Assembly: GCA_946534345.1 (NCBI GenBank)
Contig: CAMNCL010000005.1
Span: 435-64,434, forward strand
Direction: 5' to 3'
Source of the DNA: an uncultured Bacillales bacterium
GTDB taxonomy: Bacteria; Bacillota_I; Bacilli_A; RF39; UBA660
Length of the DNA: 64,000 nt
The first letter of the stretch is position 1; each line of letters opens with the position of its first letter. The position numbers and the translations under genes were made by a program. This document shows, piece after piece, positions 1 through 64,000 of this stretch. The notes beneath the pieces are model-generated. The model ran no database searches. It had not been told where the DNA came from and worked only from the letters and a program-made list of their open reading frames with translations.

Positions 1-278
1 AAATGAATACGATCTTCTAACTGAGTTTTCTTAATATTTTTTATTGCTTCTAAGTAACGTTTTTCATCTCTTTCAATAGTAGTTACTTTTATATCATCAG
101 CTACTCCACACATCATAATAGCTGAATATCCTATCGCTGTACCAACTTCTAAAATATTTTTTATTTTATTTTGCTTAATATATCTTAGTAAATAATGCAT
201 TCCTCCATCAGTCATTATAGGAACATTATTATCTTTAGCATATGTTTTCATTTTCTTTATTATATCACTATTTAACAT
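1..278 (-). CDS. class I SAM-dependent O-methyltransferase (YrrM-like), C-terminal part cut by window edge
   Basis: My translation of the reverse strand from the ATG at 278..276 gives MLNSDIIKKMKTYAKDNNVPIMTDGGMHYLLRYIKQNKIKNILEVGTAIGYSAIMM... EVGTAIGYS is a Rossmann SAM-binding motif I. The gene lies downstream of mltG, as in the Firmicute yrrK-yrzB-yrrL-yrrM block. Confidence 0.7.
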   Translation of the reverse strand, partial: MLNSDIIKKMKTYAKDNNVPIMTDGGMHYLLRYIKQNKIKNILEVGTAIGYSAIMMCGVADDIKVTTIERDEKRYLEAIKNIKKTQLEDRIH

Positions 279-297
279 AAAAATATTTATTTGGTTA

Positions 298-1368
298 TTA
301 CCAAATCCAATCTCCTTTTTCTTTTATTTCTGCTATCTTTTGATCATGTTCTTTATTAGTTCTAGTATAAAAAATATTACCATGTTTATCTGCTACAAAG
401 AATAAATAATCATTATCTGTAGGATATAAGCTTGCTTCTATACTTGATATTCCACTACTACAAATAGGCCCTACTGGCATTTTACCAATCATATTTACAG
501 ATCTAGTATTATATGGATTATCTACTAAGAAATCTGCACTAGCTAAATCACTGGTCATTGGTTTTTGTAATGCATAATATGTAGTAACATCACTACCCAT
601 ATTCATTCCAGAAGACATTCTATTTTCAAAAATACCGACTATCATTTTTCTATTAGTAGCATTAGTACCCTCTAATTCTACTATAGAAGCCATTGTCATA
701 TGATAGTGAATATCTTTAGATAAATCCGCTTTATACTTACTTAGTTTTTTATCAGTTTCATCCAATACTTTTTCAATTATTTCTTTAACATCTACATCTT
801 TATTATCAAAGTGATATGTATCAGGAAACATATATCCTTCTAATGGATAATAAATATTACTATCTAGAATTTTATCAGTCAAAAACCAATATTTATTAAC
901 TAATTCTTTAGCATATTCTCTATCTTTAAAAACATTAATTACATCATCATAATTATTATTAGTCTTATCAGCTATTAATTTAGCATAATCAGTTATTCTT
1001 TTTCCTTCTTTTAAAGTTAATACTAATAAATTAGGATTATAAGTACTTCCCTTTTCTAAATCACTAACTATTTCTCCTAGAGACATACTTTGATTAAATA
1101 AATAAGTAGATGCCTTCAATGAATTAACTGAATTTAAACGAATATACATATTAAACATCAAAGTACTTTTAATTAATTTCTTTTCTTTTAAAACATTTCC
1201 TATTTCTCTAGTACTAGTACCACTCTTTATATCTACTTCAATATTCTCTTTATTACCCCTATTGACTGGTCCTGTTAATGAAAACCAAATAATAATTAAT
1301 AATATTAATAATACTGCCATTACTATTAATATTTTTACTGGTGTTTTTAATTTTTTTGTCTCTTTCAT
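298..1368 (-). CDS. mltG: endolytic murein transglycosylase MltG (YceG family)
   Basis: 356-aa ORF with an N-terminal TM anchor (ILIVMAVLLILLIIIWF). It carries the YceG signatures LEGYMFPDTYHF and MASIVELEG and sits in the conserved position after ruvX/DUF1292. Confidence 0.9.
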   Translation of the reverse strand: MKETKKLKTPVKILIVMAVLLILLIIIWFSLTGPVNRGNKENIEVDIKSGTSTREIGNVLKEKKLIKSTLMFNMYIRLNSVNSLKASTYLFNQSMSLGEIVSDLEKGSTYNPNLLVLTLKEGKRITDYAKLIADKTNNNYDDVINVFKDREYAKELVNKYWFLTDKILDSNIYYPLEGYMFPDTYHFDNKDVDVKEIIEKVLDETDKKLSKYKADLSKDIHYHMTMASIVELEGTNATNRKMIVGIFENRMSSGMNMGSDVTTYYALQKPMTSDLASADFLVDNPYNTRSVNMIGKMPVGPICSSGISSIEASLYPTDNDYLFFVADKHGNIFYTRTNKEHDQKIAEIKEKGDWIW

Positions 1369-1392
1369 ACTACCTCCAGAAAAAATAAAGAG

Positions 1393-1689
1393 CTATTGCT
1401 CATTATTTTCGTCTTTATTCTTTTTGTTTTTTATTTCTTCTTGTAATGTTTCAAGAATTGTTTCAATTACCTTCCATTCTTTTTCAGTTTCAATTGCTTC
1501 TAATCTACTTTCTGGATTCTCAGGATCATAAGTAGATGCATATACTTGAATATTACCAGAATCATCTCTAGTATTATCAGTATAAGCTATATAACTTTTA
1601 CCTGTTTCATCATTATCAAATGTAAATAGTACATCATATACTACTTCATTACCATTTTCATCTAGCATTGAAAAAGTATTCTTTTTCAT
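1393..1689 (-). CDS. DUF1292 family protein (YrzB-like)
   Basis: 98-aa acidic ORF. The pattern DENGNEVVYDVLFTF...YIAYTD is typical of DUF1292 proteins that follow ruvX in Firmicutes. Confidence 0.7.
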   Translation of the reverse strand: MKKNTFSMLDENGNEVVYDVLFTFDNDETGKSYIAYTDNTRDDSGNIQVYASTYDPENPESRLEAIETEKEWKVIETILETLQEEIKNKKNKDENNEQ

Positions 1690-2105
1690 TACTTATCACT
1701 CCTATCTAAATAAGTTTGTAGAATTATAGTTGCTGCTACAGAATCAACCACTTTTTTTCTATTTTTTCTTGATACATTTCCTGATATAAGTACATCAGTC
1801 GCAGCTTTAGTACTTAGTCTTTCATCTTGAAGATAGACTGGAATATCAAGTCTTTCTTCTAACTTTTCTTTAAAACTCAAACTAAGTTCTCCTTTAGGCC
1901 CAATAGTATTGTTCATATTCTTTGGAAAGCCCAAAACTACCCCTTCTATATGCAACTCATCAACTAATTTTACTACTTCTTCTAGAAGCATATCATATTC
2001 TTCATTATGACGAATTGTCTTATAATTACTCGCAATAATCCCTTGTTTATCACTAAGCGCAATTCCCAAAGTCCTACTACCTAAATCTAATCCTAAATAA
2101 CGCAT
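1689..2105 (-). CDS. ruvX: Holliday junction resolvase-like / pre-16S rRNA nuclease RuvX (YqgF)
   Basis: 138 aa. The N-terminus MRYLGLDLGSRTLGIALSD matches the YqgF RNase H-fold motif. It overlaps both neighbouring genes by 1 nt. Confidence 0.9.
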   Translation of the reverse strand: MRYLGLDLGSRTLGIALSDKQGIIASNYKTIRHNEEYDMLLEEVVKLVDELHIEGVVLGFPKNMNNTIGPKGELSLSFKEKLEERLDIPVYLQDERLSTKAATDVLISGNVSRKNRKKVVDSVAATIILQTYLDRSDK

Positions 2106-2356
2106 TACTTCTTATTTTGAAATTCATTTAATAGAATTTCTACTATCTTAGCACGATCTATTCCTTGGATTTTATTTCTAGCTTCTTTATAACTTGAAAT
2201 ATATCCAGGATCTCCACTAATCAAGTAACCAACAATCTGATTTGTTGGATTATATCCTCTCTCTTCTAATGATTCATATACCTCATGTAATACTCTTCTA
2301 GTAAGCTCCGTATCAAGTTCTTTAACATCAAATAGACTTGTTTGTTCTTGTGACAT
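2105..2356 (-). CDS. ireB: IreB family regulatory phosphoprotein (UPF0297)
   Basis: 83 aa. VYESLEERGYNPTNQIVGYLISGDPGYISS is the UPF0297/IreB signature. It lies immediately upstream of ruvX, as in other Firmicutes. Confidence 0.85.
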   Translation of the reverse strand: MSQEQTSLFDVKELDTELTRRVLHEVYESLEERGYNPTNQIVGYLISGDPGYISSYKEARNKIQGIDRAKIVEILLNEFQNKK

Positions 2357-2425
2357 AATTCCACCTCACATTATTACTCACACTTTTATTTTATCATTGA
2401 TACTACTTAAATACAATAAAAACAA

Positions 2426-3577
2426 TTATGCACTATAGACGAAAGCTATATACAAGATAAAGACAGTAAATATAAGAGTCATTATCCAACCATTACCTTT
2501 TTCAAAAGTAGTAGTCTTATCTTTTATACCTAAAGCTCTAGTTATTAAAACACCTCCAAGTAATCCTCCAATATGTCCAAAATTATCTACCCCAGGTAAT
2601 AAGAAACCTAATACTAAATTAAATAATATTAAAGGAATTATTTGACTTTTCAAAACATTTCCTAAATAAACTCTATAATAATAACCAAAGTATAATAATG
2701 CTCCCATTAGTCCAAAGATAGCTCCACTAGCTCCAATAGAAGGAGTACTTCCTCCAAAAATCATCGAAAACAATGATCCCATAATTCCAGAGAAGAAATA
2801 AATAATAATATATTTAGGTTTTCCTAAGAAACTTTCAATCTGAGAACCAATTACATATAAAGCATAACAGTTAAAGAAGATATGCCAAATACTACCATGT
2901 AGAAAAATTCCTGTAAGTAATCTATAATATTGACCATCTCTAATACTTGGTCCATGAATACATCCCCAAGTAAGAGCAGAGTTATATACTCCTAATAATA
3001 AAGGAACTACAAAGAAGATAATATTCACTATAATTAAGAAATATGTAACATAAGGAACTTTACTCTTAAATAATTGTTCTATTCTAGAAGCATCTTTTCT
3101 ATTATGTTCATTAATATCTCCAGTTATTTTCGCAAATAACTCAAAACCTTTTTCACTATATTTCAATTTACTAGATAAATCTGGAAAAACATCACTAATT
3201 AAATCACTCTTCTTAATATCACTTTCATCTTTTACATTAATACATAATAATTTAGGATCACTATTTAATTCTTCTGTAACATTTTCTCCTAAATCTAGAA
3301 ATATACTCATAACTTTTATATTTAAAGAAAAAGTCTTTTTCTTAATCTTTTTTACTATTCTTTTAGTCTTAAAAACATCAAAATTAAATTGTTCATTATT
3401 ATGAATATAATTAGATACTATTCTAACTACTTTACAGTCTTCGTCTAGATTCTCTAACCATATTTCATTCTCTACCCCTTGTAATATAATAGGATTATAG
3501 TTCTTTTCAGTTATAAAATAATGAAGTAATTTCATCACTAATAAATTCTTATCATCAAGTGTTAATTCAGTCTCCAT
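2426..3577 (-). CDS. rhomboid family intramembrane serine protease with cytoplasmic N-terminal domain
   Basis: 383 aa with a multi-TM C-terminal half. It carries HGSIWHIFFNCYALY, the catalytic GASGAIFGLMGA (GxSG) and the HIGGLLGG histidine motif. Confidence 0.85.
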   Translation of the reverse strand: METELTLDDKNLLVMKLLHYFITEKNYNPIILQGVENEIWLENLDEDCKVVRIVSNYIHNNEQFNFDVFKTKRIVKKIKKKTFSLNIKVMSIFLDLGENVTEELNSDPKLLCINVKDESDIKKSDLISDVFPDLSSKLKYSEKGFELFAKITGDINEHNRKDASRIEQLFKSKVPYVTYFLIIVNIIFFVVPLLLGVYNSALTWGCIHGPSIRDGQYYRLLTGIFLHGSIWHIFFNCYALYVIGSQIESFLGKPKYIIIYFFSGIMGSLFSMIFGGSTPSIGASGAIFGLMGALLYFGYYYRVYLGNVLKSQIIPLILFNLVLGFLLPGVDNFGHIGGLLGGVLITRALGIKDKTTTFEKGNGWIMTLIFTVFILYIAFVYSA

Positions 3578-3652
3578 AAAATACCTCCTAAAATATCACT
3601 ATTATTATAATATATATTTAAAAATAATAAAAGAGAGAAATATCTCTCTTTT

Positions 3653-4522
3653 TTATAACCCAAATAATTCCTTTAAAGTTGTTTCAGTTTCTACTTCAGG
3701 ATAGAATTCACTAAACATACCTGTGGTTGCTCCTGTAGTAGTTCTACCTAATCCTTCATAATAACGACTATTCTTTTTCTCATAATAACTAGTTCCTACT
3801 GTCGCATCAAAAATATAATATTTTCCCTTATATTCAACATAATTCCACATATGATCACTAGATAAAACTAAATAAGAATTAACCCCTATATTTTGAAAGA
3901 TAAGTTGTGAAGCTTTCGCAAAACCAGCACAAACAGAAGATTTCTTAGTAAAAAAACTATAGGCTGATTGATTAGATCCAGAGAAAGTAAAAAATCTATC
4001 ATAATTATGAGATGCTACATAGTCATAAACAAATAATATTTTATCTTTTTCAGACATACCCTTGACATCATTACGAATATTTTCCATTTCTCTTTCAATT
4101 CTTTTAGCCCCAAAATAAGCTTTTAACTTACCTAGATTTTCATAATTTCTATAAGAAATTGTATTATTTTGAAAACTATAACTACGTATTCCTAAAAAAC
4201 TAATTAATTCTGGATGATCTAAATATAATGCATAATATGCTTTATTGAAAGTCTCCGTACAATCACCACTACATTGGAATTCAACAGTAGAAAGATCTTC
4301 CATAGTACCTTCCATAATTTTATTATAAATATAATACTCTTCTTCTTTTAACACTTTCTTTTTAAAATATTCATCACTTTTATATAAATCATTAACATAA
4401 GCAGCACTATCTTGATACTTAGGAGTAATTAGTTTATTTCCTTTAATAGGTCTTAAATAAAAATTTACAGCAAATAGAATAAAAACTAATACAAAATATA
4501 ATACTATTCTTTTGATTTTCAT
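3653..4522 (-). CDS. transglutaminase-like (papain-fold) domain protein, membrane anchored
   Basis: 289 aa with an N-terminal TM segment. A Cys-His-Asp arrangement is present: SVCAGFAKASQLIF ... SDHMWNYVEY ... YIFDAT, as in transglutaminase-core proteins. Confidence 0.6.
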   Translation of the reverse strand: MKIKRIVLYFVLVFILFAVNFYLRPIKGNKLITPKYQDSAAYVNDLYKSDEYFKKKVLKEEEYYIYNKIMEGTMEDLSTVEFQCSGDCTETFNKAYYALYLDHPELISFLGIRSYSFQNNTISYRNYENLGKLKAYFGAKRIEREMENIRNDVKGMSEKDKILFVYDYVASHNYDRFFTFSGSNQSAYSFFTKKSSVCAGFAKASQLIFQNIGVNSYLVLSSDHMWNYVEYKGKYYIFDATVGTSYYEKKNSRYYEGLGRTTTGATTGMFSEFYPEVETETTLKELFGL

Positions 4523-5079
4523 AGATAATCACCTACATAATAAAGTTTAGAGTTAATAAAGCGAACTCCTGGCATCAAGAATTGTTTATCCATTAAAGTT
4601 AAATCATTTGAAGCATTCTTTCCCATAACAGATGTTATATCATCAAAAGATGTTTTGTTTTGAAAATAAGTAACATATTTCTGCATCATATTTTGTTCTA
4701 CAAAAGTAGTATGTTTAATAAGATCCAAGTCTATAGAAATTATTCTTTTATTTATTAAAGTCAAATATTCTAAGTATAAAACAATAACTACATATTCTAA
4801 ATTAGTAATATTATAAGAAGCTGCTTCTTTAGAAATAGTACAATCTTTTCCTAGATTTTGAAAATCGTATATTTTTAAAATAGTCTCAGCATTAGCTGTA
4901 GCTTTAATACCATAGAAACTAGCAAACTTAATATATTGATCTATTATAATTAAAGATTTAGCACGTTCTCTAGTTTCCTTTTTCAACTTTTTATCCATTA
5001 ATTTATCATACACAATAAAGAACACAATATATAGTATTGTGAATATTACAATAAATATAATGAATTCTTTTGTCCTCAT
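4519..5079 (-). CDS. hypothetical membrane-anchored protein
   Basis: 186-aa ORF with an N-terminal TM helix (FIIFIVIFTILYIVFFIVY). It has a 4-nt overlap with the downstream transglutaminase-like gene. I recognised no motif. Confidence 0.5.
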   Translation of the reverse strand: MRTKEFIIFIVIFTILYIVFFIVYDKLMDKKLKKETRERAKSLIIIDQYIKFASFYGIKATANAETILKIYDFQNLGKDCTISKEAASYNITNLEYVVIVLYLEYLTLINKRIISIDLDLIKHTTFVEQNMMQKYVTYFQNKTSFDDITSVMGKNASNDLTLMDKQFLMPGVRFINSKLYYVGDYL

Positions 5080-5134
5080 AAAACTACCTCTATTATTGAT
5101 AATTATAGCATAGAAAAAAGCACATTAGGTGCTT

Positions 5135-6517
5135 TTATTTATTATGATTTACATATTCTTTTGCTACTTTGACATATTTATTATATTTTTCTTCTAATTC
5201 AGCAAAATTGTCATTTACAAAAGCAGAATCATTATCTTTACTCTTTAACTCATGTTGATAAGCGACGTCAGCTAAATCCATAAATCCTAAGTATTTACAA
5301 TCACTCTTTAATGAATGAACTAAGATAGCATATTCAGGCATATTATTTTCTTCTTTAAACTTATTGATATCTGCCCATTTAGCATCTATCTCATCAACAA
5401 AGTCAGATATAGTCATATTATACATTTCCATATCACCTAAAAGCTCTAGTCCATGATTAACATCTACTCCATTAGATTCCAAATAACTACGATCATAAAC
5501 TGTATCAGATGATTCTTCAGTCTTCTCTTCTTCCTTTGATTCTTCTTTTACTTCTTCTTTAACTTCAGTCTCTTCCTTTTTTTCTTCAACTGGAGCTTCC
5601 TCAGTCTTCTCTTCTTCCTTAGGTTCTTCTTTTACTTCTTCTTTAACTTCAGTCTCTTCTTTTTTCTCTTCTACTGGAGCCTCTTCAGTCTTTTCTTCTT
5701 CCTTAGGTTCTTCTTTTACTTCTTCTTTTGCTTCAGGTTCTTCTTTTTTTTCTTCGGCAGGAGCTTCTTCAGCCTTTTCTTCTGCCTTCGGCTCTTCTTT
5801 TACTTCTTCTTTTGTCTCAGACTCTTCTTTTTTCTCTTCTACCGGTGCTTCCTCAGTCTTCTCTTCTTCCTTTTGTTCTTCTTTTACTTCTTCTTTAGTC
5901 TCAGTCTCTTCCTTTTTCTCTTCAACTGGAACTTCCTCAGTCTTTTCTTCTTCCTTTGGTTCTTCTTTTACTTCTTCTTTTGTCTCAGTCTCTTCTTTTT
6001 TCTCTTCTACCGGTGCTTCCTCAGTCTTCTCTTCTTCCTTTGATTCTTCTTTTACTTCTTCTTTTGTCTCAGACTCTTCTTTCTTTTCTTCAACTGGTGC
6101 TTCCTCAGTCTTTTCTTCTTCCTTTGGCTCCTCTTTTACTTCTTCTTTTGTCTCAGACTCTTCTTTCTTTTCTTCAACAGGGGCCTCTTCAGTCTTCTCT
6201 TCTTCTTTAGATTCTTCTTTTACTTCTTCTTTAACTTCAGACTCTTCCTTCTTTTCTTCAACTGGAGCTTCCTCAGTCTTCTCTTCTTCCTTTGATTCTT
6301 CTTTTACTTCTTCTTTAACTTCAGTTTCTTCCTTCTTCTCTTCAACTGGAGTCTCCTCAACCTTTTCTTCTATAGGCGCTTCTTCAATTGTTTTTTCCTC
6401 TACAACACTTTTTTCAGAAGAATCTCCATTAGAAGTTTTTATAGTTCCGTTAAATCCATTAATAACAATTCTTGTAGTTGCCTCTGTTTGTTCAACTAAT
6501 TCATTTTCATCAAACAT
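5135..6517 (-). CDS. HPt (histidine phosphotransfer) domain protein with long Glu/Lys-rich repeat region
   Basis: 460 aa. The C-terminal ~110 aa contain AILVHSLKSDCKYLGFMDLA, which matches the HPt H-x-x-K-G/S...G phosphohistidine motif. Residues ~40-336 are 28-aa acidic repeats. Confidence 0.65.
   Translation of the reverse strand: MFDENELVEQTEATTRIVINGFNGTIKTSNGDSSEKSVVEEKTIEEAPIEEKVEETPVEEKKEETEVKEEVKEESKEEEKTEEAPVEEKKEESEVKEEVKEESKEEEKTEEAPVEEKKEESETKEEVKEEPKEEEKTEEAPVEEKKEESETKEEVKEESKEEEKTEEAPVEEKKEETETKEEVKEEPKEEEKTEEVPVEEKKEETETKEEVKEEQKEEEKTEEAPVEEKKEESETKEEVKEEPKAEEKAEEAPAEEKKEEPEAKEEVKEEPKEEEKTEEAPVEEKKEETEVKEEVKEEPKEEEKTEEAPVEEKKEETEVKEEVKEESKEEEKTEESSDTVYDRSYLESNGVDVNHGLELLGDMEMYNMTISDFVDEIDAKWADINKFKEENNMPEYAILVHSLKSDCKYLGFMDLADVAYQHELKSKDNDSAFVNDNFAELEEKYNKYVKVAKEYVNHNK
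5510..6400 (-). repeat. in-frame tandem repeat, 84-bp (28-aa) period, about 10.5 copies
   Basis: The protein unit EEKTEEAPVEEKKEE(S/T)E(V/T)KEEVKEE(S/P)KE recurs 9 times in full, plus a longer first unit and a truncated last one. The nucleotide units are visibly near-identical. Confidence 0.85.
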
Positions 6518-6691
6518 ATTATCCTCCTATCGATAATATATATTATCTTCATATTATTATTTTATATACCCTATTATCAAGTATCATTATAACATACTAT
6601 TTTAATTATTAATATTTAAATATTATAACAGTGTCAACTATTTTACTTTATATCATCTTATATTATTAATATATAACATAAAAAGGCATAA

Positions 6692-8071
6692 TTACTTATA
6701 CCTTTTATTTTCTTTTAAAGATTTTACTTTTATCTTTTTTTCTGTCTGATCATGTATCTTTTGGATATCTAAATCTAAACTATCTATTTCGCTAAAACCA
6801 TCAATTTTATCTGTTAATAATCTACTTTCATCTTCTACTCGTTTTAATTCAACATCTTTTGATCTAACTTCTGCAACTTTCATTTCTAATTCAGCTATTT
6901 TTGATAATGTATCTACTTTTAAGTTCATATAGTTATCTGCTTCCATATCAATAACATTCTTATCCTGATTAATAATTTTATTATATCTATCAGTATACTC
7001 GTTTAATATTTCCTTGGCTTCTTGAAGTAACTCTTTTTTATCCTCTGGATTAAGTAAATTTATTCTATTGATAACTTCATCCAAATTATTCATAATTGTA
7101 TTTTTTAAATTTAATGATTCTAGCTTTTCATCTTCTAAAGTCTTATCAAATTCTTCAATAGAATATGATTTGGCCATAACCATTCTATCAACATTTTCTA
7201 TTTCTCTTAATTTTGATGCTTTTACATCAATTAATCTATTTTCTTCTTTTTTCTCTTTTATTGTTTTTTTAGATTCTTTTACATATTTAATAATATTTGA
7301 ACCATAGAACCAGTAATCGCTACGAGCTATCTTTTTTATACTAAGAATCATATCTTCAATACTTGCGGCTGATAAAGTCATAACAAGTGATGCCTCTAAA
7401 AACTGTTCTGGTGTAGCAGGTAAAAAAGCAGATAATACTGCAGTTGTAGAAACACCTATTGCCACAGGTAAACCAGTTACAGCTGCGATTCCTTTAGTCT
7501 TACCCTTAATAATAGTTGCGTTAGTTCTTTCCATATCTTCTAAATAATCTAAATAAATTCTAGCTTCTGTTGGCGTTAATAAGTCATGACTCGTATTAGT
7601 TTTTTCAATTATTTTGTTTCTTTCATCTTCTTTATTTTTTTCTAATTCATTTCTTTCTTCAATAGACATACTTTTTAAATATAATTTATGTATTTCAGAA
7701 GTTACTTTATTATATTTACCAAAAGCATAATCTTTCATAGTTTCACTATTAATATCTATCTTGTGAACTCTAGTTCTAGGAACATAAGAAGATTCATCTT
7801 TATCAACTAGATAAAAGCAATTACTTTCTTTATCATATTTTACTTTAGCTTCTTCTTGTGAAACTTTTTTTTCAAGATCTCTTATATAATCATCAAACAA
7901 TATTTCTTTTGAATCTTCAGTAAAACCATTACTTCTTGTTATTTCACATACAGTACCAAGTTCAGTAATTACTATTCTATTACCATAATAATCATTATTA
8001 TTATTTATTCTTTCTAATAAATTCTTTTCTTCAGAATCATATTTATCTCTTTCATCCCAATACATAAACAT
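6692..8071 (-). CDS. hypothetical protein, central hydrophobic segment and C-terminal coiled coil
   Basis: 459-aa ORF. It has a central hydrophobic stretch (GIAAVTGLPVAIGVSTTAVLSAFLPA) and a Lys/Glu-rich heptad-like C-terminal half. I recognised no family. Confidence 0.6.
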   Translation of the reverse strand: MFMYWDERDKYDSEEKNLLERINNNNDYYGNRIVITELGTVCEITRSNGFTEDSKEILFDDYIRDLEKKVSQEEAKVKYDKESNCFYLVDKDESSYVPRTRVHKIDINSETMKDYAFGKYNKVTSEIHKLYLKSMSIEERNELEKNKEDERNKIIEKTNTSHDLLTPTEARIYLDYLEDMERTNATIIKGKTKGIAAVTGLPVAIGVSTTAVLSAFLPATPEQFLEASLVMTLSAASIEDMILSIKKIARSDYWFYGSNIIKYVKESKKTIKEKKEENRLIDVKASKLREIENVDRMVMAKSYSIEEFDKTLEDEKLESLNLKNTIMNNLDEVINRINLLNPEDKKELLQEAKEILNEYTDRYNKIINQDKNVIDMEADNYMNLKVDTLSKIAELEMKVAEVRSKDVELKRVEDESRLLTDKIDGFSEIDSLDLDIQKIHDQTEKKIKVKSLKENKRYK

Positions 8072-8119
8072 CCCCTCAAATTGACATGTATCTTATCAGT
8101 TTTATAATTAAAAGTCAAA

Positions 8120-8143
8120 TAAAAAAGTAGTTTTTAACTACTC
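8120..8143 (-). terminator. rho-independent terminator (bidirectional hairpin)
   Basis: Stem agtagtt / aactact (8126..8142) is flanked by an A-run and a T10 run. It lies directly after the stop of the 8152..8889 gene. Confidence 0.6.
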
Positions 8144-8151
8144 TTTTTTTT

Positions 8152-8889
8152 TTAATCAAAATGTACAACTTGATAATCTTTTTCGTTCGGATCATCATTA
8201 CTAGTATTATCTAGTCCATCAGTACAATACATTGGATTAGCAGAACAAGGTATAACTGTAGCTGAATTAGCTCCTCCTGGATTACCATATGAATCAATTA
8301 CTAAAAAATCTCCTGTTGTGACGGTTTCTCTAGTAACACCTTCTTTATAACCTACCACACACAACCAATGTCCTTTACCAGAATTAGAATTTACATGAAT
8401 GACACAAGGTTGTCCATTAGAGATAAGTTCAAAAGCCCTTTGTGCTTGACCTTTTCTTTCACCAGATGGATGTTCTGTTATTCTCTTTAAACCTAAACCA
8501 TCAGCTCCTAAATCTGCAGAAGACACAATTTTTCCTGTTTGCATATAAAGACAATATGCCCTAGCATAATTATCACATAAATCACCACTAACTCCATATC
8601 CTTTAGGCCCCAGATGATCAGCTTGTCCACCAAAAGTATTAACAGCTTCTTGTGGATTACGCTTAAGAATCATGTATCCATCAACAGAAACTAATTTATC
8701 ACTAGTTCCTGTATTTTGATCAAAAAACATATCTGAAAAATCTATTGATTCTGAAGAATTGTAGTCATTCGAAGCATCATAATTTAAACTTCCTCCAGTT
8801 TGCTTAAAATAATTATTACTAATATCTATATTACTTTCTGGTATATCTACTTTAATATTAATATCATCAGGTTTTGAATAGCCTCCCAT
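8152..8889 (-). CDS. putative papain-like cysteine peptidase (C39-like fold), no signal peptide
   Basis: 245 aa. A Cys/His/Asp order typical of papain-like peptidases is present: GDLCDNYARAYCLY ... GKGHWLCVVGY ... LVIDSYG. The N-terminal ~110 aa are low-complexity Asn/Asp/Ser. Confidence 0.5.
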   Translation of the reverse strand: MGGYSKPDDINIKVDIPESNIDISNNYFKQTGGSLNYDASNDYNSSESIDFSDMFFDQNTGTSDKLVSVDGYMILKRNPQEAVNTFGGQADHLGPKGYGVSGDLCDNYARAYCLYMQTGKIVSSADLGADGLGLKRITEHPSGERKGQAQRAFELISNGQPCVIHVNSNSGKGHWLCVVGYKEGVTRETVTTGDFLVIDSYGNPGGANSATVIPCSANPMYCTDGLDNTSNDDPNEKDYQVVHFD

Positions 8890-8933
8890 AATACCACCTC
8901 TATACTGATTATACAGTATCTAAAAAAAAGAAT

Positions 8934-9818
8934 CTACTCAGATTCTCTTAATTCTTCTAGCTTGTCATTAAACTCTTTTGGTGGGTCCACTTGAAAACTC
9001 AACTCTTTTCCAGTTCTTGGATGCTTAAGTTTAATGGAATATGAATGTAACATTTGACCAAACTCAGTACTCTTCTTTCTATTATAAGCTGGATCATTAG
9101 TTACAGGATAACCAATATAAGCTAAATGCACTCTAATTTGATGAGTTCTTCCAGTCTCTAAAATACATTCAATTAAAGTATTATCTTTAAATCTTTCTAA
9201 TACTTTAAAATGAGTAATTGCTTCTTTTGCATTTATATCAGTAACAGCCATCTTTTGTCTATCATTAATATCTCTTCCAATAGGAGCATCTATCTCACCA
9301 GTATCATGTTTAATTAAACCATCTACAATAGCTAAATATTTTCTTTCCACTTTTTTTGTGGAAATCATATTAGATAATTTATCTAACATCTCATCATTTT
9401 TAGCAACTAACATTAATCCACTAGTATCTTTATCTAATCTATGAACAATACCAGGTCTAAGATTTTTAGTAGCTTCTTTTCCTAAATAGAATAATAATGC
9501 ATTAACTAAAGTACCAGTATAATGTCCTGGTGCAGGATGTACAACCATACCACTTGCTTTATTAATAATTAATAAATCATCATCTTCATAGACTATATCT
9601 AGAGGAATATCTTCAGGTTCAACATTAATTTCATAGTTTAAATCATCATTAACAACAATCTCATCATCTAATTTAACAGTATAAGAATTTGATACTTTAT
9701 TGCCATTAACTAATACTAATTCATCTTTAATTAATTTTTGAACTTTACTACGTGATAAATCTAATTCATTTGCCAAGTAACTATCTATTCTTAAACCTTC
9801 ATGATCTTTTACTATCAT
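8934..9818 (-). CDS. rluD: 23S rRNA pseudouridine synthase, RluA/RluD family with S4 domain
   Basis: 294 aa. It has an N-terminal S4-like RIDSYLA...SRSKVQKLI and the catalytic HRLDKDTSGLML motif, plus GRTHQIRVHL. Confidence 0.9.
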   Translation of the reverse strand: MIVKDHEGLRIDSYLANELDLSRSKVQKLIKDELVLVNGNKVSNSYTVKLDDEIVVNDDLNYEINVEPEDIPLDIVYEDDDLLIINKASGMVVHPAPGHYTGTLVNALLFYLGKEATKNLRPGIVHRLDKDTSGLMLVAKNDEMLDKLSNMISTKKVERKYLAIVDGLIKHDTGEIDAPIGRDINDRQKMAVTDINAKEAITHFKVLERFKDNTLIECILETGRTHQIRVHLAYIGYPVTNDPAYNRKKSTEFGQMLHSYSIKLKHPRTGKELSFQVDPPKEFNDKLEELRESE

Positions 9819-9892
9819 ATAGCACCTCCAAATTACATTTATTATATCACAATATAGATAAACATGTTATAATTACATTAGGAGATGATAAT

Positions 9893-10327
9893 ATGGCTTA
9901 TGTTGAAGTACTAGGATTGAATCCTGGGCAAACAGTTAATGATGCGATTGAGACTTTCTTAAATTTACAGCTTCAAGGATTAACTGATGATAATACAATT
10001 GTAGATGTAAATGATCGAGAATATCCAATTGGCTTCTTTAATGATAGTACTATGGACTTATTTAAATTAGGAGTTACTACTATTGACAATATTAGTTTTC
10101 TAATTGGTAAAGGTCATGAAGAATTTGATGAAGCTTATAAACAACAAACCAATTATTTTGTGGAACAATTACTTGAAAAATATGATAAACCTGGAAAAAT
10201 CGGATTAATAATTGATTCTTTCTCAAGGATCGCTGAAGCAAATGGTCAAACTTTGTTAGATCAAGATCAAAAAAGAGTTCTTGAAGAAAAATTAAAAGAA
10301 TCAAGTATAGAAAACAAATCAAAATAA
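9893..10327 (+). CDS. hypothetical protein
   Basis: The ORF track starts at 9752, but a GGAG site at 9881..9884 precedes the ATG at 9893 (MAYVEVLGLNPGQ...). The upstream part would overlap the rluD start. I recognised no motif. Confidence 0.6.
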   Translation: MAYVEVLGLNPGQTVNDAIETFLNLQLQGLTDDNTIVDVNDREYPIGFFNDSTMDLFKLGVTTIDNISFLIGKGHEEFDEAYKQQTNYFVEQLLEKYDKPGKIGLIIDSFSRIAEANGQTLLDQDQKRVLEEKLKESSIENKSK

Positions 10328-10356
10328 AAAAGGAATTATAAAATTCCTTTTTTTTA
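10328..10356. terminator. bidirectional rho-independent terminator between convergent genes
   Basis: aaaggaatt-ataa-aattccttt hairpin with an A-run on one side and a T-run on the other. Confidence 0.7.
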
Positions 10357-10773
10357 ATCACCAATTTCAATGTATTTTTTATTAGATTTCTTTTCTTCTG
10401 GTTTTACTTTAGGTACTTCTAGATTTAAAATACCATTTTTGAAACTAGCTTTAATTTCATCTTCTTTTACATCTTCTCCTACATAGAAGCTACGGCTACA
10501 TTCACCACTAAATCTTTCACGTCTTACGAATTTACCTTTTTCTTTATCTTCTTTTTCTTGAGAAGTTTTTGCATTAATAGTTAAATATCCATCAGTGATA
10601 TCTACTTTAATATCTTCTTTTTTATATCCTGGAAGATCGATATCTAGGATATAACTATCCTCTGTTTCTTTTATATCAGTTTTCATTAGATTGTTTTTTT
10701 CACTTTTGAAAAAATCATCTTTAAAAAAGTCATCACCAAATAAATCGAAATCTCTTCTTGGCATTAACATCAT
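10354..10773 (-). CDS. Hsp20/alpha-crystallin family small heat-shock protein
   Basis: The alpha-crystallin domain pattern is present: DIKETEDSYILDIDLPGYKKEDIKVDI ... SFKNGILNLEVPK. I moved the start to the ATG at 10773, which follows an AGGAAG site. The track start is a TTG adjacent to that site. Confidence 0.9.
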   Translation of the reverse strand: MMLMPRRDFDLFGDDFFKDDFFKSEKNNLMKTDIKETEDSYILDIDLPGYKKEDIKVDITDGYLTINAKTSQEKEDKEKGKFVRRERFSGECSRSFYVGEDVKEDEIKASFKNGILNLEVPKVKPEEKKSNKKYIEIGD

Positions 10774-10819
10774 ATATATCAACTTCCTTTCTTATTACAA
10801 TTTAATACTAACACTATTT

Positions 10820-10846
10820 TTAGCACTTGTCAAGTGTAAGTGCTAA
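10820..10846 (-). promoter_or_regulatory. CIRCE-like HrcA operator overlapping the hsp20 promoter
   Basis: Minus strand reads TTAGCACTT-ACACTTGAC-AAGTGCTAA, against the consensus TTAGCACTC-N9-GAGTGCTAA. The spacer and right arm contain TTGACA, followed 17 nt later by TAGTAT. Confidence 0.8.
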
Positions 10847-10882
10847 AAAATATAAAAATAAAATGTCATTTTACATGACATT

Positions 10883-11590
10883 CTACTTTTCTTTTATTTT
10901 AACTTTAACTCCATTTTCTTTTAAATCGCTTATATCATCAAGATCTACATATTTAGTATCACCATCAATATATAAGTAATCTAAATGTTCTAAGTCATCA
11001 TAATCAATATTTGTATTCTTACTTACACTTAGATATAAATTATGAACATTATTTAGTTTTTCTAAAAAATCATCATCTATATCTAATGGAGCTTCTTCGC
11101 TACCTAGAATAAGATTATTTATTTCTTTAATGTTTTCTAAGAATGGATATCTCTTCTTAGTAAACTTTCTATTATCTTGATTCATAGTAATTGTGATAGA
11201 AACTTTATTATTAAAATTACTACCATCAATATTTCTTAAACTTTTACCACTACTATAATCATCTAAATGTAAGAATTCTAAATTATGTAATTCATTCAAG
11301 AAACTATAATCAAAATCATCATCTATTCTAATAATTAAACTATTAATATGGTCTAAATCATCATAAGTATAAATACTACCTTCAACTGTACGGTAATCAT
11401 AGAAAGTAACTAATTCTACTTTATCTTCTAAATCAATAGTTTGGTTTAATCTAGTTTTTTCTTCTTCACTTAGTTCTTTAACATTATCATGATTAATTAC
11501 TACATCTTTATTCTTTAATAAACCACAACCAGATAATAAAGTAATACTTAATACTATAGTCCCTACTTTAACAGATAATTTCTTTTCCAT
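10883..11590 (-). CDS. lipoprotein with leucine-rich-repeat-like region
   Basis: Signal peptide with a lipobox: LSITLLSGC. LxxLxL-type repeats are present (LHNLEFLHLDD, NVHNLYLSV, LEHLDYLYIDG). I moved the start to the ATG at 11590, downstream of GGAGG. The track TTG lies inside that site. Confidence 0.65.
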   Translation of the reverse strand: MEKKLSVKVGTIVLSITLLSGCGLLKNKDVVINHDNVKELSEEEKTRLNQTIDLEDKVELVTFYDYRTVEGSIYTYDDLDHINSLIIRIDDDFDYSFLNELHNLEFLHLDDYSSGKSLRNIDGSNFNNKVSITITMNQDNRKFTKKRYPFLENIKEINNLILGSEEAPLDIDDDFLEKLNNVHNLYLSVSKNTNIDYDDLEHLDYLYIDGDTKYVDLDDISDLKENGVKVKIKEK

Positions 11591-11607
11591 ATTAATAACC
11601 TCCAATA

Positions 11608-12147
11608 CTATTTCTTTATTAATTGCTTTTTATCTTCAAATGCTGAAATATGTTTTTCAGCAAATTGATCTACTGGATGGAAATTATATTGGTAATCTAA
11701 ATCTTTTGGTTTTTCTCCTCTTGTGACAGCGATTAATTCATCTCTTCTATAATTTAAATAATTAATACTATCTTCATAATTATCTAATAAGAAATTAGTT
11801 AATTTACAAAGTTCTTGAAAATTATCTTCATTAGATACATTTCTAATTCTTTCATAATAACCTAAATTATTAACTATTAATTCACTAGCATCAGTTAATA
11901 ATTCATTATCATAATCATAGAAATCTGTATCTTCCTTTACAAATACAATTGGGAATAAATTTCTTATTGTACTAATTTTTCTCCATCTGATATTCTCAGT
12001 CATTTGTTTAACAACATCTTCCCAATTACTTTGAATATCATCTATTAGTCTACCCATGTAATTATAAAAGTCTTCATAATCAGCTACACGATTATCTCCA
12101 ACATCATACGATGCATAGTCTTCTTCAAGACTAACTACAGTTTTCAC
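11608..12147 (-). CDS. hypothetical cytoplasmic protein
   Basis: 179-aa ORF, 2 nt upstream of the lipoprotein gene. I recognised no motif. Confidence 0.6.
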   Translation of the reverse strand: MKTVVSLEEDYASYDVGDNRVADYEDFYNYMGRLIDDIQSNWEDVVKQMTENIRWRKISTIRNLFPIVFVKEDTDFYDYDNELLTDASELIVNNLGYYERIRNVSNEDNFQELCKLTNFLLDNYEDSINYLNYRRDELIAVTRGEKPKDLDYQYNFHPVDQFAEKHISAFEDKKQLIKK

Positions 12148-12212
12148 AAAAACACCTCTTTTTCGTTTGGTGTCCTATTATAACACAAAAGAGCGTAAAA
12201 ATACACTCTTTT

Positions 12213-12413
12213 TTATTTTTTCTTCTTAGTTGTAGTAGCGTTGTCTACAATTCCGATGATATTATCAATTGTTTTTTGCTTTTTCTTGTCTTTTACATTC
12301 TTTTTTGCAGTTTTTAAAAGACCTTCTACAGCATCTCCTGCTTGTTCAACCTTCTTTTTATCTTTAAGTACTTCTTTAGCTTGTTTTTCTAATTCTTTTA
12401 TTAGATTACCCAT
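12213..12413 (-). CDS. small lysine-rich hypothetical protein
   Basis: 66-aa ORF, strongly basic with a poly-Lys tail. The antisense ORF in the track is its shadow. Confidence 0.45.
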   Translation of the reverse strand: MGNLIKELEKQAKEVLKDKKKVEQAGDAVEGLLKTAKKNVKDKKKQKTIDNIIGIVDNATTTKKKK

Positions 12414-12452
12414 AAAGATTCCTCCTACAATTATTATACCATAATTTTAATA

Positions 12453-13232
12453 TTAGTATAAACCCCATTCTGCTAGTTTTTCAAAACCACCTATTTCATT
12501 AATATAATCTCTAGCAATCTCAACTATCTCAGTGTATGGAATTCCATCTACTTCTTCATCACCTATAGCACAACATAGTTTTATCTCTCTATTTTCTTTT
12601 TGGGCTTTCAAGAATGCATAAATATTTATACTTACATCAGCCTTTGATAAATCTTTTCCATGAAGTCCTCCACCAGTTACAGATTCAGCCATATCAGATC
12701 CAAGTTTTCTATTAGTCGCACCACTATCGGTATTAATACCACCTATCCAGTCTCCTAATGGATTAATTACTGCATCAGGATAATCTTTTCTCAACTCTTC
12801 GCTTGATACATTACTCTGACAAATAATTAATTTATCACTTAAAATATATTTACCATCAAACGGATATTTATTATAAATATCATGAGCAATCTTTGATAAC
12901 TTTTTATCACATTCTTTTAATGGTACACCTTTAAAAATACCATTATCACCACATCTAATTTTATCTTTTTGGTTATTAGCTAAATACTCATCTTGTCTAA
13001 CTACTTGTAGATCAACAACTACTTCTCCTGCAATTCTTTTAACTATTAAATCTATTTCATCTTTTTTAAAATCTTCACTTGTTTCAATAATAATATGACA
13101 ATTACCATGTCCTAATAATACTTCAACTGCAATCTTTGGATTATCATTTTTAGTATAGGCTAAATCAACTATAGCTCCAGCTATCCTATCAGCCTGTTTG
13201 TCCGGATGTGCTGGATTAACTTTTTCTATCAT
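12453..13232 (-). CDS. miniaturised S-adenosylmethionine synthetase (MetK)-like protein
   Basis: 259 aa. PAHPDKQADRIAGAIVD compares with MetK GHPDKICDQISDAILD. CGDNGIFKG compares with GAGDQGLMFGYA. TDSGATNRKLGSDM...GGGLHGKDLSKADVS compares with GDAGLTGRKIIVDTYGG..HGGGAFSGKDPTKVDRS. It is the last gene of the S-box-controlled operon. Confidence 0.6.
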   Translation of the reverse strand: MIEKVNPAHPDKQADRIAGAIVDLAYTKNDNPKIAVEVLLGHGNCHIIIETSEDFKKDEIDLIVKRIAGEVVVDLQVVRQDEYLANNQKDKIRCGDNGIFKGVPLKECDKKLSKIAHDIYNKYPFDGKYILSDKLIICQSNVSSEELRKDYPDAVINPLGDWIGGINTDSGATNRKLGSDMAESVTGGGLHGKDLSKADVSINIYAFLKAQKENREIKLCCAIGDEEVDGIPYTEIVEIARDYINEIGGFEKLAEWGLY

Positions 13233-13233
13233 T

Positions 13234-13434
13234 TTATTCCTCCTTTAAATACTTTGAATAAGCTATTTTTCCAAATATATTATCCATACAATATATCAAA
13301 AAATTTATATCTGCATTAGACATTTTTTTTAAAGCTTTTTCTTTCTCTTTAGATGTTTTATACTCCTTTTGAAATTTTAGTATAATTTCCCTTCTCTCTT
13401 TTTCTGTTAACTCTTGTAATTCACTTAATTTCAT
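13234..13434 (-). CDS. small hypothetical protein (S-box operon gene 2)
   Basis: 66-aa ORF, 1 nt from the MetK-like gene and 9 nt from the upstream ORF. I recognised no motif. Confidence 0.5.
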   Translation of the reverse strand: MKLSELQELTEKERREIILKFQKEYKTSKEKEKALKKMSNADINFLIYCMDNIFGKIAYSKYLKEE

Positions 13435-13443
13435 TTAAACCTC

Positions 13444-13758
13444 CTAATCTAGCATTTTTAATGGATGATTTGTATCATACTTTTTATAAATATTATAGAT
13501 TTGAACAAACTCACTTTTTGTGATTGCATGATTCCCTACTGGAATTGTTAGACCAACTCCTGGTATTCCAAATGCATAAATTTTACTATTTAAATTTACA
13601 TAAATCCAATTTATTCCCGGAAAGTGTCCTTTTCTTCCCCAAGAATTGAATCCTTCTTTTTCTAAAAAAGCAATAAAATTAGAATACCATCCTTTTTTTA
13701 GTTCATCATCTTTTATTAAAAAGGCACTACTTCCAGAAGAGATTCGATTAGAATCCAT
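13444..13758 (-). CDS. hypothetical protein (S-box operon gene 1)
   Basis: 104-aa ORF. GGAGGAT precedes its ATG, directly after the riboswitch terminator. I recognised no motif. Confidence 0.55.
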   Translation of the reverse strand: MDSNRISSGSSAFLIKDDELKKGWYSNFIAFLEKEGFNSWGRKGHFPGINWIYVNLNSKIYAFGIPGVGLTIPVGNHAITKSEFVQIYNIYKKYDTNHPLKMLD

Positions 13759-13788
13759 ATATCCTCCTTCCTACATCTTGCTAGATAC

Positions 13789-13906
13789 AAAAAAAGACTC
13801 AAGATAACCTTGAGTCCTAAAGTTATCTTATAGATCTAGCATTACCACCTAACTTAATAGGTTGGTGTGACTTCATAGGGCTAGTCCCTCCATCACTCTT
13901 TATAAG
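13789..13906 (-). promoter_or_regulatory. SAM-I (S-box) riboswitch with intrinsic terminator
   Basis: Minus strand reads CUUAUAAAGAGUGAUGGAGGGACUAGCCCUAUGAAGUCACACCAACC...GGUGGUAAUGCUAGAUCUAUAAG. It matches the S-box core: CUUAUC.AGAG, GGAGGGA, GCCC.AUGAA, CAACC, GGUG..AAU, AUAAG closing P1. It is followed by GACUCAAG-GUUAU-CUUGAGUC plus U7 (13789..13817). Confidence 0.9.
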
Positions 13907-13946
13907 ATGTAAATTCATTATAACATTATTTTTATTAATATCAAGT

Positions 13947-14330
13947 CTAATTTAAATTATCATTAATTATTAACAAATATGCTTCATATGGAAAAAATAA
14001 CATATATCCAACATATTCATATATTAATATTAAATATTTGCATTTTTCCATTGTATCAGTAGCTTTTTCTAAAGCATCTTCATATTCTTTTAACTTAATA
14101 ATATCACTATTAGTAGCATTATCAAATCTAGTAACATCTAAGATATATTCTTTATATTTTATATCTATTTTTGCTTCTAAATTACTATCATTAAAATACT
14201 TATTTTCATATGCTAATAATTCTTCTTTAGAATTAATCTTATTATTTTTTATAATATCAATTAACTTTTCACAAATATCATCATTATTACTATATTTATG
14301 CTTTTCAAGTTCTTCAATTAATTCTATCAT
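13947..14330 (-). CDS. hypothetical helical protein, translationally coupled to the deaminase gene
   Basis: 127-aa ORF. Its ATG overlaps the upstream stop as ATGA (14327..14330). The C-terminus is hydrophobic/aromatic (YLILIYEYVGYMLFFPYEAYLLII). Confidence 0.55.
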   Translation of the reverse strand: MIELIEELEKHKYSNNDDICEKLIDIIKNNKINSKEELLAYENKYFNDSNLEAKIDIKYKEYILDVTRFDNATNSDIIKLKEYEDALEKATDTMEKCKYLILIYEYVGYMLFFPYEAYLLIINDNLN

Positions 14331-17299
14331 CGTATTTTACCCCCTTTATCAACAACACTTTCAATATATTCATCTAAATCATACTTTTTACTATCTACCG
14401 TTTCCTTTATACTATCAAATTTAGTCTCAATATTTAAATAATCAGCTAAGCTTAAAACTCCCATAACACCATGTCTTAAATCATCATCACTATTATAATA
14501 ATTATCCTTCTCGATTTTTCTAATATAATCATCTATTATAGACATTGTATAATCAACTTTTCCATCTATAAGCTCTAGGTTACTATTTAAAAAATCTTTT
14601 AGTTTTCTATATTCTCCTTTAAGATCATTCAAGCTTATATTACCAAAAATATTATTCCTGTTATTATAATTATTATCAACATCATCAATTCTATATTTAT
14701 TTACTACTTTAGTAGTTAAACATTCTTCAAAGTCAACTCCATAGGCTTCCATTAAATATAAAACTTCTGTTAACTCTATACGATAATTCATAACCCCTTG
14801 TAGTGAAACTAAAAGCATAGCTGCTTTTGTATAACGTTTTTCATCCAAGAATTTTTCTATTCTATCAAATGTTTTACTAATTAGCATTAACTCTGAATTG
14901 TTATAGTATAATTCATTAGATATTAAGTCTACAAAATATCTTTGTGTTTCTATAAATTCTCGTTTTAGTTTACTAATTTCTTCTCTATTTTCATCACCAT
15001 TAATTGAATACAGTTGTTTAAAATAACTTCTGACATATTTCTTTTGACTAGCAGCATTTTCATATTCTGAATAAAACTCATGTTCATCATTTTTAGAAGG
15101 CAAGTAGTCCTTAATAGACATACTCATATCTAATCCAGTATTCTTTCCCTTCTTTTTAGGTGGCTTTACTTTAGGTAAGAACAAATCAAGACATTCATCA
15201 AATTCTCCAGTACCTTTACTTTTTTCTTTACTTTTATCAAGATTTTTTTCCCTCTTTAGTTTTGAAAAAATCAATTTTACTTCTTGAGGTAAGGTCGTTA
15301 AATAAAATCCTCCACCATCAGTTCCTAAAACAACATCTATTCCATGTTTTATATATTTATCATATGGTATCTCTTTTAAAGATTTTAAGTTACCTAGTGA
15401 AAAATTTGAACTAGGACATAATTCCACTGTAACATTAAAATGTTTTAACAATTCATAGTATTCTTTTGTATCTACAAAATGAAGGGCATGTCCAAGTCTA
15501 ATGTTTAATCTATCTCTTAAAGAAAAATTATCTTTTAAATCTTTAATACGCTCTACTTCTCTATCAAAATCATCCAGAGAATGAGTTTCTAAGTATTTAA
15601 TAATTTTATATTCTCTTTTGGCTTTTTCTAATTCAAGGAGTTCACTCTCATCATAACTATAGTCTTTTGAACTAAAATCTCCTACTTTAGACTCATCTCT
15701 TTTAATTTTTTTATTCAAGGTTTCGAGTCTTCTGCTTTGTTTATTTCTCTGGGATTCTGATAGATTCTCTTTTTTTAACATGTTTATTATTTGATCCCGC
15801 TCTACGACCCTTTTCTCATAGTTTTCAATTAAATCTTTCATATCATTTTTACTAGCGTTTAAATAACGATCATGAAGCATACTTTTTCGCTTAAGGTCTT
15901 CCATGAATTCTTCTGTTATCAAGCCTTTTTTATATCTATCCATTAAATCATAGAGTTCTGCATATTCATTTTTTATTTCATCTTCGATTGATTTTAAAAT
16001 CTGTAAAGTTATAAGTGGATTAGAGGCACTCTCATCATAAAACAGTTCACCAGCATGTAATCGTAATGTAGGTTTTTTATCATTATTTCTTGAACCAACT
16101 AACAATTTTGTAGTTAAATACTTTAGTCTTGAGTAAAGTGTATTACACTCTTCTCTACTATCTGTTTTATCTTTTTCTGTAATTAAATTTTCTTCTCCCA
16201 TTAAATCAGCACCAATAACTTCAGTGGGATAATTCTCAAGTAGATCTATTAAAAAATCACAATTTCTACTAAAATCAGTTCCTTCTTGATTACGCTCATG
16301 ACTTTGTAAAAACTTAAACTCTATCTCATCAACTCTACGCTTACCAATTTTTCCAAGTATTCCTTCTATAGTTCTAGAACCAGAGTAACTAAATTCAACA
16401 TAATTAACTCCTTGCTTTTTTAATACCTCTAAACTTGTAAAAAGCAACTCAGAATAAACATCTAGTTTAAACTCATCATATAACTCTTGCTTTTTTTCAT
16501 CTAGCTGCTCCATCATCCTCTTTTTGGTCTCGTATTCAGCAACTTTGCTTTCATCTTTTTTTATTTCTTTTTTTAATTCTTTTGTCTCACTATCTAAGTT
16601 GTCATATTTTTCTTCTATATCTACTAGAAGCTTAAATTGTTTCTCTTCTTTATTTTTAGCGTGATTATAAATCGTATAATTTAACAAAGCTTGTCTAACA
16701 GGAAGTCGGTCCTTCAAATATTGGAAATCAACTTGTCTATCTACAGGAGCTTCTAATTGTTCTAAGATTTTATTATCTTTTATAGCATCATCAATTGGAA
16801 TTTCTACATATTGTGATTTATCATATTCGCCTCTAACATACTTGCGTTCAGTCATACGTGCTATTTTACCAGTTTCTTTATCAACTAGAATATAATCGAT
16901 GTATCCAAATTCTTTTACAAACCTAAGTAATTCTTCTCCACTTAATACTTCTATAAAATGAGTATGTAATTCTTTAGTAGTATCTAAATCAGGATGTGGA
17001 TTATCTTTCTTAAACATTTTCTTATTATCAGCATATTCTTTATCTAAACCCTTGCTAGCTTTATCTGAAGCAGCATTTTTAACTTCAAATGTTGTAAGAT
17101 TAACATAACTATTAAATATGCCGGTATTAATATCTATTTCACCAATAGGGTTTCCATATAATTCTAAAATATACTTGTCTTTTACTTTTCTAAAATAATA
17201 TGAATCTTTTGGAGCTCTATGATCATTAATTATAACTATATTTCCATCTATAATATCATAATCAATATATAAATATTCATTAATATTAATCTTCATCAT
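14327..17299 (-). CDS. large adenosine/AMP-deaminase-fold protein with helical insertions and extra N- and C-terminal domains
   Basis: All adenosine deaminase (ADA) metal/catalytic motifs are present in order: KELHTHF (HxH), VNYVEFSYS, VIGADLMGEE, LRLHAGE, RLGHALH, VELCPSSN, VVLGTDGGG. There are insertions of ~70 aa and ~160 aa of coiled-coil-like sequence and a ~300-aa C-terminal extension. I moved the start to the ATG at 17299, 8 nt after AGGAG. The track GTG lies within that site. Confidence 0.7.
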   Translation of the reverse strand: MMKININEYLYIDYDIIDGNIVIINDHRAPKDSYYFRKVKDKYILELYGNPIGEIDINTGIFNSYVNLTTFEVKNAASDKASKGLDKEYADNKKMFKKDNPHPDLDTTKELHTHFIEVLSGEELLRFVKEFGYIDYILVDKETGKIARMTERKYVRGEYDKSQYVEIPIDDAIKDNKILEQLEAPVDRQVDFQYLKDRLPVRQALLNYTIYNHAKNKEEKQFKLLVDIEEKYDNLDSETKELKKEIKKDESKVAEYETKKRMMEQLDEKKQELYDEFKLDVYSELLFTSLEVLKKQGVNYVEFSYSGSRTIEGILGKIGKRRVDEIEFKFLQSHERNQEGTDFSRNCDFLIDLLENYPTEVIGADLMGEENLITEKDKTDSREECNTLYSRLKYLTTKLLVGSRNNDKKPTLRLHAGELFYDESASNPLITLQILKSIEDEIKNEYAELYDLMDRYKKGLITEEFMEDLKRKSMLHDRYLNASKNDMKDLIENYEKRVVERDQIINMLKKENLSESQRNKQSRRLETLNKKIKRDESKVGDFSSKDYSYDESELLELEKAKREYKIIKYLETHSLDDFDREVERIKDLKDNFSLRDRLNIRLGHALHFVDTKEYYELLKHFNVTVELCPSSNFSLGNLKSLKEIPYDKYIKHGIDVVLGTDGGGFYLTTLPQEVKLIFSKLKREKNLDKSKEKSKGTGEFDECLDLFLPKVKPPKKKGKNTGLDMSMSIKDYLPSKNDEHEFYSEYENAASQKKYVRSYFKQLYSINGDENREEISKLKREFIETQRYFVDLISNELYYNNSELMLISKTFDRIEKFLDEKRYTKAAMLLVSLQGVMNYRIELTEVLYLMEAYGVDFEECLTTKVVNKYRIDDVDNNYNNRNNIFGNISLNDLKGEYRKLKDFLNSNLELIDGKVDYTMSIIDDYIRKIEKDNYYNSDDDLRHGVMGVLSLADYLNIETKFDSIKETVDSKKYDLDEYIESVVDKGGKIR

Positions 17300-17422
17300 T
17301 ATAATCACTCCTATATTAATATAATAACATAAAAATTATTATTAATAATAGATATATTTACTCAATAATATATCTTTTTTTTTATAGCTTTTTCTTGTAT
17401 AATTATTTAAAGGAGAGTGAAT

Positions 17423-18568
17423 ATGAAAAGAATAACCAATTCATTTGCGGGAATTCTAGGGGGATTTGTTTTTGTCGTTATTGGTATCGTGTTGTTGTGG
17501 TGGAATGAAGGAAACAATGTAAAGAATTTAAAAACTACTGGAGAGATGGATAAAGTTGTTGTAGATGTTGGAAGTGATTCTGTAGATTCAAACAACGATG
17601 GTAAATTAATTGCTACTCATGGAAAAGTAATTAATGAACAAGAATTAGTAGATAGTACTTTTAATGTAAAAGTCGTTAGCCCTATTATGAAAAGAGTTGT
17701 AGAAGTATATCAATGGGAAGAAAATTCTTCTACTGATGATGATGGTAATACTACTTACAGTTATAATAAAGTATGGGATTCAGAATTAATAGATTCTAGT
17801 GACTTCCATGATAAAGGAAAAGCTAATCCTAAAACTAAAATGTATGATGATGAAGTATATACTTCAAAAGATGTAGGTGTAGGTGCTTTTAAACTAAGTT
17901 CTAATCAAATAGAAACTTTAAGTACTAAAGCTAACTATAGTGATTTTGATACTGAAACTATTTCTAAATTAAATCTTACTGTATCAACTCATTATTTAAC
18001 TAATTCTAAAAATTTAGAAAATCCTAATATTGGAGATACTCGTATTTCATTTGTTTATAATAACTCAACTGAACTTAGTGTATTAGCAGTTCAACAAGGA
18101 AATACTTTTGTAGACTTTGTATCTTCTGCTGGTAAAAGTGTTAATAGAGTTATGGATGGTACTCATTCAGGTCATGAAATGATTAATGTAATTAAATCAG
18201 AAAATAACTTCTTAAAATGGTTATTAAGATTTATAGGTACAATACTATGTATCGGTGGAATTGGTGCTATATTAAAACCAATTAGTGCAATTACAAGTTA
18301 TATACCAATACTAGGAAGTTTAGTAGGAGCAGCTGTTGGACTAGTATCATTTGTACTAGGACTAGCACTAAGTTTAATAATTATTGCTGTTGCATGGATA
18401 AGATTTAGACCAATACTTGGAATATGCTTATTAGCAATAGTAGCTGCTTTGATAGTATTCTTAATAATGAGAAGTAAAAAACAAAAAGAAAACACTTCAG
18501 TAAGTGTTCCAGAACAACCACAACCTATTCAAGAAAATACTCAATCAGAACAAAATAATCAACAATAA
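17423..18568 (+). CDS. TMEM43/DUF1625 family membrane protein
   Basis: The N-terminus SFAGILGGFVFVVIGIVLLWWNEGNNV is typical of this family. There is a large extracytoplasmic middle region and a C-terminal cluster of TM helices. The start is the ATG 7 nt after AGGAG. Confidence 0.65.
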   Translation: MKRITNSFAGILGGFVFVVIGIVLLWWNEGNNVKNLKTTGEMDKVVVDVGSDSVDSNNDGKLIATHGKVINEQELVDSTFNVKVVSPIMKRVVEVYQWEENSSTDDDGNTTYSYNKVWDSELIDSSDFHDKGKANPKTKMYDDEVYTSKDVGVGAFKLSSNQIETLSTKANYSDFDTETISKLNLTVSTHYLTNSKNLENPNIGDTRISFVYNNSTELSVLAVQQGNTFVDFVSSAGKSVNRVMDGTHSGHEMINVIKSENNFLKWLLRFIGTILCIGGIGAILKPISAITSYIPILGSLVGAAVGLVSFVLGLALSLIIIAVAWIRFRPILGICLLAIVAALIVFLIMRSKKQKENTSVSVPEQPQPIQENTQSEQNNQQ

Positions 18569-18569
18569 G

Positions 18570-18597
18570 AAAAGTAGACTAATTAGTCTACTTTTTT
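18570..18597. terminator. bidirectional rho-independent terminator
   Basis: aagtagacta-att-agtctactt hairpin followed by T7. It lies between the convergent TMEM43-like and DUF47 genes. Confidence 0.7.
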
Positions 18598-19217
18598 TAT
18601 GAGTTCTTCATAATAACATCTTGAATACAATCACTTATTTGTTCACAACTATCAATTGTATTTTCAAAACAGTTATATAGATTAGTCCATTTAATTAATG
18701 AAATAGGATCTTTTTCTTCTTTATATAAATTAGATGTAATCTTTTCATATACCCTATCACCTTGTTCTTCTAATTTATTTACTACTATTACTTTAGATTT
18801 TATAGTCTCTATGTCTTTTAAATTACTAAGTACTTCAAATACCCCTTTAACAGCTTTAGCTGACTTAACTACAATATCTACTATTTCTAAAGAATCTTCT
18901 CTAATCTTTTTAACATTAAATATTCTAATATTAATAGCTATTTCATCTATACCATCTTCAATATCATCTAATTTGTTTACTATAGTTGCGATATCTTCTC
19001 TATCTATTGGAGGTAAAAAATCTTTTATTAAATACTCTCTCATTTTATGAACTACTCTATCTGATGCATGTTCTAACTTATGGATTTCTTCGATACTTTT
19101 ATCTAATTTTTCTAAATTATAATCATCAATCATATTTTTTAAGATATCAGCTGATTTAACTATATAATCAGTTAGATTGATAAATTCATCAAAATAATTA
19201 TACTTTTCTTTTTTCAT
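18597..19217 (-). CDS. DUF47 (PhoU-like, TIGR00153) protein, PiT-associated
   Basis: It is helical with HKLEHASDRVVHKM and DREDI motifs and forms the conserved pairing downstream of a PiT transporter. I moved the start to the ATG at 19217, 7 nt after AAGGAG. Confidence 0.8.
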   Translation of the reverse strand: MKKEKYNYFDEFINLTDYIVKSADILKNMIDDYNLEKLDKSIEEIHKLEHASDRVVHKMREYLIKDFLPPIDREDIATIVNKLDDIEDGIDEIAINIRIFNVKKIREDSLEIVDIVVKSAKAVKGVFEVLSNLKDIETIKSKVIVVNKLEEQGDRVYEKITSNLYKEEKDPISLIKWTNLYNCFENTIDSCEQISDCIQDVIMKNS

Positions 19218-19233
19218 ATTACTACTCCTTATA

Positions 19234-20289
19234 TTAAATAATTCCAATAACTATTTTAGTTAATATATAACCTAATATTCCACAGAATGGGAAAGTTAAA
19301 AACCAAGTTAAGACAATATTTTTAGCCATGTTCCAATTGACATTGGATAATCTTCTAGAGGCTCCTACACCCATCACAGCACAGTTCTTTGTATGATTAG
19401 AACTAACAGGTAAACCTATTAATGACGAAGCAAATAAACAAATTGAACTAGCTATATCAGCAGCGGTACCTTGATATCTTTCTACTTTAGTTACTTTAGT
19501 ACCCATTGTTTTAATTATTCTCATTCCACCTATTAAAGTTCCCATAGATATAATAATAGATGTAAATATCATTAACCATATAGGTATTTGAAAATTAGTA
19601 GCTCCCGGAATAGTACCATTAGAAAGTACTACACCAAGTAATAAGAATGACATAAACTTTTGTCCATCTTGAGCACCATTCATAAAACAAGTAGTCATTG
19701 CACCAATAATTTGTGTATATTTAAAAAACTTATTAGTCTTTCTTCTATCCATTTCTTTACATATTACTTCTATTAACTTAGTAATAATATAACCAATAAT
19801 AAAAGCTAATAAATTGATAAAGATAAGACCATATATTACTTTCTTCCATTCATTAAAGTTAATTGCTGAAAAGTTTCCCATTAAAGCAATAGCTGCTCCT
19901 GAAATACCAGCAATCAAAGCATGTGATTGACTAGATGGAATACCAAACTTCCATGCTAGAAAACACCAAATACTAATACCAACTAAAGCACAACATAAAG
20001 TAATTAAACTAATGGAAGGATTTCCACCAAAATTAACCATATTATAAATAGATTTAGCAACATTAGAACTAATATAAGTCATTAATATTAAACCTAGAGT
20101 ATTACTAATAATTGCGAAGAACAAACCCTTTTTAGGAGTTAAACTTCTAGTAGTTATACAAGTAGCAATAGCATTAGGTATATCAGAACAACCATTTATA
20201 AACATAACTATAGAAATTAATATAGTAGTAATTAATAGACTATAATTAGTAAATAAATTATGTAAAAAAGATAAAAAACTTAATTCCAT
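19234..20289 (-). CDS. inorganic phosphate transporter, PiT (PHO4) family
   Basis: 351 aa, polytopic. It carries PHO4-type motifs: GCSDIPNAIAT, SQSHALIAGISGAA, MNGAQDGQKFM. Confidence 0.9.
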   Translation of the reverse strand: MELSFLSFLHNLFTNYSLLITTILISIVMFINGCSDIPNAIATCITTRSLTPKKGLFFAIISNTLGLILMTYISSNVAKSIYNMVNFGGNPSISLITLCCALVGISIWCFLAWKFGIPSSQSHALIAGISGAAIALMGNFSAINFNEWKKVIYGLIFINLLAFIIGYIITKLIEVICKEMDRRKTNKFFKYTQIIGAMTTCFMNGAQDGQKFMSFLLLGVVLSNGTIPGATNFQIPIWLMIFTSIIISMGTLIGGMRIIKTMGTKVTKVERYQGTAADIASSICLFASSLIGLPVSSNHTKNCAVMGVGASRRLSNVNWNMAKNIVLTWFLTFPFCGILGYILTKIVIGII

Positions 20290-20628
20290 ACCCTCTACCT
20301 CTATTATTAATTATAACATCTAATAAAAAAGCATATATTTATTAAACATATACTTTACATTATTTAACACTATACTCTTTTCAACATTTTATAATATTCC
20401 ATCATACAATTGTAAAACTTTTTATATATTTTTGATTATTTAAATATATTTATAAAAGTAAATATAATTTTTATCTCAGAGAAAAATTGTTTTTTAAATT
20501 CTTTAAACAATAAATTTTATAAATCTAACATTTTACAATTATAATGCATTATGTTATTTTACTCTGGACACATTTGAAATTCAAATGCTTCTCTCATCTT
20601 AGGGGGTTCCTGAGAGGATGTGGATATT

Positions 20629-20706
20629 ATGACCTATAGAGAGAAATCTTTATATCTTGTAATATTACTTTTATTTATTGCAGTCTTTGGACTAATCTTT
20701 AAATAA
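20629..20706 (+). CDS. candidate 25-aa hydrophobic peptide (type I toxin-like); speculative
   Basis: My translation gives MTYREKSLYLVILLLFIAVFGLIFK. A TTTACA-17-TATTTT promoter with an extended TG lies upstream. The GAGAGGA site sits in a ctctca/tgagag hairpin. The ORF is too short for the ORF track. Confidence 0.3.
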   Translation: MTYREKSLYLVILLLFIAVFGLIFK

Positions 20707-20801
20707 AAAAAGCATTTGAATCAATCTGATTCGAATGCACTCAAAACATTGAGAAGCATTTGACAGAACTCAAATGTGTCTCTAATTAATATATATCATA
20801 C

Positions 20802-21317
20802 TTAATTATTTATATCAAGTATTTCTCTATACTCTTTATCTGAATATGCGCATACTAATACTTCTATATTATAATCTTTATTCTCTTTTATAAATGTATT
20901 ATAAGCTTTTATACATTGATCTAGAGACGTTTTAGCAGGATGTGGATTATTACCTCCAAATATACCTGAACTAATTAATGGAAAAGCTACACTATGTAGA
21001 TTATTATCTTTTAGTACTTTTAATGAATTATAATAAGCATTATATAAATCATCTAATCTATCACTTCTATTAAAATCAGGTCCTACTGCATGGATTATAT
21101 ACTTACAATTACTTATATTAAAAGAATCAGTAATTACTGCATCACCATCATTTAATGGTGTTTTTAATTGACTACAAGCCTCATTTAATTCTTTATAACC
21201 TGCTCTTTTATATATTTCTCCACATACTCCAGATCCAGACATTAAATATTCATTAGCAGCATTAACAATAGCATCTACTTCTTGATTTACACAAGAGTCT
21301 TTAATAATTTTTATCAT
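20802..21317 (-). CDS. macro domain protein (MacroD-type ADP-ribose/O-acetyl-ADP-ribose hydrolase)
   Basis: 171 aa. It carries VDAIVNAANEYLMSGSGVCGEIYKRAG, IIHAVGPDF and VAFPLISSGIFGG, the canonical macro-domain motifs. Confidence 0.9.
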   Translation of the reverse strand: MIKIIKDSCVNQEVDAIVNAANEYLMSGSGVCGEIYKRAGYKELNEACSQLKTPLNDGDAVITDSFNISNCKYIIHAVGPDFNRSDRLDDLYNAYYNSLKVLKDNNLHSVAFPLISSGIFGGNNPHPAKTSLDQCIKAYNTFIKENKDYNIEVLVCAYSDKEYREILDINN

Positions 21318-21318
21318 A

Positions 21319-22164
21319 TTACATATTACCTACTATTACTTTTCCATCTAGATTACATATATAACAATCAGGTAATTTATCTTTTATATATTCAAGCGCC
21401 TTTGTGTCTTTTTCTATCTTTCTACCAACAAATATTCCTTCTATTAAGCAATTTGGTAATCCAAACATAATAGCTGATTCTCTATCTGTAGTAGATGCAT
21501 CTCTATTAAATCTCTCATTATCAATAAATTTATCTACGTAACGATAATCTAAAAAATTTTCTAATATTTCTCTATCAAAATCCAAATTCCAAACATCATT
21601 ATACGCAAGCTCTTTAGCATAATCACTTTCCATATTTAAAATAAATGCAATCTGTCTTTTATTAGATACCCAGCTTGGAATAAAACTTACTTCTTTTGTC
21701 TTATTACCCCAATACATCCAAATTTCTTCACTATCATTTATTCTTTCCGTTACTTCATCAAACTTATGATAAGGAATTAATTCACTTACATTAGTAGCTT
21801 CTGGGCCTCTACCAATACTATAAGTAATAGTAAAACCACTATATTGCTCTATATAATCTCTTAATAAAATATCTTCTTTAATATTCCACATACCTACACT
21901 ATTAGATATCTTATTAGCTCTAGCTTGATTTGTAAAATCTACTGCAATAAACCCATTATTAATGGTATAATCAAAGTTTTCTAATTCGCCAAATATACCA
22001 TGTATAAATGTACCTTTTTTGAGTTTTACATCTTCTCCCACATTATACTTATTCTTAATAATATTTTGATTATCTTTATAAAACAAATCTACTTGTTTTA
22101 ATAATATATCTTTTGTTTTACCATTAAATCTATTATTAATATTTTCAATATATTTATCTTTCAT
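21319..22164 (-). CDS. hypothetical protein tightly coupled to the macro domain gene
   Basis: 281-aa ORF. There is 1 nt between its stop and the macro ATG. I recognised no motif. Confidence 0.65.
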   Translation of the reverse strand: MKDKYIENINNRFNGKTKDILLKQVDLFYKDNQNIIKNKYNVGEDVKLKKGTFIHGIFGELENFDYTINNGFIAVDFTNQARANKISNSVGMWNIKEDILLRDYIEQYSGFTITYSIGRGPEATNVSELIPYHKFDEVTERINDSEEIWMYWGNKTKEVSFIPSWVSNKRQIAFILNMESDYAKELAYNDVWNLDFDREILENFLDYRYVDKFIDNERFNRDASTTDRESAIMFGLPNCLIEGIFVGRKIEKDTKALEYIKDKLPDCYICNLDGKVIVGNM

Positions 22165-22304
22165 CTACGTCTCCCATAGTTATTCTCTTCTTCATCTTCT
22201 TTTTCATCTTCATCATCTTGTTCTGTCTTTGGATTTAGATTTTCATCTACTTGTCCTGTTACTATTAAATATTCTAAAAAATCATCAAAATTAATATTAT
22301 TCAT
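22161..22304 (-). CDS. candidate 47-aa highly acidic protein
   Basis: My translation gives MNNINFDDFLEYLIVTGQVDENLNPKTEQDDEDEKEDEEENNYGRRR. GGAGG lies 4 nt upstream. Its stop overlaps the next ATG as ATGA. It is below the ORF-track size cutoff. Confidence 0.4.
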   Translation of the reverse strand: MNNINFDDFLEYLIVTGQVDENLNPKTEQDDEDEKEDEEENNYGRRR

Positions 22305-22312
22305 AAAACCTC

Positions 22313-22930
22313 CTAATACTTAAAATATAAATATTTTAATCCTAAATCTTTATAAATACCAGTAGCTTTTGGTAAACCAAATAAACTTGGGAATATTAAA
22401 TTATATACTTCATCTATTAAAAATATACTACATAAAACTATACTTACTATAAATACAATATTCTTATATTTGCTTTTAACTAATTTTACTAACATTGGTA
22501 TTATTACATACATTAATAATAATCCAGATAGTCCAAATATTAAGACACTTCTTAAACATACATAGCCATCTATATTACCAAAATTTAATATTTCCTGATT
22601 ATAATCCCAACACTTAATCCAATGTAATTTACCATATAAAATATATCCTGAAATATATTCTAGTATACCAGTAGATACCATACTTATTAAAAATACTTGT
22701 AGTGGATGTTTCTTTCTCTTATAAGTTAAAAATAATATTAAGAAAGCACCATATGCATAGATATTAATCCAAGGTAAGAAATTACCTCCACGCATATAGA
22801 AAGTCTTCATACCACTATTAAAATAATAAAATATGAATTCATATAACCAGCCAAATACTCCTGATATTACTATTATTAAACTTATTACACTTATTATTTG
22901 TTTCTTATTTAATTTATATTCTTTAAACAT
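22313..22930 (-). CDS. polytopic membrane protein (possibly DUF1113/CmpB-like)
   Basis: 205 aa with about 6 TM helices. The motif FGWLYEFIFYYF near the first helix is reminiscent of the putative ABC-transporter type IV family. The family assignment is tentative. Confidence 0.55.
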   Translation of the reverse strand: MFKEYKLNKKQIISVISLIIVISGVFGWLYEFIFYYFNSGMKTFYMRGGNFLPWINIYAYGAFLILFLTYKRKKHPLQVFLISMVSTGILEYISGYILYGKLHWIKCWDYNQEILNFGNIDGYVCLRSVLIFGLSGLLLMYVIIPMLVKLVKSKYKNIVFIVSIVLCSIFLIDEVYNLIFPSLFGLPKATGIYKDLGLKYLYFKY

Positions 22931-22931
22931 A

Positions 22932-23618
22932 TTACTCTTCCCTTTCTATTACTTTTAATATTTCATCAGCAATTATTCTATGCCCTTCTTCACTAGGATG
23001 TATTCCATCTATAAATAATTCACTATGATTCTTAGTAATCCTATATAGATCTATTACTTTTATATTATCATATTCTTTACTTAATCTATTTATAATTGGA
23101 ATTACTCCATTCTCTAAATTCTTTCTATTAGGTCTATCTTCTCCTATGTCATCTATAAATAATTGAGGTGGTATCATTAGATAGATTTTTTCATTAGGTT
23201 TATTTTTCAATAACTTGTTTATTAATTCTCTATATTCTTTCTCAAATCTATTATAATTCCAATTAATATCTTTTGTATCATTAGTACCTAACATAATAAT
23301 AATTATATCTTCTTTATTTTTCCAAAACTCATTAATAATATCTTCACTAAAATAAGGATAATCCCCAGTAGAAAGTAATGTTCTACTTACTAGTCCATAA
23401 TTAATAGTTTGATAATTACTATTCATCTTGGGTAATAGTGCTGTCCAGATATCATCATTTGATACTTTAAATCCATGTGTAATACTATCTCCTAAACAAG
23501 CTATTTTTATATTACCATCTCCAACTACTTTTATTTTGCTTTTTTCTGGAACAAATATTTTTATTCCAATAATAGTAATTAAAAATACTACTATAATTAT
23601 GCCAATCGTTTTTTTCAT
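22932..23618 (-). CDS. SGNH/GDSL hydrolase, membrane anchored
   Basis: Block I is ACLGDSITHG, block III is MLGTNDT, and block V is DGIHPSEEGH. It has an N-terminal TM anchor. Confidence 0.85.
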   Translation of the reverse strand: MKKTIGIIIVVFLITIIGIKIFVPEKSKIKVVGDGNIKIACLGDSITHGFKVSNDDIWTALLPKMNSNYQTINYGLVSRTLLSTGDYPYFSEDIINEFWKNKEDIIIIMLGTNDTKDINWNYNRFEKEYRELINKLLKNKPNEKIYLMIPPQLFIDDIGEDRPNRKNLENGVIPIINRLSKEYDNIKVIDLYRITKNHSELFIDGIHPSEEGHRIIADEILKVIEREE

Positions 23619-23659
23619 AAGTCATCACATTTAGATTATATCATAATAAAAACTGATTA

Positions 23660-24133
23660 TTAATCAGTTTTTATATCTTCTTTAAACTCTTCTTCAAATA
23701 CTTTATCCATTGCTTGTATTGCTTTTGTGAAATATAAAGGATATTTCATATAACCTTTAGCTTCTATTTCTTTATTATCTTGAATAGTCATTTTAAAACT
23801 AAAAGATCCTACATTAGTATTACTTCTACTTTCATTAAAACCATTCCATAATCTTACATAATATCTATTACAAATTTCTACTAATTTATTAATTGTCTTT
23901 TTATCTATTTCATGTGATAATTCATCTTTTATTTTATCAGTCTTAATAGTCGCAACACATTTCTTATTACATTCTATTTTATAGTGTTTATGATTATTAC
24001 CTAAACTATCTATATATTCAAAATCTAAATTTTTTATATCTGTTACTTCAGATACATTTTGTAATATGACATAGCCTACTCCTATTACAACACCAATTAT
24101 AAGTATAATTAATAGTAATTTTTTTATATTCAT
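23660..24133 (-). CDS. hypothetical membrane-anchored protein
   Basis: 157-aa ORF with an N-terminal TM helix. I recognised no motif. Confidence 0.55.
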   Translation of the reverse strand: MNIKKLLLIILIIGVVIGVGYVILQNVSEVTDIKNLDFEYIDSLGNNHKHYKIECNKKCVATIKTDKIKDELSHEIDKKTINKLVEICNRYYVRLWNGFNESRSNTNVGSFSFKMTIQDNKEIEAKGYMKYPLYFTKAIQAMDKVFEEEFKEDIKTD

Positions 24134-24181
24134 ATAATCACCTACTATTTAAAGTATAACATATAAAAATAAAAAACTAAA

Positions 24182-24454
24182 TTATACTTTAGTTTTTATT
24201 AACAGCTTTACAGTTTCTTTTTTTAGTTCAGTAGCGCCTTTTCTTACATATTCAAAATAATCTTCTTCTGGTCCATATAATCCATCTATATAACCTTCTA
24301 AATACGCTTTATCTCTTTCTTCTTGTAAAAGTATTTCATAATACTCTTGTAATGTTTCTATTTTATCTTGTTCTATCTTATGAATTAAAGCAGCAGGTGT
24401 TACTGCTAAAGCTACTGCTAAAAAAGTAGCAGTTACTTTTTCTTTTGTTTCCAT
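24182..24454 (-). CDS. small hypothetical protein with N-terminal hydrophobic segment
   Basis: 90-aa ORF. VTATFLAVALAVTPAAL is signal/anchor-like. I recognised no motif. Confidence 0.5.
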   Translation of the reverse strand: METKEKVTATFLAVALAVTPAALIHKIEQDKIETLQEYYEILLQEERDKAYLEGYIDGLYGPEEDYFEYVRKGATELKKETVKLLIKTKV

Positions 24455-24531
24455 ATTATCCCCCTATAAGTGTCTCATATTATAAATTAAATTACTTATT
24501 TTGTCAAAAAAAGACTTAGTCTTACTAAGTC

Positions 24532-26418
24532 TTATTTAAAATATTTATGAATTAATAAATCTAATTCTACTAAATCTATAGGTTTTGATAAATAATCATC
24601 AAATCCCTCTTTTATATACATTTCTTTAGAACCAGTAAATGCATTAGCAGTAATTGCGACTACTGGTGGTGCTTTATAATCTTTAAGTTTTCTAATAACT
24701 CTAATTACATCTATACCACTCATTTCAGGCATTCTATGATCAATTAGAATCATATCGTATTGTTCACCTTTTTTATACTTAAAGATACAATCTCTACCAT
24801 TAGTACTAGTATCTATTTGGAATCCATATCTTCCAAATAATCTTTTAGATACTTCTAGATTCATATAATCATCTTCTACAATTAGAATTCTATATTTAGA
24901 GCAATCCATAACTGAAATATCAGCAGCAGCTTTCTTTTCTCTAACCTTATAATTACCAACTGTAGGTGTTAATTCAACTATTTGTTGTGGTATTTCTACA
25001 TGGAAAGTACTTCCTGCACCATAAACACTATCTACTTTTATATTTCCTCCTAATAAGTCAATATACTTTTTAGAAATAGCTAATCCTAATCCAGAACCAT
25101 CTATTCCTTTTTCAATAGCATCTTCCAATCTAGAATACTTTTCAAATATCTTATCATAATCTTCTTCTCTAATACCTATACCAGTATCACTAATTTTAAA
25201 CATTAAACTTACTTTAGAATTCTTCATTTCTTTAGATAAAGTTAATGTTACTTTACCAACTTCAGTATATTTAATCGCATTAGAAATAATATTAGAAATA
25301 ATTTGAAAAATCTTAGTTGAATCACCATATAATTTATTTGGAATAGAATTATCAATATTAATTATTAATTCTATCTTCTTATTAACTAACTTTTCTCTTA
25401 TATCATCTATTAAGTCATTTAATACTGATACTAATGAGTAATTAGCTTCATATAGTTTATCTTGATCATTCTCTACATTAGAAATATCTACTGCATTATC
25501 TAATACCTCTAAGAATTCTTTACTAGATGCTTCTATTTGTTTTATATTATCAATTAATTCTTGTCCTTCAATTTCAGTATTAGTTAGTATTCCTTTACTT
25601 AATGTAGATATAGCATTAATAGGAGGTACCATTTCTTTAGATACATTTGATAAGAAATCCAATTTAGTATGATTAGTCTGTTCTATTTCTCCAGTTAAAG
25701 ACTCTATTTGTTCAACCATTTCTAAGTCTGGATTTTCTAATAAGAAATATAATCCTAAAACATAAATAGCTGAAACAAGTCCCATTATAGCTATATCACT
25801 AAATAATGGTTGGAATACTAATATTATAATCATCAAACTAAATAACCAAATTAAACTTGCTCTTTCAGTAAAATTAATCTTCTTCCTTACTACAAATAGA
25901 ATTATAAAGATAGTTTCCATAGTAGTAATTACACAATAAAGAATTGTTGCGTAGAAAGCTAGTCCTCCAAAAGCTAGATTAATTGTTTCCTTTGTAGCAT
26001 ACTCATATGGTAAGAATAAATGTACTACTATAAATATTATTGTAAATATAAAGTGAGGAAGTAACTTTTTACTTGTAAATATCTCTCCTTTTAACATTTC
26101 CACAGCATTTTTATATTGCTTATCATTAACTGCTGAATAGTAATAGAATAATAAACTTGAAAAGAATAATACCATACTTAAATCTCTTAATTGTAAAGCA
26201 ATAGTACAAATATTAAATGGTAAATCAAAACCAAAAGCTAACATGATCATTATTTCTATAAGTAATATTCCTGTATTAGCACTAATTAATAATGCATACA
26301 TTTTATGTTTAGTTTTATCACTAATCTTTGGCTTAGTAAAATATAAAACATCTATCATTATAATGATTATTGTAGCTGCTAGAGTTAAGATATATCTTGA
26401 ATACATTATATTATTCAT
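24532..26418 (-). CDS. hybrid sensor kinase/response regulator paralogue lacking the H-box histidine
   Basis: It has a multi-TM N-terminus. The DHp region reads KLDFLSNVSKEMVPPINAI, with SKE where SHE is expected. The N, G1 and G2 boxes are intact (ISNAIKYT, ISDTGIGI, GSGLGLAISKKY). The REC domain is canonical (IVEDD, MILIDHRMP, AITA, LSKP). I moved the start to the ATG at 26418, after AAGGAGGTG. Confidence 0.85.
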   Translation of the reverse strand: MNNIMYSRYILTLAATIIIIMIDVLYFTKPKISDKTKHKMYALLISANTGILLIEIMIMLAFGFDLPFNICTIALQLRDLSMVLFFSSLLFYYYSAVNDKQYKNAVEMLKGEIFTSKKLLPHFIFTIIFIVVHLFLPYEYATKETINLAFGGLAFYATILYCVITTMETIFIILFVVRKKINFTERASLIWLFSLMIIILVFQPLFSDIAIMGLVSAIYVLGLYFLLENPDLEMVEQIESLTGEIEQTNHTKLDFLSNVSKEMVPPINAISTLSKGILTNTEIEGQELIDNIKQIEASSKEFLEVLDNAVDISNVENDQDKLYEANYSLVSVLNDLIDDIREKLVNKKIELIINIDNSIPNKLYGDSTKIFQIISNIISNAIKYTEVGKVTLTLSKEMKNSKVSLMFKISDTGIGIREEDYDKIFEKYSRLEDAIEKGIDGSGLGLAISKKYIDLLGGNIKVDSVYGAGSTFHVEIPQQIVELTPTVGNYKVREKKAAADISVMDCSKYRILIVEDDYMNLEVSKRLFGRYGFQIDTSTNGRDCIFKYKKGEQYDMILIDHRMPEMSGIDVIRVIRKLKDYKAPPVVAITANAFTGSKEMYIKEGFDDYLSKPIDLVELDLLIHKYFK

Positions 26419-28306
26419 TAGAAACACCTCCTTCATTTAGAGAAGTTTCATTTTCTAAAATCTTAGTTAATACTTTCTTTATTTCATTCTCTTCAATTGG
26501 TTTTACTAAACAATCTGAGAAGCCTTTACTATTATATAATTCTTTATCTTCAGTAGTTAAGGTATCAACCATAAGTATTGCTTTAGGAATATCTAATTTT
26601 AAATCTTTAATTTTATCATAAGCAAGTACTCCATCAAATACCGGTAATTGATCAGCTAAGAAAATAACATCATAATGATTATTTTTAACAGTATCAACTG
26701 CTTCTTCACCATTTTTACATACATCAACTTTAGCATTATACTTTTCTAATATTATCTTAACTAAATTTCTCTTAGTTTCATTCTCTTCTGCCACTAGAAT
26801 TCTCTTACCTGCTAAATCAAATGGTTTTTCTTCTTCTTTTTCTACTTTTGCTGTCTTAGGATCAAGCTTTTCTTCTGATTGTTGTTCTAGAGTGAACAAA
26901 TATCCATTTTCTTCTTTTAAATACTCTAATTTTCCATTCATTGCTTCAGCTAAGTTCTTCGCAACTAACATACCTAATGACTCACTATCCATGTTTAATC
27001 CAAATGCTGATTCAGCATTATCAACATCTAAAGATTCACGTGATTTACCAGGTAATTTAATAGTAAATACATATTCAAAAATATCATTCTTTTTTGGATT
27101 TCCTGTTACTTCTAATTGTACTTGTCCGCTTTTTGTATTAGCTAGAGCACTAGTTAATACATTAAATAATACTTTAGCTATTCTTTCTGAATCTCCTACT
27201 AATTCATTAGGAACACTCTTACTTACATTACAACTAAAACTAACATCATCACTTTTTATTTTCTCTTCTACATTACTGTTAACTTCAAATATCATTTGTC
27301 TAACATCATATTTCTTATTAACTATTTCTTCTTTTTCAGATAATACATGTGAATAGTCAGATATATTATTAATTAGCGATAATAATGAAACAGATGCTTC
27401 ATGAATATTAGTTATGTCTTCTCTTACACTTTCTTTAGTAATATTATCTTGTTCTAACAATAATTGACTAAGTCCCATAATAGTATTCATTGGAGAACGT
27501 ATTTGATGAGACATATTAGCTAAGAAATCTTTTTGTGAAGTAGTTGCATTTTCAGCATCTTCTTGTTTTTGCTTAGCCATATTTAATAATACATAATCTT
27601 GATTTTCTATAGTAAAGAAAATTCCTAATGCAAATATAGTTAATTGGAATGTTTCAATATTAATATCTATTCCTGTAATTAATCTGTGTGCTAAAAACAA
27701 AACTACTATTACTAATGATACAACACTAGGATATAAATCTCTTCTAGTAATACTGTCATTTTTTGCATATAAAAGAGCAACGAACATAGATGTTGAGACA
27801 AATACATAAATAAGAGTTACAGTTATCGGTACACTCTTAAAAGCATAAATACCATAATTTGTATATATTTCAACTGGCATTACAAATAATAATACAACTA
27901 TTACTACTTCTATTAGAACTATTAATGCAAAAAATATACGTTTTAAAACATTTCTCTTAGGATCACTCGAATTAAGAAATAATCGATATGTAATAACAAA
28001 TGCCCATGAAAAGAAAGTAGTAAACAAAATACTAATAAAGTATAACTGATATAATAAAGTAGCATACCTTCCATCTTCTCCTACATTTAAGTAATATAGT
28101 ACATATCCAATTTCAACTAAACTCATAACTATAATTGAACATAATACTAATATAAAATAACGACTTCTTTCTTCTAGTTTTTCTTTACGATTCTTAAAAA
28201 AATAAGAAAATATAACACATAAACAAATACAAATTGCACTTATTGAAAAACCTGTATTTGTAAAAAATAAAAGCACTGTATTCACATTATCAATCCTCTC
28301 TATCAT
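26411..28306 (-). CDS. hybrid sensor kinase/response regulator paralogue with intact H box but degenerate ATP-binding boxes
   Basis: It has a multi-TM N-terminus and the H box DFLANMSHQIRSPMNTIMG. In the CA region, G1 (DxGxG) is absent (FTIKLPGKS) and G2 is degenerate (SESLGMLVAKNL). The REC domain has EE instead of DD but retains Asp (FLADQLP) and Lys (LVKP). Confidence 0.8.
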   Translation of the reverse strand: MIERIDNVNTVLLFFTNTGFSISAICICLCVIFSYFFKNRKEKLEERSRYFILVLCSIIVMSLVEIGYVLYYLNVGEDGRYATLLYQLYFISILFTTFFSWAFVITYRLFLNSSDPKRNVLKRIFFALIVLIEVVIVVLLFVMPVEIYTNYGIYAFKSVPITVTLIYVFVSTSMFVALLYAKNDSITRRDLYPSVVSLVIVVLFLAHRLITGIDINIETFQLTIFALGIFFTIENQDYVLLNMAKQKQEDAENATTSQKDFLANMSHQIRSPMNTIMGLSQLLLEQDNITKESVREDITNIHEASVSLLSLINNISDYSHVLSEKEEIVNKKYDVRQMIFEVNSNVEEKIKSDDVSFSCNVSKSVPNELVGDSERIAKVLFNVLTSALANTKSGQVQLEVTGNPKKNDIFEYVFTIKLPGKSRESLDVDNAESAFGLNMDSESLGMLVAKNLAEAMNGKLEYLKEENGYLFTLEQQSEEKLDPKTAKVEKEEEKPFDLAGKRILVAEENETKRNLVKIILEKYNAKVDVCKNGEEAVDTVKNNHYDVIFLADQLPVFDGVLAYDKIKDLKLDIPKAILMVDTLTTEDKELYNSKGFSDCLVKPIEENEIKKVLTKILENETSLNEGGVSNE

Positions 28307-28370
28307 AATAATTCTAACACAATTGTTTCGTTATTTCTACTATAATTTTACGTAATTTTTTTGAATACAA

Positions 28371-28393
28371 AAGATTCGGCATAACCGAATCTC
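28371..28393 (-). terminator. rho-independent terminator after the DUF218 gene
   Basis: Minus strand reads agattcgg-ttatg-ccgaatct followed by a T-rich tail. Confidence 0.55.
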
Positions 28394-28397
28394 TAAA

Positions 28398-29825
28398 TCA
28401 TATATTATTTGCTAAGAAAGATATAAAAATCATACATATAATAAATACAAGAATAATTGTAAATACAAGTAAATGTTTCTTCTTTTCATTAAATAATGTA
28501 CCTATAAATTCTCTAATAAAGGCATTAATCCAGTAATAAGTTTTAGTTTTACTTCCTATTCCCTCTATATATAATCCCTGTGAAGAAGCAATTAATCCTG
28601 CTCTTAAGACATGATAATTAGTTGTAGAAAAAATAATATTAGATTTCTTATTCTTAATTAGTTTATTTGAATATTTAATATTTTCATATGTATTAGTAGA
28701 TTTATCTTCTACAATAATATTCTTTTCTTTAATACCATTTTCTAATAAATAATTATTTATTGCTTCAGCCTCAAATATAATTTCATCATTACCTTTACCA
28801 CCTGATGGTATAAATACTAAATCTTTTTTAGTCTTTTTAAGTTGTTCCAGTCTAAATTCTAAAGCCCTATCTACTCTACCCTTAAGTAATGGAGTTAGAC
28901 TTCCATCATTTCTTATCTTACATCCTAAGATAATTATATAATCCTTATCATATACTATTTTCTTTCGAGTAGCTTTTATTGCGATAACGACTGTCCCTAT
29001 TAGAATACACTCTAAATATACTACAATTAAATACACAACTGATTCTATAAAATTATATAAATATGGTCCAATACTATTTAAATCAAATATATTAATAGTT
29101 TGAGAAATTAGTAATTGTTTATATACAAAATCTGGTAATAAAGATAAAGTACAAAGAATTATTCCTAAGAAAAATGCCAATAGATTTCTTAATGATTTTC
29201 CTTCCCTCTTAATAAGAACAATACTACTTATAGTAACTAAAACAAATATAATGAAAGCTACTGGTAATAAGAATAATGAAAACATTCCAAATGAAGAAAT
29301 CATATTATTAACCGTACCATATAAACCATTATATCTAAATATTGATCTAATATTTATAAATAACATATTAAATGTAAAAATAATTATACCTAAATAAGCT
29401 ATATTTTTATATTGATATAGATTCTCTCTAATAGAAGTTCTATATCTTTTTATTAATATAACTAGTAAATAAATTAGAATTATAGAAATAGATATGGGTA
29501 TAGTTTCTGATCCTTTTGTATATCCAACAATATAATCAGAAGTAATTATTCCTGTTTTATGAATATATAATAACTTTATATTTTGAGTATCACCATCATC
29601 TGCGATTAAATATACTTTACCTGGGTTAATACCTTTTACTTTTACAATATATTTATTATTAACTTTCTTCTCATTTATTATTTTTGCTTTTCCAGTACTA
29701 TTTTCAATATGAATACTATAATTATCACTAACATTATAACTAGTCTCATATGTTCTACCCATAACTAGAATTGTTATTGTTGAAATAATTATTAAAAAAA
29801 ATGTTAATAAAGTGATTTTTTTCAT
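28398..29825 (-). CDS. membrane protein with C-terminal YdcF/DUF218 (SanA/ElyC-like) domain
   Basis: The C-terminal domain carries IIILGCKI..DGSLTPLLKGRVDRALEF ... FIPSGGKG ... EDKSTNTYENIKYS ... STTNYHVLRA, typical of DUF218. It is preceded by about 7 TM helices. I moved the start to MKKITLL (ATG at 29825). Confidence 0.8.
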   Translation of the reverse strand: MKKITLLTFFLIIISTITILVMGRTYETSYNVSDNYSIHIENSTGKAKIINEKKVNNKYIVKVKGINPGKVYLIADDGDTQNIKLLYIHKTGIITSDYIVGYTKGSETIPISISIILIYLLVILIKRYRTSIRENLYQYKNIAYLGIIIFTFNMLFINIRSIFRYNGLYGTVNNMISSFGMFSLFLLPVAFIIFVLVTISSIVLIKREGKSLRNLLAFFLGIILCTLSLLPDFVYKQLLISQTINIFDLNSIGPYLYNFIESVVYLIVVYLECILIGTVVIAIKATRKKIVYDKDYIIILGCKIRNDGSLTPLLKGRVDRALEFRLEQLKKTKKDLVFIPSGGKGNDEIIFEAEAINNYLLENGIKEKNIIVEDKSTNTYENIKYSNKLIKNKKSNIIFSTTNYHVLRAGLIASSQGLYIEGIGSKTKTYYWINAFIREFIGTLFNEKKKHLLVFTIILVFIICMIFISFLANNI

Positions 29826-29894
29826 TCTATCATTCCTTTTATACTTATAATATATCACAAAGAAAAATTATATATAGCAAAATAGATTATATTT

Positions 29895-30917
29895 CTATAA
29901 TCTATTTTTATACCAATCCATGAATTCTGATTCACTTGGTGTTTGTATTTTAATTGTTTTATCATCATGTGTTTTCACTTTAATTACATAGAAACCACCA
30001 TCATCATTATGATCAACTGACAATACTTCTTTAATCAAATCTATTTTTATTACAGAATAGATACATCCACTTTCAGTTATAAACCAATCTTTGTTATGAA
30101 AAGGAACTCTGTTAGCACCTATTTTCTTCATTTCCTCATTAAAATTAATATTTAATGCTTTTTCAACATATCTTATATGTAAGTAAGATGGAAATAATAA
30201 AAAAACAGCTAATACTATAAAAAAGGCACTCATAACACCAACAATTTCAAAAAACATTATTAAACTTGAGACTATACCACTTTCATTGAATACCTTTGCA
30301 GCTTCAACTACACCAACTATTACACCTAAACCAACGAATAGTCCCCCTATAGCTAATAAGTTAGAGTTTCTAGTTATAATCCAACTTTTACTAACAGTTT
30401 TAGTTTTTTCTCCATCCTGTGAAAATTTAATATTTTCCTCTTCTAGTCTTTTTTTCATATTTTGATATCCAGTCATATCACTGTCTAATGAAAAAATCTT
30501 TTTCTTATTATTAAATACAGTTAATGTAGACCCATACTCATAGTAATGGGTTATATTTTTAAAATTATATTTTCTTATACATGGAAATGGTAAAATTTGT
30601 GAAACAGTAATTATGTCTTCAGAAACAGTAATCTTTTTTAAAGAATAAATACCAAATAATACTGAAAAAACTGCTGCAAGAGCAAAACCTATCCAAACAT
30701 AATATCCATTTTCAACAGTAGCTGTCTCATGAATAATGATAGCAACGGCTCCAAATATTAGTCCACATACAGATATAATTATTGATTCAATTTTTTCTAA
30801 ATTAACAGTAAAATTTTTAGTTGATGCTTGATATGAAGCCTGCTTAGCCCTAACATATGAAAGAAACAATCCAACTACATCTAATACCAAAAATAATGAA
30901 AACATTTTAAACAACAT
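29895..30917 (-). CDS. hypothetical polytopic membrane protein
   Basis: The ORF has several TM helices and two soluble beta-rich segments. I moved the start to the ATG at 30917, after GGAGG. The track TTG lies inside that site. Confidence 0.6.
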   Translation of the reverse strand: MLFKMFSLFLVLDVVGLFLSYVRAKQASYQASTKNFTVNLEKIESIIISVCGLIFGAVAIIIHETATVENGYYVWIGFALAAVFSVLFGIYSLKKITVSEDIITVSQILPFPCIRKYNFKNITHYYEYGSTLTVFNNKKKIFSLDSDMTGYQNMKKRLEEENIKFSQDGEKTKTVSKSWIITRNSNLLAIGGLFVGLGVIVGVVEAAKVFNESGIVSSLIMFFEIVGVMSAFFIVLAVFLLFPSYLHIRYVEKALNINFNEEMKKIGANRVPFHNKDWFITESGCIYSVIKIDLIKEVLSVDHNDDGGFYVIKVKTHDDKTIKIQTPSESEFMDWYKNRL

Positions 30918-31145
30918 AATAACAACCTCCAATTACAATTTATTTTAAATTTAAAAGCAAATCTTTCATCTATATATTTATAATTCTTAATCTAACCAGA
31001 ATACAGTATAGCATCAAATAGTTTTTCTTTATTCTTTTTATCATCTAAAAAGTTCTTTACTTCTGTTTCACTCTTAAATGTTACATCATACATATCAAAT
31101 TATATAATAGAAAACAAAATAAAACTAGACTATATACAAAAAAAT

Positions 31146-31167
31146 AACACTGTCTTACGACAGTGTT
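31146..31167 (-). terminator. rho-independent terminator, copy 1 of the ACACTGTC-N4-GACAGTGT stem
   Basis: aacactgtc-ttac-gacagtgtt, with an A7 run on the plus strand that reads as T7 on the minus strand. Confidence 0.7.
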
Positions 31168-31256
31168 TTTAATAATATTCTAAATTATACTTTTGGGTTT
31201 CTTTACAAGATCCATCTCCATAAGAATAACATGAATATATATGTTATTCTCCTCTT

Positions 31257-32096
31257 CTAAATTACTAAATCAACTAATAAACCAATAATAACTCCCACGA
31301 AGTATATAATTGATAAAACTGTAATGTTTTCTTTCATGTTTTTATTTGTTCTAAATAATAATAGAATACCTAGTCCACTACCTGATAATAATCCCGCAAG
31401 CATTGTCCCTACTGTAATCATCTGAGCTAAGTATAATTCAGTTATAATTACACTACCAGCACAATTTGGTATTAATCCAACTAAACTAGATAAGAAATAA
31501 GTAAGTATATTATTATGTAATAATATATTAGAAACATTTTCTTCTCCTACTTCAAAGATTATTACATTGATTATTAAATTAGCTAATAAAACAAATAATC
31601 CTATTTTTAAAGTATGTTTTAAACTTGAAACAATAATTCCATCATGATCACAACTACAATGATCATGATCACATATTTCTTTTATTTCGTTCTTTTTTGA
31701 TACTTCTTTACGATAAACTAAATCAATAATAAATCCAATGATAATTCCTACTACAACTTTAAAAGATAGTATCTTAAGTAGAATCATAATATCTACTTTT
31801 TCACTTATCATTATAGGTAACATTTCATCACTTGTCGATAAGAATACAGCTATTAAAGTACCCATAGTTATAACTCTAGCCGAAAATAAATTTGCAGCCA
31901 TAGAACTAAATCCACATTGTGGTAAAGCTCCTAATATTCCTCCAACTAAAGGACCATATTTTTTGTTTTTAGTTAATATCTTTTGATTCTTTTTACTAAG
32001 TTTGTGTTCAATTAACTCTAATATAACAAAAGTAATAAACAAATATGGTAATAACTTCAATGTATCTATTAAACCATCTGTTAAACAATCTATCAT
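31257..32096 (-). CDS. putative heavy-metal permease (ArsP_2 / 10-TM exporter-like) with Cys/His-rich loop
   Basis: The N-terminus LIDTLKLLPYLFITFVILELIEHK and the GALPQCGFS motif resemble the PF11449 family as I remember it. The central loop is CDHDHCSCDHDG. It lies 3 nt downstream of the Fur-family gene. Confidence 0.65.
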   Translation of the reverse strand: MIDCLTDGLIDTLKLLPYLFITFVILELIEHKLSKKNQKILTKNKKYGPLVGGILGALPQCGFSSMAANLFSARVITMGTLIAVFLSTSDEMLPIMISEKVDIMILLKILSFKVVVGIIIGFIIDLVYRKEVSKKNEIKEICDHDHCSCDHDGIIVSSLKHTLKIGLFVLLANLIINVIIFEVGEENVSNILLHNNILTYFLSSLVGLIPNCAGSVIITELYLAQMITVGTMLAGLLSGSGLGILLLFRTNKNMKENITVLSIIYFVGVIIGLLVDLVI

Positions 32097-32099
32097 TTT

Positions 32100-32501
32100 T
32101 TACCTCCTAGTTTGTATGCATTTTTCACAAATACCATTAATAATTATATGTTCTTTACTTGGCCTAAAATTATGTTTCTTAAATAGATGATCTGACAATT
32201 CCCCTATACAATCACAATCTACATGAATCATATTTCCACATTTTTCACATTTTAAATAAAAATGATTGTCTTCAGAACACTCTTCTAAATATTGATAATA
32301 AGTAGTATTATCTTTACCAATATTTTTACTCAATCTTCCATCATCTACTAACTTATCTACCAATCTATAAATAGTAGTTAATCCTATTGTATTATCTAAT
32401 TGATTATAAATATCTTTAATAGTAAATTCTTGCTTTTCTTTTTTTATAATATTTAGAACAATAGCTTTTTGTTTTGTATTATATGATTCTCTTTTTGCCA
32501 T
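32100..32501 (-). CDS. Fur family transcriptional repressor (Zur/PerR-like)
   Basis: 133 aa. It has a winged-helix N-terminus (TTIYRLVDKLVDDG), an HFYLKCEKCG ... CEKC pair of CxxC motifs and a His/Cys-rich metal site. Confidence 0.85.
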   Translation of the reverse strand: MAKRESYNTKQKAIVLNIIKKEKQEFTIKDIYNQLDNTIGLTTIYRLVDKLVDDGRLSKNIGKDNTTYYQYLEECSEDNHFYLKCEKCGNMIHVDCDCIGELSDHLFKKHNFRPSKEHIIINGICEKCIQTRR

Positions 32502-32516
32502 ATAATCACTCCAATT

Positions 32517-32531
32517 TGAAAATGATTTTCA
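32517..32531. promoter_or_regulatory. Fur-box-like 7-1-7 palindrome
   Basis: TGAAAAT-G-ATTTTCA is a perfect palindrome 16 nt upstream of the fur-family ATG. It has the same architecture as Fur/PerR/Zur 7-1-7 boxes. Confidence 0.6.
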
Positions 32532-32572
32532 TATTAGATTATATATGATTATGATGATTTATGCAATAAAAA

Positions 32573-32600
32573 AATAACACTGTCTTTAGACAGTGTTATT
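32573..32600 (-). terminator. rho-independent terminator, copy 2 of the ACACTGTC stem
   Basis: aataacactgtc-ttta-gacagtgttatt, with T7 on the minus strand. It lies just after the stop of the 32602 gene. Confidence 0.7.
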
Positions 32601-32601
32601 T

Positions 32602-32931
32602 CTATTTCTTTTTAAGTTTTTTTATCTCTTTATCAGCAGCTTCATACTGTTTCTTTAATGATTCAACTTCCCATACTCCATCATCAGGTCCTAGTGGTGA
32701 AGTCACAACTCTATCATTATTATAAATATTATAATTATGAATAGCGGTTCCAATACCAGCAACAGCTCCTGCAATTGAACCTACTAATAAATAGTTATTA
32801 TCCATAACTACACCTAATGTAAGTAATCCAGTACTAGTAATTAACATAGTGGGAGCAGTTCCCATTATTAAATTAACTTTGTGCTTTATTCTTTCATTCT
32901 TTTTAATTTTTTTATTCATATCATTATTCAT
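32602..32931 (-). CDS. small membrane protein
   Basis: It has two Gly-rich TM helices (GTAPTMLITSTGLLTLGVV, VGSIAGAVAGIGTAI). I moved the start to the ATG at 32931, 6 nt after GAGGGG. Confidence 0.5.
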   Translation of the reverse strand: MNNDMNKKIKKNERIKHKVNLIMGTAPTMLITSTGLLTLGVVMDNNYLLVGSIAGAVAGIGTAIHNYNIYNNDRVVTSPLGPDDGVWEVESLKKQYEAADKEIKKLKKK

Positions 32932-33048
32932 ATATAACCCCTCAATGTGCACATATTATACCATATTTATCGATAATAGTCAAATAAATCAACCTTAGAT
33001 CATATTAAATAAAAAGCTTAGCAAAGAAAAAAGACTATTTCTAGTCTT

Positions 33049-34359
33049 TTAATTACCACTATATTTATATATAATCCATTGGCTATTCATATAATTATCA
33101 GTAACAAAATATGTAAATTTATATCCACTATTTGTAGTAAACTTAATAGCATCTTGTTCATCAAATGAATTAATTGCTGTTCCTACTGTATATGTTCCAT
33201 CTTCATCTATATTTCTAGTTTCACCTGAAGATTGTTCAAAATTAGTTTTAATATGAAATTTACCATTAGGCTTTAAAGTAATTGTTCCATATAATTGTCC
33301 TCCATCAGGACCAATTTGATTAGAAGTAGTATAATTACCAAATTTCAAATTATGACTTCCTACAGTTAATCCTTTAGCATATAATGCTGCTTCTGCTTCT
33401 TTAGCTTTTTTCTCTTCATCCGCTTTTATTTCATTTTTTGCATTTTCAATATCTTGTTTAACTTTTTCAATTAAATCAATTTGTTCTTTAACTATTTTTT
33501 TAATAGATTTATTTAATAAATCATCTATGTTTTTACATTCATCTACTTCATCAACAACTTCTTGTCTTAATTTAATAACATCCATATCTTTTTTATAATT
33601 GATATATTCTGGTTCAACATTTGTATCAACTATTAACTCATCAATTTTATCATATTCTAATACTTTACCATCTAATGTCTTTTGTTCTACCTTTTGTTCA
33701 GTAACAGGTAAATTTATAACATCTCTACTAGTATCACTATCTTTCTTTTTAGAAATTTCATCATATAAATCTTTAAATTCTTTTGAATCAAAATCAGTAA
33801 TACCTCTCTTCTTAGCTTCTTTTTCTACATTATAATTATCAAAATCATATTTCATAGTATCTAAAGAAAAATAATAATCAAAACCATTTTCGTTTTCTAA
33901 ATGAAGATAATACTTATAATCTTTCTTTTCAATATTATAGTATAATTTAACTTCTGCCTTTTCTGCACTATCTCCCTGTATAAATTTAACAGAATCATCT
34001 TCTATACCAAATATATTATATTCTTCACATTTTGTTTTTCCATCACTACAATCTCTATCAGACTTCACTAACATCATAGGATCTTCCGTATTTTTAGTCT
34101 TAACAAAGCTTACTTCAGCTTTTCCATTAAATGGATAATTTGCTTGTTTTGATTTATTTTGCTCTTTTAAAAACTTATAATATATATCAGACCAATCACT
34201 ACCGGTAGTTTTATTTTCTAAACTATTTCTATATACAAGAAAACCTATTACTCCAAGTAGACTTAGTACTATTATTGATAATATTACAATAATTATAATT
34301 AACTTTTTCTTAGACTTCTTATTATCTTTTCCTTTCTTATTTTTCTTTTTTGTAGCCAT
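33049..34359 (-). CDS. hypothetical membrane-anchored protein with coiled-coil segment
   Basis: It has a Lys-rich N-terminus, then a TM helix (LIIIIVILSIIVLSLLGVIGFLV) and an extracytoplasmic region. I moved the start to the ATG at 34359, after AAAGGTGGG. Confidence 0.6.
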   Translation of the reverse strand: MATKKKNKKGKDNKKSKKKLIIIIVILSIIVLSLLGVIGFLVYRNSLENKTTGSDWSDIYYKFLKEQNKSKQANYPFNGKAEVSFVKTKNTEDPMMLVKSDRDCSDGKTKCEEYNIFGIEDDSVKFIQGDSAEKAEVKLYYNIEKKDYKYYLHLENENGFDYYFSLDTMKYDFDNYNVEKEAKKRGITDFDSKEFKDLYDEISKKKDSDTSRDVINLPVTEQKVEQKTLDGKVLEYDKIDELIVDTNVEPEYINYKKDMDVIKLRQEVVDEVDECKNIDDLLNKSIKKIVKEQIDLIEKVKQDIENAKNEIKADEEKKAKEAEAALYAKGLTVGSHNLKFGNYTTSNQIGPDGGQLYGTITLKPNGKFHIKTNFEQSSGETRNIDEDGTYTVGTAINSFDEQDAIKFTTNSGYKFTYFVTDNYMNSQWIIYKYSGN

Positions 34360-34450
34360 GTTATTCCCACCTTTCAAAAAAATTATACAAATAAAAAGCA
34401 ATTTTATCAATACATTAATATATTTTATTTACTAATATATATTTTTTTAT

Positions 34451-34553
34451 AAAAAAAGTGACACTGTCTCACGACAGTGTCTTCAGGGGGTTCGGTTGAA
34501 TATACTCTAACATTAGATCGTTAGAGATATCGGCGTGATATGCATCACGCATC
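34451..34553 (-). ncRNA. candidate ~100-nt sRNA with a C-rich single-stranded motif
   Basis: The minus strand has TTGACA-17-TATGAT (34585..34557). Then come hairpins GCGUGAU-GCAU-AUCACGC and CUCUAAC-N8-GUUAGAG, an unpaired CAACCGAACCCCCUGAAG, and the terminator GACACUGUC-GUGA-GACAGUGUC plus U7. No ORF or RBS is present. Confidence 0.5.
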
Positions 34554-34605
34554 TTAATCATAAAGTATATTTTATAAATTGTCAATTGAGTTTGAATAAT
34601 TTATT

Positions 34606-35010
34606 TTATTTTTTAGTTCCTTTAACTTCTGTATTTTCTTTTTCTTTAGCTTTTGCATTAAAGTATTTACCAAATCTTAAAGCAGCTTTTTCTATTGTAT
34701 TATCTTCTTCAAATACTGGTGCTTCTTTAGAATACTCTTCGTCTTTTTCTCCTCTAGTAGTTCTTAAAAATTCAAAAATACTTTCCTTATATTTTCCTCT
34801 TCCTACATCAAAAACTAAACTAGCTTCATCTATCATACTTCCAGGTATTCTTCTTTCCAATAATTCTTCATCTGAAAATCCTTCATTTAAATCCATACGA
34901 ACATCTTGAAGTAAACTAAAGAAGTATTTAGCTCCTTCTAATCTAGTATCATATCCTAATTTGTTAAATACATAAAAATAATTTGCATATTCTGACTTTG
35001 CAGTTTCCAT
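34606..35010 (-). CDS. hypothetical protein
   Basis: 134-aa ORF with a Lys/Glu-rich tail. I recognised no motif. The overlapping plus-strand track ORF is its shadow. Confidence 0.55.
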   Translation of the reverse strand: METAKSEYANYFYVFNKLGYDTRLEGAKYFFSLLQDVRMDLNEGFSDEELLERRIPGSMIDEASLVFDVGRGKYKESIFEFLRTTRGEKDEEYSKEAPVFEEDNTIEKAALRFGKYFNAKAKEKENTEVKGTKK

Positions 35011-35096
35011 AATCTTGTTTTCCTCCCATAAAAAATATGAAATATTCTTTCATATTTTTATTATATTATTTTAATTATTTAAGTGTCAATTAACCA

Positions 35097-37094
35097 TTAA
35101 TTTACATTTGTTATTGACGAAATTAATTCTTTCTTTAGTTTATCTTTATCAGTACTTTCATCTTCTAAATAGGCTTTAGAATCTTTTCTTGCTTGTAGAA
35201 GTATTTTGTAATCATTTCTAATAGAAGCAATCTTAAATGTCATATCACCACTTTGTTTTACACCAAATAAGTCTCCATGACCTCTTAATTTAAAATCTTC
35301 TTCAGCAATGACAAATCCATCATCTTCTTTTTCCATTATTTTTAATCTTTCAGTATCACTATCACTTATTAATATACATCTACTTTTACTAGTACCTCTA
35401 CCTACTCTTCCTCTTAATTGATGAAGTGTAGATAAACCAAATCTATCAGCATCAAATATTACCATTGTAGTAGCATTAGGTACATCTACTCCTACTTCTA
35501 CTACTGTAGTTGAGATTAATATTTGTACTTTATTATCTTTAAACTGTTCCATTATTAAGTCTTTTGCTCCACCAGCCATTTTACCATGAACAATATCAAT
35601 ACGATATTTATCTTTAAAAGCTAGTTTCATTTGATCTTTTAATTCATTAACAGTAGTTAGATCACTATTTTCACTCTCTTCTATTAATGGAGCAATTACA
35701 TATACTTGATGTCCATCTTGTAGTTCTTTATACATCATTTCTAGAACATCTTTTATTTCACTATTCTTTTTTACATAAGTTGCTATTTTTTGTCTACCTT
35801 TAGGTTTTTCTTTTATTGTTGAAACATCCATATCACCAAATATAGTCAAGGCATATGTTCTAGGTATTGGAGTAGCACTCATATATAAAACATCTGGTTT
35901 TATACCTTTGTTTTGTAAATTAGCTCTTTGATGTACTCCAAAACGATGTTGTTCATCTGTTATTACTAAACCTAAATTATTGTATATAACTTCATCTTGA
36001 ATTAGTGCATGAGTACCAATAACAATATTAATAGTACCTAACATTAATCCTTTATAAATATCATTCTTTTCCTTTTTAGGAGTAGATCCTGTTAGTAAAG
36101 CAACTTTTACATCAGTATCTTTTAATAATTCAACTAAATTATTATAGTGTTGAGTAGCTAATATTTCAGTAGGTGCCATTAAAGCGCTTTGATAACCACA
36201 TAAGTAATTAGCATACATTCCTGTAAAAGCAACTATTGTTTTTCCACTACCAACATCTCCTTGTAGTAATCTATTCATTCTTGAAGGAGATTCTAAATCA
36301 TTTAATATTTCATCCAGTGCTTTCAATTGATCATTAGTTAATTTAAATGGAATTTTCTTGATAAATATATTTACTTCATCACGATCTATTTGTCTATTTA
36401 AACCATTCTTTTCTTTTTTATTTTGTTGTTTCAAATAATTAATCTTAAACATAAATCCAAATAACTCTTCATACTTTAATCTAATAGTTACTTCTTTTAA
36501 CTTTTCACTAGTACTTGGATTATGTATTATATTTAGAGCTGTCTTTTTATTTACAAAATTATACTTTTCTCTAAATTCTTCTGGTATATAATCAGGTATT
36601 TCTTTTCCAAATTGTAATAGAGCCATATTTATATAATTAGACATATTTTTATTAGTTAATCCACTAGTACAATGATATACTGGTTCTATTTTTACTTTAT
36701 TAGATAATACATCTAATTTTATATCACTCGCAGTAATTACATTTTTACCTTTATCTAATTTTCCTATTACTATTACATCAGTACCTACTAATAATTTACT
36801 CTTTAAAAATGCTCTATTAAAGATAGATACTCCTACTACTCCAGATTGTGTAACCAATCTAAAATTCATTTTATTTAGTCCTGCTTTAAAACGCATTAAA
36901 ATAGGAACACTTTCTATTTTTCCATCTATAATAATCTTTTCACCATCTTCTACTTTAGATAGATCATCTCTTTTTAAAACATCATATCTAAAGGGATAAT
37001 GAGTTACTAAGTCTTCTACATCATTTATATTAATTTTATTAAGTAAAGAAAGAGACTTGGGACCTATTCCCTTAACATCTTTTAAACTAGCCAT
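35097..37094 (-). CDS. recG: ATP-dependent DNA helicase RecG
   Basis: 665 aa. It has an OB/wedge N-terminus, Walker A GDVGSGKT, DEQHRFG (DEAH-type), QLRGRVGRG and the C-terminal TRG motif region. Confidence 0.95.
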   Translation of the reverse strand: MASLKDVKGIGPKSLSLLNKININDVEDLVTHYPFRYDVLKRDDLSKVEDGEKIIIDGKIESVPILMRFKAGLNKMNFRLVTQSGVVGVSIFNRAFLKSKLLVGTDVIVIGKLDKGKNVITASDIKLDVLSNKVKIEPVYHCTSGLTNKNMSNYINMALLQFGKEIPDYIPEEFREKYNFVNKKTALNIIHNPSTSEKLKEVTIRLKYEELFGFMFKINYLKQQNKKEKNGLNRQIDRDEVNIFIKKIPFKLTNDQLKALDEILNDLESPSRMNRLLQGDVGSGKTIVAFTGMYANYLCGYQSALMAPTEILATQHYNNLVELLKDTDVKVALLTGSTPKKEKNDIYKGLMLGTINIVIGTHALIQDEVIYNNLGLVITDEQHRFGVHQRANLQNKGIKPDVLYMSATPIPRTYALTIFGDMDVSTIKEKPKGRQKIATYVKKNSEIKDVLEMMYKELQDGHQVYVIAPLIEESENSDLTTVNELKDQMKLAFKDKYRIDIVHGKMAGGAKDLIMEQFKDNKVQILISTTVVEVGVDVPNATTMVIFDADRFGLSTLHQLRGRVGRGTSKSRCILISDSDTERLKIMEKEDDGFVIAEEDFKLRGHGDLFGVKQSGDMTFKIASIRNDYKILLQARKDSKAYLEDESTDKDKLKKELISSITNVN

Positions 37095-37245
37095 ACATCC
37101 ACTTCCTTCCTCAGAAGATATGTAGTTCTTCCTTGCATATTATAACATAATTACCTATTTTTTCCAACAAAAAATCTTTTGAAAAAAAAGTTAATTTTTT
37201 TTCGTTTTTTTGTTGACAAATTGACACTTTTCGATTAGTATAAGT

Positions 37246-37384
37246 ATCACCAATTCGGAATTAGGCGAATTGGTCGCTAGTATCACACTAGCCAACCCCT
37301 TTTTATTCTTTTTGGAAGCAGGCCTCAGGGGGTCCTGCTTCTTAGATAAAAAATAAAAAAAGATGTTTGCCGACATCTTTTTTT
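37246..37384 (+). ncRNA. candidate ~140-nt structured sRNA (strand assignment tentative)
   Basis: The plus strand has TTGACA-17-TAGTAT (37213..37241). Then come hairpins ACCAAUUCG-N8-CGAAUUGGU and GCUAGU-N5-ACUAGC, an unpaired CCAACCCCUUUUU, the hairpin GAAGCAGG-N10-CCUGCUUC, and the terminator AGAUGU-N6-ACAUCU plus U6. The 61-aa track ORF on the opposite strand has no RBS. Confidence 0.4.
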
Positions 37385-37390
37385 GTTTTA

Positions 37391-37651
37391 TTAATTTGAA
37401 TCTACTAATTTATCTAATAAAAACATAAATCCGTATCCAAAGAAATATGCAACTACTAAACCTAATAAGAATAATAATCCTGTGGTTGCTTTACCGCTAA
37501 TAATATAATATACAAATAAGATTACTGCGATTACTAATCCAATACGAATAAACCATTTAGAAATAAAAGCTAAAACACTAATAAATTGACTATCATTTTC
37601 ATCATCATAGTATTCTTCAAATTCTTCATCGTAGTTTTGTAAATCTTTCAT
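37391..37651 (-). CDS. small membrane protein
   Basis: It has an acidic N-terminus and two TM helices. I moved the start to the ATG at 37651, after AGGGGTGA. Confidence 0.5.
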   Translation of the reverse strand: MKDLQNYDEEFEEYYDDENDSQFISVLAFISKWFIRIGLVIAVILFVYYIISGKATTGLLFLLGLVVAYFFGYGFMFLLDKLVDSN

Positions 37652-37745
37652 AAAATCACCCCTGTTTAAAAAGATGTATAGATTATACCACAAAAGTTAA
37701 AAAAAATAAAGTTTTTTATGTTATAATTTGGAAAAGGTGATTAAA

Positions 37746-39002
37746 ATGAAGATAATAAAAAATATTGGAATTATATTTTCTGTTATATGTTCATTATTAA
37801 TATTATTATATTTTTCTACATATATTTCTAGAGATAGTATTAAATCTAATGTAGTTAAATCTGCTAATATTTTACATAAACAAGGCCCAGATTTTATAAA
37901 AAAATCTTTAGGAACTTATGTTTTTCTTCATAATCATACTGATGCATTAATGATAAATATTACTTACGGAATAGATCCAAATAATAAACTTGAATCTATT
38001 CTAATTAATAAAAGAAATTATAATCCAAATGTTAAAGCACCTATTGATAAAGAAGCTCTTGGTAATTTAAAAGGTTCTACAAAAAACTATGATTTAACAA
38101 TAGACCTTTTAAAAACTGTTAATAATAAAAAAATACGGGCTTCTGAATATATGAAATACTGGCATGGTTATATTATTATACTTAAACCATTACTATTATT
38201 TCTTGATATCACTGGCATTAGAATATTAATTACTATTTTATTACTTATAAGTTTATCTCTATTATGTTTCTTAATTTATAAAGAAAAAGACTGGATGACT
38301 AGTTTAGCAGTTTTTCTATCAATTATTTCAGCCAATTTAGTCACAACAGCATTATTCAATATACAAGGAATGTTTGTATTCTTGATTGCGATTATATCTT
38401 CAATTATAGTAATGAAAAAAGATTTAACAGATAATGACTTTTACATGTTAATAATTATAAATGGTATTTTAACTGCCTTCTTTGATTTCTTAACTACTCC
38501 AATAATTACTTTACTAATACCTGTAATAATTAGAAATCTAAAAGATAAAGAAAAGAGAGATAAGAAACAAATAGTCATATATTTTACAAAGTGCTTTATA
38601 ATATTTTTTGTTAGTTATATTGGATTTTGGTTTTTAAAATGGTTAATAGTTGATTTAATATATCATAGAAATATGATAAGAATAGGAATTGAAGAAATAT
38701 TTTTTAGAACAGGAGTAAAATATAGAAAGCCTTCTATTCTATCAGCTTTTGTGAATAATATACTTGGTGCGATAAATATAATTACTATAGCTATGTTAAT
38801 TCTATATCTAATAAATATCAAAAAGATTAGATATAAAGAAAATATAATCTATAATTTATCTATCTTAGCTATTATTCTTTGGTATATAGTTACAAGTCAA
38901 CATGCTACTCAACATCCATTTTTTACATATAGAAATATGGTAGTTATAACTCTTGCGATAGCGCTTACTACAGTTAGTAAAAATAAAAAAAAGAAAAGGT
39001 AA
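37746..39002 (+). CDS. hypothetical polytopic membrane protein
   Basis: About 10 TM helices with a ~130-aa loop after the first helix. I moved the start to the ATG at 37746 (MKIIKNIG), after AAAGGTGA. I recognised no family. Confidence 0.6.
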   Translation: MKIIKNIGIIFSVICSLLILLYFSTYISRDSIKSNVVKSANILHKQGPDFIKKSLGTYVFLHNHTDALMINITYGIDPNNKLESILINKRNYNPNVKAPIDKEALGNLKGSTKNYDLTIDLLKTVNNKKIRASEYMKYWHGYIIILKPLLLFLDITGIRILITILLLISLSLLCFLIYKEKDWMTSLAVFLSIISANLVTTALFNIQGMFVFLIAIISSIIVMKKDLTDNDFYMLIIINGILTAFFDFLTTPIITLLIPVIIRNLKDKEKRDKKQIVIYFTKCFIIFFVSYIGFWFLKWLIVDLIYHRNMIRIGIEEIFFRTGVKYRKPSILSAFVNNILGAINIITIAMLILYLINIKKIRYKENIIYNLSILAIILWYIVTSQHATQHPFFTYRNMVVITLAIALTTVSKNKKKKR

Positions 39003-39005
39003 TGA

Positions 39006-42000
39006 TTAATCATTATCTTTTTCTTCTTCATTAACTTCAAGTGATTTATAGAATTCATATGTTTCTTCTGCTTGTTTTTTATTTTGATCTAATAGTTTAT
39101 CTCCTTCTTTATTAATATTCTTTAGAGATCTATATCTATCTTCACCTTCCATGAATTCTTTATATTTACTAAAGTCTGCTTTACTATCTACTTTGAATTC
39201 TCTATTCTCAGGATTATAGTGGAATAATGGGAAGTAACCTGATTCAGTAGCAGCTTTTTCTTCGTTGATACTATTCTTCATTCCTTTAATTATTCCTTGA
39301 GCAATACATGGTGCATAAGCAATTATAATAGATGGTCCATTATAAGCTTCTGCTTCTTTCATAATTTTAATAGCTTGCATTGCATTAGCTCCTAAGGAAA
39401 TAGTTCCTACATAAACATGTGGATAGCTTAAAGCCATCTTAGCTAAGTTCTTTTTAGCAGTTTCTTTTCCACCAGCAGTGAATTTGGCAACTGCTCCTGT
39501 TCTAGTAGATTTAGATGCTTGACCACCAGTATTTGAATATACTTCTGTATCAAGTACTAAAATATTTATATTTTCTTTATTTGCTAGAACATGATCTATT
39601 CCATTATAACCAATATCATATGCCCAACCATCTCCACCAATCATCCATACTGATTTAGGAGCAATAAAGTCTTTTAATTCTAATAATCCTTCAATCTTAG
39701 TTTCATCAATTACTTCAAGTAATGCATCAGCAGTTTCTTCAGTTACATTTTCACAATATGCTTTATAAATATCTTTTTCACTCTTCTTAACATCACTCAT
39801 ATTATTTTTAATAAGAGTTACTATTTGATTCTTCATACTGTTGTCTGCTACACGCATACCAAAACCAAATTCAGCATTATCTTCAAATAGTGAATTAGCC
39901 CATGGAATTGAATATGGCATAGATGGAGTACTAGCTCCATAAATAGAAGAACATCCAGTTGCATTCGCAACTATCATTCTATCGCCAAATAACTGTGTTA
40001 ATAACTTAATATAAGGTGTTTCTCCACATCCTGCGCATGCCCCACTAAATTCAAACTTAGGAGTCTTAAATTGACTACCTTTTACAGTGTTATCTGGCAT
40101 AACATTTTTCTTTTCTTTTACTTCTTCAAATAGATATTTATATTCTTCATCTCTCTTATCATCTAATAATTCTTGTTTCATTTTCATGACAAGAGCTTTA
40201 GCACCTTTCTTACCAGGACATACATCTGCACATAAACCACAACCTGTACAATCTGGTAAACTAACACCTACAGTGAACTTATAATTTTGATCTTTGATAT
40301 TAGCATCTGTTAAATGTCTAGTTACTGATTCAGGAGCATCCATCTGTTCTTTTTCATCTAATAGGAATGGTCTAATTACTCCATGAGGACATACTAAACT
40401 ACACATATTACAATTAATACAATTTTCAGAATCATAGCAAGGAGCTACATCACTAGCATCTCTCTTATCTAATTTAGAAGTAGCTGCAGGGAATTCTCCA
40501 TTAGGCATATTAACAAATGTACTAACAGGTAATTTATCTCCCTCCATAGCATTAATTGTATCAATCATACTCTTCTTATGAGTTATTTCATTATCAAAAT
40601 CAACATAAGGTACTTTTACAGATACTAAACAATCTAGTGAATTATCAATTGCTTGAATATTCTTTTCAACTACATTTCCACCTTTATTAGCAAACTTAGT
40701 AGTTAAATTCTCTTTAATCTTTTGAATAGCAAAATCAAAGTCAACTATCTTACCTAGTTTAAAGATAACAGTCTCCATAATAGTACTAATCTTACCAGGT
40801 AATCCTGCATCACTAGCTATCTTATTAGCATTTAAAATATACATTTTAACATGTTTATTTTGTAATATCTTTTTATCATGATTAGACATTTCAGCTAATG
40901 CTTCATCTGCAGTCTTATTAGTATTTAGAATAAATATACCTTTATCAGCAATCTTTTCTAACATCTTAATTCTTTTTAAATAACTATCTTTTGTACATAC
41001 TACAATATTTGCTTTTTCTACATAATAAGAACTTGTGATTGGTTCTTTACCAAAACGTAGATTAGCTATTGTTACTCCTCCACTCTTCTTAGAGTCATAT
41101 TGGAAATAACCTTGTACATAGGCATTTGTATAAGTACCAGTAATCTTCATTAAGTCCTTTGAGGCTGATACCATACCATCACTACCATATCCATAGATTA
41201 AGAATTCTACATTGTTTGCTGGTAACATAAATTTCTCATCATATGGAATACTAAGATTAGTAATATCATCATTAATACCTACAGTAAAATTATTATGAAC
41301 TTCTCTAGTATCTAAGAAATCAAATACTCCTTTAATCATTGCAGGTGTAGTATTCTTAGAAGATAATCCATATCTACCACCATATACTCTTACACGTGCA
41401 TCTGCTTCTTTAATAGTTTGTACTACATCTAAGTATAATGGTTCTCCAGCACTACCTGGTTCTTTAGTACGATCTAATACTGCAATCTTCTTAACACTCT
41501 TTGGTAATTCATTTAAGAAGTATTTTGCACTAAATGGTCTATATAGATGTACTTCCATTAATCCTACTTCTTGATGTTTTTCTTTTATTAAATATTCTAC
41601 AGTTTCACGTACTGTATCACATACTGATCCCATAGCAACTATTACTTTAGTAGCATTAGGACTTCCATAATAATTAAATGGTTTATAATCTTTACCAGTA
41701 ATCTTATTAATTTCTTTCATATATTTATTAACAATATCTGGTATTTTATCATAATATTTATTTCTTACTTCTGTTGCCTGAAAGTAAATATCTTCATTTT
41801 GAGCAGTACCTCTAATAGATGGATTATTAGGATTCATTCCTCTCTTACGGAATTCTAATAATGCTTTTTCATCTATTAATTCTTTTAATTTATCAGTATC
41901 TATTAATTCTACTTTTTGTAGTTCATGACTTGTTCTAAAACCATCAAAGAAGTTTATAAAAGGTACACTTCCTTTAATAGCACTTAGATGAGCTACTCCT

Positions 42001-42449
42001 GTTAAATCCATTACTTGTTGAACAGAACTTGATGCAAGCATTGCAAAACCTGTACTACGACATGCATAAATATCTTGATGATCTCCAAAGATAGATAAAG
42101 CATGTGTAGCTAAACTTCTTGCTGCTACATTTATTACTCCTGGTAATAATTCTCCAGCAATCTTATACATATTTGGAATCATTAATAATAATCCTTGAGA
42201 AGCAGTATATGTAGTAGTAAGTGCTCCTGCTTGTAACGATCCATGTACCATACCAGCAGCTCCAGCTTCACTCTCCATTTCTACTACTTTTACAGGAACT
42301 CCAAAATAGTTTAATTTACCTTCACTACTCCATTTATCAGTTAATTCTGCCATTGGACTAGCTGGTGTAATAGGATAAATTCCTGCTACTTCAGTAAAAT
42401 TATATGAGACATAAGCCGCAGCTTCATTACCATCCATTATTTTATTCAT
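39006..42449 (-). CDS. nifJ: pyruvate:ferredoxin (flavodoxin) oxidoreductase
   Basis: ~1147 aa. The N-terminus reads MDGNEAAAYVSYNFTEVAGIYPITPASPMAE. Two 4Fe-4S motifs are present (CINCNMCSLVCPHG, CTGCGLCADVCPG), along with a TPP-binding GGDGWAYDIG. I moved the start to the ATG at 42449, after GGAGG. Confidence 0.95.
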   Translation of the reverse strand: MNKIMDGNEAAAYVSYNFTEVAGIYPITPASPMAELTDKWSSEGKLNYFGVPVKVVEMESEAGAAGMVHGSLQAGALTTTYTASQGLLLMIPNMYKIAGELLPGVINVAARSLATHALSIFGDHQDIYACRSTGFAMLASSSVQQVMDLTGVAHLSAIKGSVPFINFFDGFRTSHELQKVELIDTDKLKELIDEKALLEFRKRGMNPNNPSIRGTAQNEDIYFQATEVRNKYYDKIPDIVNKYMKEINKITGKDYKPFNYYGSPNATKVIVAMGSVCDTVRETVEYLIKEKHQEVGLMEVHLYRPFSAKYFLNELPKSVKKIAVLDRTKEPGSAGEPLYLDVVQTIKEADARVRVYGGRYGLSSKNTTPAMIKGVFDFLDTREVHNNFTVGINDDITNLSIPYDEKFMLPANNVEFLIYGYGSDGMVSASKDLMKITGTYTNAYVQGYFQYDSKKSGGVTIANLRFGKEPITSSYYVEKANIVVCTKDSYLKRIKMLEKIADKGIFILNTNKTADEALAEMSNHDKKILQNKHVKMYILNANKIASDAGLPGKISTIMETVIFKLGKIVDFDFAIQKIKENLTTKFANKGGNVVEKNIQAIDNSLDCLVSVKVPYVDFDNEITHKKSMIDTINAMEGDKLPVSTFVNMPNGEFPAATSKLDKRDASDVAPCYDSENCINCNMCSLVCPHGVIRPFLLDEKEQMDAPESVTRHLTDANIKDQNYKFTVGVSLPDCTGCGLCADVCPGKKGAKALVMKMKQELLDDKRDEEYKYLFEEVKEKKNVMPDNTVKGSQFKTPKFEFSGACAGCGETPYIKLLTQLFGDRMIVANATGCSSIYGASTPSMPYSIPWANSLFEDNAEFGFGMRVADNSMKNQIVTLIKNNMSDVKKSEKDIYKAYCENVTEETADALLEVIDETKIEGLLELKDFIAPKSVWMIGGDGWAYDIGYNGIDHVLANKENINILVLDTEVYSNTGGQASKSTRTGAVAKFTAGGKETAKKNLAKMALSYPHVYVGTISLGANAMQAIKIMKEAEAYNGPSIIIAYAPCIAQGIIKGMKNSINEEKAATESGYFPLFHYNPENREFKVDSKADFSKYKEFMEGEDRYRSLKNINKEGDKLLDQNKKQAEETYEFYKSLEVNEEEKDND

Positions 42450-42487
42450 TTTTATAGCCTCCAATCATATTAATTATAACACAATTA

Positions 42488-44077
42488 TTATAAATTCTCA
42501 CAAGAGATATCTTCTTTAGTAATTGTACGTAATATATCTCTTCTCTTCTTATCTTTAACATTACTTGCATGTTTAACAATACTCTTTTCATAGACATTAC
42601 GAACAAATCTAGCATTACCAAAGTTCTTATCATCTTTATGCTCTTTAATAATCTCTCTAAGTTTTACAATTGCTTCATCTTTAACAATAAATCCAGCTTT
42701 CTTCATCATACCTTCAAAGATCTTAACTAATTCATCTTCTGTATAATCATCAAATTCTAATGTATATCCTATACGTGATACTATACCTGAATTAGAATCT
42801 AAGAAAGCTTGCATTTCTTTTGTATATCCTGCAAATATTACTACTAAATTATCTCTATAATCTTCCATTGCCTTAATTAATGTAGCAATTGCTTCATCAT
42901 TATAACTATTTTGATTACCTACACTAGCTAGTGCATAAGCTTCATCTACAAATAGAATTCCACCTAGTGCTCTTTCAACCACAGCCATTGTCTTAGGAGC
43001 AGTTTGTCCGACATATTCTGCTACTAAATCTTTACTAGATACTTCTATTAATTTATTTTGCTTAATATAACCTAAATTATATAAAATACCTACTATAATT
43101 CTAGCTACTGTAGTTTTACCAGTTCCAGGATTTCCTAAGAATACCATATGTAGGTTAACATTCTTTAAATCTAGATCATCACTCTTCTTACGTAGTTGCA
43201 TATAATCTACTAATTCATGAAGAGTCTTTTTAACTTTCTCTAATCCTACTAATTCATTTAATTCAGCAAATATCTCATCAATAGTTTTTTCAGTTTCTAT
43301 CTTAGGTATTTCTTTATTAAATAATAATTCTCTACATAAAGTGTCTCTATAAGTAGGATAATCATATTCACTCTTAGGATAAGTTTCAGTAATATAATCT
43401 AGTATTTTAACTGTAAACTCTTCATCAAATTTATTATTCTCATTAACTATACTTAATACTTCATTATAAATATCTTGAATATCAGGATTAATACCTTCAA
43501 TTATAAAAGGAAAATACTTATCTCTCATACCATTATTAAGTTCAAAGAAATAATCTATTTCTTCTTTATTACCTTCTAAGATAATAATATTTTTATTAGT
43601 AAGATTTTCTTCTAATAAATGAGAAAACTTTTCTTGGAATTCATTATCCTTTAGATCAATCCCTTTAATATCTTTAAATATAATTATCTTATTGTCAGTA
43701 AATATATTCTTAGTAGTATCAATATCTTTTAAATCATAGAAAGATACTTCACTAGTTTTAACACTATCTAAATAATTGTATTTAGTAATAGCTCCTTTTA
43801 TTATTTCTTCTACTTTATTAATAGTTTCTTTATTATCACTTTGTATTAGTAAATGAAAATTTAAGTATCTAGTCTCTTCTTTAGAATTATACTTTTTCAT
43901 ATAATCTACTACTTTATGTAATAATTCTTTTGATTTATCTTCTATTAATAATTTATCTATATCTTCCTCTTCTAATTCTTTTAATTCTTCCTTTGATTCT
44001 AGTGCTTCATACTTAGCTTTTCCTTCTTCTTCTCCAAAAAAGTCTTTATATAATTCTCCTAAATATTCTTCGTACAT
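42488..44077 (-). CDS. AAA+ ATPase, SpoVK/CbbX-like, with long N-terminal extension
   Basis: The C-terminal half carries LHMVFLGNPGTGKTTVARI (Walker A) and GGILFVDEAYAL (Walker B), with the family-typical GLEKVK..L preceding them. The N-terminal ~290 aa show no nucleotide-binding motifs. Confidence 0.85.
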   Translation of the reverse strand: MYEEYLGELYKDFFGEEEGKAKYEALESKEELKELEEEDIDKLLIEDKSKELLHKVVDYMKKYNSKEETRYLNFHLLIQSDNKETINKVEEIIKGAITKYNYLDSVKTSEVSFYDLKDIDTTKNIFTDNKIIIFKDIKGIDLKDNEFQEKFSHLLEENLTNKNIIILEGNKEEIDYFFELNNGMRDKYFPFIIEGINPDIQDIYNEVLSIVNENNKFDEEFTVKILDYITETYPKSEYDYPTYRDTLCRELLFNKEIPKIETEKTIDEIFAELNELVGLEKVKKTLHELVDYMQLRKKSDDLDLKNVNLHMVFLGNPGTGKTTVARIIVGILYNLGYIKQNKLIEVSSKDLVAEYVGQTAPKTMAVVERALGGILFVDEAYALASVGNQNSYNDEAIATLIKAMEDYRDNLVVIFAGYTKEMQAFLDSNSGIVSRIGYTLEFDDYTEDELVKIFEGMMKKAGFIVKDEAIVKLREIIKEHKDDKNFGNARFVRNVYEKSIVKHASNVKDKKRRDILRTITKEDISCENL

Positions 44078-44089
44078 CTAATCACCTCG

Positions 44090-44116
44090 AAAATAAGCCG
44101 ACGATTATCGGCGGCC
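44090..44116 (-). terminator. GC-rich intra-operon hairpin (attenuator/terminator candidate)
   Basis: Minus strand reads GCCGCCGA-UAA-UCGUCGGC, with one mismatch, followed by UUAUUUU. It lies between the TelA stop and the AAA+ RBS. Confidence 0.35.
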
Positions 44117-44118
44117 TA

Positions 44119-45267
44119 TTATTTTTCTATTTTAATTTCTTGCATTTTAGCTTTTAATTCTTTTTCAATTTGTACTAACTCAGCTTCAGCCTGTTGTCTT
44201 TGAATACGACCATTCTTATGAATTTCTAATACTGAATCTAATGTTTCAATAATATCAGCATTTGTCTTCTTAAGTGTTTCAATATCAATAATAGCTCTTT
44301 CACTCTCTTTAGCTATATCGATAGAACCTTGTTTAAGTGTTTCACTATTCTTCTTTAACATTTCATTAGTTAAATTAGAAACAGCTTGTTGGTTCTTTAA
44401 AGCATTTTTAGCATTAGTAATACCCAAGGCTAATACCATTTGATTCTTCCATAATGGAATTGTATTAGTAATAGAACTTTGAATCTTCTCTACTAATTCA
44501 GCTTCATTATTTTGAAGTAATCTAATTTGTGGAGCCATTTGAATAGAAATTACTCTAGTAGTTTTTAAGTCATAAATCTTCTTTTCAAAACGGTTAATAG
44601 TATTTTCCATATCTTGAACTTTTTGAGCATCCATTTGTTCTCCAGACTCTTTAGCTTTCTTTTGTAATTCTGGTAGAACTTCTTCTCTTAATTGTTTTAA
44701 TTTTCTATCTCCAGCAATTATATATAGAGATATTTCTTTAAAATAATCTAAGTTCTTTTCATACATAGTATCAAAAATAGCAATGTCTTTTAACATTTGA
44801 ATTTTATCTTTCTCTAATCCTTTTTCAATACTATCAATATTTTTTTCAATCTTAGTATATTTAGCAATTAACTTTTCTATTTCTTTTTTAGCATTATAGA
44901 ATATTTTTTCTAATCCTTTTGGATCTTTATTAACAGCTCCATCAAAAGCTTTAATTTCAGCTACTAAGTTAGCTAATAATTCTCCTGCTTCTCCAGTGTT
45001 TTTAGTTTTAACATCTTCAAGTACAGAATCAGAAAACTCTGATATTTTAGCTTGTGAACTTGAACCAAATTGAAGTACTTGAGTAGCATCAAATACATCA
45101 ATCTTTTCAATAAACTCATCAATTGCCTTCTTTTCTTTTTCAGTAAGTAAATCATAATTTAAAGATTCTTCAATCTTCTCATCAGTTACTTTCTCTTCAC
45201 TAGTTACTAAACTTTCAACCTCTTTTTCTGCTTTAGCACTTTCTAATTTTAATTCTAAACCTTCCAT
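44119..45267 (-). CDS. TelA/YaaN family toxic-anion-resistance-like protein
   Basis: 382 aa, all-helical. LTEKEKKAIDEFIEKIDVFDATQVLQFGSSSQAKISEFSD and later conserved blocks match the TelA family as I remember it. Confidence 0.85.
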   Translation of the reverse strand: MEGLELKLESAKAEKEVESLVTSEEKVTDEKIEESLNYDLLTEKEKKAIDEFIEKIDVFDATQVLQFGSSSQAKISEFSDSVLEDVKTKNTGEAGELLANLVAEIKAFDGAVNKDPKGLEKIFYNAKKEIEKLIAKYTKIEKNIDSIEKGLEKDKIQMLKDIAIFDTMYEKNLDYFKEISLYIIAGDRKLKQLREEVLPELQKKAKESGEQMDAQKVQDMENTINRFEKKIYDLKTTRVISIQMAPQIRLLQNNEAELVEKIQSSITNTIPLWKNQMVLALGITNAKNALKNQQAVSNLTNEMLKKNSETLKQGSIDIAKESERAIIDIETLKKTNADIIETLDSVLEIHKNGRIQRQQAEAELVQIEKELKAKMQEIKIEK

Positions 45268-46478
45268 TAATTACTACCTCCATTTTTTAAATAATCAATT
45301 AATTTATTATAAGTATCCATTTTTAAACTAGATACAGTGCTTGATATTGTTTGAGGAACTCCGATTCCAATACTTGAAACATCATAACTTCCACCAGTAA
45401 TTCCTGTTCTAAATCCATATCTATCCCAAGCTATTTGTTGTATTTCTTTATCATCAAATGCTTCAAATAACTTTTTACCATTATCATTAAAGTAAGCAAA
45501 GCAATGTGAATTCCAAATAGTTGGAGATGGATAAAGTATTCTTAAATCATCTTTTACTTGTTCAAAGCCATCTTTATTTGAATTAGCAAAATCTATAATA
45601 CTCTTTTCATAATCAACAATCATTGGTTGTCCACCCATACCTGTTTTTAAATATCTATCAAATAAATCAGCTGGTGTATTATTCATATATCCTGATTTAA
45701 TATAGAATTGATTTAATTTAGGTAAATTATTTTGAATATTTTCATCTAATACTTGTCCTTCACTTAGAATAGCAAGTAATAATCCATAGTAAGTAGCTCC
45801 TGGTGAAGAAGTAACTGGATCAGTAGAAGCAATATTTATTTTTCCATATAATTCAGGAAGACCAATATCACTCCACTTCTTACCTTCAAGAATATAATTC
45901 ATTAATTTATTCATATCAGTAATGTAGAATACTCCTTCTTTTTCAGTAACTATTCCTTCTTTTACAAAAGCATCTACTATTTTTTTCCAACTATAAATAA
46001 CAATTGGTGTATTAAGAGTAAGGCTTCCTCCACCTACACTATAACGATCAGCTTCACCTAATTCTTTATTAGGAGCTAATTTATAATAATCATAGAATCT
46101 TTGATCTGAAGTAAATAAAGCATCATACTTAGTAACATCAGATGAATGAATATTATAACTAGTATCTCCATTAGCAATCTTTTCAGAAATGGTACTATTA
46201 CCTAGTCCTACTTGTTCACGAATTAATGGCCATAGAACTGTTTTACCATTACTCCAGTTATCAAATACTACATTTAGTTTATATTTCTTTCTTAGTATTT
46301 TTTGAACATCTTCATCGGCTAAGAAATCTTCTTTTCCACCACCAGTAGCAACATAAACGGTAGTAAGTCCTCTAATATTACCATCATTATCAGATCCACC
46401 AGTAAATACTTTTAATCCAACAATTAACAGAACTAAGGCTACAAATATTCCAATACCTATAATTTGTTTCTTATTCAT
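45267..46478 (-). CDS. membrane-anchored periplasmic-binding-protein-like (SBP-like) protein
   Basis: 403 aa with an N-terminal TM helix. STDPVTSSPGATYYGLLLAILSEG is paralogous to SNPVTTNSGASAYLGILTTLAGN in the N-terminal half of the vWA protein at 47105..48718. Confidence 0.6.
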   Translation of the reverse strand: MNKKQIIGIGIFVALVLLIVGLKVFTGGSDNDGNIRGLTTVYVATGGGKEDFLADEDVQKILRKKYKLNVVFDNWSNGKTVLWPLIREQVGLGNSTISEKIANGDTSYNIHSSDVTKYDALFTSDQRFYDYYKLAPNKELGEADRYSVGGGSLTLNTPIVIYSWKKIVDAFVKEGIVTEKEGVFYITDMNKLMNYILEGKKWSDIGLPELYGKINIASTDPVTSSPGATYYGLLLAILSEGQVLDENIQNNLPKLNQFYIKSGYMNNTPADLFDRYLKTGMGGQPMIVDYEKSIIDFANSNKDGFEQVKDDLRILYPSPTIWNSHCFAYFNDNGKKLFEAFDDKEIQQIAWDRYGFRTGITGGSYDVSSIGIGVPQTISSTVSSLKMDTYNKLIDYLKNGGSN

Positions 46479-47097
46479 CTTTTACTTCCTCCTTTTCAGA
46501 ATGTAAATCATCATGATATCCATCTGCTTTAAGTAATGAATTAAATACTTTCATTTCAGCATCCATATCTACTAATTCTTTCTTGTATAGATTAGCCAAT
46601 ATTTTTTTATAAGCTTTATTTATTTCTTTAACCATTTTATCAGTTGAAGCAAAGAACTTTTTACTTTCAGCTGAAGATAATTTTTGATTTTCTATCTCAT
46701 CATATCTATCTACTAATTTAACTGTTATTGGTAAATAGTAATCAAAGAAATTATCTGTTTGATCAACTTTCTTAGGATCTTTAGAAATAGTATCAATTAT
46801 CTTAGTAATTGAATCGTTTATTTCATTTAATTCCTTTTGTATTGACTGATCTTCTATCATAGGGATCATATCTAAAATATGTTTATTCTTACTTTTAGCA
46901 TCTTCTAATACTTGATATAAGCTTCTATTAGTTTCTTTTAGAGTTAATTTATAATCTCCAAATACTAATTCTCCAGCACCAAAAGCAGCTGCTCCTATCA
47001 ATACTGAAGGTAAAATAGGAACTGATAAAGCTAAGTATGGTACAGCGAAAAATGTTCCACCTATTAAGGCTGATACAACTTCTTTATTCTTCATCAT
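46471..47097 (-). CDS. XpaC-like (5-bromo-4-chloroindolyl phosphate hydrolysis family) membrane protein
   Basis: It has two N-terminal TM helices followed by a helical domain. This family classically pairs with TelA/YaaN in Firmicutes. I moved the start to the ATG at 47097, after AGAGGTGA. Confidence 0.55.
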   Translation of the reverse strand: MMKNKEVVSALIGGTFFAVPYLALSVPILPSVLIGAAAFGAGELVFGDYKLTLKETNRSLYQVLEDAKSKNKHILDMIPMIEDQSIQKELNEINDSITKIIDTISKDPKKVDQTDNFFDYYLPITVKLVDRYDEIENQKLSSAESKKFFASTDKMVKEINKAYKKILANLYKKELVDMDAEMKVFNSLLKADGYHDDLHSEKEEVKDE

Positions 47098-47104
47098 ATC
47101 ACCT

Positions 47105-48718
47105 CTAATTGTATCCTCTAACTTCAGTAAATGCATCAACTAAACTCATACTACCATCAAATACTTTTCCGTTTGATAATTTAGCCATTGCATTTAACTG
47201 TCTCTCTTCAGCATTACCAAATTTAATAGAATAAATTGGTATAGTTAATACATTATTTGTATAGTAATACTCCAATGAACCAAAATCGCCAATATTTCCT
47301 GCTCCATCAGTCATAACAATAACTGAAGTATTATACTTAGTTTTATCTTCATCCTTCAATAATTCTAATGCTTCTTGAGCTGCTGGATATAGAGCTGTTC
47401 CTCCACCTGGTTCCCTATTTTTTATTTTTGTAAGTATATCAGCTATTTCTTTTTCACTATGGGCATGCCATGAATAAGTATAATTTGAAGAGAATGGAAT
47501 AACATCAATAATATCTTCTCCTGTGAATTGTAACATATCTTCTGCTGCTCTATCAGTTAAGATATAATCCATCGCATCTCTTAATTCTTCAATTCTTTCT
47601 CCAAACATACTGCCAGAATAATCAAGACAGAATACTACATGTACTGGCTTTCTTAAAGCTTCTTGATAAAGTTTTAAAGCTTCCTTTATAACAGCAGTAG
47701 AAGGATATTTAAGAGGTGAAATATACTTATTAGTATTAATTCCCCAATCTGGATTAAATACTTTTTTATTTGCTTTATCTGTTATTCCTCCATACCATGT
47801 TCTTCTACCCTTACTAGCTAATAAATCTTGACCTTTATTACTTAATAAGAAATTAACAAGTTTATCATAAGTTTCTTTTTTCTTTTCATTCTTTTGATCA
47901 ATATAACCAATTGGACTATCAGAAATAGATACACCATCTACTGGATATATTGCATATAAAGTTTCACCTTTATTCTTTTCTATCTTTTTATTTATATTTA
48001 TAATTGATGATTCATAAGTAAATACTGCTTCATAATCACCCTTAACAAACATCTCTTCTAGATAATCTTCATCTCCAGAAGATCTTTCAAGACCAGTAAA
48101 GAAAGTTTTTAATTTACTTTTTAATTCTTCATTCTTTAACATATCACTAGTTAATACTTCAGGATTACCAGCTAAAGTAGTAAGTATTCCTAAATAAGCA
48201 CTAGCTCCACTATTAGTAGTTACTGGATTAGACATACTGAACTTTAACTTTCCATTTTGAACAGCATCAACAATATCTTTAGTATAAATATCTTTACCTA
48301 CAAACCCTAATTCTTGAGCTTTATTCTTTTTAATACCAAATATTATTGGATTAATACTTGTAGATTTAGTATCTGATATTTTAACTTTATTACTATCTAC
48401 TGCATACATCCAAATAGAATTAGATAACCATACTGCATCAAATTCTTCTCCACTATTAAGACGTTTAGTAATTTTTTGAGTATCATCATATTCAATATCA
48501 ATATCTATATTTTCTTTATCTGCAAACTCCCTTATTTCCGAATCTAACACTTCATTTTCTGAACTAGATATTATACTAAAAATTCTATCAGAATATTGAT
48601 AATCATTATTATCCACATCATATTTAATAGAATCTAAACTAGAAAAAGCTACTAATAATGCTGCGACAATAACAACTATTAACCATCCGTTTTTATCTTT
48701 ATTATTAGAATTCATCAA
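47105..48718 (-). CDS. SBP-like domain fused to a von Willebrand factor A (vWA) domain, membrane anchored
   Basis: 537 aa with an N-terminal TM helix. The C-terminal vWA domain has a MIDAS motif (VVFCLDYSGSM ... VMTDGAGN). The N-terminal ~330 aa are SBP-like. Confidence 0.8.
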   Translation of the reverse strand: MMNSNNKDKNGWLIVVIVAALLVAFSSLDSIKYDVDNNDYQYSDRIFSIISSSENEVLDSEIREFADKENIDIDIEYDDTQKITKRLNSGEEFDAVWLSNSIWMYAVDSNKVKISDTKSTSINPIIFGIKKNKAQELGFVGKDIYTKDIVDAVQNGKLKFSMSNPVTTNSGASAYLGILTTLAGNPEVLTSDMLKNEELKSKLKTFFTGLERSSGDEDYLEEMFVKGDYEAVFTYESSIININKKIEKNKGETLYAIYPVDGVSISDSPIGYIDQKNEKKKETYDKLVNFLLSNKGQDLLASKGRRTWYGGITDKANKKVFNPDWGINTNKYISPLKYPSTAVIKEALKLYQEALRKPVHVVFCLDYSGSMFGERIEELRDAMDYILTDRAAEDMLQFTGEDIIDVIPFSSNYTYSWHAHSEKEIADILTKIKNREPGGGTALYPAAQEALELLKDEDKTKYNTSVIVMTDGAGNIGDFGSLEYYYTNNVLTIPIYSIKFGNAEERQLNAMAKLSNGKVFDGSMSLVDAFTEVRGYN

Positions 48719-48807
48719 ACCAACCTTTCTACGCTATTATGCCTAATAATATTTTATCATTTTTCAACTATCAAAACAATAAAAAAAGTAGTAATTATTT
48801 ACTACTC

Positions 48808-49737
48808 CTAGTCTACATACAATTCTTTAATCAATCTTTTGTTTTTTAGACCATTATTATCATAATCATGATTAATATAAGACCTTTCCTTGTTCAAATC
48901 TATTTCTGATAATTTTACTAGTTCTCCATCATAGAAATAGCCATCTATTATTTCATTATTATGATTAAAGATTAAGAATTTTAAATAGTAATCTCCTACT
49001 TCTACTAATGGTACATGATCAAATTCAAAATGACCAAAGCAATATATTGAACATCCTCCATCTATATTGAAATAATTCTCAATGTCATCATAGTTAAATC
49101 CTATAGGATTAGTTGTAGGGGTATGACCAATTATTCCTAAATATCCTTCTTTACCTATTCTATTTCTACCAATAACATCTCCTAAACCAAACAAAACCGG
49201 TACTCTTATCTCTGATCTTGTCCATACTGCATCGAATACATCTCTATTATTATCCCCTATTTTTAGATTAGCTACTTCTTTAGGATATTCTGGTATTTGA
49301 GCATGTACCAAGTATAGTTTATTTTTATTAATCATCTCTTCAAACTCATGACATATTTTTAAGTCTGCTAAAAAGTCTTTAAATTCTTCACATTTTTCTT
49401 CAAAGTCATCTCGCATATCTAATTCACCTTCAATGACCCATCCACCATTACGCATCCATCTACTGTTTCTATCAAAAACTCTCCCTGTTTGTCTGTCTAA
49501 AAGAGCTTGATACATACTTAACTCATGATTACCAGCCAAATAGTTTATTTTTACTTTACCTTTTCCATTTATTCTTTCTATTACATCTTCAAATATTCTA
49601 AAAGAATTTAATCCTCTATCAATTAAATCTCCATTTATATATAATTCTACTTCATCATCTATATTTTCTAAATATGCCATTATAGAATCATATACTTCTC
49701 CATTACCATGTAAATCACTAACTATAAATTTTCTCAT
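48808..49737 (-). CDS. PPP-family metallophosphoesterase (PrpE/ApaH-like Ser/Thr phosphatase)
   Basis: SDLHGN, NGDLIDRG and AGNHE motifs occur in the canonical order. Confidence 0.85.
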   Translation of the reverse strand: MRKFIVSDLHGNGEVYDSIMAYLENIDDEVELYINGDLIDRGLNSFRIFEDVIERINGKGKVKINYLAGNHELSMYQALLDRQTGRVFDRNSRWMRNGGWVIEGELDMRDDFEEKCEEFKDFLADLKICHEFEEMINKNKLYLVHAQIPEYPKEVANLKIGDNNRDVFDAVWTRSEIRVPVLFGLGDVIGRNRIGKEGYLGIIGHTPTTNPIGFNYDDIENYFNIDGGCSIYCFGHFEFDHVPLVEVGDYYLKFLIFNHNNEIIDGYFYDGELVKLSEIDLNKERSYINHDYDNNGLKNKRLIKELYVD

Positions 49738-49784
49738 ATACCCCTCCTAGAACTATGTATTTTAATGCAAAAAAAGACTATTGT

Positions 49785-50630
49785 CTAGTCTTTATATTCA
49801 TATTTAGAACTTAATTTTTCTTCCAATAATTCTGGTTTGTTTGCTATTTCTTGAGCCATATTAACACTCTTAGCAAAATAGAAGCCATCTGCTATTCTCT
49901 CATCTAGAGTAAATGTTATATCTACCATTCTTTTACCATTAATTTTTTTAATAGTACCAATAGTAATAACAATTGAGTTAGTACCATATTCATTTAAATG
50001 ATGATAACAAGAATTAGATTTAATACTACCTAGATTACTAAATATAACAGTAGAATAATTAGTATCTCCTTCAGTAATAAATTTAGGATTCCAACCATGT
50101 CTATCTAAGAATTTAACAAATTTAACTATTAATCCTAATAACCATTTAGGTAGATTAGTGAATATTTTTAATGTATCATCAAAATCATTCTTACCTTCAT
50201 TTTTTGATTTAAACACATCAATTGCCATTTTATGACTCATATCTAAAGCATTATCTTTAGGATCTAATTCTAGACAAATAATTTTTTCATCAGCATTATC
50301 AGTCATTTTATCTTTAGCGATGAATGCAAAAGTAATCTTATCTCTTTCATATAATCTTTTGTTTTGAATAAATCTATTTAATCTATTACGATTAAAAAAT
50401 ACCTTTCCAAAGCAAGCTAAAATTGCATGAAAATAAGTCATTTTATACTCTAAATTACCACTTTTATTTTGTTTATCTACCCAAGAACATAATTCTTCTA
50501 AATCAAAATCTATTGTGCTTGAGACTTCAGCTTGTGTTCTTTTATCAAATATAAATGGAAATAATACTGCGATTGAGCCTTGTGGTTTAATATATTTTCC
50601 ATCTCTTCTATCTTTACTAAATAATCCCAT
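49785..50630 (-). CDS. 2-oxoacid dehydrogenase E2 catalytic-domain-like (CAT-fold) acyltransferase homologue
   Basis: 281 aa with no lipoyl domain. The C-terminal LDERIADGFYFAKS aligns with the DHRxxDG active-site motif, with Glu in place of His. Confidence 0.5.
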   Translation of the reverse strand: MGLFSKDRRDGKYIKPQGSIAVLFPFIFDKRTQAEVSSTIDFDLEELCSWVDKQNKSGNLEYKMTYFHAILACFGKVFFNRNRLNRFIQNKRLYERDKITFAFIAKDKMTDNADEKIICLELDPKDNALDMSHKMAIDVFKSKNEGKNDFDDTLKIFTNLPKWLLGLIVKFVKFLDRHGWNPKFITEGDTNYSTVIFSNLGSIKSNSCYHHLNEYGTNSIVITIGTIKKINGKRMVDITFTLDERIADGFYFAKSVNMAQEIANKPELLEEKLSSKYEYKD

Positions 50631-50671
50631 AGTATCACCTTTTTCATTATAACAAAAAAGTAGAGAAATCT

Positions 50672-51739
50672 CTACTTATATTCTTTCTTTACAGGAGCAA
50701 GTGCTGGTTTATTTTGTTTATTTGTAACTATCCAAGCATTTGATACAGTTCTTCCTCCATATTCAGCTCCAGCTGATGGTCTATTCCATAGTTTACCTTC
50801 AATACTCATAGTAGAAGATGCTCCACCATCTAAGTTAGCAGCATTATATGCTTTATATCTTACTAAGATATCAATAACATCATTTAATGTAGCTCCTACA
50901 CTATATCCTGGTAATCTACCTTCAATAATTAGGAATAATACTACTCCATCTTTTCTTTGAGCAATTACACTACGAGGTGCAGTTCCCCAACCACCATCAC
51001 CATGGATCTTACTAGTTTTACCATTAACTATTAAGAATGGTCCAAATTCTACTGCAGCTTCCATTCCATTCGCAATAGCTTCTTTTGGAGTTTCATAAGT
51101 TAAATACATTTTATGATCTTTAGTGAAACCAATTAATCCTCCAGATCCACCAGAATGAGTCCAGATAAGTTTACTATCTTGAATAATAGCTCCATATGGA
51201 ATAGAACCATTACCCCAACCATCTAAATCTTCAAATCCTCCACCATTAATACCTACTAAAGCATCATTATTAAGAACTAATTTATTAACAGATTGACCGG
51301 CTTTACCAAGTTTATTACTAACAGCTAATTCAACATTACTAGGATCATAAATACCTATTAACCAACCCTTAAACTTAGGTTCATTTATTCTAATAGTTTT
51401 ATAAATATCATTACCTTTATCTTTAGTAAATAACTCTCTTTCATATTTATTAGAATAATGTTTCTTAGTACCATCACTAATAACTATATCATCTAAATTA
51501 ATCTTTTCAGTATTCTTTTCAATATAGTTTTCACTCATAACTTTATTAACTACATCTTCATCATATAAAGTATAAGCTAAATATTTGTGAGACATAGTAG
51601 TCATTGCGGTAGGTATCCAAAAACTCTTAAATCTATAATTATGAATAACTAATAATCCTGCAATAACTGATAAGTCTAAGAAAAAGACAAATACCGTAAA
51701 TAAACTAATTTTTAAACGAATTTTTCTTTTCTTTTTCAT
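50672..51739 (-). CDS. phosphodiester glycosidase (NAGPA-like) family protein, membrane anchored, paralogue 1
   Basis: GINGGGFED, FGPFLIVNGK and APRSVIAQRKDGVVLFLIIEGR...AANLDGGASSTM match the NAGPA/DUF2233-type family. Confidence 0.75.
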   Translation of the reverse strand: MKKKRKIRLKISLFTVFVFFLDLSVIAGLLVIHNYRFKSFWIPTAMTTMSHKYLAYTLYDEDVVNKVMSENYIEKNTEKINLDDIVISDGTKKHYSNKYERELFTKDKGNDIYKTIRINEPKFKGWLIGIYDPSNVELAVSNKLGKAGQSVNKLVLNNDALVGINGGGFEDLDGWGNGSIPYGAIIQDSKLIWTHSGGSGGLIGFTKDHKMYLTYETPKEAIANGMEAAVEFGPFLIVNGKTSKIHGDGGWGTAPRSVIAQRKDGVVLFLIIEGRLPGYSVGATLNDVIDILVRYKAYNAANLDGGASSTMSIEGKLWNRPSAGAEYGGRTVSNAWIVTNKQNKPALAPVKKEYK

Positions 51740-51743
51740 TCAT

Positions 51744-53090
51744 TCACCCCATTATATATGGATTATCAACAGTTCCTTTTCCATCTTTTATAATATTTTT
51801 ATTGATTGTAATAACTGGAATAATATGTTTTTCTTCAGTAATTTCTTCTTCAGCTATTAATCCATTCTTAAATTTAATATATTGAAGATCACCTTGATAA
51901 GTATTTATTAAATAAATATCATCAAAATTATTATCGTCATAATCAAACATGTTTAATAAACCAACTTTACAATTAACTTTATCTTTATAAATATTATTAT
52001 ATGAATAACCCGCTTCTATACTTAATTCTCCTATATAATAATCATTATTTATAATTGAATCTTTATAACTTAAACTATTTAAATAACTATTGTTTAAATA
52101 TACTGCTAGTCCATTCCAATCTTCTAAATCAAATGACTTTTCTTTCTTACTAAATCTATATTTAAACTCTTTATTATCTACTTTTATATAATCTGTCTTT
52201 ACTAATCTTAATAACTCATTATCTTCTTTATATACTTTCCAAGTATCATTACCTAGTTTAACAATAGAATTAATATAATTTGTATTTTTACCTTGATCAA
52301 TAGTATAAGGATTATCTACAGTACCATCTCCATATGCTGAAATAATATTCTTCTTTAGAGTTATTACTGCTCTTACACCATATCCACTTAAATTATCACT
52401 TTCTGATACTGTTCCATCATCTTCTACATATAATGTGGATTTATCACTATTTAAACCTAATATATAGAAGATTTTACCAGTATTTAAATAACTATTTTTT
52501 CCATTAGCTATTACATAATCATTAATACCTAATGTAGTAACATAAGAATCATATGTCTTTTTAGATTTAAGTACTTTATCATCCTTTAGGATATCTTCAG
52601 AGTATTTAGTCTTTACTAAGAATTTATCAATATTAGGAATAGTATTATAATAAATACCTGAATTTTCTTGATCAGTTTTATCTAACCAATTATTTAAATT
52701 AGATTTTAAATAAGTAGTATCTTCTCCCCACATAAATGACCCTACTGTATTATCTGTGATTAATTTAATAGAACCATCATTATTAATTCTTATAACTCGA
52801 TATAATCTATTTGCGAATCTTACATAATTATTATTAACATGGCCTTTAAAATAATGTCCTTCTTTATCTTGATGAAAGCCATCTCCAGTTGAGACTAATT
52901 TATTACTATTAATAATAACTTCAGATAGATTTTGATTATTACCTTCATGAGCTATATTTTGTTTACTATAATAATAGAGACTACGATATCCAAAATATAT
53001 TCCTATACCCATAACAATTAATAAACTAAATATATTGAATAAGAATTCTCCTCTAGTATATAGATGTCTTCGTTTATTTTTCTTTGCCAT
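51744..53090 (-). CDS. hypothetical single-pass membrane protein with two G-x-G-T-V-D-N-P-Y motifs
   Basis: It has an N-terminal TM helix and a large extracytoplasmic region. The motifs are GDGTVDNPYTI and GKGTVDNPYIMG, the second at the C-terminus. I moved the start to the ATG at 53090, after GGAGAA. Confidence 0.6.
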   Translation of the reverse strand: MAKKNKRRHLYTRGEFLFNIFSLLIVMGIGIYFGYRSLYYYSKQNIAHEGNNQNLSEVIINSNKLVSTGDGFHQDKEGHYFKGHVNNNYVRFANRLYRVIRINNDGSIKLITDNTVGSFMWGEDTTYLKSNLNNWLDKTDQENSGIYYNTIPNIDKFLVKTKYSEDILKDDKVLKSKKTYDSYVTTLGINDYVIANGKNSYLNTGKIFYILGLNSDKSTLYVEDDGTVSESDNLSGYGVRAVITLKKNIISAYGDGTVDNPYTIDQGKNTNYINSIVKLGNDTWKVYKEDNELLRLVKTDYIKVDNKEFKYRFSKKEKSFDLEDWNGLAVYLNNSYLNSLSYKDSIINNDYYIGELSIEAGYSYNNIYKDKVNCKVGLLNMFDYDDNNFDDIYLINTYQGDLQYIKFKNGLIAEEEITEEKHIIPVITINKNIIKDGKGTVDNPYIMG

Positions 53091-53177
53091 AATCATATTC
53101 TCCATCTTAAAAAATTATACCAAATAAAAAGAATAAGTACAAGACTTACTCTTCATTTTATATTCTTCTAAAATACA

Positions 53178-54224
53178 TTATTTAACTACCCAGAAGGTAG
53201 ACATATCTCTTAAACCATTAGATCCTCCAGCAACTGGAGTATTAATTATTTTATTATTAATTACTAGTTCGGATGAAGATCCACCATCTAAATTAGCAGC
53301 ATTATATGCACCATAATTTTCCATTACATCACATAAATCTACCATATCAGCACCAATACTTGTAGTTAGTCGACCATTTATTACTAAGAATAGTACTATT
53401 CCATCTTGTCTTTGTCCAATAGCAGTTCTAGGAGCTATTCCCCAACCACCATTACCACGAATGAAACTTCTTTTTCCATTAACTATTAAGAATGGTCCAA
53501 ACTCTACAGCATCACGAATACCCATACTCATTGCTTTTTCTTTACTCATGTTTCCTAAAACAAGTTTATTCTCATCAGTAAAACCAATAAATCCTCCACC
53601 CATACGAGCATCATAATAATCACTAACAACTTTTCCATTAGATATTACAGTTCCATGTGGAAGAGCTCCATTACTATTCCAATCAGGATCATAGAATCCT
53701 CCAGCATTCATTGCAATAATAGCCTTTTCTCTTTTACTAACTGTTAGAATAGATTCTCCAGCTACTCCTAACTTAGAAGTAGTTGCGATTGAAACTCTAG
53801 ATGGATCATAGATTGCGACTAAATAACCTTGATAACCCTTTCCAGAAATATTAATTAATTTGTATAAATCATTACCTGGGTCTTTAGATAATATTTCTTT
53901 CTCATACTTATTACGATAAATAGTAGTGGTATATTTTCTAAACTTAATCATATCTGGATTAGTAATTTCATCAACCTCAATAATACTATTTTGTTTTAAT
54001 ACTTTTTGAATATATTCATCACTATATAAAGCTGTAGCCAAATACTGATGAGACATAGTAGTCATAGCACTTGTAATCCAAAACTCTTTAAAACTATTAA
54101 TTGGTCCATAAAAAAGAAATAAAAAAACAGAAAAACCCAGAATATATGTTATACATATTCCAGCAATTACTTTTCTACCAAAAGGCCATCTATATTTATT
54201 TATTTTCTTTTTTTTATTAAACAT
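53178..54224 (-). CDS. phosphodiester glycosidase (NAGPA-like) family protein, membrane anchored, paralogue 2
   Basis: It has the same block structure as 50672..51739: MNAGGFYD, FGPFLIVNGK, APRTAIGQRQDGIVLFLVINGR...AANLDGGSSSEL. Confidence 0.75.
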   Translation of the reverse strand: MFNKKKKINKYRWPFGRKVIAGICITYILGFSVFLFLFYGPINSFKEFWITSAMTTMSHQYLATALYSDEYIQKVLKQNSIIEVDEITNPDMIKFRKYTTTIYRNKYEKEILSKDPGNDLYKLINISGKGYQGYLVAIYDPSRVSIATTSKLGVAGESILTVSKREKAIIAMNAGGFYDPDWNSNGALPHGTVISNGKVVSDYYDARMGGGFIGFTDENKLVLGNMSKEKAMSMGIRDAVEFGPFLIVNGKRSFIRGNGGWGIAPRTAIGQRQDGIVLFLVINGRLTTSIGADMVDLCDVMENYGAYNAANLDGGSSSELVINNKIINTPVAGGSNGLRDMSTFWVVK

Positions 54225-54226
54225 AA

Positions 54227-54793
54227 TTAGTCCTCTTTGCCTTCTATTTTATTATCTCCATTATAATCAATATAATCTCTTTTAGTCTTATATTTATCAA
54301 TAATTAAAGTAGATTTTTTACTTTCTTGATCTTTATTATATTTATCAACATTCTTATTATATACAGCAATATCCCCTACAAAATAATTATTTACTTGTTC
54401 ATAAATACTTTTATAATTAGAACATTTAGTATTAGTTTCCATATCAGGATAATATACATCTTTACATAAATCATTTAGCTTTAAAGTAGTCTTTTCTAAT
54501 TCATCAACTAAGTTTTCATAGTTAGATAGTTTTTCTTTTACTTTTTCATCATCTTTATAAAAAGTATCATAATAAACATTACTCAATACTTTATTGTATA
54601 ATTCATCTCTAACATTTTCAAAAACAGTTGTATTAGTACTTAACACTTCAAATTCATTATTGACAACTGATATTCTCTTTTGTGTTTCTAATCTATCTTC
54701 TTTTAAACCCAATACAAAAGAAGATACTCCTCCTGCCATTATCATTATAAAACTAAGTGTCATCAATACATGTGCTAGTTTAGTACCATTCAT
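54227..54793 (-). CDS. hypothetical single-pass membrane protein
   Basis: It has a TM helix (VLMTLSFIMIMAGGVSSFVLGL) followed by a helical Asn/Lys/Tyr-rich domain. I moved the start to the ATG at 54793 (MNGTK), after AGGTGA. Confidence 0.55.
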   Translation of the reverse strand: MNGTKLAHVLMTLSFIMIMAGGVSSFVLGLKEDRLETQKRISVVNNEFEVLSTNTTVFENVRDELYNKVLSNVYYDTFYKDDEKVKEKLSNYENLVDELEKTTLKLNDLCKDVYYPDMETNTKCSNYKSIYEQVNNYFVGDIAVYNKNVDKYNKDQESKKSTLIIDKYKTKRDYIDYNGDNKIEGKED

Positions 54794-54887
54794 ATTATCA
54801 CCTATATTAATTTTAACAAAGCATATGTAAAATGTACATAAATACAAAAAAAGAAAGAGCAAGTTTACTCTTTCCTTTACACATTAT

Positions 54888-55373
54888 TTACTTCACAATA
54901 TTCTTTCTTTCACTCTTAGATAGTTTCTCAATTGTATAATCTGTGGCATCTTGTAGACTTCCACCCTTAAATTGAGCAACTACTTTAGAACTATCTTCTG
55001 GTGAAATATCAGTATAATGAACTACTACTCCTTTTTCACCAAATTTTAATCTTAAATATCCTGAAGCTGATTCTTCTCCTTTGTTAGTTACAGTACACTC
55101 AATTCTACCTTCGCTTTCTGTACTATATACTGTAACATCAGTAATACAAATAGTATCTAAACAATGTTCTGCTTTTAATTCATCAGTAGATATTTCTTTT
55201 GTACCTGGAAGTTCAACTACCTTATCTTCAAAAATATATTCGTTACCCATATTTTCTACTTCATTTTGAAGTTTTTTACTAGTTAGAGCAACTATTATTA
55301 TAGCAAGTAAGAAGGCTAGAACAGTAGCGAACAGTATTAATGAATCTTTATTTTCTTTAACAAATTTTTCCAT
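54888..55373 (-). CDS. hypothetical single-pass membrane protein with small beta-rich ectodomain
   Basis: 161-aa ORF, 15 nt downstream of the giant pilin-like gene. It has a TM helix (LILFATVLAFLLAIIIVAL). Confidence 0.55.
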   Translation of the reverse strand: MEKFVKENKDSLILFATVLAFLLAIIIVALTSKKLQNEVENMGNEYIFEDKVVELPGTKEISTDELKAEHCLDTICITDVTVYSTESEGRIECTVTNKGEESASGYLRLKFGEKGVVVHYTDISPEDSSKVVAQFKGGSLQDATDYTIEKLSKSERKNIVK

Positions 55374-55388
55374 ATATTTTACCCCTTT

Positions 55389-58300
55389 CTAGTCTCTTAT
55401 TCTTACATAATTAACAGTATTTGATGGATTATAAATATAAGGACTATTTGCTGCTTCCATCTCAGATACTGGAATCTTTTTACCTGTTGGAGTAATTGTT
55501 GGATTACCAGAATATCCATCATAAGTAACGGAATATACAGCATAATAATCTTGTCCATCATAAGTAGTTGAGGTTAATAAATCAGTAACAGGAATAGATT
55601 CAGTACGAGGCATTGTTCTCTTTCTTAACCCAATTGCCATCATATATCTAACAGGTTGTCCACTTACTTCTGGATACTTAAAGCAATCAATAAATGAACA
55701 ATTCTTAGTAACTTCACTTGTTTCCTCTACTGTTATGTCATTACCATTAGCATCTTGTGATGTAATTTTTTTAGGACATAATTTTTCAGGTTTAAATCTA
55801 TCTTGATATTTCAATTTTTGTGTATATAAACCAACTATACCAGAAGTATCATATACTCTTTCTGATTTTAAAGCATCTTTATCATTAGGATCAGTTACTT
55901 CAGAAGCTTGAGCATAATAACACAATCCTGCAACTGTACCATTAGAACATGTACTTGCACTAATCTTTGTACCGGTAATACCTGTACCATCAGTTGTAGG
56001 AACTTGTTTATTTAAGAATGTAAAACTTCCTGCGCTTTCATCCTCTTCTATTTCAGCACAGTCATTAACAGTATGTCCTAATACAGGAGTTCCTTCAGAA
56101 ATATTTCCATAAGAATCTTGAACGAAAACATAATACTCTGTATATGTTGTTCCTACACCTTCCTCATCTACAAAGTATTGTAAATATTCATTTTTATCTT
56201 TAACATAATATACCATTCCTGAAGTAACATCATCTGCTGAAAAACCTTCTCCATTAGCTTTACCAACAAATTTTCCAGTACATTTACTCTTATTATTTTC
56301 TTGAGCAACGCATATTTTATAAGTGTCAAACTTATCATCAACATCAACACTAACTATTATTTTAGGTTTGTCTGGACTTGATCCAACAGCTTGTGTTACA
56401 CCTTCCGGTTCAGTAAAGTTTTCTTCTTCATCATCAACCAAACCATTATGATTGATATCTCTTCCCCATACTGCAGTATATGTAATTACATTTTGACTAT
56501 TGGCATTAGTGCCAGAAACATATTCTTCCACTACTGGATTCCAGTAAGAGAACACATAGTTATTATCTCTAGAGCTTGGTAGAGTAAGGCCTCCACTATA
56601 TTCAGTTGTTTCTCCCGCATATGGTGGCGTAGAATCACCCGCAGATAAATTAGAGAAAAGTGTTTTTCCTTCTACATTTTCTGTGAAATTACCATACCTT
56701 CTATTACCAGTATTACCAGTTACATATTTTACTGTATAAGTTCCAGTATCTTCACTTGGGTCAGTTGATGGGGTTGGCTCAGGTATATCCGTTCCTTCAC
56801 CTTCACCTTCATCGTTCATATCAATTTCTAATCCACCTTGGTATGTTGCAACAGCAGACTTAATAACTGGTGCTGTATCAGTATATAATTTATAAGTCTG
56901 TGCAGCCAAGTATTTACTTTGATCTGTTGATGTAACTTTTCCTAAACTATCTTTAATTCTTGCATATATAACAAAATCATGATTAGCTGATCTTGCATAT
57001 GATGCTGAATCCAATGTAATTGGATATTCATGATCATAAGTATAATCCATATAGTTTGTACATGCTATAGCACTATTTGCACTACTACTCTTTGCTCTAT
57101 AACATACTTGTACTTGTAAATTTAGTGGTAACTCATAATCATCAGTTGCGTCGACTTTATATTTAACATTTTTGGAATTGTAATATGTTGTAGATATTAC
57201 TTCACCTGCTTCATTTTTCTCTTCATAAGGTGCTACTGTTGATTCTACTGATATAGAATCTTCAACAATTGTAGGAGCTTCATTTTTGTAAACAGTATAC
57301 TCTTGTGAAACACGTGTAGTAGATTCTTCTGAGTCCATAGCATATACGTATAAAGTATGTTTAGAACCATCATAAACATTATTAATACTTTTTCCTATAT
57401 TAAATTCAAAAGTCTTTTCTGCTTCAGTAAATTTAGAATATCTAAAATACTTTCCATCTAATATACAGTCATGTACATATTCTTTAGCAGAAGTCTTTGT
57501 AGATGTACAAACTTGCTTTCTCTCACATTTACTAGCATCCTCAGTTAAACATATTAATAAATCGTCTAAATCAGGATCTTCTGAATCAATATCATCTTCT
57601 ATATCAAAATCAACTGTAACATTAGGATTTCCACTATTTAAATAAGGACAAGTATAATTAGCATGACAGTTTCCAGTTTTTGGAGTTATTTTAAAGTATC
57701 CTGTTCTTACTTCTTCTTCATCAGGAATTCCATTTCCATCTACATCTTCTTTATATTCTGCAACATAAACAATTTCACATTGGTTAGTATCCGTAGCATT
57801 AACAGATCCACAATTAGTTCTAGTAGCCATCTCAGCTTGAATAGTATCTGATAAATAAGGTTTCCATCTAGTAAATACCCAACCTTGTTGAGCTTTTGGC
57901 TTTTCAAACACTTGAGGTTCTACAGGCACTGTAGGTTCTTCAGAAGTACCTTCACCATCTTCACCAGTTTCAGGTTCTGGTTCATCCTGCTTTTCAACAT
58001 ATATTGATTTATCTCCAGCAAATTCTGGTGTTGTTGTATCTAAAGAACATCCTCTAAATAATGTTTTCCCTTCTTCACCTTCTATGAAATCACCATGTTC
58101 ACCTTTCATATACTTAACTGTGAATTTTTCATCTGCATCAGGAATATTATTCTCATTTCTATCATCTTCATGTGCTTCATCAAATTCAAATGGCTGATCA
58201 TCTACTTCTGCTGCAGGTGTACCCATAGCAAAAATTGTAGGTGGTTGATTAGCATATAATTTGTAAGTTGCCTCTAAATTTTTTGTAGCTTCATTATATG

Positions 58301-60551
58301 TATCATATACTTCTAAAACTATTTTTTTAGTTTTACCATCATGTTTACCAGGTATACGATATTCTATTCCAGATTCGTTGTTCTCAACTTTTTTAAATGT
58401 ATTATCTTGATACTCAACAGCTCCTGATTCACTAAGTATTTTAACTTTATATCTTAAATCGTCTACTTTATCAATATCATCCTTAACATTAAAGAATATT
58501 CTTGTATCCAATGAACCAGTAACTGTGTAAGACTTTGATTCTGATTTTACTTCATAGTTTGTAACTGCTGGTGCTTTATTTTTGTATAGCTTATAAGTAA
58601 CTTTATTACCAGTAGTAGCATCATAATTTGTACTACCATTACTATCTTTAGCAATAATGTAAAGTGTTTTAGTTGTACCATCATATGGAGCTGTAGTTTT
58701 ATTCTTATTGAATACATATTCATGTCCACTTACATAATTTGAGAATGGTTCAAAATTAGCAGTATTTTCAGGTCTACAGTCTGCTTTATTTTCTGACATA
58801 CAAACTTTTATTTTTCTTTCAATATCATCGTAATCTAGGTCATCATCAACAGCAAAAGAAACTGTTGCCTTTTGATTACCACCTGAACTTAAAGGACATT
58901 GTTCTTCATCATTACAAGCAAACCCATTACTCTCTACATTAATATTTGATAATACCGGAGGTTTATTTTGATATACTTTATATGCTTTAGTAACATCTTT
59001 ATAAACTCCACATTCATCAGTAAGTCTTACTGTTATATTTCTATTTTGTCCATCATATTGACCATTAATAGTAAATGGAGTTTCTGCACTTGTATCTAGC
59101 ATATCTAATTTCTTAGTAGTACTATTAGGTTCTTTTATCTCTACTTTAATTTTAGAGTTAGTTGAAACATCATCAGAGCCAACTGTTTTAACTCGAATAT
59201 TTAAACTTCCAGAAGTAACTGAATTATCCATAAATGCTTCTTTTTCAGAAGTTATTGTTACTGAATCTATTACAGGTGGATTATTTTTAGCTATAGTATA
59301 ACTAAAGACATTTTCTTTATTTATTAATCCCTTTGTATCTCTAACAAATACTCTAACATTTTTTGTTTGACCATTCATAACACATTCATTTGACTCAAAA
59401 GAATATAACATTTCATTATCTTCTTCAAACAAATCTCTATAAGGCTTATAATCTTTGCAGGTTTCTTCGCTAGTATTTTCATTGAAACATACTTCAAGAT
59501 TTCTATAATCATCAATATCATCAGAAACACTTAGTCTGAAGACTGCAGTTGGTCTATTAACTTTATCACCTACCTGTTTAGAGAAACCTGATTCTTCTTT
59601 AACAACTGTAGGTGCCCCATTTTCATGAAGTCTATAAACTATATTAGTACGGTCTTCATTTTTTTCCTTATCTCGAACAACTATAAATAAATTTACTATT
59701 GAATTATTTTCATAATTGAAATTATATGGTTTTTGATCAAAATTAAACTTTTTTGTGAAAGAATTGTTTATACCATAAGATTCACCAGTACATGTAGCAC
59801 ATAAAGCATCACTATAACTAGTTGTAGATATATATACCTTTAAAGAACTACCAGGAGAATCTTCATCTTCAACTGTTAATGTTAATGTTGCGTCTAGTGA
59901 ATTGAATGGTTTTCCTGATGTAGAAGTCAAAGTAGCTTTAGTAATAACTGGTGGTTCTAATCCTCCAGAAGATGCATCATCATCTAATTTAGGTTCATTG
60001 TATACTTTTTCAATTGAATCTACATATTGACCACCTAATCTACCATTAATATAAGTAGAATTATCAAAATGCGAATCATCAGTTACTTTAACTATATAAT
60101 TAATACCCTTTACGTACTTAGAAGCCGCATTTCTTTCATGTAATTTGGAACTGCTAGTCAATTCTATTCCTTTGTAGCCACCCTTTGGCATTTTTTCAAC
60201 TATTGCTCCAGAGTATTCTAATCTACCTCCATCGTTTTTAACAACTACATATGAGGCTTCTTTAACATATTCTCCTCTATTAGGCGCTGTATCAAAATCA
60301 CTATCATCTAAATAAACCAAACTGATTACAATACAATTTCCATCAGAAGGTTTTTCGATATCTGTATTTGCCGCTTTCATTTTATACTCTGCTTGAGCCA
60401 TTAGTTTTTGAACATCAGTAACATACATTTTATCTCTATTGCTACCTACCATTCCAGTAATCGCTGGTGCAGCAAACATAAAAATAATTCCTAATATTAC
60501 TATTGTTGCCAAAAGCTCAATTAATGTAAAACCTTTATTACCCTTTTTCAT
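55389..60551 (-). CDS. giant modular type IV pilin/pseudopilin-like surface protein (1720 aa)
   Basis: The N-terminus MKKGNKG|FTLIELLATIVILGIIFMFAAPAI is a prepilin cleavage/methylation signal with Glu at +5. About 8 repeated acidic modules end in Y-x-x-Y-x-N-x-P-P-x-I/V. Two Flg_new-like inserts are at nt ~57708..58127 and ~56421..56741. The C-terminal domain is Cys-rich. Confidence 0.8.
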   Translation of the reverse strand: MKKGNKGFTLIELLATIVILGIIFMFAAPAITGMVGSNRDKMYVTDVQKLMAQAEYKMKAANTDIEKPSDGNCIVISLVYLDDSDFDTAPNRGEYVKEASYVVVKNDGGRLEYSGAIVEKMPKGGYKGIELTSSSKLHERNAASKYVKGINYIVKVTDDSHFDNSTYINGRLGGQYVDSIEKVYNEPKLDDDASSGGLEPPVITKATLTSTSGKPFNSLDATLTLTVEDEDSPGSSLKVYISTTSYSDALCATCTGESYGINNSFTKKFNFDQKPYNFNYENNSIVNLFIVVRDKEKNEDRTNIVYRLHENGAPTVVKEESGFSKQVGDKVNRPTAVFRLSVSDDIDDYRNLEVCFNENTSEETCKDYKPYRDLFEEDNEMLYSFESNECVMNGQTKNVRVFVRDTKGLINKENVFSYTIAKNNPPVIDSVTITSEKEAFMDNSVTSGSLNIRVKTVGSDDVSTNSKIKVEIKEPNSTTKKLDMLDTSAETPFTINGQYDGQNRNITVRLTDECGVYKDVTKAYKVYQNKPPVLSNINVESNGFACNDEEQCPLSSGGNQKATVSFAVDDDLDYDDIERKIKVCMSENKADCRPENTANFEPFSNYVSGHEYVFNKNKTTAPYDGTTKTLYIIAKDSNGSTNYDATTGNKVTYKLYKNKAPAVTNYEVKSESKSYTVTGSLDTRIFFNVKDDIDKVDDLRYKVKILSESGAVEYQDNTFKKVENNESGIEYRIPGKHDGKTKKIVLEVYDTYNEATKNLEATYKLYANQPPTIFAMGTPAAEVDDQPFEFDEAHEDDRNENNIPDADEKFTVKYMKGEHGDFIEGEEGKTLFRGCSLDTTTPEFAGDKSIYVEKQDEPEPETGEDGEGTSEEPTVPVEPQVFEKPKAQQGWVFTRWKPYLSDTIQAEMATRTNCGSVNATDTNQCEIVYVAEYKEDVDGNGIPDEEEVRTGYFKITPKTGNCHANYTCPYLNSGNPNVTVDFDIEDDIDSEDPDLDDLLICLTEDASKCERKQVCTSTKTSAKEYVHDCILDGKYFRYSKFTEAEKTFEFNIGKSINNVYDGSKHTLYVYAMDSEESTTRVSQEYTVYKNEAPTIVEDSISVESTVAPYEEKNEAGEVISTTYYNSKNVKYKVDATDDYELPLNLQVQVCYRAKSSSANSAIACTNYMDYTYDHEYPITLDSASYARSANHDFVIYARIKDSLGKVTSTDQSKYLAAQTYKLYTDTAPVIKSAVATYQGGLEIDMNDEGEGEGTDIPEPTPSTDPSEDTGTYTVKYVTGNTGNRRYGNFTENVEGKTLFSNLSAGDSTPPYAGETTEYSGGLTLPSSRDNNYVFSYWNPVVEEYVSGTNANSQNVITYTAVWGRDINHNGLVDDEEENFTEPEGVTQAVGSSPDKPKIIVSVDVDDKFDTYKICVAQENNKSKCTGKFVGKANGEGFSADDVTSGMVYYVKDKNEYLQYFVDEEGVGTTYTEYYVFVQDSYGNISEGTPVLGHTVNDCAEIEEDESAGSFTFLNKQVPTTDGTGITGTKISASTCSNGTVAGLCYYAQASEVTDPNDKDALKSERVYDTSGIVGLYTQKLKYQDRFKPEKLCPKKITSQDANGNDITVEETSEVTKNCSFIDCFKYPEVSGQPVRYMMAIGLRKRTMPRTESIPVTDLLTSTTYDGQDYYAVYSVTYDGYSGNPTITPTGKKIPVSEMEAANSPYIYNPSNTVNYVRIRD

Positions 60552-60565
60552 AATACATCCTCCAA

Positions 60566-61447
60566 TTATTTTCTAAAAATTATTAATTTACTAGCTAAAT
60601 AATTAAATATGATAACTAAAATATTAGCTATTATTTTGGAGATAGTTTCATTCATATCTAGAATATCTATCATAACAAACATAGATCCAGTATCACATAC
60701 AACAAAAGATACAATTCTAAATATAATAAAACTTAGACATTCTTTAAGCATTGCTTTTTTGCTATTGCTTTTTTTATCAAAAACATATAGTTTGTTTGTA
60801 ACATAAGCAAATAAAACAGCTACACACCAAGCGATTGTATTACTTAAATATAATTCAACCCCAAAATATCGTAATAAGCAAAAAGCAAAAATATTTAACA
60901 GTGTTGTACATCCTCCAAAGAATAAATATAAAATAACTTCTTTATAGCGATTATACCAAGATGTACTGTTCGTATTTTCTATATAATTCTCTAATAATTT
61001 TATCATATTTTGTGTATTACTTACAAACTTTTTTGGCTTAAATTTATTAATTTTTTTAATTATTTTTCCCAATTCATCAAAATCTTCTAATTCAACAATA
61101 TAACCTTGCTTAGTAAACTCACCAATAATTTGTTTTTGATGATCATTATGATGCTCTTTATACTTTGCTAATCTAGCGGCTGCAATAACCTTTTTATTCT
61201 TTTTTATAGCAGATAAAATACTTCCAACCCCACCATGAGTAATTACTAGGTTGGCTTCATCCATTAACTTTTCAAATTCTGGTGCTGGTAATAAATCAAA
61301 TATTTCCATATTAGGAGATGAATACTTAGTTTGTCCTGCTTGAACAACAACTTTTTCTTTTATATCTCCATTGTCAATCGCCCTATCAACTGCTTTTAAT
61401 AATCTGGAAAAATCTTTATCTTGAGTTCCTAAAATAACTAATATCAT
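60566..61447 (-). CDS. Alg13-like glycosyltransferase subunit (Glyco_tran_28_C, PssE/Cps14G-like) fused to a GtrA-like membrane domain
   Basis: The N-terminal half carries MILVILGTQDKDF ... VITHGGVGSILSAI. The C-terminal ~125 aa have 4 TM helices with YLFFGGCTTLLNIFAF ... VTNKLYVF, which is GtrA-like. The start ATG at 61447 overlaps the upstream stop (TAATG). Confidence 0.75.
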   Translation of the reverse strand: MILVILGTQDKDFSRLLKAVDRAIDNGDIKEKVVVQAGQTKYSSPNMEIFDLLPAPEFEKLMDEANLVITHGGVGSILSAIKKNKKVIAAARLAKYKEHHNDHQKQIIGEFTKQGYIVELEDFDELGKIIKKINKFKPKKFVSNTQNMIKLLENYIENTNSTSWYNRYKEVILYLFFGGCTTLLNIFAFCLLRYFGVELYLSNTIAWCVAVLFAYVTNKLYVFDKKSNSKKAMLKECLSFIIFRIVSFVVCDTGSMFVMIDILDMNETISKIIANILVIIFNYLASKLIIFRK

Positions 61448-61923
61448 TAGTAAATCCACCCCCCAAATTCTGCATCAGGGTATAGATCCTTCATACTTTC
61501 CCATTGAACAATAAATTTATCTGCAATAGGATATATCAATTTACCTGTCGCAGTTTTAGTAACCATATTCGCAAATGTTTCTATATAGATTATCTTAGTT
61601 CCAAATATTTTACCAATACAGCACATTGGCCCAGCAGTATGAACACCAGTAGTAATTATATAATCTGGTCTAAATTTCAAATAATAATACAAACTAATAA
61701 AACAATTTGCTAATAATTTAAAGGGATACGAAAAGATATGGTGTTTTGTTCCATAGATTAAAAATCTTACTCGGTCACCATATTTTTTCTTTAAATATAG
61801 ATTAGACTTAGTCTTTTCAGTAATTAAAGAATAATCATATTTCTTAAACATCTTTTCTAGCTGTAATAATTCATTTAAATGTCCACCAGTTGAAGAAATA
61901 AACATAACTCTTCTTTTAGTCAT
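61447..61923 (-). CDS. Alg14-like glycosyltransferase membrane-anchor subunit (PssD/Cps14F-like)
   Basis: ~158 aa. VMFISSTGGHLNELLQL and ITTGVHTAGPMC motifs are present. It pairs with the Alg13-like gene. Confidence 0.75.
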   Translation of the reverse strand: MTKRRVMFISSTGGHLNELLQLEKMFKKYDYSLITEKTKSNLYLKKKYGDRVRFLIYGTKHHIFSYPFKLLANCFISLYYYLKFRPDYIITTGVHTAGPMCCIGKIFGTKIIYIETFANMVTKTATGKLIYPIADKFIVQWESMKDLYPDAEFGGWIY

Positions 61924-63064
61924 AAATATCACTCTCTTCTATTAGTGTAATCCATTCTTCTCCAACTATATCACTTGTGTATTTCTTCACACTATTTCTA
62001 GCTTGTTTACCAATTCTTATTCTTTCACTTTTATTATTAATTAAATCTTCTATTTTCATTATCATAGCATCAAAATTTCGATTTTTAATTAAATAACCAT
62101 TATCTCCACTATTTATAATTTCTCTTGCTCCTTCTGCAGAATCAAATGCAATACAAGGAACACCATGACTCATAGCTTCAATCAATACAATTCCAAATGA
62201 TTCAGTATATGATGTCATCAAGTAAATAGCAGAATCATCTAGTATTTTATCAATATAATCTTTTCCTTGAAAACCATGAAGTATAACTTTACCATTAAGA
62301 TTATTATCTTCAATATACTTCTTTAATTTGTCTTTTTGTACCCCATCTCCAATAATATCTAGAACCCAATCAGGATTCTTTTTACTTAAACGATTAAATA
62401 TTTTAAGTAAATCCAAATAACCTTTTTCAGGAGATAGTCTTCCTACAGAAACAAGTCTTTTATTAGTCAAGGTTGCACTTTTTTTAGGTAATTTATCAAT
62501 AGAATTAGGTATGTATATACACATACAATTACTATTACGTAATTTTTCAGCATAGAATTTTTGTAACTCAGAAGAAACTAATACTAAATAATCTAAGTTC
62601 TTTGCACTATTAGATACTTTTTCTGCATACTTCATATTTTCATGGAAATGATTATGTTCCCATCCAATTTTTAAAATTCCATCCTGACAATAACCACTTA
62701 CCCAATAATTAAAAATATCTCTAGTTGAAATAATTACATCACAATCAGTATTCCTTATATAATCAACCATTGTTTTTTTTCGATAATATAAGACTTTTGT
62801 AGAAAATATTAATTCTCTTATAATTTTAATAATATTTTTACTCTTTAAAGCATTTCTTAAAGATTCATGATTTGGCTTCAAATTCTTATTTAAATATTTT
62901 ACTTTTACTTTATCTTTTAATTCAAAAACACTATTATCATAAAGCTTGTAACATACAGCTATTTCTACTTCATATTTTTCACACAAGGTATTGGCCAAAT
63001 TAACAACACACTTTTCAATTCCTCCATACCCTAAATGTAAGGCTAAAATAGAGATTTTTTTCAT
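61916..63064 (-). CDS. glycosyltransferase family 4 (GT-B, Glycos_transf_1)
   Basis: 382 aa. VGRLSPEKGYLDLLKIF and SYTESFGIVLIEAMSHGVPCIAFDSAEGAREII form the EX7E region. Confidence 0.9.
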   Translation of the reverse strand: MKKISILALHLGYGGIEKCVVNLANTLCEKYEVEIAVCYKLYDNSVFELKDKVKVKYLNKNLKPNHESLRNALKSKNIIKIIRELIFSTKVLYYRKKTMVDYIRNTDCDVIISTRDIFNYWVSGYCQDGILKIGWEHNHFHENMKYAEKVSNSAKNLDYLVLVSSELQKFYAEKLRNSNCMCIYIPNSIDKLPKKSATLTNKRLVSVGRLSPEKGYLDLLKIFNRLSKKNPDWVLDIIGDGVQKDKLKKYIEDNNLNGKVILHGFQGKDYIDKILDDSAIYLMTSYTESFGIVLIEAMSHGVPCIAFDSAEGAREIINSGDNGYLIKNRNFDAMIMKIEDLINNKSERIRIGKQARNSVKKYTSDIVGEEWITLIEESDIYD

Positions 63065-63081
63065 ATTATCACCCTATTCAT

Positions 63082-63109
63082 ATTATAGCATTATTTATTA
63101 TTAATTCAA
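63082..63109 (-). promoter_or_regulatory. sigma-A-type promoter of the glycosyltransferase/giant-pilin block
   Basis: The minus strand has TTGAAT (63109..63104), a 16-nt spacer and TATAAT (63087..63082), followed by AGGGTGA and the GT4 ATG. Confidence 0.5.
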
Positions 63110-63122
63110 AGAAAATACAAAT

Positions 63123-63147
63123 AAAAAAAGCATTCATAGAATGCTTT
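63123..63147 (-). terminator. rho-independent terminator after the Pro/Ala/Met-rich gene
   Basis: Minus strand reads AAAGCAUUC-UAU-GAAUGCUUU followed by U7. Confidence 0.65.
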
Positions 63148-64000
63148 ATTGAACTGGTGTTACAGGTGCTTCCACCATTGCTGGTTGTTCTACAGCTGGT
63201 GCTACTTCAGGAACTACTGGAGCAACTCCTTGCATTGTAGGATCAGCAGCTGGCGCCATTTCTGGCATTGCAGGTTCACTAGCAACTGGTTGTTCTACAG
63301 CTGGTGTTTCTACCATTGCTGGTTCTTGAACAACTGGTTCTGCTGCAGGAGCTACTTCTGGAACTGCAGGTTGTTCTACCATAACAGGTTCTGGAGCAGC
63401 TGCAGGTGCAACTGAAGGCATAGTTTGGGTATTTTCTAATGGATCTGCACCACCATAAATTTGGTGATTAGTTTCCTGATTAACATTAATATTATCAACA
63501 GCTGGACTAGCTCCTCCATAAATTACTGGAGCTTCTTGAGCAACTGGCTCTGCTGCTGGTGCCATTTCTGGCATTGCAGGTTCTGCTGCTGGTGCAGCTT
63601 CTGGCATTGCAGAATCTACTGCTGGTGCAATTGGTTCAACTGCTGGTGCAACTTCTGGCATTGCAGGTTCTGCTGCTGGTGCCATTGGTTCAACTGCTGG
63701 CGCCATTTCTGGCATTGCAGGTTCTGCTGCTGGTGCAATTGGTTCAACTGCTGGTGCAACTTCTGGCATTGCAGGTTCTACTGCAGGTGCTGCCATCGGA
63801 TCAACTACTGGAGCTGCCATAGCGTCCATTGGTTGTTCTACAGCTGGCATTTCTGGCATTGCAGGAGCCATAGGGTCAACTGCTGGTGCAACTTCTGGCA
63901 TTGCAGGTTCTACTGCAGGTGCTGCCATTGGTTCAACTGCTGGAGCTGCCATAGCATCCATTGGTTGTTCTACTGGTGTTGCGATATCTGCTGGCATTGC
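63146..64000 (-). CDS. C-terminal part of a Pro/Ala/Met/Glu/Val-rich repetitive protein (5' end outside window)
   Basis: The frame is open to the window edge (855 nt, in frame). It has degenerate units such as APAVEPMAPAAEPAMPEMA, and a central non-repeat segment with two IYGGA(S/D)P motifs. Confidence 0.7.
   Translation of the reverse strand, partial: AMPADIATPVEQPMDAMAAPAVEPMAAPAVEPAMPEVAPAVDPMAPAMPEMPAVEQPMDAMAAPVVDPMAAPAVEPAMPEVAPAVEPIAPAAEPAMPEMAPAVEPMAPAAEPAMPEVAPAVEPIAPAVDSAMPEAAPAAEPAMPEMAPAAEPVAQEAPVIYGGASPAVDNINVNQETNHQIYGGADPLENTQTMPSVAPAAAPEPVMVEQPAVPEVAPAAEPVVQEPAMVETPAVEQPVASEPAMPEMAPAADPTMQGVAPVVPEVAPAVEQPAMVEAPVTPVQ
63744..63973 (-). repeat. imperfect 98-nt direct repeat at 132-bp spacing within a shorter degenerate repeat field
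   Basis: By manual alignment, 63744..63841 recurs at 63876..63973 with about four substitutions. The motif ctggtgcaacttctggcattgcaggttc occurs at least four times between 63640 and 63910. Confidence 0.7.

What the first reader, a model, noticed from the sequence alone, without database searches (positions are those of the whole stretch)
49785..63109. A 13-kb same-strand block couples the giant pilin to GT4, Alg14, Alg13::GtrA and duplicated phosphodiester glycosidases, with no pilus machinery
Seen in sequence: downstream of a TTGAAT-16-TATAAT promoter the genes run head to tail on the minus strand, with overlaps or short gaps. The order is GT4 glycosyltransferase, Alg14-like, Alg13-like fused to a GtrA-like 4-TM domain (TAATG overlap), then a 15-nt gap and the giant pilin-like gene. 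After that come two single-pass membrane proteins, NAGPA-like glycosidase 1, a 453-aa single-pass protein with two GxGTVDNPY motifs, NAGPA-like glycosidase 2, and a CAT-fold E2-like acyltransferase homologue. No PilB/PilC/PilD/PilMNO or sortase gene lies in the window. Established knowledge: Alg13/Alg14-type pairs (PssE/PssD, Cps14G/F) and GtrA proteins act on lipid-linked sugars. NAGPA-type enzymes cleave sugar-1-phosphodiester caps. Inference: this locus may build and remodel a glycan, possibly phosphodiester-linked, on or around the giant pilin-like fibre. I do not recognise that combination as a described system.
Basis: inference. Interest (0 to 1): 0.65.

Follow-up and report, generated by a model that had tools for sequence, protein, structure and literature searches.

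The report
Giant pilin inserted in wall-glycan operon
In a group of uncultured rumen and gut bacteria, a very large pilin-like surface-protein gene sits inside an older, highly conserved set of cell-envelope sugar enzymes; related bacteria have the same enzymes without any pilin, so the enzymes are probably not a dedicated pilin-decorating system.

Summary
The described genes are all present at the stated coordinates, and the domain assignments hold. Exceptions are small: the last gene is only a weak CAT-fold match, and same-strandness means nothing here because 51 of 55 ORFs are on the minus strand.

The block is conserved: 13 of 14 giant-pilin homologues with known context carry it, down to 27% pilin identity. 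Anchoring the search on Alg13::GtrA changes the reading. Of 54 informative loci, 31 have a giant pilin, 4 have a short pilin of 179-215 aa, 14 have a PgfS-like GT2 in the same slot, and 5 have nothing. All but one short locus keep the 188-aa protein and NAGPA.

The enzymes are 64-80% identical across the clade, the pilin and its 161-aa partner only 34-38%. A paralogous giant pilin lacks the enzymes. A conserved terminator-like hairpin and promoter-like element separate pilin+p161 from the NAGPA genes. No Wzy_C O-oligosaccharyltransferase domain was found among the 46 window ORFs scanned, no other family was recognised as a GT-C transferase, and homology searches found no pilus machinery or sortase anywhere in the window.

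Best reading: an ancestral envelope-glycan locus with a pilin cassette inserted at the 3' end of its glycosyltransferase operon. Dedicated pilin glycosylation is possible but unsupported.

The parts
63127..63147 (-). Terminator-like hairpin plus T-run ending the upstream Pro/Ala-rich membrane-protein gene. It marks the 5' boundary of the block.
   Evidence: The equivalent stretch was read in 7 related loci; most show a palindrome plus T-run by eye, but these were not folded.
63082..63109 (-). Promoter of transcription unit 1 (TTGAAT-16-TATAAT with TG; extended -10 element TGnTATAAT).
   Evidence: TGnTATAAT is conserved about 20 nt upstream of the GT4 start codon in the window and all 7 related loci read.
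61916..63064 (-). GT4 (GT-B fold) glycosyltransferase, 382 aa, with no predicted TM segment.
   Evidence: Pfam Glycos_transf_1, 151 bits. It matches only generic GT4 NCBIfam models, all below their cut-offs. Median identity to orthologues is 69%.
61447..61923 (-). Alg14/PssD/Cps14F-like half of a split glycosyltransferase, 158 aa, with no TM segment.
   Evidence: Pfam Alg14, 57 bits. NCBIfam PssD scores 164.8 against a cut-off of 110. No TM segment predicted. Median identity 80%.
60566..61447 (-). Alg13/PssE/Cps14G-like catalytic half fused to a GtrA/DPMS-type 4-TM domain, 293 aa. Its start overlaps the Alg14 stop codon (TAATG).
   Evidence: PssE 137.5 against a cut-off of 120; GtrA_DPMS_TM 80 bits. 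Four TM segments. The search found 1844 homologues, and the best 120 are 63-78% identical apart from the window's own sequence.
55389..60551 (-). Giant modular type IV pilin-like protein, 1720 aa. It has a class III signal peptide (KGFTLIELL), a pilin module of about 190 aa, about 7 Ig-like repeats carrying DD[IL]D motifs, two acidic/Pro/Thr linkers, and a Cys-rich C-terminal domain with no match in the PDB.
   Evidence: N_methyl/TIGR02532 matches. AF2 model of residues 1-560 has pLDDT 84.9, with a helix at 10-59, a beta domain and then beta-sandwich modules. The top Foldseek matches are SiiE and RTX-adhesin extender domains. The C-terminal model has no match at E<0.001. A GGAGG ribosome-binding site is present, and no conserved promoter of its own was found.
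54888..55373 (-). p161, a single-pass membrane protein with a beta-rich domain of about 110 aa and two conserved Cys. It is found only next to giant pilins.
   Evidence: Present after the giant pilin in most such loci that extend far enough, and after the paralogue P0011, but in none of the short-pilin, GT2 or empty loci. Its identity tracks that of the pilin (38% against 34% median). No Pfam or PDB match.
54849..54878 (-). Terminator-like hairpin (13 pairs) plus T-run, directly after the p161 stop codon.
   Evidence: A hairpin plus T-run lies at the same place in all 7 giant-pilin loci folded and in the 3 short-pilin loci folded, but only weak folds occur in the 3 of 4 GT2 loci folded and the one 'none' locus L134.
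54810..54819 (-). Promoter-like extended -10 element (TTGTTAAAAT) of transcription unit 2, upstream of the AGGTG ribosome-binding site of p188.
   Evidence: The TGnTA(A/G)AAT - ATAGGTG(A/G)TA block is conserved in 6 of the 7 loci compared; L086 has a shorter gap without it.
54227..54793 (-). p188 (listed as a 211-aa ORF running to 54862), a single-pass, mostly helical membrane protein. It always sits directly upstream of NAGPA.
   Evidence: Start as called. Present in pilin, GT2 and empty loci alike. Only weak coiled-coil or LemA-like Pfam hints. Median identity 60%.
53178..54224 (-). NAGPA-type phosphodiester glycosidase 1. It has an N-terminal TM anchor and an extracytoplasmic catalytic domain with DGGSS at residue 313.
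   Evidence: Pfam NAGPA, 143 bits. Matches to NAGPA and DUF2233 chains in the PDB. The best 120 homologue clusters are 79-89% identical. Motif position.
51744..53105 (-). p453, a single-pass protein with two weak DUF6273-like modules, each ending in GxGTVDNPY. The start codon may instead be at 53090.
   Evidence: DUF6273 matches 4 of 16 orthologues, best E=0.0019. It is found only in pilin-type loci, plus L155. Similar modules are fused to pilins in L064 and L068.
50672..51739 (-). NAGPA-type phosphodiester glycosidase 2 (DGGAS at residue 304), TM-anchored.
   Evidence: Pfam NAGPA, 137 bits. Motif. A second copy occurs only where p453 occurs. Median identity 78%.
50658..50677 (-). Bidirectional terminator-like hairpin at the end of NAGPA2. 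It marks the 3' boundary of the conserved block.
   Evidence: Downstream genes differ between relatives: PFOR directly, a metallophosphoesterase, or the SBP-VWA..TelA cassette.
49785..50630 (-). p281, a weak CAT/E2-fold protein with DERIADG in place of the DHRxxDG motif. It is not part of the conserved block.
   Evidence: At this position it is found only in the closest relatives (L004, L158). In L114 and L026 it follows an Mgs-like GT4 instead.

Best explanation
The block is a composite of two things.

(1) An ancestral, vertically inherited cell-envelope glycan locus. It belongs to a clade of uncultured low-GC Bacilli whose related contigs carry cell-wall and sporulation genes. It always lies between an RluA-type pseudouridine synthase gene and, in most relatives, the PFOR gene.
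- Transcription unit 1 has an extended -10 promoter. It encodes a soluble GT4 and a split MurG/Alg13-Alg14-type transferase.
- In that split enzyme the membrane anchor is a GtrA/DPMS-type 4-TM domain fused to the Alg13 half. The Alg14 half has no TM segment, the reverse of the arrangement I recall for eukaryotes.
- Inferred: these enzymes extend a polyprenyl-phosphate-linked sugar at the cytoplasmic face of the membrane.
- Transcription unit 2 encodes a helical single-pass protein (p188) and membrane-anchored, extracytoplasmic NAGPA-type glycosidases.
- Inferred: these cleave a sugar-1-phosphodiester, for example a GlcNAc-1-P cap or linkage, in a wall- or membrane-associated glycoconjugate.

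(2) A pilin cassette inserted at the 3' end of unit 1. It occupies exactly the slot that holds a PgfS/GtrB-like GT2 in sister lineages.
- The cassette is a pilin module of about 190 aa. In most lineages it has grown by 600-1500 aa of SiiE-like, probably Ca-binding, Ig repeats plus a novel tip domain. It comes with a co-evolving partner (p161) and its own terminator.
- The pilin has a strong ribosome-binding site and no recognisable promoter of its own, so it is probably transcribed from the glycosyltransferase promoter.
- Processing and assembly must depend on a prepilin peptidase and type IV filament machinery encoded elsewhere.

Shown: gene content, order, spacing, alternative slot states, evolutionary rates, conserved regulatory elements, and the pilin and Ig folds. 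Inferred: substrates, topology of the reactions, co-transcription, and any functional cross-talk between the glycan and the pilin.
For: - Domain assignments are above curated cut-offs.
- The full block is seen in 16 further loci, with pilin identity of 27-52%. Contexts were read.
- Scan anchored on Alg13::GtrA: among 54 loci with at least 2.5 kb downstream, 31 have a giant pilin, 4 a short pilin, 14 a GT2 and 5 nothing in the slot. GT2 and pilin never occur together. p188 and NAGPA are kept in all four states, except in the short locus L156.
- The GT2 is PgfS-like: NF047588 at 291 bits, full length but below the cut-off of 500. GT2-type loci also carry a polysaccharide deacetylase.
- Median identities to the window are NAGPA1 79, Alg14 80, NAGPA2 78, GT4 69 and Alg13::GtrA 64, against pilin 34 and p161 38. 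The best 120 NAGPA1 clusters are 79-89% identical.
- The paralogue P0011 plus p165 plus a 1013-aa pilin has none of the enzymes.
- The downstream boundary varies while the block stays intact.
- TGnTATAAT lies upstream of GT4 in the window and all 7 related loci read. A hairpin plus T-run follows the pilin/p161 in all 10 pilin-type loci folded, and a TGnTAAAAT-like element lies before p188 in 6 of the 7 giant-pilin loci compared.
- There is no conserved internal promoter before the pilin gene, and GGAGG is always present.
- Pilin fold and SiiE-like repeats.
- TM predictions.
Against: - The pilin gene has stayed 0-17 nt downstream of Alg13::GtrA across a deep clade. p453 and the second NAGPA are found only where the slot holds, or recently held, a pilin. 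Both facts are equally compatible with a real functional link.
- The neighbour-joining tree of Alg13::GtrA puts both pilin-type and GT2-type loci in at least two clades each, so the direction and number of slot changes are unresolved.
- No initiating phosphoglycosyltransferase, flippase, polymerase or LCP ligase was seen in the window, so the glycan product is unknown.
- Promoters and terminators are predictions only.
- The 54 loci are not de-replicated. For example, L086/L087, L092/L093 and L134-136 are near-duplicates.
Confidence: 0.6

Rival explanations
1. Dedicated pilin glycosylation. The GT4/Alg14/Alg13::GtrA enzymes build a lipid-linked glycan that is transferred to the pilin, to its module or its acidic/Thr-Pro linkers. 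The NAGPA enzymes then trim a sugar-1-phosphate cap on the fibre.
For: - The pilin lies in the same predicted transcription unit as the three GT genes, with a 14-nt gap and no hairpin between them.
- This arrangement is kept in 35 of 54 loci.
- p453 plus the second NAGPA co-occur with the pilin.
- In sister loci the slot holds a PgfS-like GT2. That enzyme class feeds extracytoplasmic protein O-glycosylation in streptococci, where the pgf cluster also encodes its adhesin substrates (PMC12041528).
Against: - The enzymes plus p188 and NAGPA occur without a pilin in 19 of 54 loci.
- The paralogous giant pilin lacks them.
- The enzymes evolve far more slowly than the pilin.
- No Wzy_C-type OTase, the domain present in all known PglL/PglS/TfpO/TfpM enzymes (PMC9829042), and no family I recognise as a YfhO/GT-C transferase was found among the 46 window ORFs scanned.
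- A conserved terminator-like hairpin separates the pilin from the NAGPA genes.
- The linkers are acidic rather than poly-Ser/Thr.
Confidence: 0.17
2. Wall-passage or wall-anchoring helper. The envelope glycan and the NAGPA/p188/p453 proteins locally remodel a phosphodiester-linked wall polymer, so that the very long pilin can cross the thick wall or be held in it. The link is functional but not covalent.
For: - The NAGPA proteins, p188, p453 and p161 each have one predicted TM segment near the N-terminus, so the bulk of each is probably extracytoplasmic.
- p453 and the second NAGPA were gained only in pilin-type loci.
- p453-like modules are fused to pilins in other MAGs, L064 and L068.
- From my own knowledge, wall polymers in Firmicutes are attached to peptidoglycan through GlcNAc-1-P phosphodiesters.
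Against: - There is no direct evidence.
- NAGPA1 and p188 are just as conserved in pilin-free genomes.
- L155 keeps p453 and a second NAGPA without a pilin.
Confidence: 0.13
3. Neutral hitch-hiking. The pilin cassette landed downstream of a strong constitutive promoter and is kept there only for expression, with no relation of any kind to the glycan.
For: - There is a strong, conserved extended -10 promoter, and the pilin has no conserved promoter of its own.
- The slot is variable: GT2, pilin, short pilin or empty.
- The cassette carries its own terminator.
Against: This overlaps the best explanation and differs only in excluding any cross-talk. The co-gain of p453 and NAGPA2 argues mildly against pure neutrality.
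Confidence: 0.1

Closest known systems
PssD/PssE - Cps14F/Cps14G split (Alg14/Alg13-like) glycosyltransferases of exopolysaccharide and capsule loci
   Same: Two adjacent genes encode the Alg14-like and Alg13-like halves. Both score above NCBIfam's curated equivalog cut-offs.
   Different: The Alg13 half is fused to a GtrA/DPMS 4-TM domain, and the Alg14 half has no TM segment. No family typical of a priming transferase, Wzx, Wzy or chain-length regulator was recognised among the 46 window ORFs scanned. The locus is invariant and housekeeping-like rather than strain-variable.
Streptococcus mutans pgf cluster (PgfS, PgfM1, PgfE, PgfM2) with embedded adhesin genes cnm/cnaB/cbpA (PMC5856776, PMC12041528)
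   Same: A surface-adhesin gene is embedded among envelope glycosylation genes. Sister loci carry a PgfS-like GT2 in the pilin's slot.
   Different: The window has no PgfS, no epimerase and no YfhO/GT-C transferase that I could recognise. Here the adhesin is a pilin, not an LPXTG protein. NAGPA enzymes are not listed among the four Pgf enzymes.
Pilin-specific O-glycosylation loci of Gram-negative bacteria (pilA-tfpO, PglS, TfpM, PglL)
   Same: Glycan-related genes lie adjacent to a type IV pilin gene.
   Different: All known enzymes of that kind carry a Wzy_C domain (PMC9829042). No such domain was found among the 46 window ORFs scanned.
Modular type IV pilins (S. sanguinis PilB/PilC; survey in PMC8179133)
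   Same: An N-terminal pilin module with functional modules grafted on. They are probably displayed at the filament tip.
   Different: This protein has 1720 aa, against the 860-aa 'most extreme case' reported in that survey. The extension is a SiiE/RTX-adhesin-like repeat stalk. No assembly genes lie nearby.
NAGPA (mannose-6-phosphate 'uncovering enzyme') and bacterial DUF2233 proteins
   Same: The same catalytic domain is present, and the Asp-Gly-Gly-x-Ser loop is kept.
   Different: The bacterial substrate is unknown. These copies are TM-anchored, have a conserved N-terminal domain of about 120 aa, and are paired with p188. Two full-text searches for the family turned up no paper that defines a function for a bacterial member.
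Giant Ca2+-binding repeat adhesins (SiiE, MpIBP, RTX adhesins)
   Same: Tandem Ig-like extender domains with acidic DDxD motifs. These are the best structural matches.
   Different: From my own knowledge, those adhesins are exported by type I secretion. Here the stalk hangs on a prepilin-type N-terminus.

Membership tests
Type IV pilin / type IV filament subunit | Class III signal peptide: short basic leader, Gly-1, Phe+1, Glu+5, then a hydrophobic stretch | tested here: met
   The sequence begins MKKGNKG|FTLIELLATIVILGIIF. Pfam N_methyl scores 28.2 (cut-off 21.2) and TIGR02532 scores 29.2 (cut-off 16.3).
Type IV pilin / type IV filament subunit | Long N-terminal alpha-helix packed on a beta-sheet (the pilin fold) | tested here: met
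   The AF2 model has a helix at 10-59 and a beta domain at 73-184, with pLDDT about 75-93. No Foldseek match to a pilin was obtained, because the Ig repeats dominate the search.
Type IV pilin / type IV filament subunit | Prepilin peptidase, assembly ATPase and platform protein encoded in the genome | not testable with these tools
   None was found in the window, and no PilB/PilT/PilC/PilD-type family appears in the Pfam listings of the related loci read within +/-10 kb. The rest of the genome could not be searched.
PssD/PssE (Cps14F/G) split glycosyltransferase | Adjacent Alg14-like and Alg13-like genes scoring above the family cut-offs | tested here: met
   NF041549 scores 164.8 against 110, and NF041548 scores 137.5 against 120.
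PssD/PssE (Cps14F/G) split glycosyltransferase | Embedded in a Wzx/Wzy-type EPS or CPS locus with a priming transferase | tested here: not met
   No family I recognise as a priming transferase, Wzx or Wzy appears among the 46 window ORFs scanned or in the Pfam listings of the syntenic loci read.
NAGPA / phosphodiester glycosidase | PF09992 domain above the gathering score | tested here: met
   136.9 and 143.1 bits against a cut-off of 25.
NAGPA / phosphodiester glycosidase | Invariant DGGGS loop with the catalytic Asp, plus a downstream Arg (human D286 and R316) | tested here: inconclusive
   DGGSS at residue 313 and DGGAS at residue 304. An Arg lies 26-27 residues downstream, but it was not aligned residue by residue to R316.
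NAGPA / phosphodiester glycosidase | Hydrolysis of a GlcNAc-1-phosphodiester | not testable with these tools
   This needs an enzyme assay.
Gtr/Pgf/CsbB-YfhO three-component extracytoplasmic glycosylation | GT2 polyprenyl-phosphate sugar synthase, plus a GtrA-type protein, plus a GT-C transferase | tested here: not met
   Only the GtrA-type domain is present in the window. The GT2 is present only in pilin-free sister loci. No GT-C family was recognised among the window ORFs scanned or in the Pfam listings of the syntenic loci read.
Pilin O-oligosaccharyltransferase loci (TfpO/PglS/TfpM/PglL) | Multi-TM enzyme with a Wzy_C domain next to, or acting on, the pilin | tested here: not met
   No Wzy_C match in the block or in the other window ORFs scanned, 46 in all. 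The defining feature is taken from PMC9829042.
CAT / 2-oxoacid dehydrogenase E2 acyltransferase (p281) | Family score above the cut-off and a catalytic His in the DHRxxDG motif | tested here: not met
   18.2 bits against a cut-off of 23. The motif reads DERIADG. The canonical motif is recalled from my own knowledge.

The most novel reading that the evidence does not exclude
The locus encodes an extracytoplasmic glycosylation or phosphoglycosylation route that needs neither a GT-C nor an OTase.

- A GtrA-anchored split Alg13/14 enzyme (with a PgfS-like GT2 in sister lineages) would supply a polyprenyl-phosphate-linked sugar. That compound is itself a sugar-1-phosphodiester.
- The highly conserved, membrane-anchored NAGPA-type enzymes with p188 would use or uncover it outside the membrane.
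- In the pilin-bearing subclade the pilin module would have been recruited as a substrate or carrier, with p453 and NAGPA2 as the added, pilin-specific arm.
Probability: 0.1. Interest if true: 0.75.

Novelty: new variant of a known kind. Interest (0 to 1): 0.42.

Why it matters
If the best reading is right, the practical lesson concerns annotation. In this clade, tight and conserved linkage of a surface-protein gene to glycan enzymes reflects insertion into a housekeeping operon. It does not indicate a dedicated modification system.

Three things remain worth follow-up.

1. An unusually conserved envelope module (79-89% identity for an extracytoplasmic NAGPA enzyme) has an unknown product. Two full-text searches for the family turned up no paper defining a function for any bacterial member, so this locus is a clean genetic handle on that question.
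2. One operon slot alternates between a PgfS-like lipid-sugar synthase and a pilin.
3. The pilins are twice the size of the largest noted in the 2021 survey of modular pilins. They are built like type-I-secreted giant adhesins but carry a prepilin N-terminus, in bacteria where pilin genes are scattered away from any assembly genes.

Tried and rejected
- PDB sequence searches for p453, p161 and p281 gave nothing significant.
- Pfam scans of 13-16 orthologues each gave only weak DUF6273 hints for p453, nothing consistent for p161, and coiled-coil noise for p188.
- The C-terminal tip domain of the pilin folds confidently but has no PDB match at E<0.001.
- Literature on bacterial NAGPA/DUF2233: 18 papers mention the terms and none of those turned up defines a bacterial function. 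The 2013 DUF2233 structure paper is not held.
- I looked for a conserved internal promoter in the last 170 nt before the pilin start codon and found none.
- I tried to polarise the slot change (pilin versus GT2) with a neighbour-joining tree of Alg13::GtrA. Each state falls in at least two clades and the rooting is arbitrary, so I draw no conclusion about direction.
- The genome-collection scan anchored on the pilin mostly returned unrelated short pilins that share only the N-terminal motif. Only L006 was an orthologue.
- I rejected the idea that p453 is a non-canonical pilin. Its N-terminus is a basic tail plus a TM segment, with no G/FxxxE motif.
- I rejected p281 as a block member.
- Whether the genome has PilB/PilC/PilD at all could not be tested.

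Full report
**Observation**

The window is low-GC DNA (about 27% G+C) with strong strand bias. Of 55 non-nested ORFs of at least 100 aa, 51 lie on the minus strand. That ten genes share a strand is therefore expected.

- GT4 at 61916-63064.
- An Alg14/PssD-like gene at 61447-61923.
- An Alg13/PssE-like gene fused to a GtrA/DPMS 4-TM domain at 60566-61447, starting in a TAATG overlap.
- A 14-nt spacer with a GGAGG ribosome-binding site.
- A 1720-aa protein with a textbook prepilin N-terminus at 55389-60551.
- Two single-pass proteins, then NAGPA, a 453-aa protein with two GxGTVDNPY motifs, a second NAGPA, and a 281-aa protein.

The PssD, PssE, NAGPA, GT4 and N_methyl matches all exceed curated cut-offs. 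The 281-aa 'CAT/E2-like' call does not. It scores 18 bits against a cut-off of 23, CAT chains give E~0.3, and the motif I recall as DHRxxDG reads DERIADG.

tblastn with a complete Bacillaceae PilB/T/C/D/M/N/O set, and with a sortase from a related contig, finds nothing in the window. Pfam scans of 46 of the window's ORFs show no Wzy_C domain and no family I recognise as a GT-C transferase. About ten mostly short ORFs were not scanned.

**The host**

Exact and close copies of these proteins come only from metagenome assemblies. Their records are labelled 'Bacilli bacterium' or 'uncultured Erysipelotrichaceae bacterium RUG12568', and their names point to rumen, sloth and human-gut samples. Related contigs carry FemAB, a PASTA kinase, SpoVA genes and a sortase. 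This is therefore a walled, spore-forming lineage.

**Synteny seen from the pilin**

The giant protein has 87 homologues of 1041-1720 aa. Fourteen of these clusters match a fetched locus at 96% identity or more. Thirteen sit in the same block and one (P0011) does not (contexts).

P0011 lies elsewhere on the same public contig, by coordinate arithmetic about 21 kb beyond the window's end. It is followed by a p161 homologue and a second, Cys-rich 1013-aa pilin, and it has none of the glycan genes.

The upstream flank is constant: an RlmI-like methyltransferase, an RluA-like pseudouridine synthase, and a Pro/Ala-rich TM protein. The downstream flank differs. PFOR follows directly in L089 and L090, and a metallophosphoesterase comes first in L088. 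In the window an SBP-VWA/Halogen_Hydrol/TelA cassette intervenes. So the unit from GT4 to NAGPA2 is kept while its surroundings move. The 281-aa gene is outside that unit.

**Synteny seen from the enzymes**

This is the decisive test. Alg13::GtrA has 1844 homologues at E<1e-10, and the best 120, apart from the window's own sequence, are 63-78% identical. A metagenome scan anchored on it returned 80 loci.

Among 54 loci with at least 2.5 kb downstream, the gene after Alg13::GtrA falls into four states:

| State of the slot | Loci |
|---|---|
| Giant pilin | 31 |
| Short pilin of 179-215 aa (just the pilin module) | 4 |
| GT2 of 312-338 aa | 14 |
| Nothing | 5 |

The counts are not de-replicated.

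- GT2 and pilin never occur together.
- The GT2 aligns over its full length to NCBIfam's PgfS model (291 bits, below the equivalog cut-off of 500). It therefore belongs to the GtrB/PgfS class of polyprenyl-phosphate sugar synthases (role of that class in PMC12041528).
- All states keep p188 followed by NAGPA, the only exception being L156, which has little sequence downstream.
- Most GT2-type loci add a polysaccharide deacetylase.
- p161 occurs only with giant pilins.
- p453 and the second NAGPA occur only in pilin-type loci, plus one locus (L155) that has no pilin.

**Evolutionary rates**

Across 16 loci with the full block, median identity to the window is as follows:

| Gene | Median identity (%) |
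|---|---|
| Alg14 | 80 |
| NAGPA1 | 79 |
| NAGPA2 | 78 |
| GT4 | 69 |
| Alg13::GtrA | 64 |
| p188 | 60 |
| p453 | 48 |
| p161 | 38 |
| Pilin | 34 |

NAGPA1's best 120 homologue clusters are 79-89% identical. The enzymes behave like core envelope genes. The pilin and p161 behave like a co-evolving, fast-changing surface pair.

**Transcription signals**

- A hairpin plus T-run ends the upstream gene in the window. A TGnTATAAT element then sits about 20 nt before the GT4 start in the window and in all seven related loci read.
- There is no hairpin and no conserved promoter-like motif before the pilin gene.
- Directly after the p161 stop codon (or after the short pilin) a hairpin plus T-run is present in all ten pilin-type loci folded, with different sequences but the same structure. 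In six of the seven giant-pilin loci compared it is followed by a conserved TGnTAAAAT...AGGTG block before p188.
- Three of the four GT2-type loci folded, and the 'none' locus L134, have only weak folds there (-5.7 to -7.0 kcal/mol). L163 folds more strongly.

The likely units are therefore GT4-Alg14-Alg13::GtrA-pilin-p161 and p188-NAGPA1-p453-NAGPA2. All of this is predicted, not measured.

**The pilin itself**

An AF2 model of residues 1-560 (pLDDT 84.9) shows a helix at 10-59, a beta domain to residue 184, a disordered linker, and then consecutive beta-sandwiches. The best PDB matches are the Ig-like domains of SiiE and the extender repeats of RTX adhesins.

Sequence repeats ending in Y-x-[LV]-Y-x-N-x-x-P, together with DD[IL]D motifs, mark about seven such modules. 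The last 330 residues fold confidently but match nothing in the PDB.

A 2021 survey of modular pilins cited an 860-residue protein as the most extreme case (PMC8179133).

**Interpretation**

The simplest account is an ancestral envelope-glycan locus with a pilin cassette inserted at the 3' end of its glycosyltransferase operon.
- Cytoplasmic assembly would be carried out by GT4 and a GtrA-anchored split Alg13/14 enzyme.
- Extracytoplasmic processing would be carried out by TM-anchored NAGPA enzymes with p188.

Co-transcription, the stable 0-17-nt spacing, and the co-gain of p453 and NAGPA2 all speak for some link. The S. mutans pgf cluster, which also embeds its adhesin substrates, is a precedent (PMC12041528).

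Four points weigh against it. The enzymes are independent of the pilin. The paralogous pilin is independent of the enzymes. No OTase or GT-C enzyme was recognised. And a terminator-like hairpin lies between the pilin and the NAGPA genes. I put it at about 0.17.

**Limits**

- The glycan product is unknown.
- The library searches turned up no paper that defines a function for any bacterial NAGPA/DUF2233 protein.
- Whether these genomes encode a prepilin peptidase and an assembly ATPase could not be checked.
- The direction of the pilin/GT2 slot change is unresolved.

Noticed in passing
Outside the window; L002:10001-17767 (the same public contig; by coordinate arithmetic about 21 kb beyond window position 64000): A second giant-pilin locus. 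It holds a 1397-aa paralogue (P0011), a p161-like 165-aa protein, and a 1013-aa N_methyl protein with a very Cys-rich C-terminus. It lies between rpe and tex. In L006 a 1013-aa pilin sits directly upstream of GT4.
   Followed up: partly
window 37728-39002 (+): One of the few plus-strand genes. It encodes a 424-aa protein with about 8 predicted TM segments and no Pfam match even at E<=0.05. It lies directly beside PFOR.
   Followed up: partly
window 44119-48718 (-): A cassette of an SBP-VWA fusion protein, a Halogen_Hydrol (5-bromo-4-chloroindolyl phosphate hydrolysis) protein, a 403-aa membrane protein and TelA. It lies between the block and PFOR here but is absent at that place in L088-L090. 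Three of these genes (not TelA) lie 3 kb downstream of two short pilin genes in L078.
   Followed up: partly
window 63146-63997 (-), running off the window end: A conserved membrane protein (N-terminal FDLxWFTTxPG plus a TM segment) with a long, locally GC-rich Pro/Ala repeat (MPE[VM]APA[VA]EP). Its length varies from 208 to 412 aa between relatives. It always sits just upstream of GT4.
   Followed up: partly
L088:17013-17996, L089:15528-16523, L092:18686-19705, L124:13531-13917: A small or medium membrane protein matching Pfam T4SS_pilin (29.6 bits against a cut-off of 26.6 in L089). It sits between NAGPA and p453 in most relatives but is missing from the window. L106 has a 77-aa ORF that looks like a remnant.
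   Followed up: no
L045:6733-17494; also L023, L030, L073: Other low-GC Bacilli MAGs carry tandem arrays of pilin genes: five genes of about 685 aa in L045, and three or four short ones elsewhere. No assembly ATPase lies within 10 kb, except in L030.
   Followed up: no
L087:1-13507: The GT4-Alg14-Alg13-pilin segment appears twice in inverted orientation on one 19-kb contig. This is probably an assembly artefact.
   Followed up: no
window 24532-28306 (-): Two adjacent, slightly overlapping genes for hybrid histidine kinases of about 630 aa. Each has about 6 TM segments, an HATPase domain and a receiver domain.
   Followed up: no
window 14327-17308 (-): A 993-aa protein whose only Pfam match is a 75-residue stretch of the adenosine deaminase family.
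   Followed up: no
L114:14246-15883, L026:16796-18812: Homologues of the window's 281-aa DERIADG protein directly follow a GT4. In L114 that GT4 is Mgs-like (monoglucosyl-diacylglycerol synthase, 119 bits). This hints that p281 belongs to a glycolipid module rather than to the pilin block.
   Followed up: partly

Follow-up and report, generated by a model that had tools for sequence, protein, structure and literature searches.

A giant prepilin of 1720 amino acids with a predicted stalk of Ig-like modules, probably a tip-displayed modular minor pilin

A single gene of an uncultured bacterium encodes a giant prepilin. Its N-terminus is that of a type IV pilin; what follows is, by prediction, a long stalk of Ig-like modules that ends in a domain peculiar to its family. 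Probably, the protein is a modular minor pilin that is displayed at the tip of a filament and acts as a fibrillar adhesin, i.e., a true type IV pilin with an adhesin grafted onto it. An earlier note on this DNA had read the frame as a modular pilin or a pilus-displayed adhesin. Structure prediction supports both halves of that reading, a pilin module at the N-terminus and a stalk of the adhesin kind; a proposed kinship of two inserts with Flg_new is not borne out statistically. Pilus display and adhesin function are inferred here, because the filament machinery was not seen in the ~100 kb examined. Most type IV pilins are small proteins (10-20 kDa), and those modular pilins that have been characterised reach about 50 kDa.

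By window we mean the whole stretch of 64,000 nucleotides that was analysed. The 1720-aa frame claimed at 55389-60551 was recovered there on the minus strand. It begins with ATG, and a Shine-Dalgarno sequence, GGAGG, stands 7 nt before the start. Residues 8-35 are its sole hydrophobic segment. Neither an LPXTG motif nor a C-terminal anchor was found in the sequence, nor any membrane or wall anchor other than the N-terminus. The mature subunit is predicted to have 190.7 kDa. Pfam and NCBIfam searches with the whole protein and with its separate pieces returned nothing beyond the N-terminal motif. The features of the locus are compiled in Table 1.

Table 1. Features of the giant pilin locus, with positions counted in the window and residues in the precursor
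Feature	Position	Strand	Remarks
Terminator-like hairpin	63127-63147		precedes promoter-like site
Promoter-like site	63082..63109	minus	TTGAAT, 16 nt spacer, TG-TATAAT; consensus match only
GT4 glycosyltransferase	61916..63064	minus	first gene of predicted transcription unit; generic GT4
PssD/Cps14F (Alg14-like) glycosyltransferase subunit	61447..61932	minus	164.8 bits (cut-off 110)
PssE/Cps14G-type glycosyltransferase fused to GtrA membrane domain	60566..61459	minus	137.5 bits (cut-off 120)
Giant prepilin gene	55389..60551	minus	1720 aa, 191.5 kDa, pI 4.6; stop codon 55389-55391
Leader peptide, aa 1-7 (MKKGNKG)	60531..60551	minus	ends in invariant Gly-1; predicted prepilin-peptidase cut before Phe8
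Alpha-1 helix, aa 8-59	60375..60530	minus	Glu5, Gly14, Pro22 (mature numbering)
Globular pilin head, aa 60-196	59964..60374	minus	predicted 5-6 beta-strands and short helices; head with leader and alpha-1, 1-196
Modules M0-M4, aa 197-772	58236..59963	minus	Ig-like beta-sandwiches, acidic DDxD patches, Y-x-x-Y-x-N-x-P-P junctions; M0 197-315, M1 316-427, M2 428-533, M3 534-662, M4 663-772
Insert I1, aa 773-950	57702..58235	minus	ends in EDVDGNGIPDEEE motif
Modules M5-M6, aa 951-1229	56865..57701	minus	module relatedness; M5 951-1094, M6 1095-1229
Insert I2, aa 1230-1385	56397..56864	minus	ends in RDINHNGLVDDEEE
Module M7, aa 1386-1495	56067..56396	minus	AF2 pLDDT >90
C-terminal beta-rich domain, aa 1496-1720 (225 aa)	55392..56066	minus	Cys 1498, 1535, 1544, 1592, 1618, 1623
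161-aa bitopic membrane protein	54888..55373	minus	15 nt downstream of pilin; conserved partner
Terminator-like hairpin, 13-bp stem and T-run	54849..54878	minus	just after 161-aa gene
Downstream block of N-terminally anchored envelope proteins	50672..54862	minus	conserved; ~190 aa, NAGPA, ~450 aa, second NAGPA

The N-terminus, MKKGNKG followed by FTLIELLATIVILGIIFMFAAP, scores 28.2 bits against PF07963 N_methyl (cut-off 21.2) and 29.2 bits against TIGR02532 (cut-off 16.3). With both curated cut-offs passed, the class III (prepilin peptidase) signal proposed for this protein is borne out. Gly-1, Phe1, Thr2, Leu3 and Glu5 are kept in all 87 homologues, which are 27-49% identical; Pro22 is kept in 86 and Gly14 in 77 of them. 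Their leaders comprise 5-10 residues, mostly 7. Full-length alignments used subsets of these 87 sequences. Of 39 additional full-length members of the family, 38 show the canonical motif too; the remaining one is an N-terminally truncated fragment. Loss of Gly-1 and Glu+5 in homologues would have spoken for a plain signal anchor; both residues being present 87 times out of 87, the pilin reading survived. In filaments of type IV pili, Gly14 and Pro22 bracket the stretch of alpha-1N that melts on assembly. Unlike the pilin N-terminus, the membrane anchor of the adjacent partner protein is not conserved in sequence, so the former must be constrained beyond mere hydrophobicity. Within a filament, each Glu5 is paired with the N-terminus of the neighbouring subunit that comes next (PMC10628169).

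The likeness to pilins extends beyond the signal. In the AF2 model (pLDDT 85.5), a helix of residues 10-59 is followed by beta-strands, a flexible linker and then beta-sandwiches; pLDDT is 80-95 in the head and falls to ~51 in the linker (aa 189-197). In the PDB, the 20 best matches of the family profile are without exception type IV pilins or pseudopilins. The profile aligns along the full alpha-1 of PilE1 (8pfb_G, residues 1-53) and PilA (6xxd_A, residues 1-56), and GspG is also among the matches. Model and profile alignment thus agree on the ~50-residue alpha-1 that characterises type IV pilins. The strand order of the modelled head is compatible with the antiparallel beta-sheet on which alpha-1C packs in pilins, and Foldseek matches are dominated by the Ig modules. 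Assignment to a particular NCBIfam equivalog fails: GspG reaches 23.3 bits of the 88.85 demanded and ComGC 15.6 of 75. ComGD, ComGE and ComGF equally stay under their cut-offs, and all alignments to ComG and Gsp models span the N-terminal 30-55 residues only. The architecture is that of modular pilins as defined by Raynaud et al. (2021): the linker separates the pilin module from Ig-like sandwiches.

The stalk had been described as about eight tandem modules. Eight it is: they are divergent and mutually related in an all-against-all BLASTP comparison, with E values down to 1e-14. All six acidic patches quoted before are present, as are the six Y-x-x-Y-x-N-x-P-P junctions, to which a seventh at aa 306 can be added. 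The first two modules, M0 and M1, are modelled with pLDDT 85-93. For the modelled stalk, Foldseek retrieved the BIg domains of SiiE (E 3e-7) and also SraP, cadherins and extender domains of RTX and ice adhesins. No cadherin or Big model of Pfam exceeded its cut-off; Cadherin_3 came to 13.6 bits, with 25.5 required, and isolated modules remained without a match. The likeness of the stalk to the cadherin and Big families is structural only, as judged from the predicted model. Tandem Ig-like domains in the stalk, here eight modules with Foldseek relatives, are one hallmark of fibrillar adhesins; a recognised adhesive domain combined with a recognised anchor, another hallmark, was not found in the giant pilin. 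Lambda tail-tip proteins among the matches raised the thought of a prophage or tail fibre. This reading was rejected: these matches are generic FN3/Ig ones, and the neighbourhood consists of housekeeping and envelope genes.

The two inserts are homologous to each other (BLASTP E 4e-12) and are present only in the four closest homologues. Both DxDxNGxxD-EEE motifs, EDVDGNGIPDEEE and RDINHNGLVDDEEE, were confirmed. The alleged resemblance of the inserts to Flg_new found no statistical support, since Pfam yields no match in the inserts of the giant pilin itself. Among eight insert copies from four homologues, the best values were E=0.21 for Flg_new_2 (two of eight) and E=0.084 for Excalibur (one of eight). 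Flg_new or InlB B-repeat (PF09479 or PF18998) was accordingly discarded for lack of a significant match, and an insert profile retrieved no relative from the PDB. I2 is mostly modelled with pLDDT <50 (~aa 1250-1378).

The C-terminal domain is specific to the family and presumably the ligand-binding end of the molecule. The expression 'Cys-rich', once applied to the last ~225 residues, stands for six cysteines (2.7%); all six are invariant or nearly so across the family. The domain is modelled with pLDDT mostly >90, with values in the 70s and 80s around aa 1650-1668. Structural analogues were sought in the PDB, where nothing matched with an E value under 0.016, and among viral models, where none was credible. 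When its profile was run against 1.84 billion representative proteins, the 89 matches were all members of the giant pilin family or fragments thereof. It is present in 79 of the 87 homologues.

Sequence identity decreases along the molecule, from 63% in alpha-1N to 55% in alpha-1C, 48% in the head, 40% in M0, 35% in M1 and ~25% in M7 and the C-terminal domain. Such a gradient would fit a molecule whose assembly end is conserved while its binding end diversifies. The family is small and uncharacterised. Its members, of 1041-1720 aa and 115-190 kDa, belong to low-GC bacteria, all uncultured, that were sampled from ruminant guts; the bacterium studied here lives in sheep rumen. At the top of this range they are about twice as long as the largest modular pilin in the survey of Raynaud et al. 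In the databases they bear automatic labels only: 'type II secretion system protein', 'prepilin-type N-terminal cleavage/methylation domain-containing protein' or MAG Bacilli bacterium. Databases and literature were searched for a characterised family or a paper on this architecture, and none was found. The reading, which a characterised family of this architecture would have refuted, survived this check as well.

The genomic context is less suggestive of a pilus. The predicted operon begins with GT4, followed by PssD and PssE/GtrA; then come the pilin and, last, the 161-aa gene. Homologues with as little as 27% identity retain this order. Between the stop codon of PssE/GtrA and the start of the pilin there are 14 nt. 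The best named match of the GT4 gene is SdgA with 119 bits, far under the cut-off of 800. The predicted co-transcription with glycosyltransferases instead of pilus genes counts against the pilus reading. At every locus examined, the giant pilin is followed by a gene that resembles the 161-aa partner in size and position; the partner itself has no Pfam or NCBIfam match, and a word-indexed search with it yielded two clusters. The downstream block is syntenic, too, in the homologue loci examined, and a functional tie of its NAGPA phosphodiester glycosidases to the pilin is uncertain. Because the housekeeping genes further upstream display synteny as strong as that of the operon, the conserved gene order may reflect genome stability and not function.

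A second locus of the same genome harbours a 1397-aa paralogue of the giant pilin, which is followed by a homologous partner of 165 aa; a third prepilin, of 1013 aa, is encoded there as well. Both large proteins carry the same prepilin signal, and the 165-aa protein is 38% identical to the 161-aa one (E 5e-41). No glycosyltransferase or NAGPA gene neighbours this locus, where the downstream block of envelope proteins is missing. Glycosyltransferases as obligatory partners of the pilin are ruled out, since the paralogous locus does without them.

The machinery was searched for in several ways. Motif scans of the window covered the Walker A of T2SSE, the A24 peptidase and additional prepilins, and all open reading frames of at least 100 aa were read. 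The 64 kb contain no prepilin peptidase, no T2SSE-type ATPase and no PilC/ComGB platform. Nor was pilus machinery detected in ~35-40 kb more of the same genome (~100 kb in all) or in the 10 kb that flank the homologues on each side in six further assemblies. A contig scan with narrowly specific peptide patterns from the head domain gave two small-pilin loci, both unrelated, and a 40-aa alpha-1N query aimed at small pilins on the contigs concerned gave fragments only. Pfam searches with the unannotated neighbours at both pilin loci revealed no PilM/N/O-like or other pilus parts, and a small major pilin was not found in the DNA examined. Pilin genes are often encoded apart from the machinery (PMC3244431).

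How, then, would the giant pilin work? Its single hydrophobic segment would insert it into the membrane, where an A24-type prepilin peptidase, encoded elsewhere, would cut after Gly7 and methylate Phe8. The mature subunit could enter a type IV filament, be it a Com-type pseudopilus or a T4P, via alpha-1. As it is far too bulky for the body of a filament, its place would be in the tip or priming complex, probably together with the 1397-aa and 1013-aa pilins of the genome. The eight modules, Ig-like by prediction, would form a thin stalk, probably stiffened by calcium at the acidic DDxD patches; from domain counts its length is estimated at a few tens of nanometres. The stalk would keep the fast-evolving, supposedly disulfide-scaffolded C-terminal domain at a distance from the cell surface, and there this domain would bind some ligand of the rumen. 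The 161-aa membrane protein, predicted to be co-transcribed, may act as a dedicated partner; that the two genes go together is an observation. We know of no pilin near this size that has been shown to assemble.

Precedents exist on a smaller scale. Modular pilins at pilus tips are established for PilB and PilC of Streptococcus sanguinis, which carry a vWA and a lectin module, respectively (Raynaud et al. 2021, PMC8179133; Anger et al. 2023, PMC10628169). They share with the giant pilin the monoderm host, a class III signal with Glu5, a small pilin module, a short flexible linker, a non-pilus effector module, a tip location expected from bulk and an adhesin role, the latter putative in the giant pilin. 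PilB and PilC are, however, proteins of ~50 kDa with one grafted domain; they are encoded inside a pil operon and have been tested experimentally. The giant pilin has 191 kDa, eight Ig-like modules, two inserts and a novel terminal domain, has no pilus genes in the DNA examined around it and is paired with a 161-aa membrane protein. The most extreme modular pilin of the InterPro survey of Raynaud et al. shares the prepilin N-terminus and many tandem repeats, yet members of the giant family (1041-1720 aa) are up to twice as long. A domain-based survey would probably not recognise this family as modular, because neither its repeats nor its terminal domain are covered by any model of Pfam or NCBIfam. 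CofB (ETEC) and TcpB (V. cholerae), minor pilins of type IVb, and ComZ of Thermus are likewise large, tip-located and equipped with extra beta-rich domains without sequence signatures; they differ in having just one or two such domains, a much smaller size, diderm hosts and pilus operons (PMC8179133). PilY1/PilC of diderm T4P is a large modular tip adhesin as well (PMC8179133), but it is not a pilin and docks on minor pilins via its beta-propeller, whereas the giant pilin carries its own pilin module.

For the stalk the closest parallels are giant fibrillar adhesins that bind calcium: SiiE of Salmonella, MpIBP and other RTX adhesins, and SraP. Its predicted modules superpose on the BIg or extender domains that these adhesins have in tandem, with Foldseek E values between 3e-7 and 1e-4, and the acidic inter-domain motifs and the plan of a stalk with a distal binding domain are common to all. 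Those adhesins are exported by type I or accessory Sec systems and held by an outer-membrane plug or LPXTG anchoring. In the giant pilin, the anchor is the pilin alpha-1 only; sequence identity is ~10%, and the HMMs of Big and cadherin families all stay below their cut-offs.

The most serious competitor of the tip-displayed pilin, in itself rather unlikely, is a fibril that needs no filament. The protein would be cleaved by the peptidase and never polymerised; alpha-1N would stay in the membrane and the stalk would cross the Gram-positive wall and so expose the C-terminal domain. Such a mount would take the place of sortase/LPXTG anchoring and be loosely reminiscent of the sugar-binding proteins with class III signals in the Sulfolobus bindosome. 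It agrees with the lack of pilus machinery in ~100 kb of the genome and beside any homologue examined, with the N-terminus as the only anchor, with a conserved bitopic membrane partner beside each copy and with wall-glycan genes as neighbours. One homologue (P0037) even has a LysM, a peptidoglycan- or chitin-binding domain, in mid-stalk (aa 729-770), and class III signals are known on surface proteins other than pilins (PMC3047682). However, the invariant Glu5 and the near-invariant Pro22 and Gly14 are tied to filament assembly and not to cleavage alone. Alpha-1 and the head being the most conserved region, conserved protein partners are suggested. Moreover, a filament-free fibril would still require a prepilin peptidase, and none was seen in the DNA examined. 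If true, display without a pilus fibre would be a new Gram-positive route of surface display and anchoring beside sortase.

An improbable reading makes the giant pilin a component or substrate of an envelope glycan system. It would be glycosylated by GT4, PssD and PssE-GtrA plus NAGPA or work with them, for instance as a surface fibril bearing glycans, and its signal would mainly serve export and anchoring. The tight predicted unit, with gaps of 14-15 nt and flanked by a promoter-like site and a terminator-like hairpin, and a gene order retained at identities as low as 27% are in its favour. The paralogue, however, keeps its partner without glycosyltransferase or NAGPA, the gene order, as the equally syntenic housekeeping genes suggest, may reflect genome stability, and no O-oligosaccharyltransferase was seen.

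Very improbable is a receptor for DNA at the tip of a competence pseudopilus, an analogue of ComP or ComZ that would bind DNA with its C-terminal domain. Com pili are the commonest type IV filaments in Bacilli, DNA-binding minor pilins exist (PMC8179133, PMC7212644), and the weak N-terminal NCBIfam matches include ComGC to ComGF. These matches are, however, far below cut-offs; the protein is very acidic, and long stalks of Ig-like domains typify adhesins and not DNA receptors. That the N-terminus is an ordinary signal anchor of a conventional surface protein, resembling a prepilin by chance, is disfavoured to the point of being negligible: the absence of a peptidase gene nearby would suit it, but the near-perfect conservation of six positions at low overall identity, the curated cut-offs passed and the alignment to the full alpha-1 of solved pilins contradict it.

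A tip-displayed pilin of this kind would have consequences. A pilin family of 115-190 kDa stretches the presumed capacity of the type IV filament machine and raises the question of how a 190-kDa subunit is threaded through a Gram-positive wall. With it, a putative ligand-binding domain and a partner protein, both new, become available for study. In the ruminant gut, the ability to attach to plant fibre or other microbes is important, and type IV pili are reportedly discussed for cellulose adhesion in ruminococci. Speculatively, and we regard this as doubtful, rumen Bacilli might use the pilin alpha-1 as a general mount for giant surface fibrils, in a short heteromeric structure of their own or anchored in the membrane without a classical fibre; in both cases Gram-positive bacteria would have a new display route next to sortase anchoring. 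The genomes of these bacteria may each encode three or more proteins with a class III signal and a length of 1000-1700 aa, including two copies of the giant family, each followed by a membrane protein of ~160 aa.

By its sequence, the product of the long open reading frame proposed in the earlier note is a giant modular type IV pilin, one of a well-conserved, uncharacterised family. The frame was confirmed; it is encoded on the minus strand. The protein has a pI of 4.6, a mass of 191.5 kDa and a single hydrophobic segment (residues 8-35); neither an LPXTG motif nor a C-terminal anchor is found in its sequence. Its N-terminus, MKKGNKG/FTLIELLATIVILGIIFMFAAP (the slash marks the presumed cleavage site), exceeds the curated thresholds of PF07963 (28.2 versus 21.2 bits) and TIGR02532 (29.2 versus 16.3 bits), which bears out the prepilin signal claimed before. 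The motifs quoted with that claim are all present, and the modules, estimated at about eight, are indeed eight (M0-M7) and mutually related in all-against-all BLASTP (E down to 1e-14). In the DNA, tandem repeats are short (6-18 bp) and none is as long as a module, which marks the modules as old, diverged duplications.

Layout of the giant pilin and its paralogous locus, with the identity of homologues to the window protein
Feature	Position	Strand	Identity	Remarks
Giant pilin gene	55389-60551	minus		ATG start, 1720 aa, GGAGG Shine-Dalgarno 7 nt upstream
Head	aa 1-196		48%	
alpha-1N (N-terminal helix)			63%	
alpha-1C			55%	
M0	aa 197-315		40%	
M1	aa 316-427		35%	
M2	aa 428-533			
M3	aa 534-662			
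M4	aa 663-772			
I1 (insert)	aa 773-950			
M5	aa 951-1094			
M6	aa 1095-1229			
I2 (insert)	aa 1230-1385			
M7	aa 1386-1495		~25%	
C-terminal domain	aa 1496-1720		~25%	
Second locus	L014:10001-17767			scaffold_404 of SHIW14-1, SAMN02144230; P0011, 165-aa gene, 1013-aa prepilin

Beyond the N-terminal motif, Pfam and NCBIfam gave no match, whether the whole protein or its separate pieces were searched. When a head profile built from 28 sequences was run against PDB sequences, the 20 best matches were all type IV pilins or pseudopilins; PilE1 of S. sanguinis and the PilA chain 6xxd_A align with it along the entire alpha-1 (53-56 residues). The AlphaFold2 model of residues 1-430 (27-sequence alignment, mean pLDDT 85.5) predicts an unbroken helix (residues 10-59) followed by five to six beta-strands; a linker modelled with low confidence (189-197) then leads to two beta-sandwiches. 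In the PDB, Foldseek matched these sandwiches to BIg domains of SiiE (E 3e-7) and also to SraP, cadherins, extender domains of RTX and ice-binding adhesins, and FN3 pairs. The stalk thus appears to be built of Ig-like modules of the kind seen in giant calcium-binding adhesins; sequence identity to those adhesins is only about 10%.

In the model of residues 1230-1720, M7 and the bulk of the C-terminal domain have a pLDDT above 90, while most of I2 stays below 50. I1 and I2 are homologous (BLASTP E 4e-12). Their proposed kinship with Flg_new did not hold: the best match was Flg_new_2 at E=0.21, in two of eight insert copies. One weak match to the calcium-binding Excalibur domain (E=0.084) came from the same eight copies, and the insert searches found no relative in the PDB. 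For the C-terminal domain no structural analogue turned up (top PDB match E 0.016, top viral-library match TM 0.10).

A search of 5.8 billion proteins yielded 87 homologues of 1041-1720 residues, all from metagenomes or MAGs. Those with names are labelled only prepilin-type or "type II secretion system protein" of a "Bacilli bacterium". The motif G/FTL[IV]E occurs in every one of them; Gly-1, Phe1, Thr2, Leu3 and Glu5 never vary, 86 of the 87 retain Pro22 and 77 retain Gly14, and the leader measures 5-10 residues. Identity to the window protein drops steadily towards the C-terminal end. Head and M0 are present in nearly all members, module number differs, and the inserts are limited to the four closest relatives. 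One homologue (P0037) carries a LysM domain (47 bits, residues 729-770) in mid-stalk, at about the position of I1, and this point of the stalk therefore seems open to accessory modules. The C-terminal domain was detected in 79 of the 87, its six cysteines being invariant or nearly so. Its profile found 89 matches among 1.84 billion representative proteins, every one a member of the family or a fragment of one; of the 39 new full-length ones, 38 begin with the prepilin motif. The family is thus narrow, and its terminal domain always occurs with the pilin module. A subgroup (P0072, P0074-P0076, P0078, P0081) extends some 215-240 residues past the conserved domain. In another sample of the SHIW14-1 study the gene is split between two called ORFs (1142 and 553 aa; L013:3161-8322), perhaps through a frameshift or nonsense mutation, perhaps through misassembly.

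The invariant Gly-1 suggests cleavage by a prepilin peptidase. In assembled filaments, Gly14 and Pro22 bound the part of alpha-1N that melts. Glu5 pairs with the N-terminus of the adjacent subunit, and the apex subunit alone can dispense with it (PMC10628169). Invariant Glu5, near-invariant Pro22 and frequent Gly14 suggest filament assembly beyond mere cleavage. We consider the protein, with moderate confidence, to be a tip-complex pilin whose stalk projects a ligand-binding terminal domain. It would be cut after Gly-1 and enter a type IV filament. Its 190-kDa extension is too large for the filament body, which, on the model of S. sanguinis PilB and PilC, would place it in a tip complex (PMC8179133, PMC10628169), possibly together with the two other large pilins of the genome. 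The thin stalk, probably made rigid by calcium at its acidic patches, would present a fast-evolving, presumably disulfide-scaffolded domain to a ligand.

The same protein might be cleaved and never polymerised, remaining a membrane-anchored, wall-spanning fibril. Genes for a T2SSE ATPase, a platform protein, a prepilin peptidase or a small pilin were found neither in the window nor in some 35-40 kb of further DNA from this genome, nor in the relatives' 10 kb flanks. Pilin genes apart from their machinery are common (PMC3244431), so that an orphan location alone does not argue against a pilin. The membrane partner encoded next door, the LysM variant and the bindosome precedent also fit such a fibril. 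The conserved assembly-linked residues speak against it, and we regard it as rather unlikely.

The neighbouring genes are all on the same strand. Upstream lie genes for a GT4 glycosyltransferase, PssD/Cps14F and PssE/Cps14G fused to GtrA (both Pss proteins score above their NCBIfam cut-offs); 14 nt separate them from the giant pilin gene, which is followed after 15 nt by that of a 161-aa bitopic membrane protein. This tight spacing, a promoter-like site 5' of GT4 and a strong terminator-like hairpin 3' of the 161-aa gene suggest one five-gene transcription unit. Farther downstream are N-terminally anchored envelope proteins, two of them NAGPA phosphodiester glycosidases. The same gene order recurs in six other assemblies, with pilins of only 27-49% identity. 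Housekeeping genes farther upstream are equally syntenic, so synteny by itself is no proof of a functional link. In one relative (L018:4332-4847) PssE lacks the GtrA membrane domain (171 versus ~295 aa).

Some 22 kb past the right end of the window, on the same 84,443-bp scaffold, lies a second locus. There P0011, a 1397-aa paralogue, is accompanied by a 165-aa membrane protein 38% identical to the 161-aa partner (E 5e-41). A third large prepilin of 1013 aa, MKKNGFTMIELL..., is also encoded there; it scores 26.6 bits against N_methyl, but its body is different and very rich in cysteine. One related genome (L016) has the same trio. Since this locus has no glycosyltransferase or NAGPA genes, the pairing that holds up is that of the giant pilin with its ~160-aa partner, not with the glycosyltransferases. 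This weakens the idea, which we consider improbable, that the pilin is part of an envelope-glycan system, as its predicted operon with glycosyltransferases would support. A DNA receptor on a Com pilus is very unlikely in view of the pI of 4.6 and the adhesin-type stalk. The conservation pattern all but rules out a plain signal anchor that resembles a prepilin by chance.

The modular pilin is an established concept, and such proteins are already known to be diverse: a survey counted more than 1200 across 264 architectures, and its most extreme multi-domain case has 860 residues (PMC8179133). The present family is up to twice as long. It joins a pilin to a fibrillar-adhesin stalk and adds a terminal domain and a partner gene of its own, with at least two giant copies and a third large pilin per genome. 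A domain-signature survey would probably not flag it as modular, since its modules match no Pfam or NCBIfam entry; our literature search found no published description.

The window (27% GC) has exact matches in sheep-rumen metagenomes (SHIW14-1, SAMN02144230, JGI 3300002641). Between the two NAGPA genes, 51744-53105 (minus) encodes a conserved membrane-anchored protein of ~450-510 aa, here 453, with EF(L/F/I)F just N-terminal to the membrane segment and two DGTVDNPY-type motifs. Its ...YGVRAVITLKKN resembles the end of the subgroup extension, ...GYRYVITINTN. In L005-L007 one or two multi-pass genes (~330 aa) precede its counterpart; one product weakly matches Pfam T4SS_pilin. Directly upstream of the glycosyltransferase-pilin unit, 63146-63997 (minus, cut at the window end) encodes a Pro/Ala/Val/Glu/Met-rich protein of MPE[VM]APAVEP units, 412 aa long in L012:8681-9919; all relatives examined have a gene without Pfam matches there. 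Elsewhere on the minus strand, a SAM riboswitch (13825-13908, RF00162, 66.7 bits) precedes a 104-aa ORF (13444-13758) and, farther downstream, a 259-aa ORF (12453-13232). A 460-aa protein (5135-6517, minus) consists mostly of about ten tandem Glu/Lys-rich repeats, EEKKEE.E.KEEVKEE.KEEEKTEEAPV. By sequence reading, 24532-28306 (minus) encodes two adjoining hybrid sensor kinases, paralogues of 634 and 631 aa, with N-terminal multi-pass membrane domains and C-terminal receiver domains.
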